Below are positions 1-64,000 of a stretch of 64,000 bases of DNA, piece by piece. Numbering within the stretch: position 1 is the stretch's first letter; every line of letters starts with the position of its first letter. Source of the stretch: a bacterium (GTDB taxonomy: Bacteria; UBA8248). The DNA lies in the NCBI GenBank assembly GCA_965261085.1, contig OZ253442.1, forward strand, positions 1,088,001 through 1,152,000, in the 5' to 3' direction. Below the pieces are notes generated by a model, which was not told where the DNA came from, made no database searches, and was given only the letters and a program-made list of their open reading frames with translations. Position numbers and translations under genes: made by a program.

Positions 1-26
1 TGCTTCCGCTTCGCATCAACGAATTC

Positions 27-623
27 ATGTCGGTGGGCAACGCCATGGCGATCGCCAAGCGCTTCAACGTGGTGGAATGCCTGGCCCCCGTGCCGAAGAT
101 CAACGAGTGGCTCGAATTCGAAACAATCGACCCGGGTGGTGCGAACAACGGCAATCCCACCCTCCACACCACGCTGTTGAAACCACTCCACCTCCTTGAT
201 ATCGGGGCGAGACACATCGAGGTCATGAACGCGCCGATTCGCCTCATCAACACCCGCTGGATTTACGATGAGGCCACGCGCACGCTGTTCACCTCGGACA
301 TGTTCTCTCACATCTGGCAGGAACGCGCCGTCGGCCCCTGGCTGCTGGATGAAGACGATGTGACGACAACCCCCTTTGTGCGCTCGTTCTTGCTCAACAC
401 GCGCTACTGGTGGCTCGAGGGCGCAAGGACGGATTCCATCCGCAAAGGGATCGCCGAGGTTTTCGAGCGTTACGAGATAGAAACCATCGCTCCGGGCTAC
501 GGCGCCATCCTTTGCGGGCGTCACCTGGTAGAGCAGCAATTCACCGTGCTCGATGAGGTTTTGGCGGGCCTCGACCGCAAGGTCGTCAAACCTGGATACG
601 TCGCGCTGGGCCTCGAGAGATAG
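27..623 (+). CDS. MBL-fold (FprA/ODP-like) protein, probably 5'-truncated by the window edge
   Basis: Motifs WIYDEATRTLFTSDMF and IAPGYG; tandem with a second MBL-fold gene; the frame is open back to the window start. Confidence 0.7.
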   Translation: MSVGNAMAIAKRFNVVECLAPVPKINEWLEFETIDPGGANNGNPTLHTTLLKPLHLLDIGARHIEVMNAPIRLINTRWIYDEATRTLFTSDMFSHIWQERAVGPWLLDEDDVTTTPFVRSFLLNTRYWWLEGARTDSIRKGIAEVFERYEIETIAPGYGAILCGRHLVEQQFTVLDEVLAGLDRKVVKPGYVALGLER

Positions 624-632
624 GATACATCC

Positions 633-1394
633 ATGAGCATTCCGCTGCCCCGAGAGATATCGCCCGGCGTCTTCTGGCTCGGCGACTGCCTGGTCCAGCA
701 CTCCCAGGGGAAAATCTACCACTCCTACAACGCGGCTTTTCTCGTCATCGGCTCAGAAGCCTCCATACTCGTCGAGACGGGACATCCCAAGGATTTTCCC
801 ATTATCGAGGGGCAGATGCGAGACATTCTGGCCAGAGGCGGAGGGCCGCTCAAATACCTGTTCCTGACCCACCAGGAAACCCCCCACTCGGGCGGTCTGG
901 GCCGCGTGCTCGACCAATACCCCGACCTCACCATCCACGGGGACATGTGCGACTACCACCTGGCGTTCCCCCAGCACGCGGATCGCTTCAAGGAAATGCG
1001 GGTGGGAGAGACCATCGACTTGGGGAACACGCAATTCATGGCCGTGGAGCCCGTGATCAGGGACTTGAGGAGTTCTCTGTGGGGGTTCGAGACCGCCGGG
1101 CGCGTGCTCTTTCCCGGAGACGGCTTCGCCTACAGCCACTACCATACGGACGGCCATTGCGGGATGTTCGCGGAGGAGGCCACCTCTCTCGATCTGGTCG
1201 ACGTGCTGGGCGTATTCGCCGAGCGCGCCCTGTTCTGGACCACTTTCACCGACATGAACATCTACACCGATAAACTGGAAGAACTGATAGATGCGTTGAA
1301 CGTCGACGTGGTCGCGCCGACGCACGGCCTCCCGATACGGGACATCGCGCAAACGATGCCCAAGGTGAGGGAAGGCTTAATCAGAGGCGAATAA
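633..1394 (+). CDS. MBL-fold metallo-hydrolase (FprA/ODP-like di-iron type)
   Basis: THQETPHSGGL (HxExxH), LFPGDGF and VAPTHG motifs. Confidence 0.8.
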   Translation: MSIPLPREISPGVFWLGDCLVQHSQGKIYHSYNAAFLVIGSEASILVETGHPKDFPIIEGQMRDILARGGGPLKYLFLTHQETPHSGGLGRVLDQYPDLTIHGDMCDYHLAFPQHADRFKEMRVGETIDLGNTQFMAVEPVIRDLRSSLWGFETAGRVLFPGDGFAYSHYHTDGHCGMFAEEATSLDLVDVLGVFAERALFWTTFTDMNIYTDKLEELIDALNVDVVAPTHGLPIRDIAQTMPKVREGLIRGE

Positions 1395-1421
1395 GCCTCA
1401 GCGCCGAAACTTCAGAAAATC

Positions 1422-1820
1422 TTAGACGTCCTCCACCAACTCCCACAGCGTGCCCATGGTGCTTTTGGGCTGGATGAAGGCGATGAGGTGTCCGCCGAAG
1501 CCGGGTCTTGATTTCTCATCTATCAACTTGAAGCCCTGCGCCTTCATGTCGGCTATTACGCCCTCGATGTTCTTCACGTCGAAGGCCACGTGGTGGAGGC
1601 CCTCGCCGCGCTCTTCGATGAACTTGGCGAGAGGGGTGCCTTCCTTGATGGGCGAGATGGGCTCGATGAGGTCGCCGCCCAGATCCAGCATGGCCAGATC
1701 GGTCGCGCCGTCGGCCGAAGTCTCTCTCGCGAGCAGTTTCGCGCCCATGCTTTCATACAGAGCAATGGAGGCGTCCATATCCTTCACCGCGACGCCGATG
1801 TGATGAAATTTGTTGAACAT
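1422..1820 (-). CDS. mce: VOC family protein, methylmalonyl-CoA epimerase-like
   Basis: HHIGVAV, KFIEERGEGLHHVAFDV, FIQPKSTMGTLWELVE. Confidence 0.8.
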   Translation of the reverse strand: MFNKFHHIGVAVKDMDASIALYESMGAKLLARETSADGATDLAMLDLGGDLIEPISPIKEGTPLAKFIEERGEGLHHVAFDVKNIEGVIADMKAQGFKLIDEKSRPGFGGHLIAFIQPKSTMGTLWELVEDV

Positions 1821-2036
1821 ATTCGCGTTTCCTCCCGGTCAGGCGCGGCGGCGGGATTTCCTCCCCCTCGCCGCATCAATGCCTTGAAATTTGATGACCT
1901 GTCTGTTTAGCAGGCTTGCCGGAATTCCACAATCAAACCCGCCGATGCTTGAGAAACTATACTTGGCGAAGCGTTTGTCGTATTCTCGACTTATCAACGG
2001 GAATCATGCGGAGAACATATTCATAAGGAGAAATTC

Positions 2037-2597
2037 ATGGAAGGTCCGATTGATGGACACGGCACCTCCACCGCGCCGGGCGAGCGCGTCATCGACAAGC
2101 CCGAACACCCGGCCGGGGGACTCTCCACCGACAACACCGTCCATACCGAGATGATCGAGGGCGCCTTACAGCTCAAACGCGGCACGGCGGGCGATTTCGA
2201 GATATTCTGCGACGAGGGCGCGGGGATAGGCGGCACGGCCCAATATCCCACGCCGATGGCCTACCTGGCGATGGCGACGGGGTTCTGACTGCTCACCCAG
2301 GTGTCGCGGTACGCGCACATGATGAAAATGGAAATCAAGGGAGCGAGCGTCTCGGTCCGGTTCAAGAAGCTGCTGGGCGGCTCCGTGCTCAAGGGAACCG
2401 TGTTCAACAAGTGGGAGAGCGTGGACACGCACCTGAAAGTCGAATCGGACGAGCCTGCGGACAAGCTCGCGCATCTCATCAAAAACGCCAAGAACGGCTG
2501 TTTCGCCGAGGGCCTCATCACCGAGCCCGTGCCTTTGAACTCCACCGTGGAGGTGAACGGCGAGCCGTTCAGAATCGAAGGGGTCACGGCGGATTAA
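2037..2597 (+). CDS. OsmC/Ohr-like protein, probable selenoprotein (UGA=Sec at 2286-2288)
   Basis: ORFs 2037-2288 and 2301-2597 are in the same frame. Read-through gives PTPMAYLAMATGF-U-LLTQ...AKNGCFAE, with U at the first OsmC Cys position and a second Cys. Hairpin at 2301-2318. Confidence 0.8.
2301..2318 (+). promoter_or_regulatory. Candidate bacterial SECIS element
   Basis: GTG-T-CGCG-GTA-CGCG-CAC stem-loop with a bulged U and a G-starting loop, beginning 12 nt after the TGA. Confidence 0.65.
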
Positions 2598-2622
2598 CCC
2601 TTATATACATGGAGTTTTTTAG

Positions 2623-3075
2623 ATGGAATCCTTCGACGCATCATCCGACATATCCTTCGGCTCACAGCCCGAGCCTGCCGACCTCAAATCCCTCGCCGCG
2701 AGAGGGGTCAAGACCATCATCAACACGCGTTTTCCCGAGGAAGACCAGGGCGCTCTGCCGCCTGCGCGCGCCAAAGCCGAGGCCGAGGCGCTGGGGATGC
2801 GCTACGTGAACATCCCCGTCTCGCCGGTCGAGTTCAGCCCCGATTCGCTGGCCGAGGTGAGCCGCGCGCTCACGGACGCCAAGGCCCACGGGCCCACGTT
2901 CGTCCACTGAAAGGCCACGGGGCGGGCCGGGATTTGCTCGCTGAATCATCTCGCGGATGAGAACGACTGGAGCGCGGGGCAGATGGAGGGGGCCGCCGAC
3001 GCCACCGGCTTCAACTGGCGCGAAGCGCCGCTGGCGCCTAAATACCGTGAGTTCTTCGCGCAGAGGGCCGGGTAG
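2623..3075 (+). CDS. DUF442/Blh-type rhodanese/phosphatase-like sulfurtransferase, probable selenoprotein (UGA=Sec at 2908-2910)
   Basis: GSQP, GVKTIINTR, GMRYVNIPV, then FVH-U-KATGRA matching the H-C-x4-R loop; the frame stays open 54 more codons to TAG at 3073-3075. Confidence 0.8.
2921..2942 (+). promoter_or_regulatory. Candidate bacterial SECIS element
   Basis: GGCGGGC-CGGGATTT-GCTCGCT hairpin starting 10-11 nt after the TGA. Confidence 0.55.
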
Positions 3076-3550
3076 TCGCACAGGGGGAGCCGAGCGCCCG
3101 ATACCTTTGCAAGTAATTGATTATACTTACGTTATAACCTTAAGCGCCCACCGGTAATGTATCATTTATTTATCGAAAAACCCCGTGAATTTATCGATAT
3201 TTTCAGAAATTCCTTATTTTCGAACGCGCCGATTCGCTTCGCCATCATACACGCGCACGCCTTGAGTCCAATGACGGCGAATGCGGGGAAATGCGTGTTT
3301 TTCCATGTGCGAAAAATCCTGAACAAAGGAGAGAAATTGACGCCGGAACGGGTGAGGCGTTTTTGATTTTCGCTTTTGATCGTCATTCGGCAGCGCTTGA
3401 ATGTGGAATCGAGAAGTTCGTTAGAAAGGGGGATCGCGTTTTTCACTGGTCCCCGGATCAAAGCACTCCGTATGACGAGGGAAGGCCACACGCGTCAACA
3501 ATCATTCCCCCCTTGAGGGTCAAGCCCGATTGAAGAATGAGGGAAAGCCG

Positions 3551-3576
3551 GTAGGGGCGGACCCATGTGTCCGCCC
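3551..3576 (+). repeat. GTAG-type REP palindrome
   Basis: GTAG-GGGCGGAC-CCATGT-GTCCGCCC hairpin. Confidence 0.6.
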
Positions 3577-3592
3577 GCTCTACCCGAGCGTC

Positions 3593-3743
3593 CGTCATTC
3601 CGGCGCATGCCGGAATCCAGTGACTTTTTCGCTTTGTCTTTCGTGGCCATTTTGAATCGACGAGGGAGGAAATCCCGCTACTTCGTCCCCTTCGTCGGTT
3701 CTGGTCAACCTTGCGGTTGCCACCAGCATGCGCCGGAATGACG
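3593..3743. repeat. REPIN-like doublet (CGTC-type REP)
   Basis: Perfect 18-bp inverted repeat CGTCATTCCGGCGCATGC (3593-3610) / GCATGCGCCGGAATGACG (3726-3743). Confidence 0.7.
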
Positions 3744-3942
3744 AGCAAAAACATAAATCAAATAAATCAATCCGACATCGATGCGCCTGAATGCGCTATC
3801 GTATTATAACTATCTGTTTTATTTGTTTATATTTCTTCTTTTCGATTTGAGACCTCTTGCATTTTCGCCACATTCATGCTTGAATGCGCCCCTGTTTGAT
3901 ACCGCTCGTATGCGTTTTGATTACTAATATACAGGAGGGCGC

Positions 3943-5118
3943 ATGCCGAAAAGAAGCGAGTTCAAGCTCCTCAAGCGAGCCGTCGACGCGCTCGAAGTCG
4001 AAGGGAAGGATGCGGTCTTCTGGGACCGGGACCTGGCCGGCTTCGGGGTGCGGGTCCACCCCACGGGCAAGAAGGTCTACGTGGTGCAGTCCCGGGGACC
4101 CGGAGGTCCCAAACGCGTGACGCTCGGCCGGCACGGGGATATCTCGACCGATGAGGCGAGGAAGCAGGCGGCCTCCGTCATCGACCGCATCAAGCGTGGC
4201 GAGGAGCCGAAGCCCGGACCGCCCGAGGCGGAACTCACCGTGGCCGGACTGGCGGAGCGCTTCATGCGCGTCTATGCCGGGGCGCACTGCAAGCCGGGCA
4301 CGGTCGCGACGTATCGCTCCATACTGGAGAACCACGTCCTGCGGGCTCTGGGCTCGATGACGGTAGGCCAGGTCGGAGCAGCCGAGATATCGGCATTGCA
4401 CCACCGGCTTCGCGAAACGCCGAGGATGGCGAACTCCGTGGTCGACGTGCTCTCGCGGATGTTCACGCTGGCGGAGGCGTGGGAGCTGACTCCGCCCGGG
4501 AGCAACCCGTGCCGGGGGTTGCGCCGCTACAGGATGCGCCCTTGTGAGCGGTTCCTCACACCCGAGGAATACCGACGCCTGGGCCGGGTCTTACAGGAGG
4601 CGGAGGGAACGACCTGGCCGCCTGCGGTCGCGGCTATCCGGTTGTTGATGCTGACCGGATGCCGGAGTAGCGAGATACTGAACCTGCGCTGGGACGACGT
4701 GGACCGTACGGCGGGCGAATTGAGGTTGAGGGACACCAAGACGGGCCCGCGCATGGTTCCCATGACGGCGGCCGCCCTGGACGTGCTCGACGCGATCCCC
4801 CGTTCTCCGGGAAACCCCTGGGTGATCCCCGCACAGAAGGGAAGGGGCCGCCTCTCGGACCTCTATCACTACTGGCGGCCCATCCGGGCGCAGGCCGGTC
4901 TCCACGACGTACGCATCCATGACTTGCGGCATTCCTACGCCAGCAGGGCGCTGGCGCTGGGCGAGGGCTTACCCGTGATCGGGAGGTTGCTCGGACACAA
5001 GGAGGTCGCGACGACGGCGCGCTACGCGCACCTGATTCGCGACGCCGAGAAGGCCGCGGCGGTCCGGGTGGGCGAGAGCATCGGGGCCCACATCGTGCGG
5101 AACGAAGATGAGGCATGA
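3943..5118 (+). CDS. Tyrosine recombinase/integrase with arm-binding N-terminal domain
   Basis: WDRDLAGFGVRV, TGCRSSE, DTKTG, HDLRHS, LLGH, TTARYAH. Confidence 0.95.
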   Translation: MPKRSEFKLLKRAVDALEVEGKDAVFWDRDLAGFGVRVHPTGKKVYVVQSRGPGGPKRVTLGRHGDISTDEARKQAASVIDRIKRGEEPKPGPPEAELTVAGLAERFMRVYAGAHCKPGTVATYRSILENHVLRALGSMTVGQVGAAEISALHHRLRETPRMANSVVDVLSRMFTLAEAWELTPPGSNPCRGLRRYRMRPCERFLTPEEYRRLGRVLQEAEGTTWPPAVAAIRLLMLTGCRSSEILNLRWDDVDRTAGELRLRDTKTGPRMVPMTAAALDVLDAIPRSPGNPWVIPAQKGRGRLSDLYHYWRPIRAQAGLHDVRIHDLRHSYASRALALGEGLPVIGRLLGHKEVATTARYAHLIRDAEKAAAVRVGESIGAHIVRNEDEA

Positions 5119-6328
5119 GGGAGGAATGGACATGACGAAGCTCGCATACAGGACGCTCTCGAACCGGATGGTAGGGAAGCTTACGGTCGAAAAAGATACC
5201 GTATTCTGGGACAGGGAGCTCACCGGCTTCGGTGTGAGGGTCTATCCCACGGGGAGTAAGGTGTACATCGCGCAGGCGCGGGGACCGGAGGGTCCCAAAC
5301 GTGTGGCGGTTGGCCGCCAGGGGGTGATCCATGCGGAGGAGGCGCGCAAGCGGGCCGCCCTCATCATCTCCCGGATCAAGGCGGGTGAGGCGCCCGTGCC
5401 CGAACCATTGATACCCGCCGGCGGGCCGAGCGTGGCCGAATTCGCTGCGCGGTATCTCACGGAATACGTCTCGGTGCGGTGTAAACCGCGCACCGTAAAA
5501 CTGGCCCGCTCCGTGGTCCACAGGCACATCGCGCCGGCCCTGGGCAGGATGCCTCTCGCGGCGGTCGAACGCGCGCAGGTGGCGGAGCTCCACCAGAAAC
5601 TGTACGAGACGCCTGCGATTGCGAACGCCGTGGTCGGCGCCCTGTCTGCGATGTACAAACTGGCCGGGGAGTGGGGACTGGTCCCCGAGGGAGTGAACCC
5701 CTGCCGCTCCCTCGTCAAATACCCCGCACGCAGGCGGGAGCGGTTCCTGACGGAGGCGGAGTTTATGCGCTTAGGGAGCGTACTGGACAACGTCGAAGCG
5801 AAGGGCGTCGCGTCGGCTCCCGCGGTGGCGGCGATCAGGCTCTTGATACTGACCGGGTGCCGGAAGTCGGAGATCCTCACCCTTCGCTGGGAAGACGTGG
5901 CGCCGGATGAGAACGAACTGAGACTGCCCGACACGAAGACGGGCGCGCGGGCGGTCTCGCTCTCGCCGGCGGCGGTGAAGCTTCTCGCCGGGTTGCCGCG
6001 CCTGCCCGGCAACCCGTGGGTCATACCCGGCAGGAAGCCGGGCGGGCGCCTGAGCAGCCTCGATTACGTCTGGCGAATCATCCGCGCGCAAGCGGGCCTG
6101 GAAGACGTCCGTATCCACGATTTGAGACACTCCTACGCCAGCCGCGCCCTGGCGCTGGGGGAGTCCCTCCCGATGATCGGGAAGTTGTTGGGCCACAGCC
6201 AGATACAGACCACGGCGCGCTATGCGCATCTGGCGCGCGACTCGGTGAAAGAGGCCGCAGAACGCATCGCCGCGAGCATCGCGGCGGATATCATGGGCGG
6301 AGACCGGGGACCGGCTTCGGTTTCATGA
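5108..6328 (+). CDS. Tyrosine recombinase/integrase (second, paralogous; true start may be a few codons downstream)
   Basis: WDRELTGFGVRV, TGCRKSE, HDLRHS, LLGH, TTARYAH. Confidence 0.95.
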   Translation: MRHEGGMDMTKLAYRTLSNRMVGKLTVEKDTVFWDRELTGFGVRVYPTGSKVYIAQARGPEGPKRVAVGRQGVIHAEEARKRAALIISRIKAGEAPVPEPLIPAGGPSVAEFAARYLTEYVSVRCKPRTVKLARSVVHRHIAPALGRMPLAAVERAQVAELHQKLYETPAIANAVVGALSAMYKLAGEWGLVPEGVNPCRSLVKYPARRRERFLTEAEFMRLGSVLDNVEAKGVASAPAVAAIRLLILTGCRKSEILTLRWEDVAPDENELRLPDTKTGARAVSLSPAAVKLLAGLPRLPGNPWVIPGRKPGGRLSSLDYVWRIIRAQAGLEDVRIHDLRHSYASRALALGESLPMIGKLLGHSQIQTTARYAHLARDSVKEAAERIAASIAADIMGGDRGPASVS

Positions 6329-6543
6329 CTTCGTCGTCGTAGCGGCCCACGCGCGTCGGCAACGGCTGTTCGGGATCGCATTTGTACGCTCTCTGCGAAT
6401 GCCGAAGGCAACGCCGATATCCCTGGCCGCCGACAAGCATTCCCGACGAACGCCACGACATTCGATCCGAAATAATCGGCGACGGCGGCTATGGTCACCG
6501 ACAGCGCGAGGACCGTCAGCACGGCATTGAAAGCCGATTTCAC
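6220..6543 (-). CDS. Small hypothetical protein with hydrophobic N-terminus
   Basis: Signal/TM-like N-terminus; its 3' end overlaps the integrase, so doubtful. Confidence 0.3.
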   Translation of the reverse strand: MKSAFNAVLTVLALSVTIAAVADYFGSNVVAFVGNACRRPGISALPSAFAESVQMRSRTAVADARGPLRRRSHETEAGPRSPPMISAAMLAAMRSAASFTESRARCA

Positions 6544-6698
6544 AGTTCATTCTCTTCTCTGTAAGCGTTTCCTATCACCGGCGTCCTGTCAGGATTTGAG
6601 CGCCGCCGAGAGGCCGAGCCGGGTGGGTCCGGGGCGAACCAGGGAAGGCCCGAGAGGGTTTTCGGGCTTTCCCATCCCATCCACAGGAGGAGATTCAT

Positions 6699-8981
6699 AT
6701 GGCTCAGGTTAAACCGCTTATCCGCTCCATTCCATTGAACCGGCTGGAACTCGCGCCGGAGAACGTCCGCAAGACGCCGGCCGACCCGGCCGCGCTCGAG
6801 GAGCTCAAGGCCTCCATCGCGGCCCACGGTCTGCTGGAGAACTTGATCGTCAGGATAGAGGACACAGGCCATGACCCCGGATCGGGTCCGGGGCAGGCTC
6901 ATGTCGACCGCTGCGCCGTGGTCGCCGGCGGCCGCCGCCTCGCGGCCATGAAAGCGCTCGCCGAAGAGGGGATACTGGACGCGGACCACCCCGTGCCCTG
7001 CCGGGTGATCGGCGCGGCGGAGAACGCCGGGGAACTCTCTCTCGCCGAGAACGTAGTACGTGTCGCCATGCACCCCGCCGACCAGGTGGTCGCGTTTTTG
7101 AAGCTCTCAGAAGCAGGCGTCACCGTGGCCGCGATCGCCGCGCGCTTCGGCGTCACGGAACGCCTGGTCGAGCAGCGTCTCAGTCTCGGCGGCGTCGCCC
7201 CGGAACTGCTAGACGCCTACCGGGCGCAGGAGATGGACCTCGATACCCTGAAAGCCTTCACGGTCACCATCGACCACGCCCGCCAGAAAGCGGTCTGGGA
7301 GCAGGTGAAGGAACAGGGCTACGGGCCCAGCGGCTGGCAGGTGAGGCGCATGCTGACCGAGGAGAGCGTGCCTGCCGCCTCCGCCGTGGCGCGCTTCGTC
7401 GGTATGGAGGCCTATGAGGCGGCAGGCGGTACGCTCACGCGGGACCTCTTCGCGGGGGAGGACGGGAGCGGGACGTGGTTCGACGACCCCGTTCTCCTGA
7501 ACGAACTCGCGACGGAGAAGCTTCGTGCGGCGGCTGACGATCTGACGACGCGCTGGAAGTGGGCCGAGGCGGTACTGGAAGCCGACTGGAGCGCGGTCGC
7601 GGGCTTCGGGAGGATATCCCCCGAGCCGGGGGTCCCCACCGAGGAGGAGAAAGCCGAACGGGAGAGTCTGCGTGCCCGCCAAGACGAACTCGCAGATCTG
7701 GATGACGACGAGTGGACCGAGGAACTCGCCTGCGAGGCCGAAGGGATCGAGTCGCGCCTCCGTACGATCAAAGAAGCCGTGGAAGCGCGGGCCGCGTTCC
7801 GTGAGCAAGATTACGCGATAGCGGGCTGCATCGCCACGGTCGGCCACGACGGCGCGCTCAAGGTCATCAAGGGCTTGGTCAAGCCGGAAGACTTGCCGGA
7901 GCGGACGGGCGCAGGCTTCGAGGGCAATGGAACCGATGCCGGCCGCGTGGATTCACCGGTGATCAGCGAGCCGCTCGCGACGCCCACCGACCCGCGCGCG
8001 AAGGTCCGCGAGGAGACAGGGATCGGAATCGGACTCGCGGACGATTTGCGCGCCGTCCGCACGACGCTCGTCAAGGCGCACTTGTCCGGGGATTTCGAGG
8101 CGGCCTTCGACCTCACCCTGTTCCAGCTCGCACGCGCCGTCTTCAAGGAAGGCTACCGGGCCGACGCGCTCGACATCGCCTTCAGGGAGACCGCCGACAG
8201 GCCGCCGCCTCGGGCGAGCGACGATGACTTCGCCGCCTGGAGCCCGGGCGAGGCCATGCTCGCCGAGCACTCGGGCCTCTCTCTTGGCTGGATGGAGGAT
8301 GAGGACGACGGAGCGGCCTTCACGAAGATGCGGGCGCTTCCCGAGGAGGAGAAGCAGGCGCTGTTCGCGGCAGCCGTCGCGCGCACGCTCAAGGGCCGGC
8401 TCGCCTTCGAACCCGGCGCCCGGCCCGAACTCGAAACCACCATCGCCCGTCTCGATATCGATTTTGCGAAGCATGTGCGCCCGGGCGCCGCGATGTTCTG
8501 GTCGCGCATCAGGAAAGACCGCATCCTCGCCGTGGGGCGCGCGACGCTTGGTCCCGTCTGGGCTTCTGCGCGCGCGAAATACAAGAAGGCGGACTTGGCC
8601 CGCGCGATGGAGGAAGCCTTCGCCGCCGACCCGCCCGCGGGGCTGAACCCCAAAGCCCGGGCCGCCGCCCTCGCCTGGACGCCTCCAGGATTCACGCCCT
8701 TCGATACGGGCCGCACGGAAGAAGCCGGGGAAGACGGCTCGCCGGCAGGTGAACCCGAACCGGATTCCGCTACGGCCCCGGACGCAGTCGATGAAGAAAC
8801 ACCCGATGCGGCTTGCGGCGACACTCCGGCGCGCGGGGAACTCGCCCGGGCGGTCGATGCCCTGAACGCGGTCCCCACAGCGGACGGCGGCCCGAGGGTG
8901 ATCGTACAAGAGATCGGCCCTGTCAACGGCCACGATAGCGGCGAGGGAATCGATATCCCCGAATTCCTGCGCGGCGACTGA
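6699..8981 (+). CDS. ParB/RepB/Spo0J family protein (long ICE type)
   Basis: ELKASIAAHGLLENL, VVAGGRRLAA, SLAENVVR; AGGAG RBS. Confidence 0.9.
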   Translation: MAQVKPLIRSIPLNRLELAPENVRKTPADPAALEELKASIAAHGLLENLIVRIEDTGHDPGSGPGQAHVDRCAVVAGGRRLAAMKALAEEGILDADHPVPCRVIGAAENAGELSLAENVVRVAMHPADQVVAFLKLSEAGVTVAAIAARFGVTERLVEQRLSLGGVAPELLDAYRAQEMDLDTLKAFTVTIDHARQKAVWEQVKEQGYGPSGWQVRRMLTEESVPAASAVARFVGMEAYEAAGGTLTRDLFAGEDGSGTWFDDPVLLNELATEKLRAAADDLTTRWKWAEAVLEADWSAVAGFGRISPEPGVPTEEEKAERESLRARQDELADLDDDEWTEELACEAEGIESRLRTIKEAVEARAAFREQDYAIAGCIATVGHDGALKVIKGLVKPEDLPERTGAGFEGNGTDAGRVDSPVISEPLATPTDPRAKVREETGIGIGLADDLRAVRTTLVKAHLSGDFEAAFDLTLFQLARAVFKEGYRADALDIAFRETADRPPPRASDDDFAAWSPGEAMLAEHSGLSLGWMEDEDDGAAFTKMRALPEEEKQALFAAAVARTLKGRLAFEPGARPELETTIARLDIDFAKHVRPGAAMFWSRIRKDRILAVGRATLGPVWASARAKYKKADLARAMEEAFAADPPAGLNPKARAAALAWTPPGFTPFDTGRTEEAGEDGSPAGEPEPDSATAPDAVDEETPDAACGDTPARGELARAVDALNAVPTADGGPRVIVQEIGPVNGHDSGEGIDIPEFLRGD

Positions 8982-9008
8982 CCCGCAGCAGCAAACCCCT
9001 CCGACACG

Positions 9009-9042
9009 GCGCCCCGCAGCATATGCCTGCGGGGCGCTTTTT
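9009..9042 (+). terminator. Rho-independent terminator
   Basis: GCGCCCCGCAG...CTGCGGGGCGC followed by TTTTT. Confidence 0.7.
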
Positions 9043-9070
9043 CGTTTTCACGCCCCATGGAGTCCATGAC

Positions 9071-10792
9071 ATGAACTGCAACCAACATGCTACGAGCAAT
9101 AAACTTCCGGAGCGGATCCGCGCCCGGGTCTTTGAGGGCGCGCTCAGTCGCGTCACGAGGATGTACGCCGCAGGACTCGCCGACGTATTCACCGAGACGC
9201 TCCAGAACAGCCGCCGGGCCGGCGCCACGCGGGTCCGCGTCACCATCGACGCCTCAGAGGAAACGCCCGGCGTCCTGTCGGTCACCTTAGCCGACGATGG
9301 GGCCGGCATCGCCGATCCCGCCGTGCTCCTCTCGTTCGGTGAGAACGGATGGAGTGAGGACCTCGCGCGCCGCGAGGACGCGGCGGGGATGGGGTTCCTG
9401 AGCCTCGCGCGCCGTGGCTGCACGGTTGTTTCCAGACCGCGTTCTGATGGTGGCGAGACGGCCCCGGCTTGGCGCGTCGATCTCACGCCCGCCCACTTCC
9501 TGGGAGAAGAAGAGGCGGAGGTCCTCCCCGATGCCGACGCGCCCAAGCCCCACGGGACGGCGGTCCGCTTCCGGACGGAAGAGGCCCGCGAGGCGATCCG
9601 GCGCACGCTCGAGAACGCGGTACGGCATTACCCGCTCCCGGTCACGCTCGATGGTGAGAGCCTCCCCCGCCGGGCCTTCCTCGATGGCGCCGTCCATGCC
9701 GAGTCCTGGCGGGGCCTCGCCTTCGGCGTCTTCACGGGGCGCAGCCGCTACCGCGACGAGCCGGACTTGAACTTCCACGGCCTGATCCTGGCGGCCCACC
9801 TGCCCACGGTCCATCCCGTAGACGGCCTGGCCTTCTCGGTCCGCGCCGATGTCGGGAACTGTCCCGAACTCGAACTCGTCCTCCCGGCCAGGAAAGAAGC
9901 GGTCGAGACGCCCTTCTTGGATGAGATGAGAGAAGCCGCGCGCACCGCGGTCTACCAGGCGATGGCTAAGGCCGATCCCGCGCCGGTCGTCGCATTCCAA
10001 GACTGGAAGCGCGCGCGGGCGGCCGGGGTCGAACTGCCGGTACCGGCGCCTGCGCTCCGGCCCTGGCGGCCTCCCGTCGCCGATACCGACAACTGGCTCG
10101 CGGGACCAGCACCCGAACCCCTGCCCACAGGCGCGCTCGTTATGGACGTGGACTTTGAGGCGCCCGAAGCCCAGGCGCTGTGGCGCGCCGCCGAACGCAG
10201 CGGAATGTCTCCGCGGCTTTTCGAGACGGACCGGCGGTTCGAAGGCTACGGCTGGTACGACACGCTCCCCCGCGTCACCGGTGTCCAGACCCGGATCGTG
10301 GGCAACGGGGAAGTCCGTCCGCTCGTGGACTACCAAACCCCGCCCGTCGAGACGCCCCCGCGGCCGGACGCAATCCGCGTGAAGCTCGATGTCCAATACC
10401 CGGACGGAACGAATGAAACACTCGCGCTCGACGCCGACCTCGCCTTCGCCGGTGAGGCCTGGGCCTGGCTCTCAGACGTGCGTCCGCTGGTCACGGCCGG
10501 GAGCGCCATCGAACCCGCAGAACTCGCCGGGATCCTGCGCGACGCCTTCTTCTCGCCCTCGGACGAGTCGGACGCGGACAGCTGGGAGACCCAGCGAACG
10601 CGCTTCGAGGAGGAAGCCACCCACCTGGCCATCGGTCTCCTGTGCTCGGAAGAGGAGGCGCTCAGGCGCTCGATCGCAGAGGCCGTGCGCCGCGAACTCT
10701 CCTGGCTCATGCCGCGGGACCGCGCGGTCACCATCACCGTGCGCGGTGGTGAGGTCGGCGTCGTGTTCTCTGCCGGGGAGGCCTCGCGATGA
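9071..10792 (+). CDS. GHKL/HATPase-domain protein
   Basis: ETLQNSRRAGA (N box), DDGAGI (G1 box), DAAGMGF, HGTAVRF. Confidence 0.8.
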   Translation: MNCNQHATSNKLPERIRARVFEGALSRVTRMYAAGLADVFTETLQNSRRAGATRVRVTIDASEETPGVLSVTLADDGAGIADPAVLLSFGENGWSEDLARREDAAGMGFLSLARRGCTVVSRPRSDGGETAPAWRVDLTPAHFLGEEEAEVLPDADAPKPHGTAVRFRTEEAREAIRRTLENAVRHYPLPVTLDGESLPRRAFLDGAVHAESWRGLAFGVFTGRSRYRDEPDLNFHGLILAAHLPTVHPVDGLAFSVRADVGNCPELELVLPARKEAVETPFLDEMREAARTAVYQAMAKADPAPVVAFQDWKRARAAGVELPVPAPALRPWRPPVADTDNWLAGPAPEPLPTGALVMDVDFEAPEAQALWRAAERSGMSPRLFETDRRFEGYGWYDTLPRVTGVQTRIVGNGEVRPLVDYQTPPVETPPRPDAIRVKLDVQYPDGTNETLALDADLAFAGEAWAWLSDVRPLVTAGSAIEPAELAGILRDAFFSPSDESDADSWETQRTRFEEEATHLAIGLLCSEEEALRRSIAEAVRRELSWLMPRDRAVTITVRGGEVGVVFSAGEASR

Positions 10793-11280
10793 AAAAGCCA
10801 TATACGGTCCAGTGCGGATATACGGCCCACTTCGCCAATACGGTCACCGTGGAAGCGGAGACGCTCGAGGAAGCGCTCGAAAAAGCCATCGAGACCGCCA
10901 ACGCCGATGAGGACTGGCGCTCGACCGGCCATTGCAGCAGGACTTTCGTGGACGCCGTCTGCGAGGGCGCCGGCGCCGATCCCCGGGACACGGACGCGGC
11001 ATGGCCGGTCCCCGAGCGGTTCACCGAGCGGGGCGAGCCGCCGGTCGTCACCCTGACCGATCCCGGCCGGGCGGGCGGCGGCACCATCGAGGTTTCCGGG
11101 GGCCGGGCCCTGCTCCGCTTCCAGACCCCTGACGCCACGATCACGAGCGAGATTTCCGATCCGCCCCATCCGCCCGGCAACAAGCCGCTCGTGACGATCC
11201 GCCGCCGCGACGACGGCGCGCCCGACGTCACCGTGACCGGGGGCCGGGCGCGCGTCCGCATTCTCGATTTCCAACCCTGA
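10789..11280 (+). CDS. Hypothetical ICE protein
   Basis: ATGA-coupled to the upstream gene; backbone codon usage. Confidence 0.7.
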   Translation: MKKPYTVQCGYTAHFANTVTVEAETLEEALEKAIETANADEDWRSTGHCSRTFVDAVCEGAGADPRDTDAAWPVPERFTERGEPPVVTLTDPGRAGGGTIEVSGGRALLRFQTPDATITSEISDPPHPPGNKPLVTIRRRDDGAPDVTVTGGRARVRILDFQP

Positions 11281-11347
11281 CGCCAAACGACACCGGAGCC
11301 TCTCCGGCCTTTCCACGTCCGCCTTTCACGTAGAGGAGAACGTCCCG

Positions 11348-11740
11348 ATGGAACTCATCACACCCGAGCAGCGCGAACAACTTATCGCCAACGGCGCCGA
11401 CCGGGGCGCAGACCACATGCCCGTGGTCAAACTGTTCAATCCGTGCGGCGCCGGGACCTGGCTCGTGACCGAACTCGACCCAGAAGACACATCCGTCGCG
11501 TTCGGGCTCGCCGATCTCGGCTTCGGTACTCCCGAGGTCGGGAGCTTCTCTATCCAGGAACTCGAATCCTTCCGGGGGCCGTTAGGCCTCGGTATCGAGC
11601 GCGACCTGTATTTCGAGGGGAAATTCACCCTCGCCGTCTACGCCGAAGCGGCACGCGCCGCAGGCCGTATCGTCGAACACGGCTCCGAACTCGCCGCCGC
11701 CGCCCGGCGACGGAGCAAGAGCGCCGCCACCTGCGGCTGA
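11348..11740 (+). CDS. DUF2958 family protein
   Basis: PVVKLFNPCGAGTWLVTE, FGLADLGFGTPE, IERDLYF. Confidence 0.85.
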   Translation: MELITPEQREQLIANGADRGADHMPVVKLFNPCGAGTWLVTELDPEDTSVAFGLADLGFGTPEVGSFSIQELESFRGPLGLGIERDLYFEGKFTLAVYAEAARAAGRIVEHGSELAAAARRRSKSAATCG

Positions 11741-11775
11741 TCGATCCTTTTCCCCTATCCATTCTGGAGAGAATC

Positions 11776-12093
11776 ATGCCCGACACCGTATCCCGAACTC
11801 CGGCCATACATCCCATGGACCCGAGGCGCGGTGAGAGCCTCTCGCCGATGTTCACGGCCTTTCTCTGTTGGCTGCTCGGCTTGCCGCCCATGACGGAACC
11901 CGCAATCACCGGGGTCGCGGTCACGGGGGACAGCGTCCTCGCCGCCACCGATACAGATCCGTTCTTCAACGCGCACATAGGCAGTCTCACTGATTTCGAG
12001 CGCAACATCCGAGGCTGGGGCGAGGCCTGCGGCGCCGATGCCGCAACGATCGAAGACCTCCTCACCAGGCTCCGCAGCGCCGCCCGTACCTGA
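11776..12093 (+). CDS. Hypothetical ICE protein
   Basis: GGAGA RBS before the ATG at 11776; C-terminal part of ORF 11443-12093. Confidence 0.65.
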   Translation: MPDTVSRTPAIHPMDPRRGESLSPMFTAFLCWLLGLPPMTEPAITGVAVTGDSVLAATDTDPFFNAHIGSLTDFERNIRGWGEACGADAATIEDLLTRLRSAART

Positions 12094-12223
12094 CCCGCAC
12101 TTCTTCGAGCTGCGCCGGGACGAGTTCGAGACCGGCCCGGCCGGGGCGAACCGAGAGGTCCCGGGGGAGTGATCCTCCTTCTGGACGACCGACCCCCATT
12201 CCCCGACATCCGAGGAGACTTCT

Positions 12224-15200
12224 ATGTCGCAAGTCCTGACGGCGGACGCCTGTCCGAACGCCCCCCGCTCCACCCCGCCGACTTCCGAGGCCGCGCTCCT
12301 CGAAGCGGCCAAGGCGCTGCTGCCCGTCCTGGCGGCCGGACGTCCGCTCGACGCGAACGTGCTCAGGGACACCATGACGCGCGCCTTCGGCGCAACCGAT
12401 GCGCAGGGCGCCTGGCTCTGGAAAGACGCCTACGAGGCGGCGGAAGCGGCGGTCGTTCTCTTCCTCAAACGCTACGGGCGGGCCATGCGCCGCCGGGCAG
12501 GGGCCGGACCCGAAGGCCCCGCCGCCATGCTGGCCATGCTGCAAAAACTCTCCGCGCTGGAACCCTCCCACACGAAGCGCTCGCAGGAACAAGTCCGCCT
12601 GCAGCAGTTCTCGACCCCGCTCGGCCTCGCCTACGCCGCGCTTCGGGCCGCCGCGCTCCGACCCGGCGACGTCGTTCTGGAGCCGAGCGCCGGGACCGGG
12701 ATGCTGGCCGTGATGGGCTGGTGCGCGCTCGGGTGTGAGCGCGCGCTCCACCTGAACGAGATTGCGAGCACCAGGGCCGGTCTCCTCGCCCGCCTCTTCC
12801 CCGAGGCGAGCGTCACACGCCACAACGCCGAGGCCATCGCCGATTATCTCCCCGGCGTCCGGGCGGACGTCGTCCTCATGAACCCGCCGTTCTCGGCGAC
12901 GCCGGGCGTCGCCCGCATCCGGCATGATGCGGACCTCCGCCACATACGCTCGGCGTTTTGTGCGCTGGCGCCGGGCGGACGTCTGGTCGCCGTCACGTCT
13001 GCGGGCTGTATGCCTGGGGATGCCGCCTGGAACTCGGTCTTCTCATCCTTTGAGGCGCCCGCGCGTGTCGTGTTCACGATGGAGATCGAGGGGCGCGCCT
13101 ACGCGAGGCGAGGGACCACGTTCGACACCCGTCTCACCGTGATCGACCGGGGCGAGGAGCGCGGGAACGCCGTGATCGATCCCGCTGCCCGGGCGGCGAA
13201 CGCTGAGAAACTTCTCCGGGCCGTCATCGCGGGAGTGCCCGCGCGCCTCGCCACTAGCACCACCCGTGCGACCGTACCCGCCGCCCCGCTTCGCGATCTT
13301 TTCGGCGAGACGCCGGCGCTCAATGCCAAAGAAAGCAAGACCAAGGAGAGGGACGCCGGCAAGACGACATCGAATCCGCAGCAAGATATGGGTCCCGTCT
13401 CGGAACTCGCATACGAGGCGGCCCCGCCCTGCGGCGACGCCGCGGCCATGGGCCCCTACGCGCCCTGGAAGCCGAGTGTCGTGAGCGTATCCGGCGCCGT
13501 CGCGCATCCCACGCCGCTCGTCCAGTCGGCCGCCATGGCCGCCGTCGAGCATCCAAAGCCCTCGCACCGCCCGCTGCTGCCCGAACGCGTCGTCACCGAG
13601 GGTCTCTTGTCGGACGCGCAGATCGAGAGCGTCGTCCTGGCAGGCGAGGCCCACAACCGCCATCTCTCCGCCCGCTACAGGATCGGCGCCGGCTGGGAGA
13701 CCGTCCGCCGCTGCGACGAAGACGATACCACTGCCGAGTCCGTCACCGAGGACGGTGAGGCGCTCTCGGCGCAGGTCCGGTTCCGTCGCGGGTGGATGCT
13801 GGGCGACGGCACCGGGTGCGGCAAGGGCCGCGAGGTCGCGGCGGTCATCCTCGACAACCGGCTCCGGGGACGGAGCCGCGCGCTCTGGCTCTCGGCCTCC
13901 GCCAACCTGCTCGAAGACGCCCGCCGGGACTGGGCCGCGCTCGGGGGCCGTGAGGAAGACGTGATCCCGCTTTCCGGTTACCGGCAAGGGGCCGACATCC
14001 CGCAGGATGAAGGCATCCTGTTCGCGACCTACGCGACGCTGCGCGCGCCGGCCCGCGAGGGCAAGGCCTCGCGGCTCGACCAGGTCGTCGCCTGGTTGGC
14101 AGGCAGCCTCGAGGAAGAAGACCGCCACGGGTATGAGAGCGTGATCGTGTTCGACGAGTCCCACGCCATGGCGAACGCCGCAGGATCCAGGGGATCGCGA
14201 GGCAATATGAAACCCTCGGCCCAGGGACGGGCGGGACTCAGGCTCCAGCACGCATTGCCCGACGCCCGTGTCCTCTACGTCTCGGCCACCGGAGCCACCA
14301 CCGTGACCGGCCTCGCCTACGCGGTGCGCCTGGGACTCTGGGGCGCCGGGGAGACGCCCTTCGAGAGCCGGGGTGATTTCGTATCGGCGATGGAGGCGGG
14401 CGGCGTCGCCGCCATGGAGGTGGTCGCCCGGGACTTGAAGGCCCTGGGCCTCTATCAGGCGAGGGCGTTATCTTATGAGGGGATCGAGGTCGACATCCTC
14501 GAACACGCGCTCACGCCCGAGCAGCGCCGCATCTACGACGCCTACGCCGGCGCCTTCAAGGTCATCCACGCCAACTTACAAGACGCGCTCGAAGCCACCG
14601 GGATCACGCAGGGCGAAGAGACCCTGAACAGGAACGCGAAATCAGCCGCGCTCTCCGCCTTCGAAGGCGCCAAGCAGCGGTTCTTCGGCCACCTTTTGTG
14701 CGCCATGAAGTGTCCCTCGCTCATCCGCGCGGTCGAAGCCGACCTCGAAGCCGGCCGCTCGGCCGTGATCCAACTCGTCTCCACGGGCGAGGCCCTGATG
14801 GAGCGAAGGGTCGCGGAGATCCCGCCCTCTGAATGGGACGACCTATCGATCGACCTGACGCCCAGGGAATACGTGCTCGACTTCCTGGCGCACGCCTTCC
14901 CGGTGCAGTTACAGGAGCCCTTCACCGACGAGGAGGGTAACCTCATGAGCCGGCCCGCCGTCGATGAGGACGGGAACCCCGTGCTCTCCCAGGAGGCCCT
15001 CGTCAAACGCGAAGCGCTGATCGGGAAACTGGCGTCGCTCCCGCCGGTGCCCTCCGCCCTCGATCAAATCGTGCACCACTTCGGCCATGACGCCGTGGCC
15101 GAGGTCACAGGCCGCTCCCGCCGGGTGCTCAGGACCCAAGACGCGCAGGGCGTGCGACTCGCCTTGCGCCCGCGTCCGGCCTCGGCCGGACTCGCCGAGA

Positions 15201-16660
15201 CGGCGGCCTTCATGGACGCGAAAAAGCGAATACTCGTCTTCTCCATGGCCGGGGGCACGGGGCGCAGCTACCACGCCGACTTGGGATCCGCCAACACGCA
15301 GCGCCGGGTCCACTACCTGCTCGAACCCGGCTGGCGGGCCGACCAGGCGATCCAGGGCCTGGGGCGCACCCACAGGACGCACCAGGCCTCGGCCCCCCTG
15401 TTCCGGCCCGTCACCACCGACGTCAAGGGAGAGCGGCGCTTCATCGCCACCATCGCGAGGAGACTCGATTCCCTGGGCGCCATCACCCGTGGCCAGCGGA
15501 ACTCGCAGACCGCAATGGACGGCGAGGCGACGCTCTTCCGCGCCGGCGACAACCTGGAAAGCCCCTACGCCCGGGCGGCGCTCCGCCAGTTCTATGGAGC
15601 GCTCTGGCGGGGCGGTGTCCCCGGCTGGTCGCTCGGGCGCTTCGAGGAGGCAACCGGTCTCAAGCTCACTTACGAGGGAGCACTCAAGGAAGACCTCCCG
15701 CCCATGCCGAAGTTCCTGAACCGCCTGCTGGCGCTTCCCATAGAGGAGCAGAACGCGCTGTTCGCAGAACTCGAATCGCGCGTCGAGTCCAACATCGAAC
15801 AAGCCGTCGAGGCGGGGACCTATGAGGTAGGCGTCGAGACCCTGCGAGCGGACTCGCTCACCGCGGCCGGCAGCGAGACCCTCTACACCCACCCCGATAC
15901 CTGCGCGGCGACCGGCCTCGTCGAGATCCTCCGACGCGACCGGCTCGTGCCCACGACGGCCGACGCCGCGCTCGATATGTCCAGGAAGGCCGGCGCGCCG
16001 GCGCTCGTCGTGAACGCCCGCTCAAAACGGGCGGCCGCCCTCCTCCCCGCGCCCTCGATGATGTTCGACGACGGGGGCGTGCAGGAACGGGTGCGCCTCC
16101 TGCGGCCAGCGGCCCGGGAGGGCATGGCGAGGGCCGAACTCGATGCCTCGAACTGGCGCGAGGCGGAGGAAGCCGAATGGCGCGCCCTCTGGGAGGACGA
16201 GGTCGCCGGCCTGCCGACGCACACCGAATCGCGTTTCTGGCTCGTCACCGGGCTCCTCCTGCCGGTCTGGGACCGTCTGGGCGCCGAGAACATGCGGGTG
16301 CGACGCCTCGACACCGACGACGGTGAAGCGATGATCGGGCGCGCCTTGGACGCAGGGGGCGTCCGGGCCGTGCGCGCCGCCTTTGGTCTCGACGGAGGTC
16401 CCTCTCTCACCTCCGGGGAAGCCTTCGATGCCGTCATGGGGCGCGGCGAGGTACTGACCCTCGCGAACGGCTGGCGCCTCGCGCGCCGCCGCATCATGGG
16501 GGCGCCGCGCCTGGAGATCGAGGGACCCGACGACCGGCACGTCACAACCCTCAAGCGCCTCGGCTGTACGGTCGAGATCGTCTCCTGGAGCGCCCGCGTC
16601 TTCGCGCCAGACGCCGTCGTACTCGCCCGCGTCCTCGAAAGCCGGCCCCTCGCGGGCTGA
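12224..16660 (+). CDS. Strawberry-notch-like methyltransferase/helicase fusion
   Basis: LQQFSTP, VLEPSAGTG, MNPPFS (N6-MTase); GDGTGCGKG, FDESH, QGLGRTHR (SF2-like). Confidence 0.92.
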   Translation: MSQVLTADACPNAPRSTPPTSEAALLEAAKALLPVLAAGRPLDANVLRDTMTRAFGATDAQGAWLWKDAYEAAEAAVVLFLKRYGRAMRRRAGAGPEGPAAMLAMLQKLSALEPSHTKRSQEQVRLQQFSTPLGLAYAALRAAALRPGDVVLEPSAGTGMLAVMGWCALGCERALHLNEIASTRAGLLARLFPEASVTRHNAEAIADYLPGVRADVVLMNPPFSATPGVARIRHDADLRHIRSAFCALAPGGRLVAVTSAGCMPGDAAWNSVFSSFEAPARVVFTMEIEGRAYARRGTTFDTRLTVIDRGEERGNAVIDPAARAANAEKLLRAVIAGVPARLATSTTRATVPAAPLRDLFGETPALNAKESKTKERDAGKTTSNPQQDMGPVSELAYEAAPPCGDAAAMGPYAPWKPSVVSVSGAVAHPTPLVQSAAMAAVEHPKPSHRPLLPERVVTEGLLSDAQIESVVLAGEAHNRHLSARYRIGAGWETVRRCDEDDTTAESVTEDGEALSAQVRFRRGWMLGDGTGCGKGREVAAVILDNRLRGRSRALWLSASANLLEDARRDWAALGGREEDVIPLSGYRQGADIPQDEGILFATYATLRAPAREGKASRLDQVVAWLAGSLEEEDRHGYESVIVFDESHAMANAAGSRGSRGNMKPSAQGRAGLRLQHALPDARVLYVSATGATTVTGLAYAVRLGLWGAGETPFESRGDFVSAMEAGGVAAMEVVARDLKALGLYQARALSYEGIEVDILEHALTPEQRRIYDAYAGAFKVIHANLQDALEATGITQGEETLNRNAKSAALSAFEGAKQRFFGHLLCAMKCPSLIRAVEADLEAGRSAVIQLVSTGEALMERRVAEIPPSEWDDLSIDLTPREYVLDFLAHAFPVQLQEPFTDEEGNLMSRPAVDEDGNPVLSQEALVKREALIGKLASLPPVPSALDQIVHHFGHDAVAEVTGRSRRVLRTQDAQGVRLALRPRPASAGLAETAAFMDAKKRILVFSMAGGTGRSYHADLGSANTQRRVHYLLEPGWRADQAIQGLGRTHRTHQASAPLFRPVTTDVKGERRFIATIARRLDSLGAITRGQRNSQTAMDGEATLFRAGDNLESPYARAALRQFYGALWRGGVPGWSLGRFEEATGLKLTYEGALKEDLPPMPKFLNRLLALPIEEQNALFAELESRVESNIEQAVEAGTYEVGVETLRADSLTAAGSETLYTHPDTCAATGLVEILRRDRLVPTTADAALDMSRKAGAPALVVNARSKRAAALLPAPSMMFDDGGVQERVRLLRPAAREGMARAELDASNWREAEEAEWRALWEDEVAGLPTHTESRFWLVTGLLLPVWDRLGAENMRVRRLDTDDGEAMIGRALDAGGVRAVRAAFGLDGGPSLTSGEAFDAVMGRGEVLTLANGWRLARRRIMGAPRLEIEGPDDRHVTTLKRLGCTVEIVSWSARVFAPDAVVLARVLESRPLAG

Positions 16661-16746
16661 ACCCGCACGTGCGGCCGGCCCGCATACGTATGGCCGTCCG
16701 GCGGGGGGCCGTTATGCCTTCTTCATCATTCAAGGGAGATCAATCC

Positions 16747-17007
16747 ATGACTGCGCACACACTACCCAGGAACCCCGACTACGCCTTCTGCCCGGCCTAC
16801 GGCCCGGGGGACGCGCCGCAGGAGATACGGCTCGTCATCGACGGGATGAGCGGGAGCATCCCCACCGCCCTCGTCGCCTTGACTCTCGAGGACGCACAGC
16901 GATTCTGCGACAGGCTCAACGCCCGGCTCGGAATGGACCGGGAGGCCTGGTCCGCTCTGGCCGCACGCGCAATGGAGGAGACTCCAAACGATGGGAGCGC
17001 CGGTTGA
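16747..17007 (+). CDS. Hypothetical ICE protein
   Basis: GGAG RBS before the ATG at 16747. Confidence 0.6.
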   Translation: MTAHTLPRNPDYAFCPAYGPGDAPQEIRLVIDGMSGSIPTALVALTLEDAQRFCDRLNARLGMDREAWSALAARAMEETPNDGSAG

Positions 17008-17362
17008 GCCACCACCCCGCCACCCAGACCGGCAGGCTTAGAATCACCGCGTAGACGGCGATGGCGAGCGGGCCGAGCAGACCCGCCACCAGCGACGCCG
17101 CCACCGTGACGACGCCGAGCACAACCCCCGCCGTCCAGGCGGTGCTGCGGTAACCCAGCCGCCACAGCCGCCGGCAAGCGAGCGCCAGGGGGAGGCCGCA
17201 CGGCGCGACCGGAAGCAACGCCACCGCCGATAACGGCAGCATCGCCCAGGTCGCGGGCTCGTTCCCGAAGCGCAGGACAGCGGTCACGGCCACCCCGGCC
17301 GGCAGCCACAGGAGCGCCGGCGCCCAGAAGCCGCGCCGCTCGATACCTCTGCGATTGTCCAT
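16916..17362 (-). CDS. Small multi-TM membrane protein
   Basis: Four hydrophobic segments; AAGG RBS. Confidence 0.55.
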   Translation of the reverse strand: MDNRRGIERRGFWAPALLWLPAGVAVTAVLRFGNEPATWAMLPLSAVALLPVAPCGLPLALACRRLWRLGYRSTAWTAGVVLGVVTVAASLVAGLLGPLAIAVYAVILSLPVWVAGWWLNRRSHRLESPPLRVRPERTRPPGPFRAGR

Positions 17363-17549
17363 ACCTTATCTCACCCGAATCCCGGACCGGGCGCAAGCCC
17401 GGACGCGGTCCGCGAGCGGTACTCATCGGCCGTGAACCTGCCCGGGAGAGGTAGAGAGAAGCGGGGAGCCGGGCAAATGCCCGGTAGGGAGAGGGAGACG
17501 GTCTCCCGGTCCCGACGCCGGGGACGACAACCCGAGAGGAGGCTGGACA

Positions 17550-17696
17550 ATGTATGAGAACGACTTCGACCCCGACAACCTGACCGGTGACGAACTCCTC
17601 GCCGAGATCGGACTCGACGCGTACACGATCCGCAAGCTGCGCAGTGAGGCGCTCCCCACCGAGGCGGGAAGAGGAGAGGAGTTCAGTAGCGTATAG
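17550..17696 (+). CDS. 48-aa acidic micro-protein upstream of ssb (absent from the ORF track)
   Basis: GAGGAGG RBS; MYENDFDPDNLTGDELLAEIGLDAYTIRKLR...; paralog at 41485-41616. Confidence 0.75.
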   Translation: MYENDFDPDNLTGDELLAEIGLDAYTIRKLRSEALPTEAGRGEEFSSV

Positions 17697-17774
17697 GGCG
17701 AACCGAGGGGCCGGGGAGAGAGGATTCCCGGTCCCATCAACTGTCATCCACATCACACCACAAGGAGAATCACC

Positions 17775-17983
17775 ATGGCATTCGGACTCAACCGCGCGGA
17801 ACTGATCGGACGTCTCGGCGCAGACGTCACCATCAACCACCTCACGAGCGGCGGACGCGTCGCCAACATCTCGATCGCAACCGACGAGGGCTACGTCGAC
17901 AAGCAGACAGGCGACCGGGTCGACAAGACCGAGTGGCACCGGGTCGTGACCTTCCAGCCCGGCCTGGTCGACATGTTCGAGAA
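17775..17983 (+). pseudogene. ssb: ssb 5' half, interrupted by the nested element
   Basis: LNRAELIGRLGAD...KTEWHRVV; joins in frame with 48970-49207 to give 148 aa. Confidence 0.93.
17971..17983 (+). repeat. attL core of the nested element
   Basis: ACATGTTCGAGAA, identical to 48957-48969. Confidence 0.9.
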
Positions 17984-18125
17984 ACATATTATACCATAAC
18001 GGACAATCGTGCGATTGTCTGCGCATGAAACGACTATATCATATATTTTTCAATAAATTATAATTGATTCCTGTCTTTGATCTAGCGTAATACGTACGTT
18101 TGTGCGCGCCCCGGTTTCTTTTTAT

Positions 18126-18145
18126 GTGTTGACATCAGTGTTGCT
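18126..18145 (+). promoter_or_regulatory. Candidate integrase arm-type sites (left)
   Basis: GTGTTGAC-atca-GTGTTGCT; similar tandem at 48861-48879. Confidence 0.5.
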
Positions 18146-18175
18146 AAATTTGATGCACGGTGCTATAGTCCGGGC

Positions 18176-19393
18176 ATGAACGAGAACACCGGAAAACGTA
18201 TTGCCAGGGTCAGGACGACGCTTACAAAACGCACCGTCGAGGCGCTAAAGCCTGATGAAAAGTCCTGGATCGCATGGGACGACAAACTGACGGGTTTCGG
18301 CGTTCGCGTCCAGCCCTCGGGCACGAAGTCGTTCATCGTCAACTACCGCGCAGGCTCAGGCGGCCGCAAGGCGCCCAACAAGCGGGTGGTGATCGGACGC
18401 TACGGCCGCATCGCCCCCGACCGGGCGCGGCGCTTGGCCCAGGACCTGCTCGGACGCGTCGCCCGGGGGGAGGACCCTGCCGGGCAGCGGGCCGATGCCC
18501 GCGGCGTCCCCAACCTGGCCCGTGCCTTCGAGGTCTACATGGCGGCGAATCCGAACCGCGCGGTCAATACCGTCAGGCTCTACGAACAGAACCTGCGGGT
18601 CAACCTCTCAGACTGGCTGAAGCGTCCGCTCGACGCCATCACCCGCCAGGACGTGGAGGACCGCTTCAATCTCATCACCACCAGGCACGGCTGGTCGGCG
18701 GCCAACCAGACGCTCTCGATGCTGCGTTCGATCTATCGCCGGCCCTGCGTCGACTATGAAGGATTGCGCAATCCGGTCGATCTGTGGCTGGCGGCCGGCG
18801 GGCGCTTCCACCAAAAAAGGAGGCGGCGGATATCGAGCCCGGCCGAGGTGTTGCCGCGCTGGCGGGCGGGCATCGAGGCCGTGGACCTCGAACCGGAGGT
18901 TCGCGACATCTTCCTGATCGGTATCTACACCGGCATGCGCCGGGGCGAGATCGTTACGCTGCGCCGGGAGCAAGTGGACATGGAGCGGCGCATCTTCAGG
19001 GTCGAAGAGACCAAGACCGGGGAGCCGCTGGAGCTTCCGATCACCCGGCAGCTCGCCACCATCTTCGAGCGGCGCCTTGCGGATGGCGAGGACCCGTGGG
19101 TGTTTCCCTCTCCCCGGAGCGGGGCCGGACACGTGGCGGACATTGCGCGGTTCTATGGTGAAATCACAGGGAAAGGCGGAACGCGGTTCTGGTTCCACGG
19201 ACTGCGCAACGCCTTCATCACGGTGGCGGAGCGCGAACTCATGCTGCCGCGTTCACTCACGAAGCGGCTGGTGAACCACGCCCGGCCCGGCGACGTAACC
19301 GAGGGCTACGCCGCCGACTGGAGCGTCGAGCAGCTACGCGAACCCGCGCAGCGCATCGCCAACCGCATCGACGAACTGATGAAGGGGACATGA
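18176..19393 (+). CDS. Tyrosine integrase of the nested element
   Basis: WDDKLTGFGVRV arm domain; GMRRGE, ETKTG, HGLR, VNH, TEGY catalytic set intact. Confidence 0.93.
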   Translation: MNENTGKRIARVRTTLTKRTVEALKPDEKSWIAWDDKLTGFGVRVQPSGTKSFIVNYRAGSGGRKAPNKRVVIGRYGRIAPDRARRLAQDLLGRVARGEDPAGQRADARGVPNLARAFEVYMAANPNRAVNTVRLYEQNLRVNLSDWLKRPLDAITRQDVEDRFNLITTRHGWSAANQTLSMLRSIYRRPCVDYEGLRNPVDLWLAAGGRFHQKRRRRISSPAEVLPRWRAGIEAVDLEPEVRDIFLIGIYTGMRRGEIVTLRREQVDMERRIFRVEETKTGEPLELPITRQLATIFERRLADGEDPWVFPSPRSGAGHVADIARFYGEITGKGGTRFWFHGLRNAFITVAERELMLPRSLTKRLVNHARPGDVTEGYAADWSVEQLREPAQRIANRIDELMKGT

Positions 19394-19579
19394 CGGTGGT
19401 CGAAGGTTCGCGCGCGGCAAAATAGCAATCCGCTACTTCTTCGCATAGCCAGTCGCGGGTCCTATGCGATGTTTTATTCAGCGGCCTCATTGGTATCTGG
19501 CTCGCTGTCGCAACCATGTTTTGTGACCCCGGGAGTTATACCAAATTCCATCTAGTGAACGAAATTTCTAATTTCCTAC

Positions 19580-19790
19580 GAGTTACTCTCAGCTCTTGTG
19601 TATGGGCTGAATTGAAGAAGGCGGCGCATTCCTGCTGAAATGTAGTTTTGACGATATTCATTTCAGAGAAAGAATACGCATCATCATACGGTAAAATACG
19701 AAAATTTGATTTTCGAATCCAGCTTTTAGGGTCAAATTCAGTGAACTTGTACACTAGGGCGCACAACGGCTGATTCAACAAGCCGTGGAA
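19580..19790 (+). mobile_element. Degenerate IS256-family left-end remnant
   Basis: CTTGTGTATGGGCTGAATTGAAGAAGGCGGCGCAT shared with 36831, 37801 and 60475. Confidence 0.75.
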
Positions 19791-29565: not shown

Positions 29566-31338
29566 TCATTGCGACAAATGTTCGCCATCTCGGCGTGCAA
29601 GTAGCTGCTTGTCAACATTCTCGGTCGTCACCGGAAGATCATATCGCCACTCGACCAATCTCACGCCATTCGCTTCAAGGATAGCTTTTTTCCGGGCGTC
29701 ACGCGCCTGCGTGGCCAACAAGCCGTCTTGTCCGCCAAAGAGTTCCACGGCTTGAAAATGCTGCTGACCTTGGTATTCGATGGCGATTTTCTCGGATGGC
29801 AGGTAAATATCGACAGATCGCAGACCTAAAGAGCTTGGCCGCCACTGATGGATTGCGTCTGGGTAGCGGCTCCTCACCAGATCGTAAAGTGCCACTTCTG
29901 AGACCCACCCCCTGCCGACTTCAGGTATGCCTCTCATACGACGGAAGGCGTTTTCCGCCGTGACCATCTGTGGAGCGAATGCGTTTTGCAGTGTTGAGAG
30001 AGAAAAACTGCCCAAGTCTGGATGCCAAACAAAAATACGGCCGCGTGGAGCAACCGGATGTCCATAAAGATCAAGTGCCTTGTAGTAATGCCGACGGGTG
30101 GCCGTCCAGTCGGACCTGGGTGGAGTATTCCGAACAAACTCGCTTGGATCGCTTTCGTAGATCAAATTACGATCCTCGAACCCAGGAAACCTACTCGTCA
30201 AGGGACCTGCTTCCGCCAGTTCACGATCAAGGTCCGAGATAAAGTCCTCAAATTCCTCCTCCAAGCGAGACTGGATCGGTGATCTCACTACATGCCGACG
30301 TGCCAAGTAGCGAACATCTTCTCCGCGCAGTATTGTGCCGGTCAGAAAGCGTAGATAGATCACCTCATCAAAAAGGACCTCGCGCTCGGTTCCGGGGATC
30401 GTTTCGAGCAATTCAACAGCATCAAGAAGACGATCTTCTTGGGTGCTTTGCAGAATCACCTGAAAGCGGGGGTCCGGATCCCAAGGCAGGCTTTCGGGAA
30501 TGAGAGGTCCATCTTGCGGTAATTTGATCGATGGCGAGAGCTGCCCACGACGTAAAGTCCAATGGTAGAGGCGTGCGCAAAAATTGTCGTCTGCGATACG
30601 CCGCCAAGGTGATGCGACATCATCGAATTCACGGTCTTTCATGAAACTTCCGTCCTGTTTAATCCAACCTGCGAAGCTTCCCGATTTCAGGGGAACGCCT
30701 AATCCCTCTGAGCCAGTGGACTCAACCAAACGCTCAAAAAACTGCACTCGGGCAGACGAAACACCTACTGATAAAAGAACATCGCCATTCGGTGCGGTTT
30801 GGCGATGGACAGCATCTGCATACTTGACTAGCGTGGCGGAACGTTCTCGTTTCAAAGATCCGCAGGCGAGGAAATGAACTCGGTTCGCAAGGGCGGCGGA
30901 GAAATCTGGATAAGCGAGGGGGGTAGTCGGAGCATTAGGTTTTTTTCGGCTTTTTGGAGGTGCCTCTGGACCATAAGCTTCGAGCTGATGTGCGAAGAAA
31001 TCCGAAAGCGCTTCGTAAAACGCGCGTGCCTCGCTGGCTTCTGGGTTCTTATTGGCCAGTGTGGCGTAGAACTTTGCCTTTGACCGAAGCTCCTTGCGAT
31101 AGAATTCTCGATCATAGCGGTTTCTTAGGCTGTACTCAAAAAAATCAAGCTGCTCTTTGAAATCGTCGAGTGCCGTTAAACCGGCTTTGGCCTTAGGTGG
31201 TCTGGGAAACATTTGGAACCTCATGTTGGCATTTAGCGCAATAAAGATGTCCTTCCCACCGGCTGCCAAGCTCTTCTTTAAGTGCCGAGCGCACCGCAAG
31301 AAGTGCGCAATACTCGTTGATTGGCTATAGCCTCTCAT
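29566..31338 (-). CDS. Large protein with C-terminal PD-(D/E)xK (Vsr/DUF559-like) nuclease domain
   Basis: WVSE, SVDIYLP, IAIEYQGQQHF, RDARKK. Confidence 0.75.
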   Translation of the reverse strand: MRGYSQSTSIAHFLRCARHLKKSLAAGGKDIFIALNANMRFQMFPRPPKAKAGLTALDDFKEQLDFFEYSLRNRYDREFYRKELRSKAKFYATLANKNPEASEARAFYEALSDFFAHQLEAYGPEAPPKSRKKPNAPTTPLAYPDFSAALANRVHFLACGSLKRERSATLVKYADAVHRQTAPNGDVLLSVGVSSARVQFFERLVESTGSEGLGVPLKSGSFAGWIKQDGSFMKDREFDDVASPWRRIADDNFCARLYHWTLRRGQLSPSIKLPQDGPLIPESLPWDPDPRFQVILQSTQEDRLLDAVELLETIPGTEREVLFDEVIYLRFLTGTILRGEDVRYLARRHVVRSPIQSRLEEEFEDFISDLDRELAEAGPLTSRFPGFEDRNLIYESDPSEFVRNTPPRSDWTATRRHYYKALDLYGHPVAPRGRIFVWHPDLGSFSLSTLQNAFAPQMVTAENAFRRMRGIPEVGRGWVSEVALYDLVRSRYPDAIHQWRPSSLGLRSVDIYLPSEKIAIEYQGQQHFQAVELFGGQDGLLATQARDARKKAILEANGVRLVEWRYDLPVTTENVDKQLLARRDGEHLSQ

Positions 31339-31890
31339 TATGCGTTAGGTAGCGAAGCAATACGACGCTGGAACGCCGACACCAAGAAAACATGGCGGCG
31401 CTGAAAGCTGAGCGCTAGGCGCAGAGCAAAAAGCATTGGGAAACCATGTATGCGCTGGAAGGCCAAAACAAAGCGCTTATTCAACTTATCCGCCGCATGT
31501 CCGCGCCGTCAGCACAGCAGGGTGGTGAGGGGTGACTTCGACTGTTATTTCATGATGACGCAAACTATCAGGATATCATCAGTAATATAATCCACGGGTT
31601 ACCTTCGAGCTTTTTTTACTCTTCTCTTAGGGTAGAGATTTACTCCTCAGGACACCCGACGCGGTATGCGGATGCTTCTTTGTTGTCGTGATAGTTGTGA
31701 TCTTGATGTTAGCTGGCAATTCATCAAAACCTTAAACTAGGAAATTCCGTATGTAATGACCATCCAACTCTCTGGATGTCGATTAACGGCTTATCTGTTT
31801 CGTGGCAGCGGCGCGATTGGCGAGTGCAAAATACGCTATTTCCGACTTGCTCGGAGTACATCGCGCCGGAACAGTCAAAAACCTTCGCAC

Positions 31891-32184
31891 TTACGCCAAT
31901 TGACGCGGGTGGATAGCTCGCAAGGCGTCTTCATTGTCCCGTGCCGCAAGTTCGAGCTCGTAACGATCCTGAAGATTCATCCAACTCCTTGCGTCTGTGT
32001 TGAAATAACGGGCCAACCGCAGCGCAGTCTCAGCAGTGATACCCCGGCGCCCACGAACGATTTCGCTGATTCGCACCGGTGATACACCAATCGCCCTGGC
32101 GAGAGCGGCGCAAGACAGCGCGAAAGGCTGCATAAAATCGTGTTTCAAAATTTCGCCGGGGTGAACTGGTTCCAGCTTGCTCAT
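31891..32184 (-). CDS. higA: HigA family antitoxin
   Basis: PVHPGEIL, GRRGITAETALRLARYF, WMNLQ. Confidence 0.93.
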   Translation of the reverse strand: MSKLEPVHPGEILKHDFMQPFALSCAALARAIGVSPVRISEIVRGRRGITAETALRLARYFNTDARSWMNLQDRYELELAARDNEDALRAIHPRQLA

Positions 32185-32206
32185 GGCGCTCCCTCCTTGT
32201 TCGGCG

Positions 32207-32485
32207 TTAGTGATAGTCGACTATTTCGACATCGTAGGCGTCTCCTTCAGAAAACCGGAAACAGAGCCGCCACTGCTCGTTGATCCGGATACTGTACCAA
32301 CCGCGGAGTTCGCCTCGTAGCGCCTCGAGCCGATTCCCTGGTGGCACCCGAAGGAAAGCGAGCGTTGCGGCAGCATCCAACTGCGCGAGTTTACGCCGAG
32401 CGACTCGTTCCACGCTCGCGAAACGGCGCACCCGATAATTATTGGCGAGCCGTTCGGTATCCTTGCAACGGTAGCTTCGAATCAT
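32207..32485 (-). CDS. higB: HigB (RelE/ParE) toxin
   Basis: PPGNRLEALRG, SIRINEQWRLCF, EIVDYH; upstream of higA. Confidence 0.93.
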   Translation of the reverse strand: MIRSYRCKDTERLANNYRVRRFASVERVARRKLAQLDAAATLAFLRVPPGNRLEALRGELRGWYSIRINEQWRLCFRFSEGDAYDVEIVDYH

Positions 32486-32747
32486 CTGTCGCCAGATATG
32501 GCATTTCGATGGGTTGTTGTCAAATAATCCAGTGAATGGGCGTCCAGATAAGCCATACAGAGGAAACTACATCCCCGGGCAAATAAATCAAGCAACAGGC
32601 CCGAGGCTAGACATGGCATTTACAAACCTTTTGGCGAGTTTTTCGCATCCCTTCTCTCCAGAGAGCGTATCATCGCACCATTTGATCCATGGTTTCGAAG
32701 CCGACCCTCTTGAATCGATGAATTTGACTTAAGGTTTTTACTGATTC

Positions 32748-32776
32748 ATGTTCCCCGCCCGCGCGGGGATGAACCG
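32748..32776 (+). CRISPR. Solitary type I-E CRISPR repeat (no array, no cas genes)
   Basis: ATGTTCCCCGCCCGCGCGGGGATGAACCG: 29 nt, TCCCCGC/GCGGGGA stem, ATGAACCG handle. Confidence 0.75.
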
Positions 32777-33179
32777 CCGGACGATGGATGAACCCGGAAA
32801 CCACCCCAGGAGCGCGGAAAGAGGCTGCTTTCGCCGGGACACGACGGCGCATCCGGCATTCCCACCCCCCCGGTTTCCGGTTTCGGGGGAAGACGCACGA
32901 CCCTCATCGCAGGCCTGCGCGCGTCTGTCGTAAAACCGTCGATACTCCGTTTGTTGCCCGGTTGAAACACCCGTACATTCGTATTATATTCGATATTGTA
33001 AGACCGATGGGAGCGCCGGCGGGAAATCCCCGGCGACGATTGCGCGCTCCGCGCCTGGTCCGTGACCGGCGGATGCGCGGCAGCGCTTCCGCGACACGCA
33101 AGGCCGGGAGAACACCTCTTTGGGAATCCGTGCACGAGACAGAAGCCGCACCGGCTGGAGGGCCGTCCTGGAGCCCGGC

Positions 33180-33770
33180 ATGTGGTTGCGCTCGCTGCTC
33201 TTAACGGCTGTCTTCGTCGTTTCGACCTCGGCGCTGGCGTGTATCGTGGGGTTTGCGCGCGACACGACGGGCCATGACTGGCATGCGACCGGCAAGCTCT
33301 TCCTGGCGGAAATCCTCTTAGCGCTCAACTTCGACCCCCGGGCGCAGGTTAAATACCGGACGAGGGAGGGCGCGGAAGTGACTCTCGCCCGCGGTGAGCT
33401 CGCGTTCAGCGGCGAGGCGCTGCTGGCGCGGGACCACCTCCTACGCACGGCGAGGCGAGCCGCCGAACTCGGCGCCTGGTGCGGCATCGGCGGTGCGCTG
33501 GTGTGCCTGGTGCTGGTCCGGCGGCAAGAGGACGAACGCGGCGAGCGGCGCACGTCGCCCGAGCCGCCCCGCAGGAGGCCGGGCTCAGGTGTATCGACGC
33601 CGGTGGCCACGGCGCCTGTTCGCGCACCGGCGGTGCGGCCGCCGGGACCGGATACTCCGCGGCCCCTGAATCCGCAGCCTGCCGGCTCGGACCGCAGGGA
33701 TACGGCCCCGGGCAGGGAAGACGCGGCGGCGCCCGCCCGCCGCGAACGCGGCTACGGGCGCTGGATCTGA
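33180..33770 (+). CDS. TrwB/TraD coupling-protein-like N-terminal membrane region without ATPase domain
   Basis: Two TM segments around DWHATGKL; TGA/ATG-coupled to the relaxase; no Walker A. Confidence 0.55.
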   Translation: MWLRSLLLTAVFVVSTSALACIVGFARDTTGHDWHATGKLFLAEILLALNFDPRAQVKYRTREGAEVTLARGELAFSGEALLARDHLLRTARRAAELGAWCGIGGALVCLVLVRRQEDERGERRTSPEPPRRRPGSGVSTPVATAPVRAPAVRPPGPDTPRPLNPQPAGSDRRDTAPGREDAAAPARRERGYGRWI

Positions 33771-36751
33771 TGGTCGCCTCGATCGGCGCGGTGGCGAGCC
33801 CCTCGCAGGGCGCCGCCTACTACGAACGGGACGGCTACTACGCGAAGGACTCGGCCGAGCACCGGAGGCTGAGCGCCTGGGCCGGCAAGGGCGCCGAAGC
33901 CCTGGGCCTAGAGGGCGCAGTCGATCCGGACGTGTTCCGGGCGGTGCTCGAGGGCCATGTGCCGGACGGCTCCGGGCAACGCCTCGGCCGCAGGACCCGG
34001 GACGGAGAGATTCACCACCGGCCCGGGCGCGACCTCACCTTCTCGGCGCCCAAGTCCGTATCCCTCGTTGCGCTCATCGGCGGCGACGCGCGCATCGTCG
34101 ACGCCCACGAGCGCGCCGTCACGCGGGCGCTCGGGTGGTTCGAGCGAGGCACCGCCGAGACCCGGATGCGGGACCAGGCTACCGGACGGATGGTACGGGC
34201 CGGCGGCCAGAAGGCCGTGATCTCCACGTTCCGGCACGAGACGTCGCGGAACCTCGACCCGGCGCTGCATACCCACTCGGTCATCGCCAACATGTTGCTC
34301 GGCCCGGACGGCAAATGGAGGACGATGGCGAACGAGCGCCTCTATGCTTCCAAGATGCTGCTGGGCGCGCTCTACCGGAGCGAACTCGCAGGTGATCTGG
34401 CGAGGCTCGGGTACCGGATCGAGAAGACCCACGCCGACGGGCGATTCGAGATCGCGGGCGTCTCGCGCGAAATCGTCGAGGCGTTCTCCTCGCGCCGCGC
34501 CGAGATCGAAGCGGCGATGGAAAGCCGGGGCCACGGCGCCACGGCGGAGAACCAGCACCTCGCCCGGCGGGCGGCCCTGATGACCCGTGCGCACAAGCGC
34601 GACGTCGACAAGGAGGCGCTGCGCGGGATCTGGGCAAAACAGGCGTCAGAACTCGGCTTCGACGCGAAAGCGCTCGTCGCCTCGGCCATGGAGCGGGCGT
34701 CGCGCGGCCCGGAGAAAGAGAACTCACGGGAAGCGGGCAGGGACGCTCCGCCCGGGGCGGATCGGCAGGCGTACCTCATCGGGCATCCGTCGCGGACGGG
34801 ACCTGCGAAGGAGGCCGTCGAGTGGGCGATTTCGCATCTCTCGGAGCGTGATGCGGTGTTTGCGAGGAATGGACTGCTCGCCGCAGCGCTCGCCTACAGC
34901 CCCGGCGCCGCGTCCATCGGTGCCATCGAGCGGGTCGTCGAGGGTCTCACGCGCGAGGGCCGCCTGCACGATGCGCCCGTGCTCCCCGGATCGGGTCCGG
35001 GGCAGGCCGGAGGCGGGGGGCTCACCACCGATGTGGCCGTGGCCCGTGAGCGCGAGACGATCGCGCTGATGCGCGCGGGTGCTGCCCGGGGCAAGGCGGC
35101 GATGCGCGGCTGGATGGTGGATCGGCATCTGCGCAATGGGCCGCTCACGGCCGGGCAGAAACGGGCGGTGAAACTCATCCTTTCGGAGAAGGACCGGACC
35201 GTCGGCGTGCAGGGCTACGCCGGCGCCGGCAAGACCCGGATGCTCGATCGCGCGCGAACGATTGCGGGGAAGAAGGGCTGGCGCGTCGCGGGGCTCGCCC
35301 CCTCGGCGTCGGCGGTGCGCACGCTGGAGGCGGAATCGGGGATTAAGAGCGAGACCCTGCAGCGGTTCCTGGCGCGCAACGTCGGGCTGGCCGAAGGCCG
35401 CCTCACGAAAGGGGCCGCCAGAAAGATGCGCGCCGCCTTCGCGAAGACCGTGCTGGTGGTCGACGAGGGCTCGCTGGCGTCCACCGCCCAGGCCCGCGAC
35501 CTGCTCCGGATCGCGGGCGCCCTGCGCATACCGAAGCTCGTTCTCGTCGGGGACGCCAGGCAACTGGAAGCCGTCGACGCCGGCAAACCCTTCGCACAGC
35601 TCCAGGCAGCGGGCATGAAGACCGCGGTGATGGACGAGATCCTGCGCCAGCGCGACCCGGACCTCAAGGCCGCGGTCGAGGCGACTCTCGCGGGCGAGAT
35701 CGGGCGCGCATTTCAAAAACTGGGAGACAACGTCGCTGAAGTAAACCCCAAAAACATCGCGGGCGCCGTGGCGGCAAGGTGGCTGAAACTCTCCCCCGAC
35801 ATGCGCGAGCGCACCGGGGTGATGTCGCCTGGCCATGAACTGCGCGAGGCGATCAACGCCCACATCCGCGAACGCCTGGTCCGCGAGGGCCGCATCGCGG
35901 GTCCTGCGCTCAAGACGCGGAGGCTGGTTTCCAGGGGCTACACGAACGCCGAGAAGGCGTTAGCGGCCAACTACGCGCCCGGCGACGTGGTCGCCTTCCA
36001 CCGGTACTACAAGCGGATCGGGGTCGAAAAGGGCGAGGAGCGGCGCGTCATGGGCGTCGGTCGCGAGCGCGGAACCGTCCGGCTCGAAGGCCCTGAGGGC
36101 TCGAGCGTGGACTGGAAGCCGGCCCGGATCGGCGGGCGGCGGGGCGGGACCGAGGTCTACCGGGCCGAAACCATCGAGCTTCGCGCCGGCGACCGGGTGC
36201 GCTGGACCCGGAACGACAAGGGGCTGGGACTCGTGAACAGCGCCACCGCGGAGGTTTCAGGGGTACGCAACGGGCGGGTGACGTTCATGCTGGAGGAAGG
36301 CCGCAAGCTCGTCCTCACCCGGGGCGACCCGCAACTGCGCCATCTCGATCGCGCCTGGGCCTCGACCGTGCACGCCTTTCAGGGGCGCACGGTGGACAAC
36401 GTCATCGCCGCGATGGAGGCGAACCACCCTCACCTGACCACGGCGAAAGCGTTTTACGTCGAGATATCGCGCGCCCGCGATAGGGCCGAACTCGTCCCTG
36501 ACGACGCGAAGGCGCTCAGGGAACGCCTCGAAACCGTCACCGGCGAGCGCATCTCCGCACTCGAGGGCATTGGTGAATCCGTTCGTCCGGAGCCTGAACT
36601 CGACGTAAAGGCGCCTCTCGAACGCGAAATGCCGGAGCGGGAGCTGGCCGATTCCTCTTCCCCGGGCATGAAAACCGGACGAGAAATGCCGCGCACGAAG
36701 GCGCCCGAACCCGATCGCGGGAAGCGGATCGAGATGGACTTGGGGCTCTGA
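33770..36751 (+). CDS. MOBF (TrwC/TraI-like) relaxase-helicase
   Basis: YYERDGYY, DLTFSAPKSVS, HETSRNLDPALHTH, GYAGAGKT, VDEGS, HAFQGRT. Confidence 0.95.
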   Translation: MVASIGAVASPSQGAAYYERDGYYAKDSAEHRRLSAWAGKGAEALGLEGAVDPDVFRAVLEGHVPDGSGQRLGRRTRDGEIHHRPGRDLTFSAPKSVSLVALIGGDARIVDAHERAVTRALGWFERGTAETRMRDQATGRMVRAGGQKAVISTFRHETSRNLDPALHTHSVIANMLLGPDGKWRTMANERLYASKMLLGALYRSELAGDLARLGYRIEKTHADGRFEIAGVSREIVEAFSSRRAEIEAAMESRGHGATAENQHLARRAALMTRAHKRDVDKEALRGIWAKQASELGFDAKALVASAMERASRGPEKENSREAGRDAPPGADRQAYLIGHPSRTGPAKEAVEWAISHLSERDAVFARNGLLAAALAYSPGAASIGAIERVVEGLTREGRLHDAPVLPGSGPGQAGGGGLTTDVAVARERETIALMRAGAARGKAAMRGWMVDRHLRNGPLTAGQKRAVKLILSEKDRTVGVQGYAGAGKTRMLDRARTIAGKKGWRVAGLAPSASAVRTLEAESGIKSETLQRFLARNVGLAEGRLTKGAARKMRAAFAKTVLVVDEGSLASTAQARDLLRIAGALRIPKLVLVGDARQLEAVDAGKPFAQLQAAGMKTAVMDEILRQRDPDLKAAVEATLAGEIGRAFQKLGDNVAEVNPKNIAGAVAARWLKLSPDMRERTGVMSPGHELREAINAHIRERLVREGRIAGPALKTRRLVSRGYTNAEKALAANYAPGDVVAFHRYYKRIGVEKGEERRVMGVGRERGTVRLEGPEGSSVDWKPARIGGRRGGTEVYRAETIELRAGDRVRWTRNDKGLGLVNSATAEVSGVRNGRVTFMLEEGRKLVLTRGDPQLRHLDRAWASTVHAFQGRTVDNVIAAMEANHPHLTTAKAFYVEISRARDRAELVPDDAKALRERLETVTGERISALEGIGESVRPEPELDVKAPLEREMPERELADSSSPGMKTGREMPRTKAPEPDRGKRIEMDLGL

Positions 36752-36830
36752 ACGCGGCCCGACCGGGCCTGATTCCCACATTCCCTCGAAAAATTCGTAG
36801 CCGATGAACCGGCCAGCGGAACCAACGCAG

Positions 36831-37000
36831 GAGTTACACTCAGATCTTGTGTATGAGTTGAATTGAAGAAGGCAGCGCATCCTGCTGAAACGGGTTTGCC
36901 AAAAGCCTGGTCATTCAGCATACAGGAGATACGCTACCATGAGAAAAGATATGACGATTCCCTTCAGGAATACAGCCTTGCGGGACGAATTGAGCGAATC
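36831..37000 (+). mobile_element. IS256-family left-end remnant
   Basis: Similar to 60475-60640, including the first transposase codons. Confidence 0.85.
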
Positions 37001-37046
37001 AATATTATTTATTTACACAGCCACTCTCAAGGAGTAGTGTCGGAGT

Positions 37047-37745
37047 ATGAACTGGAGAAGATCATGTTCTATTTTTGTTGGCGTTTCTAGCTTTTTGGGT
37101 TTCATTTACGACCTGCCCGGCAGGTGGGAAGACCGTAAAGCATGGAAGGAGATATGGTATTCCATAAAACCCGAATGGAGTTCTTCCGATTTAATTTTGT
37201 TATCTGTCAGTTTCGTACTCCTGCTTTATGGGACTTATCCATTATGGATGAAAATTCTTGGATGGCTATCACGGCTATGGAGAAATGTAAATCCAGATAC
37301 AAAGCCAACTGCCGTCGCGGTGGATACCAAACCTCTCAAATACAACTACACATTGAGCAAAGCGGTTGGTTGGGTGATACCTGCGTTATTGCTAGTCTTG
37401 CTAGCTGTTATTGCACTGAAGCCAACCATGAACTGGATTCAGGAAGAACAAAAACCCATGCAAGTCTCCAATGATTCCCTTAGAACCAGACCGATTTGCG
37501 GTTCCACCTGTACAAACTTTGCCTGGATTGTCGAAGTGTGCAAGCGAGAGGCTGTGAAAATCGGTGGTTTGACAGGTTCGCCTTTGGATTCTGATGCCGG
37601 AAAAGCCACACGCTACTTTCGGGGTTGCCTAATAGACAAGGAGATGAACTGGGAAATATGCAACAAAGGGGGACCCAAATGTATGAGGCTTAGTTATATA
37701 GGACTACATCGTCGAGGCACTGATCTTCCGTCGTTTATTGAGTGA
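37047..37745 (+). CDS. Membrane protein with Cys-rich C-terminal domain
   Basis: Three hydrophobic segments; six Cys in the C-terminal part; low GC. Confidence 0.7.
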   Translation: MNWRRSCSIFVGVSSFLGFIYDLPGRWEDRKAWKEIWYSIKPEWSSSDLILLSVSFVLLLYGTYPLWMKILGWLSRLWRNVNPDTKPTAVAVDTKPLKYNYTLSKAVGWVIPALLLVLLAVIALKPTMNWIQEEQKPMQVSNDSLRTRPICGSTCTNFAWIVEVCKREAVKIGGLTGSPLDSDAGKATRYFRGCLIDKEMNWEICNKGGPKCMRLSYIGLHRRGTDLPSFIE

Positions 37746-37800
37746 CTTGTATTCGAAAAATCAAAGCCATCAAGCTGTGAGTTTCTTGTACTCCCAGGGG

Positions 37801-37852
37801 GAGTTATCCTCAGGTCTTGTGTATGGGCTGAATTGAAGAAGGTGGCGCATAC
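37801..37852 (+). mobile_element. IS256-family left-end stub
   Basis: GAGTTATCCTCAGGTCTTGTGTATGGGCTGAATTGAAGAAGG. Confidence 0.75.
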
Positions 37853-37870
37853 CTGAGTCACCCTGTGCGT

Positions 37871-38257
37871 TCACGCCGGGCCTTCGTCCATGGTCTCGGC
37901 CATCGTCCTGCGGGCCGCGGCAATGAGGTTTTCGAGCTCTTTCCCGCGCCCGGCGTCGAGCAATCGTCCCCGATCCAGGGTCGCCATCATGTAGACCATG
38001 CGGTAGACGGCCTCGATGAGGGCGGCGTGTCCGGACGACAAGGTAACCGCTGGAGGCTCACCGAGCCGCTCCTCGGCGGCGGCGAGCGCGCCGGAGCGGA
38101 CGAGTTCGCCGGCCGCAATGCCGTGCAGCGCGGCGGCCCGCTCAACTAGACTCCACTCCGAACCCGAGAAGCGGACCGAGTGCGGCGCTCGCGGGTCGCT
38201 CGGGTTTTCCGCTAATTTTTTGCCCTTTCCGGGCTGATTCGGATCGTTTCGCGTCAT
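37871..38257 (-). CDS. Ribbon-helix-helix, relaxosome accessory-like protein
   Basis: HSVRFSGSEWSLVERAAA..GELVR; positional counterpart at 53056. Confidence 0.65.
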   Translation of the reverse strand: MTRNDPNQPGKGKKLAENPSDPRAPHSVRFSGSEWSLVERAAALHGIAAGELVRSGALAAAEERLGEPPAVTLSSGHAALIEAVYRMVYMMATLDRGRLLDAGRGKELENLIAAARRTMAETMDEGPA

Positions 38258-39001
38258 CTTTTTCGCTTCCTCAGGACAAGATCGGGCAACGAAACAGACC
38301 GTATCGACCGCCGATGCCGGTTCCCGACACGGCTCGTTTCAGGCGAAACCCAAGCATATCCGGAGCCGTCTACGCTTGATTCAACGTCCCGTGTTCAAGA
38401 CCTTGCAGCCAATTGCGAGAGCGTGCTCCGCCCCGATGCGGCCCCGGCGCACCGCGAAAAGGCCGTCACCGGGAGCATACGAACGTATTACGGACCGTAA
38501 CACATCGTGTTACGAAGCGCCACCAATTGCGACAGGCCCGGTATCCGTGCGCGACATGCGCAACCATGCGCCCTCAGGGATGAGAAAGGGTGTGTATGCT
38601 CTGAGCATACACTCGATCCGCCATAAATCTGACGCCCCGTGTCGCCGACAGGAGACGGGATAGCAGCCCGGTCGTCGTATGCCGGACCCCTGCAGCCCGC
38701 TGCGTTCCGGTGTGATAACAGGAGCCGCCGAAGGGCGTCCAATTGACCTAATCCGAGGGACAGACGATGGGGGAATCGACGCCGGAGAAGATGGCGAGCG
38801 GGAGCCGCCGCGGCGCCTGAGCGGTTGGAGACTCGGTGCAAGAGGGTGTGAGAGCGCTGAAGCTTGCGCCTGGATTCACAAGCGGAGGGCGAACAGGGCG
38901 CTGTAGCTTGCGCTTCTTATCACAAGCAGACGGACGACACGGGAGGCGACGAGCCGCGCCGCCACCGGGCGGGGTGGCGACGCGACTCGTGTGTGTTCGC
39001 C

Positions 39002-39955
39002 TCAAGCCGCGACGCGCTTGACGGGTATGCCGAGGCTTTGGGCTTTGTCGACGAGGTTGTCCGTGATGCCCGAACCCGGGAACGCGATCACGCCCTTGGG
39101 GAGGAGTGCCAGGAGTTCGTCGTTGCGCCTGAAGGGAGCGGCCCGTCCGTGCGCATCCCAGTCGGGCTTGCACACGACTTGGTGGACGCCGTTTCGCTCG
39201 GCCCATCCCGCCGCTATCTTCTCGGCGCCCGGGCCGCCGCCGTGGACGAGAACGACGTCGGCGTACTTGGCCTTGACCTTGTCGAGATGGCCGATGATTT
39301 TGCCTGCGTCGTTCGCCTCCTTGCCTCCCGCGACGGCGACGAGGGTTCCCTGGGGCAAGTGCGCGGTGTTCTCGCGGTCCTTTCTGGCTCTTTGAAAGTC
39401 GCGCGCGTCGATCATGGCGGAGGTGAGCTTGCCGGTCTGGGAGACGTGGGAGCCTCGCCGTGGCCGCCATACCTCGCCGGTCTCGATGCGGTAGGCCTCT
39501 GCGGCCGTGTCGCGCAGTCCTTCGAAGGCGTCGCGGCGGGCGGAGAGATTTTGAGCGCGGTCGGTCTTGAGTTCGAGTTCGCGCGAGCGGATCTCGGAGC
39601 CGTCCTGCTCGCGCTGTAGTTCGCGGATGCCGGGGATGAGTTTGTCGGCGGCGCGGTCGAGGCGCTGTGTCTGCGCGTCGATGGTGTTGACGAAGCCCCA
39701 GAGGAGGTTTCTTCGCTCATCCGCAAGCTGCGTGCCGTCGGGCGCTGCCTCGGCGAGCAGGTGGAAGGCTTTAAGGACGGCGGCGGTCGCCTCGTGCTCG
39801 TCCCACACGGGGCGGTTGTCGAACTCATCCGGCCCGGGCGTTGCGCCGAAGAGGGCGGCCTGCTCGCAGACCATGGCGGTGAAGGATTCGTTCTGGGCTT
39901 CGTGTTCCGTGTGCTCGTTCATGTTCATCTCCTTGTGGTCGTGTGTAGCGGTCAT
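39002..39955 (-). CDS. DUF2493 (YspA/SLOG-like) protein
   Basis: VAVAGG, LVHGGGPGAEKIA, APFRRND, IAFPGSGIT. Confidence 0.85.
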   Translation of the reverse strand: MTATHDHKEMNMNEHTEHEAQNESFTAMVCEQAALFGATPGPDEFDNRPVWDEHEATAAVLKAFHLLAEAAPDGTQLADERRNLLWGFVNTIDAQTQRLDRAADKLIPGIRELQREQDGSEIRSRELELKTDRAQNLSARRDAFEGLRDTAAEAYRIETGEVWRPRRGSHVSQTGKLTSAMIDARDFQRARKDRENTAHLPQGTLVAVAGGKEANDAGKIIGHLDKVKAKYADVVLVHGGGPGAEKIAAGWAERNGVHQVVCKPDWDAHGRAAPFRRNDELLALLPKGVIAFPGSGITDNLVDKAQSLGIPVKRVAA

Positions 39956-39976
39956 CGTTGACTCCTTTCGTAGTCC

Positions 39977-40348
39977 TCAAGCGAGGGGATGGTTGTATTG
40001 GGGCAGCGCGTAGCCGAGATCGTCCCGCTTCACTTCTTTGGGCATCTCGTCGAGATACCTGGCTGCCCATTCAGCGGCGCGCGCGAGGACGTCGCCGTGG
40101 CACGGGAGGGGCCGGCAGTGGCAGCCGAGTTCGCAGCCGTGCAGGTCGGCGAGTTCGTGGAGATTCACCTCCTCCTGCCGGATTTTTTCCCACAGCCATC
40201 GCCGGAATTTTTCGATCACGTCGTCGCGGTCGCCGTCCTGGCCGATGCGGAAGGGATTTCCCCACTTCGTCATGCGGTCGATCCTCACCAGCAAGCCACT
40301 GTCGAGTTCATCGACATAGGTGTTCAGGTTCACCACGGTGGTTTCCAT
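39977..40348 (-). CDS. DUF4326 family protein
   Basis: IDR.TKWGNPF, LGCHC.PLPCHGDVL. Confidence 0.88.
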   Translation of the reverse strand: METTVVNLNTYVDELDSGLLVRIDRMTKWGNPFRIGQDGDRDDVIEKFRRWLWEKIRQEEVNLHELADLHGCELGCHCRPLPCHGDVLARAAEWAARYLDEMPKEVKRDDLGYALPQYNHPLA

Positions 40349-40904
40349 GCCTTTCTCCTTTCCAGAGAGTTAACGGATGCGCTTCTTAGCGTCCCATTTT
40401 CAGCACGTAAGGGCGCCGGTCGGTGTTTCCGGCGCCCGTAGGCGGGCGAATCAAGGGCTCGTCATTTTCCGGGGGGTTCCCGAAAAACACGGGTCATCGT
40501 TTTTTGGGGGGCACCGGCAAATGATGGCCGCTTGCGGCCACCCTTTATTCGCTCGGCGTTCGTGCTAAAATGAGGACGCTAAGAGAGAGACATTAGTATC
40601 GCCACCGGGATACAAGAGTTTTTGGTTGTTTCACGATGAAGGCGAAGCTCATCGGGAAACGATCTCTCATGCTGCGGAAAGGGTCATTTCGGGCCGTTTT
40701 TTCCGGCCCGAAATTCCCGCAGCGGGGGGTAGACCGAGCCACTGTCTTGAATATGGAATGATTGCAGGCGCCTGCGGATCTTCCGTGAACATGGTTTATC
40801 GTTCGCGGAACCGGAGATTTCCCGGGGGTTCCCGGTAGATGAGAGGGCCGGCAGGGCGGGAAAGGCGAAGGGCTTCGGCGGCGGACTCCCTCTGGATAAC
40901 GAGC

Positions 40905-40936
40905 AAAAAAACAGGCCGACACCGAAGCGCCGGCCC
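40905..40936 (-). terminator. Rho-independent terminator after the nested ssb
   Basis: GGCCGGCGC-TTCG-GTGTCGGCC then a T-tract on the minus strand. Confidence 0.7.
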
Positions 40937-40965
40937 GTTGTGAGACCCAAAACACAAACCCTTGC

Positions 40966-41403
40966 CTAGAACGGAATATCTTCGCCGACCACGCCTGCAG
41001 GCGCCATCGTCTCGGGGTGCGCGCCGACTCCGTTGCCATTGCCGTTCCCGTTCACCTTGTCGAGGAATTGCACGCGCCCGCCCGGCGCGAGTAATATCTC
41101 GGTCGAGAACCGATCCGAGTCTTCCTCGTCCTTCTTCCAGCGGCGGGTCTGGAGCTTGCCCGCCACGTAGACCAGGCGGCCCTTCTTCGCGTGCCGCTCG
41201 AACATATCCACCAACCCGGGCTGGAAAGTCACGACCCGGTGCCACTCGGTTTTGTCCACCCGATCGCCGGATTGCTTGTCGACGTAGCCCTCGTCGGTGG
41301 CGATCGATAGGTTGGCGACGCGTCCCCCGCTCGCGAGATGGTTGATGGTGACGTCGGCGCCTAAGCGCCCGATCAGTTCCGCTCTGTTGAGTCCGAATGC
41401 CAT
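40966..41403 (-). CDS. ssb: Single-stranded DNA-binding protein (intact copy in the nested element)
   Basis: OB fold, KTEWHRVV, GKLQTRRW, C-terminal EDIPF. Confidence 0.95.
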   Translation of the reverse strand: MAFGLNRAELIGRLGADVTINHLASGGRVANLSIATDEGYVDKQSGDRVDKTEWHRVVTFQPGLVDMFERHAKKGRLVYVAGKLQTRRWKKDEEDSDRFSTEILLAPGGRVQFLDKVNGNGNGNGVGAHPETMAPAGVVGEDIPF

Positions 41404-41484
41404 GGTAGTACTCCTTCGTGGTGTGAGTGTGAAAAAAATGATGGGAGGGAGAGAGCCTTTCTCTCCCCGGCCCCCCGGTTCGCC

Positions 41485-41616
41485 CTAAACGCTACAGAAC
41501 TCCACCTCGCCGTCCGCCTCGTCGCGCAGCTTGCGGATCGTGTAGGCGTCGAGTCCTAGTTCTGCGAGCAGTTCGTCCGCGGTGGGAACGTCGACGTCGT
41601 AGTCGTTCTCGTACAT
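41485..41616 (-). CDS. 43-aa acidic micro-protein upstream of ssb
   Basis: MYENDYDVDVPTADELLAELGLDAYTIRKLR; GAGGAGG RBS; paralog at 17550. Confidence 0.75.
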   Translation of the reverse strand: MYENDYDVDVPTADELLAELGLDAYTIRKLRDEADGEVEFCSV

Positions 41617-42277
41617 GGCCAGGCCTCCTCTCGGGTTGTCGCACCCGGCGTCGGGACCGGGAGACCGTCTCCCTCTCCCTACCGGGCATTTGCCCGGCTC
41701 CCCGCTTCTCTCCACCTCTCCCCGGGGGGATCACGTCCGGTGAGGGGCCGTCCACGGAGCGTGAACGGCCTCGGCCCCCGCCGGGTCGAGCGGGAGACGG
41801 ACGGGAACGGAAGCCGCAACGGGTGCGCCCCGGTTCGGGGTTCGGATGGATGAGGCATGGGGATAGGGGGACGTATCGAGTGGTGGAATTTCGGGGCGGC
41901 GACGTTCTTGTCCTCGCCGGTGGGGTTGGTGGTCGGCACTCTCGCGCTGTCGGCACCGGGAAGATGGAGACTATGGAAGCCGGGTTGGCTTCGCGCCGCC
42001 TGGCGGGCCGGGATTGCGCTCGGCGCCTTCGTCGGCGGTGGCGAACTCGGCTAGACGACCGTACGGGCGTGCGCAGCCCCCCGGCCCGGAGATCTAGGTG
42101 CTTCACGCGGAGGAGGCGAGTCCGGCAGGCGCCCCCCCCCCGGCGGCCGAAAGGGCGGCGGTACGTACCCTCGACGGCGGGCCGGCTGCGCAGCAGGGCG
42201 GCGCCACCCCCCTGGCCGGGGTCTGCCCCCGCCGGAGGGGGGACGGCGGCACGTGCCCGGAGAACCGGCGAGAGCAC

Positions 42278-43087
42278 CTACCAGCTAGTAAACCTGGCCA
42301 TAGGCGACGCGTCTTCGATGACTTCCACTTCATGGCGGGATAGCCTTTCGAAGGCGAGGCACATCGCAACCTCCTCCCAGGAGTCCCAGGGCCCGTGCTC
42401 CTCGCCCGTGGCGAGTTCGACCACGGTGTATCGAGGCGGATGGATGGGCATTCCCTTGTGCTCGCCCGAGGAGTACCAGGAGCGCCTCGCGCATGGTTCA
42501 CACCGCGCGGAAAGGCCCGCTGGCTGAGCGCAATCCACGCAGAGCCTCTTTGCGCGCCTGTCGGCGTAGCGCCTCTTGCTCGCGGTGTTCTTCTTCGGAG
42601 CGCGTCCCTCCTCAAGCGCGGCGCACGGGCCGCACCTGGAAGCCCCCGCGAAGACGGGGCCTCCACAACGGCCGCACATGCCTTTCGCTCTCCTGGCGGC
42701 GTAGAGCTTCCGTTCTTCAGCGCGCCTCGCCTCCCGGCAGGACTCGCAGAAGGCGCCGCCCCGGTCAGGAGGACGCTCTCCACAAGCCGTGCACAGCCCC
42801 GCTTCCTTGCGTTCGCGCCTTCGCCTCTTGTTCCTCTCCCTGGCCATTCGGCGTCGGCCCTCGGGGTACCTCCCCCCGTAGGGGTCCCCGGCAGCCTTAC
42901 GCCTGGCATAGCGTTCGCGCTCGGCGGCCCGTCCCCTCTCGCTGCAGGCTTCGCACAGGCTGCGCTCGGGCGCGGGGGGTTGTTTCCCGCACTTGGGGCA
43001 CAATCCCTGCGCGCGTCGATCTGCGGCGCGTTTGCGGTGGCGTTCGCGTTCTTTCTTGTGTCCCTGCTCACGGTTCTTGTACGGCAT
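42278..43087 (-). CDS. Basic protein with four tandem CxxC..CxxC zinc-finger repeats
   Basis: CPKC/CEAC, CTAC/CESC, CGRC/CGPC, CVDC/CEPC separated by Arg-rich helices; GGAGAG RBS. Confidence 0.8.
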   Translation of the reverse strand: MPYKNREQGHKKERERHRKRAADRRAQGLCPKCGKQPPAPERSLCEACSERGRAAERERYARRKAAGDPYGGRYPEGRRRMARERNKRRRRERKEAGLCTACGERPPDRGGAFCESCREARRAEERKLYAARRAKGMCGRCGGPVFAGASRCGPCAALEEGRAPKKNTASKRRYADRRAKRLCVDCAQPAGLSARCEPCARRSWYSSGEHKGMPIHPPRYTVVELATGEEHGPWDSWEEVAMCLAFERLSRHEVEVIEDASPMARFTSW

Positions 43088-43102
43088 CCTCTCTCCTCCC
43101 CC

Positions 43103-43417
43103 TCAGCGCCGCCGGCTTTGGCCGAAGAGGCCGATCGAATACACGCCCCAATATTGGACCCCGCTGTCCCTGGTGCGCAGGCCCGTACAGACGATGATCT
43201 CGTCCCGCGCGGGCCGCATCTCCCGGACGGCCTTGCGGGTAACCGTCGCGCGTTTCCTCTTGCGCCCGCTTCCGGTCTTCGCTTCCGCAGCGGGCATGGG
43301 GCGGATCTCGCCGTCCATCGTGGACTTGAACCGCTCGACGGCGTATCGCTCATCCTCCAGCCCCCGGCCGAAGGTGTGGGTGAGGAAGGTGTTCGACTCT
43401 CGTATGGTCGTCCGCAT
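43103..43417 (-). CDS. Hypothetical protein
   Basis: AGGAGG RBS; remnant paralog at 22290. Confidence 0.65.
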   Translation of the reverse strand: MRTTIRESNTFLTHTFGRGLEDERYAVERFKSTMDGEIRPMPAAEAKTGSGRKRKRATVTRKAVREMRPARDEIIVCTGLRTRDSGVQYWGVYSIGLFGQSRRR

Positions 43418-44015
43418 CGCGGGCCTCCTTGCTGTGGGTGGTCGGGAAGGCGGAGAACGTCCTCTCCCGGACGCCCCGCCGCCGCCCCCTCACGGCCAAG
43501 CTCGGCCTCTTGGTGGCGCGGGAGTCGAGTCTGTGGACATCGGCTCGGAGGAGTGGCACAGTGAACTGGGGTCCGACCCAGCGTTTTGGACGGCGTCAGG
43601 AAGGCCGGAAAGGCAGCATTCCATGCCGCTCACGGTAGGCATCGATCGAGGAGTAAAAGTCAGTGCTCGAAGTTCTGGAACGAATGCGTAAGCTTCCCCC
43701 TAATCCGGGCCATTGCATGTGAGGTTTTCCTAGAGATGTTCCGGCCATGCCTTCATGTTCCGGGCCGAGGGAAACGCCGGGAATTATATTCTTAACTTGA
43801 CAGGGAAGGGTAAACCGAGGGGGTCCCAGTTTGAAATTTGACGCTTCAATCGCGATTTACTGATTTACAAAAACGAGGCGAATTTCAGGGGCAATCAAAG
43901 AGCGTATTGCATTCAAGGCATTCTATCGTAGATAGAGGCTCCGCGAAGCTTGCTACGAGGCTTCACTCCAACATTCCTTCTCCGACACGCTAGGCCACCC
44001 TTTGAGGCGTTCCCA

Positions 44016-45794
44016 ATGAAGCTTACCGTAACAAACCCGGAGGTTCTGGACACGCTCGTGGACATTCCAGTCGGCCTATGGCCCATTCGCCGCCCTAGGG
44101 ACTCGCGAATGATCCTCGTTGTGAAGACCTCGAGAGAGGCGGCTCAAACGGCCAGACTACGCAAAGGATTCCGCTTCTATTTGGTTCCTGTCCATGCCGG
44201 CAGCGTGGCTACGTATGGTCTGGTGACAGCCTTCTTCGACGACAACGATGAACCGCTCGTCATCCAGACACCACTCTTCCACGAGGAGATCACCCGAGAT
44301 TTCGTTTTGCTGCTCTCGTCGGACGCCTTCTATGTCCATTTCTTCGACGAGCACGATCGGGAACTGCTCGGCTTCCGAGCTGAGAACCCGGATGCTCATC
44401 GCTTCCGCGTACTCTCGAATACGATTCGTTTCGCGTCGCCAACCCTTGACCGAGCGCGCCAGGTCCTCGACGTGATGCAATCCCGGTTCGGCGCTCGCTC
44501 GCCGGCGGACGACGCCGCTGCGTTCACTATCCACCTGCGGGAGCGGCTGTTTCCCGACAGCCTGGAAGAAAACGTCGAAAACCCAGGCGATCTCAATGAG
44601 CCTGACATAGCCAACGCCCTGCATCGGTCGTTTGGGAGTGACAATGTCTTCGCGAACCCGATTCGCGCCGACAACGAACGAGAATTTGTAGACGTTCTCG
44701 TGGCAACGGACAAGACCCTCCTCCTGGTTCAGGCCAAGGATAGCCCAAGCGACGAGTCAGCACTGAACCGGAAGATCGATCGCAAGAAGACCACCGCTGC
44801 CCACCATGTAAGGAGGGCAACCCGCCAGTTGAAGGGATCAATCAATTACCTCCGATCTGGGGATCCCATTGAGATCTTTACCGAGAAGAAGAGCCGCGAA
44901 GTGTCCACGTCCGGCCGCGACGTCTTCGGACTCGTCATCGTCAAGGAGCTGTTCGACCCGGAGCGACCAACCTGCAGCCCACCTGTCCTTACCGTGTTCA
45001 ACGACACGGGCATTCCTTGCCTACTTCTGGACCATACAGAGTTTCAACAGTTAACCTTCTTCCGGACCACCGAGGAGAGCTTCGTAGGGGCGCTGAAGGA
45101 TATCTTCTCGGCCGCCTGCGCGCATAGCGTGTTCCCACCTAGCCGATTTGGCCTTCGTACGGGGAAGACGGTGGTGTACGATCCAACTGGAACAGGGAAC
45201 GCGCCAGACTCGACTACGCACGAACGGGTTCAAGTTGTCACGGAGGGCAGCTCCATCATTACCGCTCCCATATCGGGCGATTGGGTAACCGACGAGGTTG
45301 CTGGAATGGGGTTTCGGGAAGACTTGGGTGCCGACTGGCTTCGTGTGGTCGTAGACCGCTCGGAAGTGAAAGCCCTCGACGTGTCCGGTACGGCGGCAAC
45401 CCTGTCGCGTGTGCTTGCTGACAGGGACGCCGTCGAACGGTATCGGGGGCGGGTAGACTTAGCCTTTTTCGGTTACTCCAACGACTCGCGAGAACTACGC
45501 GACATCCCGGAGGTACGGCGCTTCTGCTCCAAGCTGGACGACGCATTTCCCTATTGGTTCTACTTCCTTTCCACGGAGGGAGTGACCCTGGGGGTGATCG
45601 CGTGCTGCTTGTGTTCTGTCGCTCAGCTGAGGCCAGGGGTCGTCAGCTTTGGTCCTGACCTGCTCGAATTCATGACACGTCATTACGAAGCACTGAATTG
45701 GCTATTCGATAACTACTCTCTGGACGAGAGGCTCAATGTCGAGATAAGCGGCAACGTCGCCGAGTATTTCGGCAAGACCGAGTCAATCCAATAG
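44016..45794 (+). CDS. PD-(D/E)xK (NERD-like) nuclease fused to a DUF1817/CRR6-like domain
   Basis: EFVDVLV..LLLVQAKD; GYSNDSRELRDIPEVRRF..FPYWFYFL. Confidence 0.65.
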   Translation: MKLTVTNPEVLDTLVDIPVGLWPIRRPRDSRMILVVKTSREAAQTARLRKGFRFYLVPVHAGSVATYGLVTAFFDDNDEPLVIQTPLFHEEITRDFVLLLSSDAFYVHFFDEHDRELLGFRAENPDAHRFRVLSNTIRFASPTLDRARQVLDVMQSRFGARSPADDAAAFTIHLRERLFPDSLEENVENPGDLNEPDIANALHRSFGSDNVFANPIRADNEREFVDVLVATDKTLLLVQAKDSPSDESALNRKIDRKKTTAAHHVRRATRQLKGSINYLRSGDPIEIFTEKKSREVSTSGRDVFGLVIVKELFDPERPTCSPPVLTVFNDTGIPCLLLDHTEFQQLTFFRTTEESFVGALKDIFSAACAHSVFPPSRFGLRTGKTVVYDPTGTGNAPDSTTHERVQVVTEGSSIITAPISGDWVTDEVAGMGFREDLGADWLRVVVDRSEVKALDVSGTAATLSRVLADRDAVERYRGRVDLAFFGYSNDSRELRDIPEVRRFCSKLDDAFPYWFYFLSTEGVTLGVIACCLCSVAQLRPGVVSFGPDLLEFMTRHYEALNWLFDNYSLDERLNVEISGNVAEYFGKTESIQ

Positions 45795-45896
45795 CGCCCG
45801 AGACCTCGGTCGATGCTCGTAGCGTCCGGCCGATTCCGCTGCCGGGACTCCTCTAGCGGCTCGGACCATGATTGCGCTCTCATCCACGCTGGCGCG

Positions 45897-46100
45897 TCAG
45901 ATCCAGCAGCCGCGCGACCTCGCGGCGAGCGTTCCGTAGTACTCAGCCAAGCGTGTCACTTGCTCGTCCAGCCGCTCGACCTGTCTCTGCAAAGCCTCGA
46001 CCTGCTCTGAGTGCCGCAGCTGTTCCGTCTCGTACTGCGCGGACAACCTCTCCAAGGCCGCAGTGCTCAACACTGCGTCGGCTGGCTTAGCCACCTTAAG
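45897..46100 (-). pseudogene. Coiled-coil mobilisation-protein-like remnant
   Basis: EQVEALQRQVERLDEQVTRL heptads. Confidence 0.35.
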
Positions 46101-46561
46101 GGTGCCAGTCAGCCTCCCGGCAAGCGCACCGGACGCTCTCCGGCGGCGGGAATCTCGGGTCGGCGGAGTCTCCATACCGTACACGGAGAGGTCCGGCCCA
46201 AGCCGTGTCAACGGCTCGAATCGAGGCGATTTTCCAAGGGCTCCAGCGCCGTCCCGGAGTCGGATCGGCCTCCGCCGACGCCGCCTCCATTGCCTCCCAA
46301 CAAGCGTAAAGCGACGCTTTGGGCTTCGCGTCCTTGGCCTCCCAGGGAATTGGCCTATCGTTGCTACCGTGCCCTCCTAGGCCACGTTTCAGCACGGAAG
46401 GAACACTGTTCGAGAAGGAAGATGGGTTGTAGGAGAAACGGACATGCGAATTAGGCGCGATCAAATCTTGGTCGGGGTTCCGCCGCACAAAGGGGCGGGG
46501 CCCTAACCCAGCCAGCCCGCTGGGGGGCATCCGCACTTCGAGGGACCAAGCCGCGTCCACG

Positions 46562-47716
46562 TTATGTGACCACGGGATGATCCTCGCCATTCCCCCAGTC
46601 GATCCAGCTGAGGGCATCAGTTGAGAATCCCTGATTCCATACGCGTGTTTTGGCGGGATCTAGGAACGGAAAACACTTGAGGGCATGCTGCCTCGAATCA
46701 GCCAGTGTGATCAGTTGAATAGGCACGCGCCGATGCTCCCAGGAGGTGATATCGCCGCCCAGCTGGTACTGAACGAAGAGTCGGCCCAGCGTCTCATATG
46801 CGTAGCTGTCATATGGAGGCATCGAGTAGCCGATCACGACAATGGACGAATAGATGTCCTGGCCCGATGAAAGATTTTCCCACAGATCCAGGATGGGGTC
46901 GTATCCAAGCAGCTTGTCGTAAGCTGGTGGGAGAATGAAGGGAACGACTTGTGACACAACTCTCCCCTCTATGGGGAAGTGCGCTGCGTGGTTGGGGACG
47001 CGGAAGACTCGTGGGAGGATGTGATTCCCGAACGCCACCTCCGTCTGTCCTCGTGAAAGAGGCTCTGACGGAACTGTCGGAGCGGGGCCGAAGATCGGAT
47101 CCCGGTTGGGCACGTCGTGACCTTGCTCGGCGTGCCAGCGCACGGCAGCGTCAAGGTAGTAACGGTCATACCAGTCAATCGACCCGTGGAGCTTGAGGAG
47201 GTCAACAAATCTTGGTTCGAATCCACCCGGGTCCGTTATGAGCCACCACTCAGGACTAAGGGTGTACGGCTTGCCAGCGTCATCGAGTGCTTGCTCCAAG
47301 AGGGTGTCGTAATTGAACGTAAGCACGACGTCGCGGGGGCAAAGCCGCTGAGCAAAATCCCGGTACAGCTTCGGGGTGTCGCTGGGCGTCGCTTGAATGA
47401 GTATCCGCTGGATCGCTCGCCGCGCAGCGACTATTGACCGGCTGCCGTGGTCGAAGTACTCGTCGGAACCTATGAGGCGGAGGTAGTGCTTCCGGAGGCT
47501 ATATGCGAGTACGCGCTCCAGATCGATCGACTCACCTGGATACAGCGAAGACCATTCTCCGATCTCTTGTTCCAGGGTACCGTCCCAGCCGGAGAGCTGA
47601 AACGAGCCGCGGACATCCTCTCGGACGCGTTCAAGGAGACCATTCCCCAGAGGCAGGCCCCCGGGGGCGGAGAAGCCAGCCCCGAGTACGAATAGACGGT
47701 GAGGGGGTACGTTCAC
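46562..47716 (-). CDS. SIR2-like domain protein (defence-type)
   Basis: FVLGAGFS, LTFNYDTLLE, LLKLHGSIDW, VIGYS. Confidence 0.85.
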   Translation of the reverse strand: MNVPPHRLFVLGAGFSAPGGLPLGNGLLERVREDVRGSFQLSGWDGTLEQEIGEWSSLYPGESIDLERVLAYSLRKHYLRLIGSDEYFDHGSRSIVAARRAIQRILIQATPSDTPKLYRDFAQRLCPRDVVLTFNYDTLLEQALDDAGKPYTLSPEWWLITDPGGFEPRFVDLLKLHGSIDWYDRYYLDAAVRWHAEQGHDVPNRDPIFGPAPTVPSEPLSRGQTEVAFGNHILPRVFRVPNHAAHFPIEGRVVSQVVPFILPPAYDKLLGYDPILDLWENLSSGQDIYSSIVVIGYSMPPYDSYAYETLGRLFVQYQLGGDITSWEHRRVPIQLITLADSRQHALKCFPFLDPAKTRVWNQGFSTDALSWIDWGNGEDHPVVT

Positions 47717-48199
47717 GTCCTAGCTCTTCCGCGGACGAGGGCGGGGAGGTGACAAGTGGCGATTGATCGTAATCGGTCGCAATCAAGGAAGACAGCGTGA
47801 GTCGCATACCTGTGGCTTATGGGGACGAGCGCGCTCACCGCAGGCCATCCAGACGCAGAGATCGACCAGGGGTGCGGGGCACCTAGGGTTGGCAGCCGGC
47901 ATTGCCCACTCCACGCTTCGTTACCGCCGCAGACCAATGGGACGACGGGTCCAATCAAGAAGGCTCGACCTCCTGGTTACGTCCGTTCTCGGCTAGGGAA
48001 AGCCAACAGAATCCGTTCTGTCTCGGCGGAAAAAATGGTGGGGTCCGCAGTGAAGATATGTTCATAAGTGATTTGCCCTAAATAATTTATAGTGTACGGT
48101 GGGCTAGGCGTTCTGCCAAGCGGCCTTCCGGCATTCTTCGGCGACGACGAATCCTTGGGGTATCTCGCTCACAAGCCCAGTTCCATGAATTGGCCGCTC

Positions 48200-48485
48200 G
48201 TCTCCATTCGGTCCCAGGCCGCAGGGATAGTCCGGGCCCTTCACGTCGGCGGGGTCGAGGATGTAGCGCAGCTCGTTGCGAGTCAGACGATAGGCTCGTG
48301 CGTAGAACGCATCCAGGTCGGCGTGCAGAAGGGCGCGGCGCTCCTCGTCCTAGGTAAACGGCGGACCGTGATGGCTGCTCAGGTCACGGGCAAACGGCGC
48401 CAGCGCGTGGGAGGCGTATGTGAGTTCCAGCACCTTTGGAATGAGGAACGCGAGGCTGAGTTTGGTATAGAAGGCTGGGGTGACC
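48200..48485 (-). pseudogene. C-terminal remnant of a type IIG R-M / DISARM DrmMI-like methyltransferase (not in the ORF track)
   Basis: Minus strand reads [60 protein letters not shown]. Confidence 0.7.
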
Positions 48486-48548
48486 TTCCCCCTTCAAACG
48501 AGTCCCGTTTATCAATGAGTATTCCTGGATTTGTAGAAGGAGGCGGAG

Positions 48549-48760
48549 GATGGCAAGGAAGAGGTTTACAGCGGAACAGATCGTCATCAAGCTGCGAGAG
48601 GCGCCCGGGTTTTATCCGGCAGTGGAAGCTGGCAAGCAGTGGAACGCCCCGGCATCCGTCGCCTCCACCTTTTTATCGGCCGGACCGACTTTGACGGACA
48701 TCACGCCAACTGCAGGATAGAATCCTGACAACGGGACAAGTGGGAAATCGCATAAATGGA
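48549..48760 (+). mobile_element. IS3-family remnant
   Basis: GGAGG RBS then MARKRFTAEQIVIKLRE; internally deleted. Confidence 0.6.
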
Positions 48761-48860
48761 CATTCGGATTGCGGAGGTTGAACCCTTCAGCGAAACGGAA
48801 TATCCTTGCCGTTCTCACCCATGCGCAGGCAAGCGATGTCGTGTTTATGATCGATGCGTC

Positions 48861-48879
48861 GTGTTGCTATAGTGTTGAT
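48861..48879 (+). promoter_or_regulatory. Candidate integrase arm-type sites (right)
   Basis: GTGTTGCT-ata-GTGTTGAT. Confidence 0.5.
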
Positions 48880-48956
48880 AATCATTATATAGCAAATCTA
48901 TTTTATAAATAAATACATTATATTCAACAGGTTATATTGAATATAAAATAATGAAT

Positions 48957-48969
48957 ACATGTTCGAGAA
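48957..48969 (+). repeat. attR core of the nested element
   Basis: ACATGTTCGAGAA, identical to 17971-17983. Confidence 0.9.
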
Positions 48970-49207
48970 GCACGCGAAGAAGGGCCGTCTGGTCTACGTG
49001 GCGGGCAAGCTGCAGACCAGGCGCTGGAAGAAGGACGAGGAAAACTCCGAGCGGTTCTCCACCGAGATATTACTCGCCCCGGGCGGGCGCATTCAGTTCC
49101 TGGACAAGGTGAACGGGAACGGGAACGGCAACGGCAACGGCGCGCACCCCGAGACGGCGGCGGTGGCGGCGTCCGCAGGTGTAGCAGGGGAAGACATTCC
49201 ATTCTGA
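48959..49207 (+). pseudogene. ssb: ssb 3' half
   Basis: MFEKHAKKGRLVYVAGKLQTRRW...EDIPF continues 17775-17983. Confidence 0.93.
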
Positions 49208-49217
49208 TCCCGACAAG

Positions 49218-49246
49218 GGCCGGCGCTTCGGCGCCGGCCTTTTTTT
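49218..49246 (+). terminator. Rho-independent terminator
   Basis: GGCCGGCGC-TTCG-GCGCCGGCC-TTTTTTT. Confidence 0.8.
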
Positions 49247-49271
49247 GCTCTTTATCCAGAGGAGGTCCGCC

Positions 49272-50267
49272 ATGCCCCAAACACCCTCTCCCGCTGCCGA
49301 AATCGCCGCGGCGCTCGCCTCGCGCGCCGAGGACGTCTGCCGCCGCTATCTGCCGCAAGGCAAGAAGCAGGGCCGCTACTGGCTCGCGGGCGACGTCGAC
49401 GGCGCGCCCGGGCGCTCGCTCTTCGTCCGCCTGCAGCCTCCGGGCGTACCGGGCAAGTGGTGTGATGCGGCCACCGGGGAGCACGGCGACCTGCTCGACC
49501 TGATCCGCCGCCGCAGCGCAGCATCCACGCTCCGCGCCGCCATGGACGAGGCGCGCGCCTTCCTCGCCCTGCCTGCCCCTATTTTACCGGGCGAGGGCCC
49601 GCCATACGACGCAAGGGAGGCGGCGCGGCGCATCTGGCGGCGTTGCCGCCCGATTGAGGGCGCCCCGGCCGAGACCTACCTCCATGCCCGGGGGATCACG
49701 CGGCGCCGCTTCCCCTCTCTGCGCTTCCACCCGGCGCTCTTCCACCGGGAGGCCGACAGCCGCCTGCCCGCACTGGTCGCCGCCGTGACCGACACGGACG
49801 GCGCGCTCCACGGCGTACACCGCACCTGGATCGATCCCGCTGCGCAGTCCAAGGCCGACGTCCTCCCGTCCCGCAAGGCGCTTGGCCGGGTCTTCGGACA
49901 CGCCGTGCGCTTAGGCGCCCCCGACGCTACGCTCCTGGTCGGGGAGGGGATCGAGACCGTGCTCTCGCTCGTAAGCGCCGCGCCCCGGATCCCGGCGGCA
50001 GCCGCTCTCTCCGCAGGCAGCCTCGGCGCCTTCATCCCGCCCGAGGGGCTCTCCCGCCTGATCATCGCCCGTGACAACGACGTGGAAGGTGAGAGGGCTG
50101 CGGAGCGCCTCGCCCGGCGCTGCGCATGGGCCGGGATCGACGCCCGCGTCATCGTCTCTGAACGCGGCGACTTCAACGACGACCTCGCTGCGCTCGGACC
50201 CGCTGCCCTCGCCGCACGGCTCGGTCCGCTCTTCCGCTTCGCGAGAATCGGAGAGGAGCGGGCCTGA
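49272..50267 (+). CDS. Toprim-domain (primase-like) protein
   Basis: GKWCDAATGEHGDLLDL, GVHRTW, LVGEGIET, IARDND, GDFNDDL. Confidence 0.88.
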   Translation: MPQTPSPAAEIAAALASRAEDVCRRYLPQGKKQGRYWLAGDVDGAPGRSLFVRLQPPGVPGKWCDAATGEHGDLLDLIRRRSAASTLRAAMDEARAFLALPAPILPGEGPPYDAREAARRIWRRCRPIEGAPAETYLHARGITRRRFPSLRFHPALFHREADSRLPALVAAVTDTDGALHGVHRTWIDPAAQSKADVLPSRKALGRVFGHAVRLGAPDATLLVGEGIETVLSLVSAAPRIPAAAALSAGSLGAFIPPEGLSRLIIARDNDVEGERAAERLARRCAWAGIDARVIVSERGDFNDDLAALGPAALAARLGPLFRFARIGEERA

Positions 50268-51027
50268 GCGGGGCAAAGCCCTGGTGGAAGGAGAGAGAAA
50301 ATGGACACCGTCACCTTCAAGCGGGTCAGCCCGCACGAGTCCTGCATCTACGTCGGGGGCGAGCATGTCGGCAACCTCTTCCGCCTCGTCGATTCACACC
50401 CGCCACGATCGCCGATAACCCGGCGCCGGAAGTCCCGCCACTCGATACGTCTCCGTTTGTCCACGCCTCATCCATCGAATCCCGGACCGCGCGCCGGCCC
50501 CTCTCATCTACCGGGAACACCCAGGAAATCTCCGATTCCGTGAACGATAAACCATGTTCACGGAAAATCGGCATGAACGCTACAATCACCGCATACCCTG
50601 GATAGTGGTTCGGTCTACCCCCCGCTGCGGGAATTTTGGGCTGGAAAAAACGGCCCAAAATGACCCTATCCGCAGCATGAAAGATTGCTTCACGATGAGC
50701 TTCGCTTTCATCGTGAAACAACCAGAAGCTCTTATGTCCCGGTGGCGAAACCACCCTCTCTCTCTTAGCGTCCTCATTTTAGCACGAACGGCGAGCAATA
50801 AAGGGTGGCCGCAAGCGGCCATCATTTTCCGGTACCCCCCAAAAAACGTCGTGCGGCAAAAAACGAAAGCGCCGCTCTATGGAGCGTGTTTTTTGGGAAC
50901 CCCCCGGAAAATGACGAGCCCTTGATTCGCTCGCCTACGGGCACCGGGAACACCGCCCGATGCCCTTACGTGCTGAAAATGAGGCGCTAAGAAGCACATC
51001 CGTTAATCCTCTAGAAAGGAGAAAGGC

Positions 51028-51402
51028 ATGGAAACCGCCGTTGTGAACTTGAGCGACTATCGGCATGACAACTTCGGAAGTGGCTGTCTCATCAAAATTG
51101 ACAGGACGACGAAGTGGGGAAATCCCTACCGGATCGGCCAGGATGGCGATCGCGCCGCCGTGATTGAAAAATACCGACGATGGCTCTGGAGAAATATCCA
51201 GCAGGAGGAGATCAACCTCTACGAACTCGCCGACCTGCATGGCTGCGAGCTCGGTTGCCACTGCCATCCCCTCCCGTGTCACGGCGATGTCCTCGCACGC
51301 GCCGCCGCGTGGGCAGCCGACTACCTCGGCGACATGCCGAAAGAAGTGAAGCGAGACGATCTTGGCTACGCTCTGCCCCAATACGACTATCCCCTCGCTT
51401 GA
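51028..51402 (+). CDS. DUF4326 family protein
   Basis: KWGNPY, LGCHCHPLPCHGDVL. Confidence 0.88.
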   Translation: METAVVNLSDYRHDNFGSGCLIKIDRTTKWGNPYRIGQDGDRAAVIEKYRRWLWRNIQQEEINLYELADLHGCELGCHCHPLPCHGDVLARAAAWAADYLGDMPKEVKRDDLGYALPQYDYPLA

Positions 51403-51423
51403 GGACAACGAAAGGAGTGAACG

Positions 51424-52383
51424 ATGACTGCCACCGCGACACACGATCACAAGGAGAGCATCATGCACGAGCACACAGAGCACGAAGCACAGAATGAATC
51501 CTTCACCGCCATGGTCTGCGAGCAGGCGCAACTCTTCGGCGCGACTCCGGGGCCCGATGAATTCGACTCCCGCGTCGTATGGGACGAGAAGGAAGCCACC
51601 TCCGCCGTCATCAAGGCCTTCCACCTCCTCGCACAGGCCGCACCCGACGGCACACAGCTCGCCGACGAACGAGCGAACCTCCTGTGGGGCTTCGTCAACA
51701 CCCTCGACGCACAGACACAGCGCCTCGACCGCGCCGCCGACAGGCTCATCCCCGGTATCCGTGAACTGCAGCGCGAACAGGACGGCTCCGAGATCCGCTC
51801 CCGCGAACTCGAACTCAAGACCGACCGGGCGCAAAATCTCTCCAACCGCCGAGACGCCTTCGAAGGACTGCGCGACACGGCCGCCGAGGCTTATCGCGTA
51901 GAGACCGGCGAGGTATGGCGACCCCGGCGAGGCTCCCACGTCTCGCAGACCGGCAAGCTCACATCGGCCATGATCGACGCGCGCGACTTCCAGCGGGCGA
52001 GAAAGGACCGCGAGAACACCGCGCATCTTCCGCAGGGGACACTCGTGGCCGTCGCGGGCGGCAAGGAGGCGAACGACGCAAGCGCCATCATCGGCCACCT
52101 CGACAAGCTCAAGGCCAAGTACACAGACGTCGTCCTCGTCCACGGCGGCGGTCCCGGCGCCGAGAAGATAGCGGCAGGATGGGCGGAGCGCAACGGCGTC
52201 CACCAGGTCGTCTGCAAGCCCGACTGGGACGCACACGGACGGGCCGCTCCCTTCAGGCGCAACGATGAACTCCTCGCTCTGCTCCCCAAGGGCGTCATCG
52301 CCTTCCCCGGCAGCGGCATCACCGACAACCTCGTCGACAAGGCCAACAGGCTCGGCATCCCCGTCCAGCGCGTCGCCGCATAG
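51424..52383 (+). CDS. DUF2493 (YspA/SLOG-like) protein
   Basis: Near-identical to 39002-39955. Confidence 0.85.
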   Translation: MTATATHDHKESIMHEHTEHEAQNESFTAMVCEQAQLFGATPGPDEFDSRVVWDEKEATSAVIKAFHLLAQAAPDGTQLADERANLLWGFVNTLDAQTQRLDRAADRLIPGIRELQREQDGSEIRSRELELKTDRAQNLSNRRDAFEGLRDTAAEAYRVETGEVWRPRRGSHVSQTGKLTSAMIDARDFQRARKDRENTAHLPQGTLVAVAGGKEANDASAIIGHLDKLKAKYTDVVLVHGGGPGAEKIAAGWAERNGVHQVVCKPDWDAHGRAAPFRRNDELLALLPKGVIAFPGSGITDNLVDKANRLGIPVQRVAA

Positions 52384-53055
52384 GACACTCGACCCGGCGG
52401 GTCGTGTCGCCACCCCGGCGGCGCGGCCCGCTCTTCTTCTTTGCACACCCCGCCGCACCGCTGTACGGACCCTCGTACAGAACTCCCCACAATGGCGTCG
52501 GCCCCGCTGTACGAACCTCCGTGCACACCTCCCCGCATTGCTCCCCTCGCCTCCGTCCGCTCAATCGCCGCGGCGGCTCCCGACCGCCTCTCTCACCGGC
52601 TTCGATTCCCCCATCGTTCGTTCCCCGTATCTGGTCCTTTTGACGCCCTTCGGCGCTTCGGTTCTCACACCCCACGCATCTGAAGATGCCTGCCCTCCAT
52701 GCGCGCGCCTGGCATACAGCGTTCTGCGCAAACGACGACAATGACCGCCTCCTTCATACTGGAAAAGCAATACCAATCTGGTAGCACGTGAACCCTTTGA
52801 AATCACTGCACTTAAAAATCGCGTATGCTATTTGTAATACGGTGTAATACGAGGATTTCCTGAAGGATACCAAATTGGTAGTACACAGGCCCGCGCTGCG
52901 CTATGATGGATTCCGATTTGGTATTGCGACTTCCGGCATCGATTCGAGACCTTCCAGGTTCGCGACGAATGTGTTCGGTGAAAGCAAACGAGAATTTCCC
53001 GAGCGTTTCGGGACCGGAATCGAGGAAAATCTTAACGAAAGGAGTGACGAAACGA

Positions 53056-53532
53056 ATGGTTCAGACGATACAGAAGAACATCAGAGTCACGCCTGAACAA
53101 TGGAAGCACGTCGAAAAAGAGGCGATTGAACGCGAGGTCAGTCCGAATCGGCTCGTGGTAGAACTCGCGATAGAGGCCCTAAAGCACAGGGAGTGGCCGC
53201 GGACCGAAGCGGAAATCCACCTCTTGCGTTCGGCCATGTTCACCGCACAGGCCATTATCCGCGACATGGAGAAGGCCGGACGCGAGGAGGAAATCGAGCA
53301 AATCAGCAGAACTATCTCCGAAGTCGCGCCTGAATTGCCGGGCGGCCCCATGAAACTGGAGCATCACCAGCCCCAACCGCCGGACTTCATGGAAGAAAAT
53401 GCTTGCGCCGACCTCCCCGATCCGGGTGGTTCAGCCGGGTATAGCCACTGGTATCGACAACATATGCACGCCGACGGGCGGATGACGGGATATTGTTGTC
53501 GGAAGTATCTTGGTATTTGCCATCGAGTTTGA
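53056..53532 (+). CDS. Ribbon-helix-helix-like protein
   Basis: KNIRVTPEQWKHVEKEA..SPNRLVVE; AGGAG RBS; the C-terminal tail may be non-native. Confidence 0.6.
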   Translation: MVQTIQKNIRVTPEQWKHVEKEAIEREVSPNRLVVELAIEALKHREWPRTEAEIHLLRSAMFTAQAIIRDMEKAGREEEIEQISRTISEVAPELPGGPMKLEHHQPQPPDFMEENACADLPDPGGSAGYSHWYRQHMHADGRMTGYCCRKYLGICHRV

Positions 53533-53954
53533 TTCCTATCCCTACCGGAATTTTCTGGTCGGGCTCTAATCTGCTATTTGCCGATCACGAGCTTTTTGGG
53601 GGGAGTATCGGGGAGTCGGGGGCAATCCAAGCAAGCGCGTGGGGTGATTTTCTTTACACGAGAAGCGCCAACTGCTCGAAAACGACACCATCACGAACAT
53701 CTAGTCCATCGAGTACAAACGCTTGCATGATGGAAGAAGAAAAGACAGACGTGAAAAGGGCGTATGGATACAAAGCGACGGGGATTCTCTTCTTTTGGAT
53801 TTCCATTAACATGGGTGCTCTAACTACATCGCCATAGCGTTGGCGTGTGGCATCAAATCAATAGACATCACGGGTTATCCGTGCCGCGTCAAAATCGAAT
53901 GTGAGGTTTTAACGGGCCAGGCACGTCAAAACAGTTTGGGACATACTCTCGAAA

Positions 53955-55460
53955 CTAGGAGAGTCTCTTTTTGATCGCCGGTAGTATCATGAAAATCAGC
54001 AACAGTGCGGTCGAGATCAGGAACGCCGCGCTGATTGGGCGGGTGATGAATATCATCGGGTCACCGCGCGAGAGCAGCAGTGAGCGTCTCAGGTTTTCCT
54101 CCATCATCGGTCCCAGAACTAACGCAAGAATCATAGGTGCCGGCTCAAGCTTGAGTTTTATGAAAACATAGCCCACGAGACCGAAGAAAATAGTCAAGTA
54201 AATGTCCAACTCGAGTTTGTTTACGCTGTAAATGCCAATGGCCATGAATACGAGAATCGCCGGAAACATGAATCGATAAGGAACTTTGAGCAATTTTACC
54301 CATATGCCAATCAGTGGCAGATTGAGAATTACCAGAATCAAGTTGCCAATCCACATGCTGGCGATTAGGCCCCAAAACAGATCGGGTCGCTCGGTCATGA
54401 CCTGAGGTCCGGGTGTGATGCCATGGATTGTCAACGCGCCCAGCACCACCGCCATCGTGCCGCTACCCGGAATACCTAGCGTCAGGGTTGGGATGAATGC
54501 GCACTGGGCTGCGGCATTGTTTGCCGCCTCTGGCCCTGCCACACCTTGGATCGCGCCTTTCCCAAAAATCGAATCGTCCTTTGCTACTTTTTTTTCGACG
54601 GCATAGCTCGAAAACGCGCTGATTGTGGCACCTGCGCCTGGCAATGTACCGAAGAACGCTCCTATTGCGGTACCGCGCATAATGGCGCCCATTGAAACCT
54701 TGATGTCGGCCCATGTCGGCATCAAACCATAAATTTTTTTCGACAGCATAACTCGGGTCTCGCTTTCCTTGCTCTTTCCCAGGTTGGACAGAATCTCGGA
54801 TAAGCCGAACAATCCCATTGCGACCACAGGGAAACTCAACCCTTCAGACAGCGCCGCGGCTCCGAAGGTAAAGCGCCACATTCCCGAGTTGACATCGGTG
54901 CCAATGATGCCAAGTAACAGACCTAGAACAATCATCGCGATCGCCTTGAGTATGTTGCCATGAGCCAGCACCGCAGAAAAAATCAACCCCATCACCATCA
55001 GGGAAAAAAACTCGGGCGAGCCGAATTCAAGCGCGACTTCGGCGAGCGGCGGTCCGGCTACCGCAATAATCAACGTGCAAACCGTTCCGGCAAAAAACGA
55101 TCCGACAGCCGCGATTGCTAAAGCCGGCCCTGCCCGGCCCTGCTTCGCCATTTCATAGCCGTCGATACAGGTCACCACCGAAGCTGTTTCACCCGGCAGT
55201 TTGATTAGAATCGACGTGGTGGAGCCGCCGTACTGGGTGCCGTAGAAAATTCCGGCTAACATGATCAGCGCACCGACCGGCGGCAGTACAAATGTCGCCG
55301 GCAATAGCATCGACATTGCGGCGAGAGGTCCTATGCCAGGCAGCACTCCGACCAAAGTGCCGAGAAATACTCCGACGAAACAGTACCAAAGATTGATTGA
55401 CGTAATCGCTGTTTGGAATCCGAATGCAAGGCCTGGTAAAACTGTCGCCAAGGATTCCAA
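53955..55460 (-). CDS. tctA: Tripartite tricarboxylate transporter permease
   Basis: GTLVGVLPGIG, YGGSTTSIL, GPEAANNA, TLGIPG. Confidence 0.95.
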   Translation of the reverse strand: MESLATVLPGLAFGFQTAITSINLWYCFVGVFLGTLVGVLPGIGPLAAMSMLLPATFVLPPVGALIMLAGIFYGTQYGGSTTSILIKLPGETASVVTCIDGYEMAKQGRAGPALAIAAVGSFFAGTVCTLIIAVAGPPLAEVALEFGSPEFFSLMVMGLIFSAVLAHGNILKAIAMIVLGLLLGIIGTDVNSGMWRFTFGAAALSEGLSFPVVAMGLFGLSEILSNLGKSKESETRVMLSKKIYGLMPTWADIKVSMGAIMRGTAIGAFFGTLPGAGATISAFSSYAVEKKVAKDDSIFGKGAIQGVAGPEAANNAAAQCAFIPTLTLGIPGSGTMAVVLGALTIHGITPGPQVMTERPDLFWGLIASMWIGNLILVILNLPLIGIWVKLLKVPYRFMFPAILVFMAIGIYSVNKLELDIYLTIFFGLVGYVFIKLKLEPAPMILALVLGPMMEENLRRSLLLSRGDPMIFITRPISAAFLISTALLLIFMILPAIKKRLS

Positions 55461-55461
55461 G

Positions 55462-55914
55462 TCATCTCCATCCGAAAAGCTGGAAAGGCAGATTCAGGCC
55501 CCATACGAAAACCGCCCAGGACCCTGTGATAAGCACCACACTCATGATCAGTACTTCTCCCCATTTGAATTCTCTTCCCGATGCTGCGGACACGACGATC
55601 AGCGCGAACAGTGCCGGTATGAAACCAACGTGATCGATGCTCCATCCAAAAATCGCAAAGGCAACGCTTACCAGTATCATCGGACGATACGCAAAAGGTT
55701 CAATGCCTTCGCCCTCGACTTTGACCGACAACGCGGCGATGAGCACGCCCAAAATGGCAAGAATGCAACCTAATACCGTGGGGAAATACCCAGGCCCCAT
55801 GCGATTCGCCGATCCCATTGGATAGTCACGAGACAGGACGACCGCAAGTATACCTAAACCGATAAACATCAGGCCCGACCAAAAGTTTTCCGGACTTTTA
55901 ATTCTATATCGCAT
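55462..55914 (-). CDS. tctB: Tripartite tricarboxylate transporter small subunit
   Basis: MGPGYFP; TM helices; directly upstream of tctA. Confidence 0.9.
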   Translation of the reverse strand: MRYRIKSPENFWSGLMFIGLGILAVVLSRDYPMGSANRMGPGYFPTVLGCILAILGVLIAALSVKVEGEGIEPFAYRPMILVSVAFAIFGWSIDHVGFIPALFALIVVSAASGREFKWGEVLIMSVVLITGSWAVFVWGLNLPFQLFGWR

Positions 55915-56169
55915 GTCTTCTTTCTATTTGCTGCTTATCAACCCAGCCTTGCCCAAAGAAAATGCAACGAATCTTTAATCTTTCTCCTCTTGATGAAATC
56001 TTGTGCTATCATGTAACAAATAATTTCATAAAACCGCGATTGTACACTACAAGCCACGATAGCGATGCTTTGCGTAAGGCTTTCACAAATAGCAAAATCG
56101 TGGTCACAGGACTACAATTCTGTAAAGGACTCCCTAGTTTGTCAATTTAACCTGTAAAGGAGGCTAGTC

Positions 56170-57171
56170 ATGACTGATAGGGTAAAGAATACGACAGCTT
56201 TGGCAATCGCAATAGTTTTTCTTTTCATCCTGGCAGCCATGTCGCGGGTCGCATCGGCGGCAAACGAAAAATGGCGTCCGAATCGCCCGATTCGACTGGT
56301 CGTGGCAGGCTCGCCAGGTGGTGCTTTTAGTATTGTTTCGCGCCTTCTTGCGCCCACGGTCAAAGAAGTACTCGGCCAACCGTTGGTGTTGGATAATCGT
56401 GGCGGCAGAGGGGGAACCATCGCTGGCGATATCGTAGTTCGCGCCAAACCCGACGGACATACGATACTAATAACAAATGGTCTCTTGCTCACTGTGCGCC
56501 CGCAGTTACACAAGATGCCCTACAAAGTATCGGATCTTGCTCCCATCTCTACTTTGGTCAGAGGACAATACATGCTGGCGCTACACCCTTCCGTCAAGGC
56601 GAACAATCTCAAGGAGTTCATCGCACTGGCAAAGAGCAAGCCCGCTGGGCACTTTAACTACGCGGGGACCGGCGTGGGAGCCCCTACGCATCTGGCACCG
56701 GAACTGCTCAGTATGCGCGCGGGGATCAAGATGACCAATATCCCATACAAAGGTGGCGCTAAAGCAGCCAAGGCTGCCCTTTCTGGTGAGGTGCATATGG
56801 TTTTCGTCAGCCTGGTATCGGCGGTTCCTTTTGTGAAGGCTGGACGCCTCAAGGGACTTGCCGTCAGCGGGCCCGCTCGCGCTACGATAGCGCCAAATAT
56901 CCCGACCGTGGCAGAGTTGGGTTATCCGGGATTCGACGTATCGGCGTGGTTTGGGATGTTCGCTCCCGCGAAGACCCCGAGGGGCGTTTTGGAGTCGCTG
57001 GCGGACGCATTTGCGAGAGGGCTTGAAAAGCCTGATGTGAAGAAGGCGCTCATAAAGTTAGGATACGCCATCTACTTCAAAAGGACGAACGATGTCGTGA
57101 CCCTGATGAGGAACGAGACCAAAATGTGGGGTAAGGCAATCAAGGCCGCGAATATCAAGTCGAAAAAGTAA
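56170..57171 (+). CDS. tctC: Tripartite tricarboxylate transporter substrate-binding protein (Bug family)
   Basis: Signal peptide, PIRLVV..PGG, KPDGHT, IPYKGG, WFGMFAP. Confidence 0.92.
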   Translation: MTDRVKNTTALAIAIVFLFILAAMSRVASAANEKWRPNRPIRLVVAGSPGGAFSIVSRLLAPTVKEVLGQPLVLDNRGGRGGTIAGDIVVRAKPDGHTILITNGLLLTVRPQLHKMPYKVSDLAPISTLVRGQYMLALHPSVKANNLKEFIALAKSKPAGHFNYAGTGVGAPTHLAPELLSMRAGIKMTNIPYKGGAKAAKAALSGEVHMVFVSLVSAVPFVKAGRLKGLAVSGPARATIAPNIPTVAELGYPGFDVSAWFGMFAPAKTPRGVLESLADAFARGLEKPDVKKALIKLGYAIYFKRTNDVVTLMRNETKMWGKAIKAANIKSKK

Positions 57172-57441
57172 CATCGCTATGGCCTGGCGGTAATAACATA
57201 TTGTCATCTGTTTTCTCATTAAGTGTAATACGCTAAGAGTAATCTAAGGTGGCCTGATGACCGTCAGGCCCATATCGAGCTCGCAGAACTCCGTGCACTC
57301 CTTCACGTGACGTATATCCAAGATATACACGTCATCAAAGATGCCTGTGCGTCACCCTTTGATTGAGCGATGCTGTGAAGTGCAATGTAAATAGAGTAAT
57401 TGTCAGCCAAGGAAGACGAAAGGAACAAGGGAGATGAAAAA

Positions 57442-58839
57442 ATGGATTATATCAGCCAGAACGAATTGAAGCAGGTCAGAGAAGAGATAGCCAAGGTTCG
57501 AACCCCTGAAACCTTGGTTGAGGGGAAATGGAATATCAGCCCCCTTAACCGGGACCCTAACGTACTGTCCAATTTCGGACCGCCCCGATATCCGGATTCA
57601 GTGGTGATTCGTGATAACACCCTGCGAACAATTGAACAAACGCCTGGTGTTTGTCTAAGCGATTCCGAGCGGCAAAGACTGGCTGCCGCACTCGTTGAAG
57701 CAGGGCTGAGGTCACTGCACACCGCTCTTTTGTATCAACCAACAAAGAGATTGCAGAGGGGAGACCCCAAGGAACTATTGTCCCTAACCTCCGGTGCCTC
57801 CGAGAAAGAAGTTAAATTCATCAAGAGCTTGGATAGCAGCATCGAAGTAATCGTGGGAGGAAGCACTGAAGAAGAAGTAGACGCAGTGGTAGATTCTGGT
57901 GCGGATATGGTTCAGATCTTTTTCCCGTGTATGCCGATATTGAATCTTGTGTATGGTATCTACGGACGCCAGATTCAACGTGCTGCGTGGCGTGGCGAGG
58001 ATTGGCGCAAAACGATACACCCACCATTGACGAATGAGGCGTTGATTGAAAGAATTCAGGAGCTCTCCACCTATGCCAAAAGCAAGGGTCTTAAGGTTCA
58101 ATTAGCCACGCCTCAACTTTTACACGCATCTCTTGAATACTTCGATAAGCTGTGCAAAGGGGCTTCGGAAGTGGGCATAGAAGAGATTGGACTTGGGGAT
58201 GGTTCGAGCGCTTTTGGCCATGAGGCCTATGCGTACCTGGTCTCTCGCGCAGTAGAGATGGCCCCGGGAGTACGCATATGCCTATCTCGTCCACACAATG
58301 GATTCGGCAACGCTATGGCCAAAGCGATGGCGGGCATTCACGCGGGAGCTGAAGTGCTGGAAGGTTCGGTCAACAGTCTTTGCACCGGCGCGGGACAGGT
58401 AGACATCACGGAGGCGGTGGCGGCCTTGGAAGTTTTGTATGGCGTGAAAACCGGAGTTAAGATGGAGAGACTTACGTCGCTACGGCGATTGGTGGAGGAT
58501 ATCAGCCAAGTCTTCATGGCGCAAAATAAGCCCGTGACGGGTGAGCATGCCTGGTCCTACACCGAGGAAGCAAACACGGAGGAGGATGAGCTTGGTTTAT
58601 ATCTTCACAAGTGCGTCAACCCCGCCCTCTTCGGAAACGTGGGCAGGTTGGTCGTGGGGCGGTACAGCGGCACATGGACCATGTGGGGAATACTCAATGA
58701 GATTGGTGTGAGCGTGGAAAAGGACCTTGTGCCCATTATTCTTGACGAGGTGAAGCACGAGATAGAGATTAGGAAACGAGTTCTTTCTGATGATGAAATA
58801 AAGGAAATAGCAGAACGTATAAAATCAATGTCCGGATAG
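57442..58839 (+). CDS. DRE-TIM/HMGL-like (LeuA/homocitrate-synthase-like) protein with altered active site
   Basis: IRDNTLRTIEQTPG, HNGFG.A.A, NKPVTG. Confidence 0.75.
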   Translation: MDYISQNELKQVREEIAKVRTPETLVEGKWNISPLNRDPNVLSNFGPPRYPDSVVIRDNTLRTIEQTPGVCLSDSERQRLAAALVEAGLRSLHTALLYQPTKRLQRGDPKELLSLTSGASEKEVKFIKSLDSSIEVIVGGSTEEEVDAVVDSGADMVQIFFPCMPILNLVYGIYGRQIQRAAWRGEDWRKTIHPPLTNEALIERIQELSTYAKSKGLKVQLATPQLLHASLEYFDKLCKGASEVGIEEIGLGDGSSAFGHEAYAYLVSRAVEMAPGVRICLSRPHNGFGNAMAKAMAGIHAGAEVLEGSVNSLCTGAGQVDITEAVAALEVLYGVKTGVKMERLTSLRRLVEDISQVFMAQNKPVTGEHAWSYTEEANTEEDELGLYLHKCVNPALFGNVGRLVVGRYSGTWTMWGILNEIGVSVEKDLVPIILDEVKHEIEIRKRVLSDDEIKEIAERIKSMSG

Positions 58840-59100
58840 GAGGCGTGTGAGTGGAGAGCGTGGCAACAAGGTCGGAGGCTCCACACGGCAGGAATTTCTC
58901 CCACTATCCTGTTTTGCAGATACCCGTGTCTTACCCCTGTGTCTGTTGGCGAAACTCTGACATGCTGTGGATGCGCCAATAGAAAGAATAATTTCTGAAT
59001 CAAATCGGAACAAAGGTGGGTGTCTTGCCGTGGGAGCGGAACAGTTTCAGGGACAATGTGAAAGAAGGGAATTATATACAATCTTACCCAAGAGGGGATG

Positions 59101-60234
59101 TTATATGGTCAACACTTCGTCTCCAATATGATTGAGCCGCTCATATCCTTCGTGTGTCAATAAATAAGTTTCTCCCCAAAAAGAATTGCTCTTACGATCA
59201 GGCGTGAAAATACGCGGGTGGATAATTATCGCGGTTCCCGGAGTTAACACCATCTTATTATCGCCATTCAAGCGAGCTTCCACTAGATCAACGCCACAGA
59301 TATGCCCCACTGCAGATCTTAGTTCATAGCCACCCTTATTCACATGGGACTTCATGGCTGAAAAAACATCTGCAACAGTTCTCCCCGGATTCAGGCGCTC
59401 CAACCCTTTTTTTATGGCGTTACTGCTTAAGGTATTCAATTTGCTGAGGGCATGGTTAGGATAACCAACATTAACCCTACGCACCAATTGTGTCCAATAA
59501 CCTCCATAGCGTGGTGTAATTTCAAATTCTACGGTATCTCCGATTTCGATTAGTCGAGGCGACGGAACATGAAGCCCTCCCAACATATTTTTGTCACCAA
59601 GAGCAAATTTGCCACTAGTGATTAAGGTGAAACATTCTTCCGCCCCTCGGGCCCTAGCAAAATGTTCGATTTCAGCGACAATTTCTTGTTCACTAACCTT
59701 GGGGCGAATCATTTTTGCGACGGCTTCAAAACCGCCATCGGCCAATGCCGCTCCTTTGCGATAAATATCGGCTTCCTCCTCGCTACGTTGGAGGCGAACT
59801 TGTAAAATCCGTTCATGGACTTCCTCCCACTCAATCTGGGGAAGTTCTTTCTTGAAATGCATAAACCAGGCTGTTGGCAGCATTTCAAAGCTAACCCCGA
59901 CTCTTCCTACAACAACCCCGCGATCTTTCAGAAGATTAGCCACATCCGCCGCGAAATAGCTGCTGGCGCGACAATCGTTCACAAAAGACCTCTCAGCCGC
60001 AACTCGTCTCTGCGATTCACTACTTTCTATAAACAACACTGGTTCGGAATTGGGGAAGACGACAACAACCTGCCGATAATAAAATACGCGGTAATCAGTT
60101 AAATACCGCAAATCTCCATAAAAGCCGGGCCCGATACCCATGTCGCCTACAAGTATTATTGCTTTGAGGTCTTCTGTATTGAGTACCTGACGTACAGCTC
60201 TATATCTCGCTTCTTTTTCTGACGCTGAAAACAT
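59101..60234 (-). CDS. M24 (Xaa-Pro peptidase/creatinase fold) protein
   Basis: LRYLTDY, RSEEE, YGGYW, GHICGVD. Confidence 0.8.
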   Translation of the reverse strand: MFSASEKEARYRAVRQVLNTEDLKAIILVGDMGIGPGFYGDLRYLTDYRVFYYRQVVVVFPNSEPVLFIESSESQRRVAAERSFVNDCRASSYFAADVANLLKDRGVVVGRVGVSFEMLPTAWFMHFKKELPQIEWEEVHERILQVRLQRSEEEADIYRKGAALADGGFEAVAKMIRPKVSEQEIVAEIEHFARARGAEECFTLITSGKFALGDKNMLGGLHVPSPRLIEIGDTVEFEITPRYGGYWTQLVRRVNVGYPNHALSKLNTLSSNAIKKGLERLNPGRTVADVFSAMKSHVNKGGYELRSAVGHICGVDLVEARLNGDNKMVLTPGTAIIIHPRIFTPDRKSNSFWGETYLLTHEGYERLNHIGDEVLTI

Positions 60235-60474
60235 AATTTTCTTTCTCCTGAATTCCTTACTATCATATGCTTTCTTATCCCAAGAATCGAACGGGCCGAG
60301 GGTTTCCATTAAGAGAAAGTCGTGTCCTTGAACTTGTGCATCCTGACAGGAGCATCCAGTTTGTCCCCTAAGAACGACCACCGGGATTATCCCCCTCTTC
60401 TCGTCCCTGAGAGGGAAAAGCGGCTCTCGAAAGCGAGGCCGCCGATTTGCTTGGGGGTGCAGGCGCAGGGTCTG

Positions 60475-61090
60475 GAGATACGCTCAGATCTTGTGTATGG
60501 GCTGAATTGAAGAAGGCGGCGCATCCTGCTGAAATAGGGTTGTCAGAAGCCCGGTCATTCAGCACACAGGAGATGCGCCACCATGAGAGAAGATACGACG
60601 ATTCCCTTCAGGAATCCAGCCTTACGGGACGAGTTGAGCGAACTGTTGCGCGAAGGCGCGCAACGAATCATCCGCCGGGCCGTGGAAGCGGAGTTGGAGG
60701 CTTTTCTGGAAGGGTATGCGACCGATCATGACTCGCAAGGTCGACGCGCGGTAGTCCGCAACGGATACCTGCCGTCGCGGGAGGTGTTGACGGGGGTCGG
60801 CCCGGTGCGTGTCCAGGTTCCGCGGACACGGGACAGGTCGGGCGCGGGCCGGTGCTTCCGCTCGGAGCTTTTGCCGCCGTATTTGAAGAAGACGAGGCGT
60901 GTGGAGGCGGTGATTCTCTGATGTATCTGTAAGGGATATCGACGAATGACTTAGGTGAGGCGCTGAGAGCGCTGTTCGGCGAATCGGTGAGGGGATTGTC
61001 CCCGGCGAGCGTTGCGTGGCTCAAGTGCGGCTGGGAGCGCGAGTACGCGCAGTGGCCGAGCGCGACTGGGGAGGCGAGGTGTTCGTGTAT
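60475..61090 (+). mobile_element. IS256-family element, pseudogenised and truncated at the intron
   Basis: AVEAELEAFL, VRNGYLPSREVLTGVGPVRVQVPR; stop/frameshift near 60920. Confidence 0.88.
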
Positions 61091-63020
61091 GTGCGCCAGG
61101 CTAACTGGCGGAAGGGCAGCCGGTGGAAGTCCGGCAGGATGGAAAGGCCAACCACCCCCTCCACCGCGAGCCGTGCGTCGTCACCCGCGAGGGTGTCGGC
61201 GAAGCGTCGGTAGCGGCGCGTGCGTGCGGGGCGATTGAGCACCGAAAGCACTCTACAACTGGAGCGCCGAGACTCTATACACGGTCGAAGGCAGCACTCC
61301 GCGGGCCGCCATGGTGAGGACCGCGGAGGCTCCACGGTGTCGAAGAACCCATGCACGCACGTACGCCCTCCACCGGGACCTGGGAGGTCTCCATGTCACC
61401 CCGCCGTCGTGGCGGGGTCGCTGAGGGAAGGAGGAATCCGTAGCCGATGACGAACGGCATGGAGAAGTCAGACCCGGCCGTAGTAGCCGAGAAGCCGACG
61501 AACAAGGGGACGCGAGTCCCGGCGGAGTCGGTGGAGTCAAGGGCCGGGCCCGAGGGGAATCCGGGAAGCCAAAGCACGCGCCGGACACAGGGCCGGGAGA
61601 GCGTGTCACAGGCGGCTGAGCGGATACGGCAATTCGTTCGACGGGAACCACGGGAACGTTTGACGGCGCTTCTCCACCACGTCACGCTCGATGCGCTGCG
61701 CTGGGCGTTCTTCGAGTTGAAGAGAAATGTTGCGGCAGGCGCGGACGGGGTGACGTGGCGGATGTACGCGGAAGGGCTGGAAGGCCGACTGGCCGACCTG
61801 CACGAGCGCGTGCAATCGGGGGCGTACCGGGCGACGCCGTCACGGCGGGTGAACATCCCCAAGCCCGACGGCGGGACACGACCGCTCGGCGTCGCGGCCA
61901 TCGAGGACAAGATAGTCCAGAAGGCCGTGACGGAGACAATCCTGACGCCGATATACGAGGCGGAGTTCCTGGGGTTCAGCTACGGGTTCCGGCCCGGGCG
62001 CGGGGCGCATGATGCGCTCGACGCGCTCGCAGTCGGGATAACACGGCGCAAAATCGACTGGGTGGTGGACATTGACATCCGCGCATTCTTCGACACGGTG
62101 TCGAGGGAGTGGCTGGTGCGCTTCTGTAAGCACCGCATCGGGGACAAGCGGGTCATCAGGCTCATCATCAAGTGGTTGAGGGCCGGTGTCATGGAGGCTG
62201 GAGAGTGGCGGGACGACCTGCGGGGAACGCCGCAAGGCTCGGTGGCATCACCGATTCTGGCGAACGTCTACCTGCACTACGTCCTCGACCTGTGGCTCCA
62301 GAAGAAGTGGCGCAGCCGCGAGGCCAAAGGCGACGCAATCATCGTTCGCTACGCCGACGACTTCGTGGTGGGATTTCAGCACAAGGAGGACGCGGAGCGG
62401 TTCCTGAGCGCCGTGAAGGAGCGGTTCGGAAGCTTCGGACTGGAGATACATCCCGACAAGACCCGGCTTATTGAGTTCGGGCGGTTTGCCATGGAGAATC
62501 GACGGCAGCGTGGTCAAGGTAGACCGGAGACCTTCGACTTCCTGGGTTTCACGCACTACTGCGCGAAAACTAGAGAAGGAGGGCGATTCCTGTTGGGGCG
62601 CAAGCCGGTCGCGAAACGGATGAGGCGCACCCTGAAGCGGATAAAAGAAGAGATACGCAGACGCATGCACCACAACATCAAGGATACGGCGAGATGGCTG
62701 GGCAGAGTGGTCGACGGATGGCTGAACTATTTTGCCGTCCCGACCAGCTTTCGGTATCTCCGGCAATTCGTCGCACGACTCATGCGGCTGTGGCTCCGCG
62801 CCCTGCGACGAAGGTCGCAAAAGGACCGCTATACGTGGGCAAGACTTGCAAAACTGGCCAGGACGTACTGGCCGAAGCTGAACGTCCGACACCCGTGGCC
62901 GAGCCAACGATTTACCGTCAGCGCTTTGAGGGGCGCAACCCAAGGGAGGAGCCGGATGCCTTAGCGGGCACGTCCGGATCTGTGCGGGGGGCGCCGGGTA
63001 ACCGGCGTTCCTACCGCGAT
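61091..63020 (+). ncRNA. Group II intron (bacterial IIB-like, possibly class E)
   Basis: 5' GTGCG; domain V GAGCCGGATGC...CACGTCCGGATC; domain VI with bulged A, ending AT; EBS1 ATACACG (61277-61283) complementary to exon CGTGTAT. Confidence 0.92.
61447..62964 (+). CDS. ltrA: Group II intron reverse transcriptase/maturase (no endonuclease domain)
   Basis: IPKPDG.RPLG, SYGFRPGR, GTPQG..SPILAN, RYADD, FDFLGF, GWLNYF. Confidence 0.96.
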   Translation: MTNGMEKSDPAVVAEKPTNKGTRVPAESVESRAGPEGNPGSQSTRRTQGRESVSQAAERIRQFVRREPRERLTALLHHVTLDALRWAFFELKRNVAAGADGVTWRMYAEGLEGRLADLHERVQSGAYRATPSRRVNIPKPDGGTRPLGVAAIEDKIVQKAVTETILTPIYEAEFLGFSYGFRPGRGAHDALDALAVGITRRKIDWVVDIDIRAFFDTVSREWLVRFCKHRIGDKRVIRLIIKWLRAGVMEAGEWRDDLRGTPQGSVASPILANVYLHYVLDLWLQKKWRSREAKGDAIIVRYADDFVVGFQHKEDAERFLSAVKERFGSFGLEIHPDKTRLIEFGRFAMENRRQRGQGRPETFDFLGFTHYCAKTREGGRFLLGRKPVAKRMRRTLKRIKEEIRRRMHHNIKDTARWLGRVVDGWLNYFAVPTSFRYLRQFVARLMRLWLRALRRRSQKDRYTWARLAKLARTYWPKLNVRHPWPSQRFTVSALRGATQGRSRMP

Positions 63021-63246
63021 TGCCTCCTCGGTTGGACGCCGGCGCTCACCGGCACGGTTTCGTGGTTCCTCTGCCGAGGATGCACCCCTCTTAATTTTCC
63101 AGCAAGTTTAGGACTTTACCGAAGCCGGGCTTGGTCATGTATGGATACGAGTTGGCTTTCTCTTCCAATTCCTTCCAAGACTTTGGATCCATCTTGCCGC
63201 TTGGCCTATTGCAGGTTATATTACTGGTAATATGAGGAGGTCAATC

Positions 63247-63549
63247 ATGAGTGATATATCCCAGAGACGTGCGACAAAAAAATATCGAAGTCGTTTGACT
63301 GAACGCGGCATGGCCCGCTTTGAGGTCCTCGGGCGCGACACCGACCGAGAGCTTATCCGCTCGTTGGCCAGACGTTTAGCTGAGGACTGTCCGGAAGCCG
63401 ATCGTCTGAGGACCGTCGTCAGCCAAGGCGTCGCCGGCAAACCACCACGGAAAGGCGGAGTCCTTGAAGCACTACGCCGCTCGCCGCTCGTCGGCGCCGA
63501 AGCTATTGCATCCCGTCCATTCGAGTCCGGTCGCAAGGTTGATCTGTGA
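63247..63549 (+). CDS. Putative antitoxin partner of the PIN toxin
   Basis: GMARFEV..DRELIRSLA; overlaps the toxin start (GTGA). Confidence 0.7.
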   Translation: MSDISQRRATKKYRSRLTERGMARFEVLGRDTDRELIRSLARRLAEDCPEADRLRTVVSQGVAGKPPRKGGVLEALRRSPLVGAEAIASRPFESGRKVDL

Positions 63550-63980
63550 GCCGGTATCTTCTTGACACCAATATCATCAGTAGTGTCACGAAGCCCGTGC
63601 CATCGGAGTCTCTACTGGCATGGATGGCCGATCAGGCTGACGAAAACCTCTTCATTTCCGCGCTTACTATCGCCGAGGTTCGACGCGGCGTGCTGGAGAA
63701 GCCTGCCGGTCGCAAACGTGATCAACTTGAAGCGTGGTTCGCGGGTCCGGAAGGTCCATCAGCTCTTTTCGCCGGTCGCGTCCTCCCCTTCGACGAGAAG
63801 GCCGGTCTCGTATGGGCAAGACTTATGGCGGAAGGCAAGGCGCAAGGCCGTTCCCGCAGCGCGCTCGACACGATCATCGCGGCGATCGCGGAAGCCAATG
63901 AATGTATCGTCGTGACCGACAATGAAAGGGACTTCATCGGCGTCGAGACGTTCAACCCGCTTCGAAACGCGGCGCGATGA
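63546..63980 (+). CDS. vapC: VapC/PIN-domain toxin
   Basis: YLLDTNIIS, TIAEVRRG, DTIIAAIA, VVTDNERDF. Confidence 0.92.
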   Translation: MSRYLLDTNIISSVTKPVPSESLLAWMADQADENLFISALTIAEVRRGVLEKPAGRKRDQLEAWFAGPEGPSALFAGRVLPFDEKAGLVWARLMAEGKAQGRSRSALDTIIAAIAEANECIVVTDNERDFIGVETFNPLRNAAR

Positions 63981-64000
63981 AAAAGCGAGTGCTCAGCGTT

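Follow-up and report, generated by a model that had tools for sequence, protein, structure and literature searches.

A probable tandem selenoprotein locus in a UBA8248 bacterium, with an OsmC-related protein and a candidate selenocysteine variant of the PTP-fold DUF442 family

We describe two adjacent genes, named A and B, in the genome of a bacterium of the lineage UBA8248, which very probably form a two-gene unit encoding two selenoproteins. As judged from sequence comparisons, gene A falls within the OsmC-related selenoprotein family, which is already known, and has nothing unusual as a member of it. For gene B, the same kind of evidence gives good support to membership in a selenoprotein family that we found neither in the open-access literature nor in the curated models, namely a selenocysteine (Sec) variant of the PTP-fold DUF442 proteins. 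The window, i.e., the whole stretch of DNA analysed, comprises 64,000 nucleotides (contig OZ253442.1 of assembly GCA_965261085.1, positions 1,088,001 to 1,152,000 of the forward strand), and the coordinates below are counted from its first letter.

Reading frames, conservation and Sec machinery

The two genes have the same orientation and are separated by a gap of 25 nt. Under translation table 11, the open reading frames of gene A are two fragments of 83 and 98 aa, and that of gene B ends after 95 aa. We read positions 1700-3500 with TGA translated as U, and the coordinates and motifs of both TGA-containing genes proved to be exactly those given in a first-pass annotation, which had proposed a tandem of a Sec-containing OsmC gene and a Sec-containing DUF442 gene. 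The features of the locus are as follows.

2025..2030, + strand: Shine-Dalgarno-like AAGGAG, 6 nt upstream of the gene A ATG (by sequence inspection)
2037..2597, + strand: gene A, predicted OsmC-related selenoprotein; ATG at 2037, TAA at 2595-2597; 186 aa when translated with TGA as U
2286..2288, + strand: putative Sec codon (UGA) of gene A, U84; the sole in-frame TGA, in the context ATGF-U84-LLTQ
2301..2318, + strand: SECIS-like hairpin of gene A, GUG(U)CGCG-GUA-CGCGCAC, 12 nt past the UGA (from fold and family alignment)
2611..2614, + strand: Shine-Dalgarno-like GGAG, 8 nt upstream of the gene B ATG and within the 25-nt intergenic gap (by sequence inspection)
2623..3075, + strand: gene B, predicted Sec-containing DUF442 (PF04273) protein of the PTP fold, sulfurtransferase-like; ATG at 2623, TAG at 3073-3075; 150 aa
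2908..2910, + strand: putative Sec codon (UGA) of gene B, U96; the sole in-frame TGA, in the context FVH-U96-KATGR
2921..2942, + strand: SECIS-like hairpin of gene B, GGCGGGC-CGGGAUUU-GCUCGCU, 10 nt past the UGA (from fold and family alignment)

We searched the whole genomes of 61 relatives in six frames with both genes and found that the TGA and the frame downstream of it are conserved, as the first-pass reading would have it. Gene B occurs in 33 of the 61 genomes, including all 22 of the genus, and gave 56 matches, among which 52 contain one TGA, one contains two, and three contain none; these last three are a 44-residue fragment at a contig end and two weak or distant matches of the Cys type. 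The frame spans the TGA in 53 of the 56 matches, down to 34% identity. Within the phylum, gene B is present with its TGA kept in 37 of 51 genomes, and the host genome itself holds a paralog with 39% identity that also keeps the TGA. All of the gene B homologs that we extracted are stand-alone proteins of ~150 aa, with Sec as residue 96 and a ribosome-binding site of their own. Gene A gave matches in 43 of the 61 genomes, and the in-frame TGA is present in 150 of 150 among the matches listed (there were 11 further matches), down to 38% identity; three copies lie in the host genome, again among the matches listed.

The host genome assembly is a single contig of 4.27 Mb, which we searched for the Sec machinery, and every component sought was present. 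The selA (579 bits) and selB (384 bits) genes are adjacent to each other, and selD (336 bits) itself contains an in-frame TGA. A single tRNA-Sec exceeds the Rfam gathering score, with 75.9 bits, and ARAGORN likewise reported a tRNA-SeC with the anticodon TCA. Both selA and selB are free of internal stops under table 11, and several orthologs of gene A use TGA as their terminal stop; hence, apart from special sites, TGA serves this lineage as an ordinary stop codon.

SECIS-like hairpins downstream of the two TGA codons

In bacteria, the SECIS element is a small hairpin lying just 3' of the UGA, which recruits SelB carrying the Sec-tRNA(Sec). At both genes of the locus, the hairpin following the UGA would recruit SelB with Sec-tRNA(Sec) in this way, the UGA would be read as selenocysteine, and translation would continue to the real stop codon. 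Hairpins starting 10-12 nt downstream of both TGAs had been pointed out beforehand, and our folds agree, with spacings of 12 nt in gene A and 10 nt in gene B. The 60-nt single-sequence folds after the TGAs are no better than those of shuffled sequences (z of -0.76 for gene A and +0.59 for gene B), so the hairpins are not significant alone and the reading rests on comparative data. No Rfam family was matched when positions 1900-3300 were scanned at E<=10.

The alignment of 22 family members shows that 94.7% of the cells of the gene A hairpin are paired and that changes on both sides occur in three of its six pairs, for example from GCGCG/CGCGC to AAGCG/CGCUU in relatives at the class level. Its covariation score of 0.387, compared with 0.141 in shuffles, was attained by none of 500 shuffles, and controls slid along the alignment were only 11-67% paired. 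In the gene B hairpin, all 168 of 168 cells are paired across 24 members reaching down to ~35% protein identity, compared with 33-56% in slid controls. Three of its pairs vary on one side (G-U/A-U) with the pairing kept, and none of its pairs has changed on both sides.

The gene B hairpin is interlocked with the protein that it is embedded in, as its 3' arm encodes the invariant Cys105-Ser-Leu. Because it overlaps the invariant peptide GRAGxCSL, its conservation could partly reflect the protein. The codons GCC (Ala), GGG (Gly), UGC (Cys), and UCG (Ser) of the hairpin are fixed in all 24 members, and such fixed synonymous codons argue, at the level of sequence, against a purely protein-driven conservation. 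Synonymous variation is also reduced over codons +1 to +13 in 20 orthologs, being found in 3 of 11 columns versus 82 of 114 elsewhere in gene A (p=0.005) and in 5 of 12 columns versus 52 of 71 elsewhere in gene B (p=0.04), although these p-values overstate the case, since the ortholog genomes are related and thus non-independent.

The bacterial SECIS of the E. coli fdhF type is a short, G+C-rich hairpin located ~11 nt past the UGA, whose apical loop carries G/U. The hairpins of genes A and B resemble it in spacing, G+C-richness, and apical G/U, and that of gene A, in the window sequence, also has, like the fdhF SECIS, a U bulged out of its 5' strand; both differ from the fdhF type in matching no Rfam model.

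These data bear on whether the TGAs could have another meaning. If they were true stops, the genes would be either pseudogenes or split gene pairs yielding products of 83 and 95 aa. Public gene callers do output 95-aa proteins for gene B (53 of 55 matches), and termination at UGA is able to compete with Sec insertion. However, both TGAs fall exactly at a catalytic Cys, dozens of genomes keep the frame downstream of them, down to 34-38% identity, each is followed by a conserved hairpin, and the Sec machinery is complete; the conservation data already contradict a true-stop reading, which we regard as highly improbable. Near-cognate decoding or an altered code might instead place a residue other than Sec at the UGA, Cys or Trp for instance. 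Nothing specific speaks for this, beyond the general point that sequence alone cannot separate read-through from Sec insertion, and it has hardly any likelihood in a genome where TGA is an ordinary stop, as seen in selA, selB, and the gene A orthologs, and where a tRNA-Sec, SelB, and hairpins at SECIS positions are all present. On this comparative evidence, it is almost certain that translation of both genes runs through the TGA and yields selenoproteins.

Families and active sites of the two proteins

Gene A scores 163.9 bits against the NCBIfam model NF041052, 'OsmC-related (seleno)protein', above the cut-off of 95, and 48 bits against Pfam OsmC. In the alignment to the OsmC-like structure PDB 3cje, its two Cys residues stand at the positions of U84 and C155, in keeping with the earlier placing of the TGA at a catalytic Cys position, and U84, C155, and the motif U84-L-L-T87 are invariant in an alignment of 20 family members. 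Protein A would resemble the thiol peroxidases of the OsmC/YhfA type, with a selenol in place of the thiol: U84 would substitute for the first catalytic Cys, and the resolving Cys is likely to be C155. It shares with the NF041052 family the U-L-L-T motif, the second Cys, and the OsmC-like character given by Pfam and PDB 3cje; a ~33-residue N-terminal extension beyond the model is the difference, and otherwise nothing essential differs. A May 2026 review with a table of 119 prokaryotic selenoprotein families includes an 'OsmC-like protein' (PF02566) with the motif UxxT, credited to a Sargasso Sea study of 2005 (PMC13188914). Gene A therefore belongs to a family that is already known, and it offers no novelty past a corrected annotation.

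Gene B scores 52.3 bits against Pfam PF04273 (DUF442 / BLH_phosphatase), above the gathering cut-off of 26.1, and falls below the curated cut-offs of TIGR01244 (50.6 vs 85.85) and of the Blh model NF040641 (50.1 vs 625); by these scores, it is a relative of the TIGR01244 and Blh subfamilies but no member of either. Weaker Pfam matches are to PTP-type families (PF22741, PF13350, and PF22784), and no match to the rhodanese domain PF00581 was found in gene B at E<=0.01. The P-loop of the protein reads H95-U96-K-A-T-G-R101 and is accompanied by an invariant C105. A search of 1.84 billion representative proteins returned 1469 matches at E<=0.001; in the alignment of 34 of them to gene B, H95 and R101 are invariant and Cys is conserved to at least 90% at position 96. 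This indicates that the Sec of gene B replaces the nucleophile of the H-C-x4-R loop, and the proposal that the TGA occupies a catalytic Cys position thus holds for gene B as well. The closest full-length public homolog, of 162 aa and with 50% identity, has Cys at the Sec site (FVHCKAIGRAGVCSF).

The AlphaFold model of gene B has a pLDDT of 95.5. Its top Foldseek matches in the PDB are the DUF442 structures 2f46 (TM 0.75-0.79) and 3gxh, followed by PTP/DSP phosphatases such as Tk-PTP, PFA-DSP1, TpbA, and PTPMT1; a PDB sequence search with phmmer gave no match at E<=0.01. The first-pass description of gene B as a DUF442 sulfurtransferase-like protein stands, but the kinship to rhodanese selenoproteins that it implied fails, the Foldseek matches pointing to the PTP fold and PF00581 being absent. 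For the same reason, the rhodanese-related selenoproteins that have been reported are no precedent for gene B.

Comparisons with known systems place gene B among several families. It has the Pfam family and the predicted fold in common with the Cys-type DUF442 domains, such as those of Blh from Xylella and Agrobacterium and of the Cupriavidus SQR (active Cys94), as well as the H-C-x4-R loop, with Sec at the Cys position. In contrast to the Blh and SQR domains, it carries Sec for Cys, it stands alone without a dioxygenase or SQR fusion, and it has an additional invariant Cys nine residues past the Sec; we saw neither sqr nor pdo beside gene B in the window or at the homologous loci. This C105 occurs, among the homologs, only in the Sec subfamily and in the closest Cys relative. 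It may be the resolving residue for U96, or it may be fixed mainly since its codon lies in the hairpin. With the PTP/DSP fold (Tk-PTP 5z5a, PFA-DSP1 7mol, and TpbA 4r0s), gene B shares the overall fold and a nucleophile that opens the P-loop before a helix, but its loop is Cx4R instead of Cx5R and the identity is 14-21%. With the rhodanese-like selenoproteins, of which forms 1-5 of PF00581 appear in the catalogue (PMC13188914), it shares the change of a sulfur-transfer Cys to Sec, whereas the fold and the Pfam family are different.

Protein B is proposed to be a cytoplasmic, stand-alone DUF442 protein of the PTP fold, with Sec as the nucleophile of the P-loop (H-U-x4-R), whose selenolate would carry sulfane sulfur as Se-S and then pass it to a thiol acceptor. 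By analogy, it most likely acts as a sulfurtransferase, a role deduced from what has been measured on DUF442 domains of the Cys type. In Blh, this domain uses thiosulfate as the donor of sulfur to cyanide or GSH (PMC5823870); in the Cupriavidus SQR, it is a rhodanese that the C94S exchange inactivates (PMC9163753).

Gene B might alternatively encode a Sec-dependent PTP-fold phosphatase or an arsenate/oxyanion reductase and no sulfurtransferase at all. The Foldseek matches beyond the two DUF442 structures are all PTP/DSP phosphatases, there are weaker Pfam matches of the PTP type, and the solved DUF442 structures bear the title 'putative phosphatase'. However, the loop is of the Cx4R form as in DUF442, unlike the Cx5R of the PTPs. 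DSPs carry a general-acid Asp in the loop, and gene B has no conserved Asp at what would be the corresponding position. Moreover, the DUF442 domains known to us with a measured activity are all sulfurtransferases (PMC5823870, PMC9163753). We consider a phosphatase or reductase unlikely and retain sulfur transfer as the proposed activity of protein B.

Gene neighbourhood and place among known selenoproteins

In the window, two MBL/ODP-like genes and one glyoxalase-fold gene lie upstream of the pair, and tandem tyrosine integrases lie downstream of it; no tRNA gene that could have served as the integration site of the adjoining island was found anywhere in the 64 kb. The consensus scan for promoters and terminators gave no promoter, and its sole terminator-like site is on the minus strand and irrelevant here. 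Both genes are covered by contigs from RNA libraries, namely four metatranscriptomic ones that belong to two studies; such contigs may, however, derive from DNA. Three contigs run across the TGA of gene A and four across that of gene B, and both codons are unchanged in them. The junction between the genes is bridged by three contigs (2563-3085, 2507-2728, and 2560-2858), which are no proof of a single transcript; cover is lacking at 1850-1990 and, in some runs, in parts of 2500-2750. Genes A and B are probably co-transcribed.

We scanned one genome per species, in 185,579 species, with the pattern [GE]RAG[IV]CSLxH and found 49 gene B loci, in metagenome-assembled genomes (MAGs) labelled Nitrospinota, Nitrospinaceae, Candidatus Tectomicrobia, or only 'bacterium'. 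Gene A is directly upstream of gene B at 20 of these loci, with gaps of 24-26 nt (16 loci), 76-86 nt (two), 211 nt (one), and 700 nt (one). At 27 loci, a transglutaminase-like gene (Transglut_core2, PF13369) lies upstream of gene B on the same strand, within ~140 nt in 25 of the 27, and ilvD lies beside gene B. The remaining two loci have neither gene upstream. The A-B loci are confined to one genus, i.e., to close relatives at 76-96% identity, and this weakens the claim of a joint function of the two genes. The transglutaminase-like context, which is the more widespread and the older of the two, is that of the gene B homologs of other genera (44-68% identity) and of the paralog inside the genus.

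A and B, both being selenoproteins, could be merely neighbours brought into a recent, genus-specific tandem, the real partner of gene B being the transglutaminase-like PF13369 gene. The greater number of loci with that gene upstream (27 of 49, compared with 20 for gene A) and the restriction of the A-B arrangement to close relatives, when other genera and even the in-genus paralog show the transglutaminase-like context, both favour such an origin. On the other hand, the gap of 24-26 nt kept at 16 of the 20 A-B loci of the genus and the bridging of the junction by RNA-library contigs both fit co-expression, and the co-expression of two Sec-containing redox proteins is at least compatible with their joint use. 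We judge mere neighbourhood to be a serious contender that falls just short of an even balance. The boldest version of a functional tandem, drawn from the sequences, is that the selenols of A and B would exchange sulfur or oxidising equivalents.

We know of no natural Sec-containing member of the PTP fold. The table of 119 families in the catalogue contains no entry for PF04273, TIGR01244, DUF442, or a phosphatase, and the rhodanese entries there are all PF00581 or NF models of the rhodanese fold (PMC13188914). Our search of the open-access full-text literature found no selenoprotein of the DUF442/PF04273/TIGR01244 kind, and none of the models in NCBIfam release 20 is dedicated to gene B. The wider proposal is that gene B stands for a selenoprotein family not yet described, and that it is the first example in nature of a selenoenzyme with the PTP fold. 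In this proposal, a family-wide SECIS is interlocked with the protein, and the genus copy behind the OsmC selenoprotein forms a bicistronic unit with it. The evidence tips slightly towards this proposal.

The fragmentation that the first-pass annotation had expected of standard gene calling is evident in public data for gene B: 53 of 55 similar proteins are exactly 95 aa long, ending at residue 95, so that the active site is lost; one named protein of this kind is annotated as 'sulfur transferase domain-containing protein [Nitrospinae bacterium]'. Because selenoproteins are catalogued by their homology to families already described, a family outside the catalogues goes unseen. In a recent ranking of organisms by their richness in selenoproteins, MAGs labelled Nitrospinota/Nitrospinaceae (GTDB phylum UBA8248) hold places in the top ten, with 48-54 genes (PMC13326102), and the selenoproteome of the lineage is probably undercounted, because that ranking counts known families only. 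The existence of a Cys form with 50% identity provides a natural Sec/Cys pair for probing the role of selenium in sulfur transfer, and the Sec-containing DUF442 protein, if true, would add the PTP fold to the folds of natural selenoenzymes.

Genes flanking the selenoprotein pair

Upstream of the OsmC-related selenoprotein gene (gene A) and the Sec-DUF442 gene (gene B) lie two neighbouring genes of the metallo-beta-lactamase fold that resemble each other and are kept at this same location in the genus, followed by a glyoxalase-fold gene between them and gene A.

3-623, + strand, MBL/ODP-like gene
633-1394, + strand, MBL/ODP-like gene
1422-1820, strand opposite to the MBL/ODP-like genes, glyoxalase-fold gene

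Directly after gene B, the G+C content is 67-71% across a block at 3943-19393, versus about 58% around the selenoprotein genes. The block opens with two tandem tyrosine integrases, closes with a third, and is probably an integrated mobile island.

3943-5118, tyrosine integrase 1
5108-6328, tyrosine integrase 2
9023-10792, HATPase_c protein
12224-16660, Strawberry-notch-like helicase of 1478 aa (AAA_34 and Helicase_C_4)
18176-19393, tyrosine integrase 3

No tRNA genes were found across the entire window. An ankyrin-repeat protein of 310 aa is encoded at 21084-22016 on the minus strand, in low-G+C surroundings.

Homologs and paralogs of gene B

At the gene B homolog loci L084-L096 and L097-L114, a three-gene neighbourhood is conserved, consisting of a transglutaminase-like gene (PF13369), the Sec-DUF442 gene, and ilvD. 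The paralog loci of gene B carry a TPP-dependent enzyme gene further upstream. In one paralog of gene B (L062, G010:C5), a second in-frame TGA replaces the conserved Trp of the DFDW motif, which likely reflects truncation or decay of that copy.

SelD and a tandem OsmC-related locus

The selD gene of the window's own genome (G000:C1:3459-4421, minus strand) contains one in-frame TGA and therefore encodes a Sec-type SelD. In a relative, two OsmC-related selenoprotein units are arranged head to tail on the minus strand (L122, G035:C46:2844-4072), close to a contig end. Read-through translation meets no stop codon separating the two units, and the locus may encode a fused double-Sec OsmC protein.
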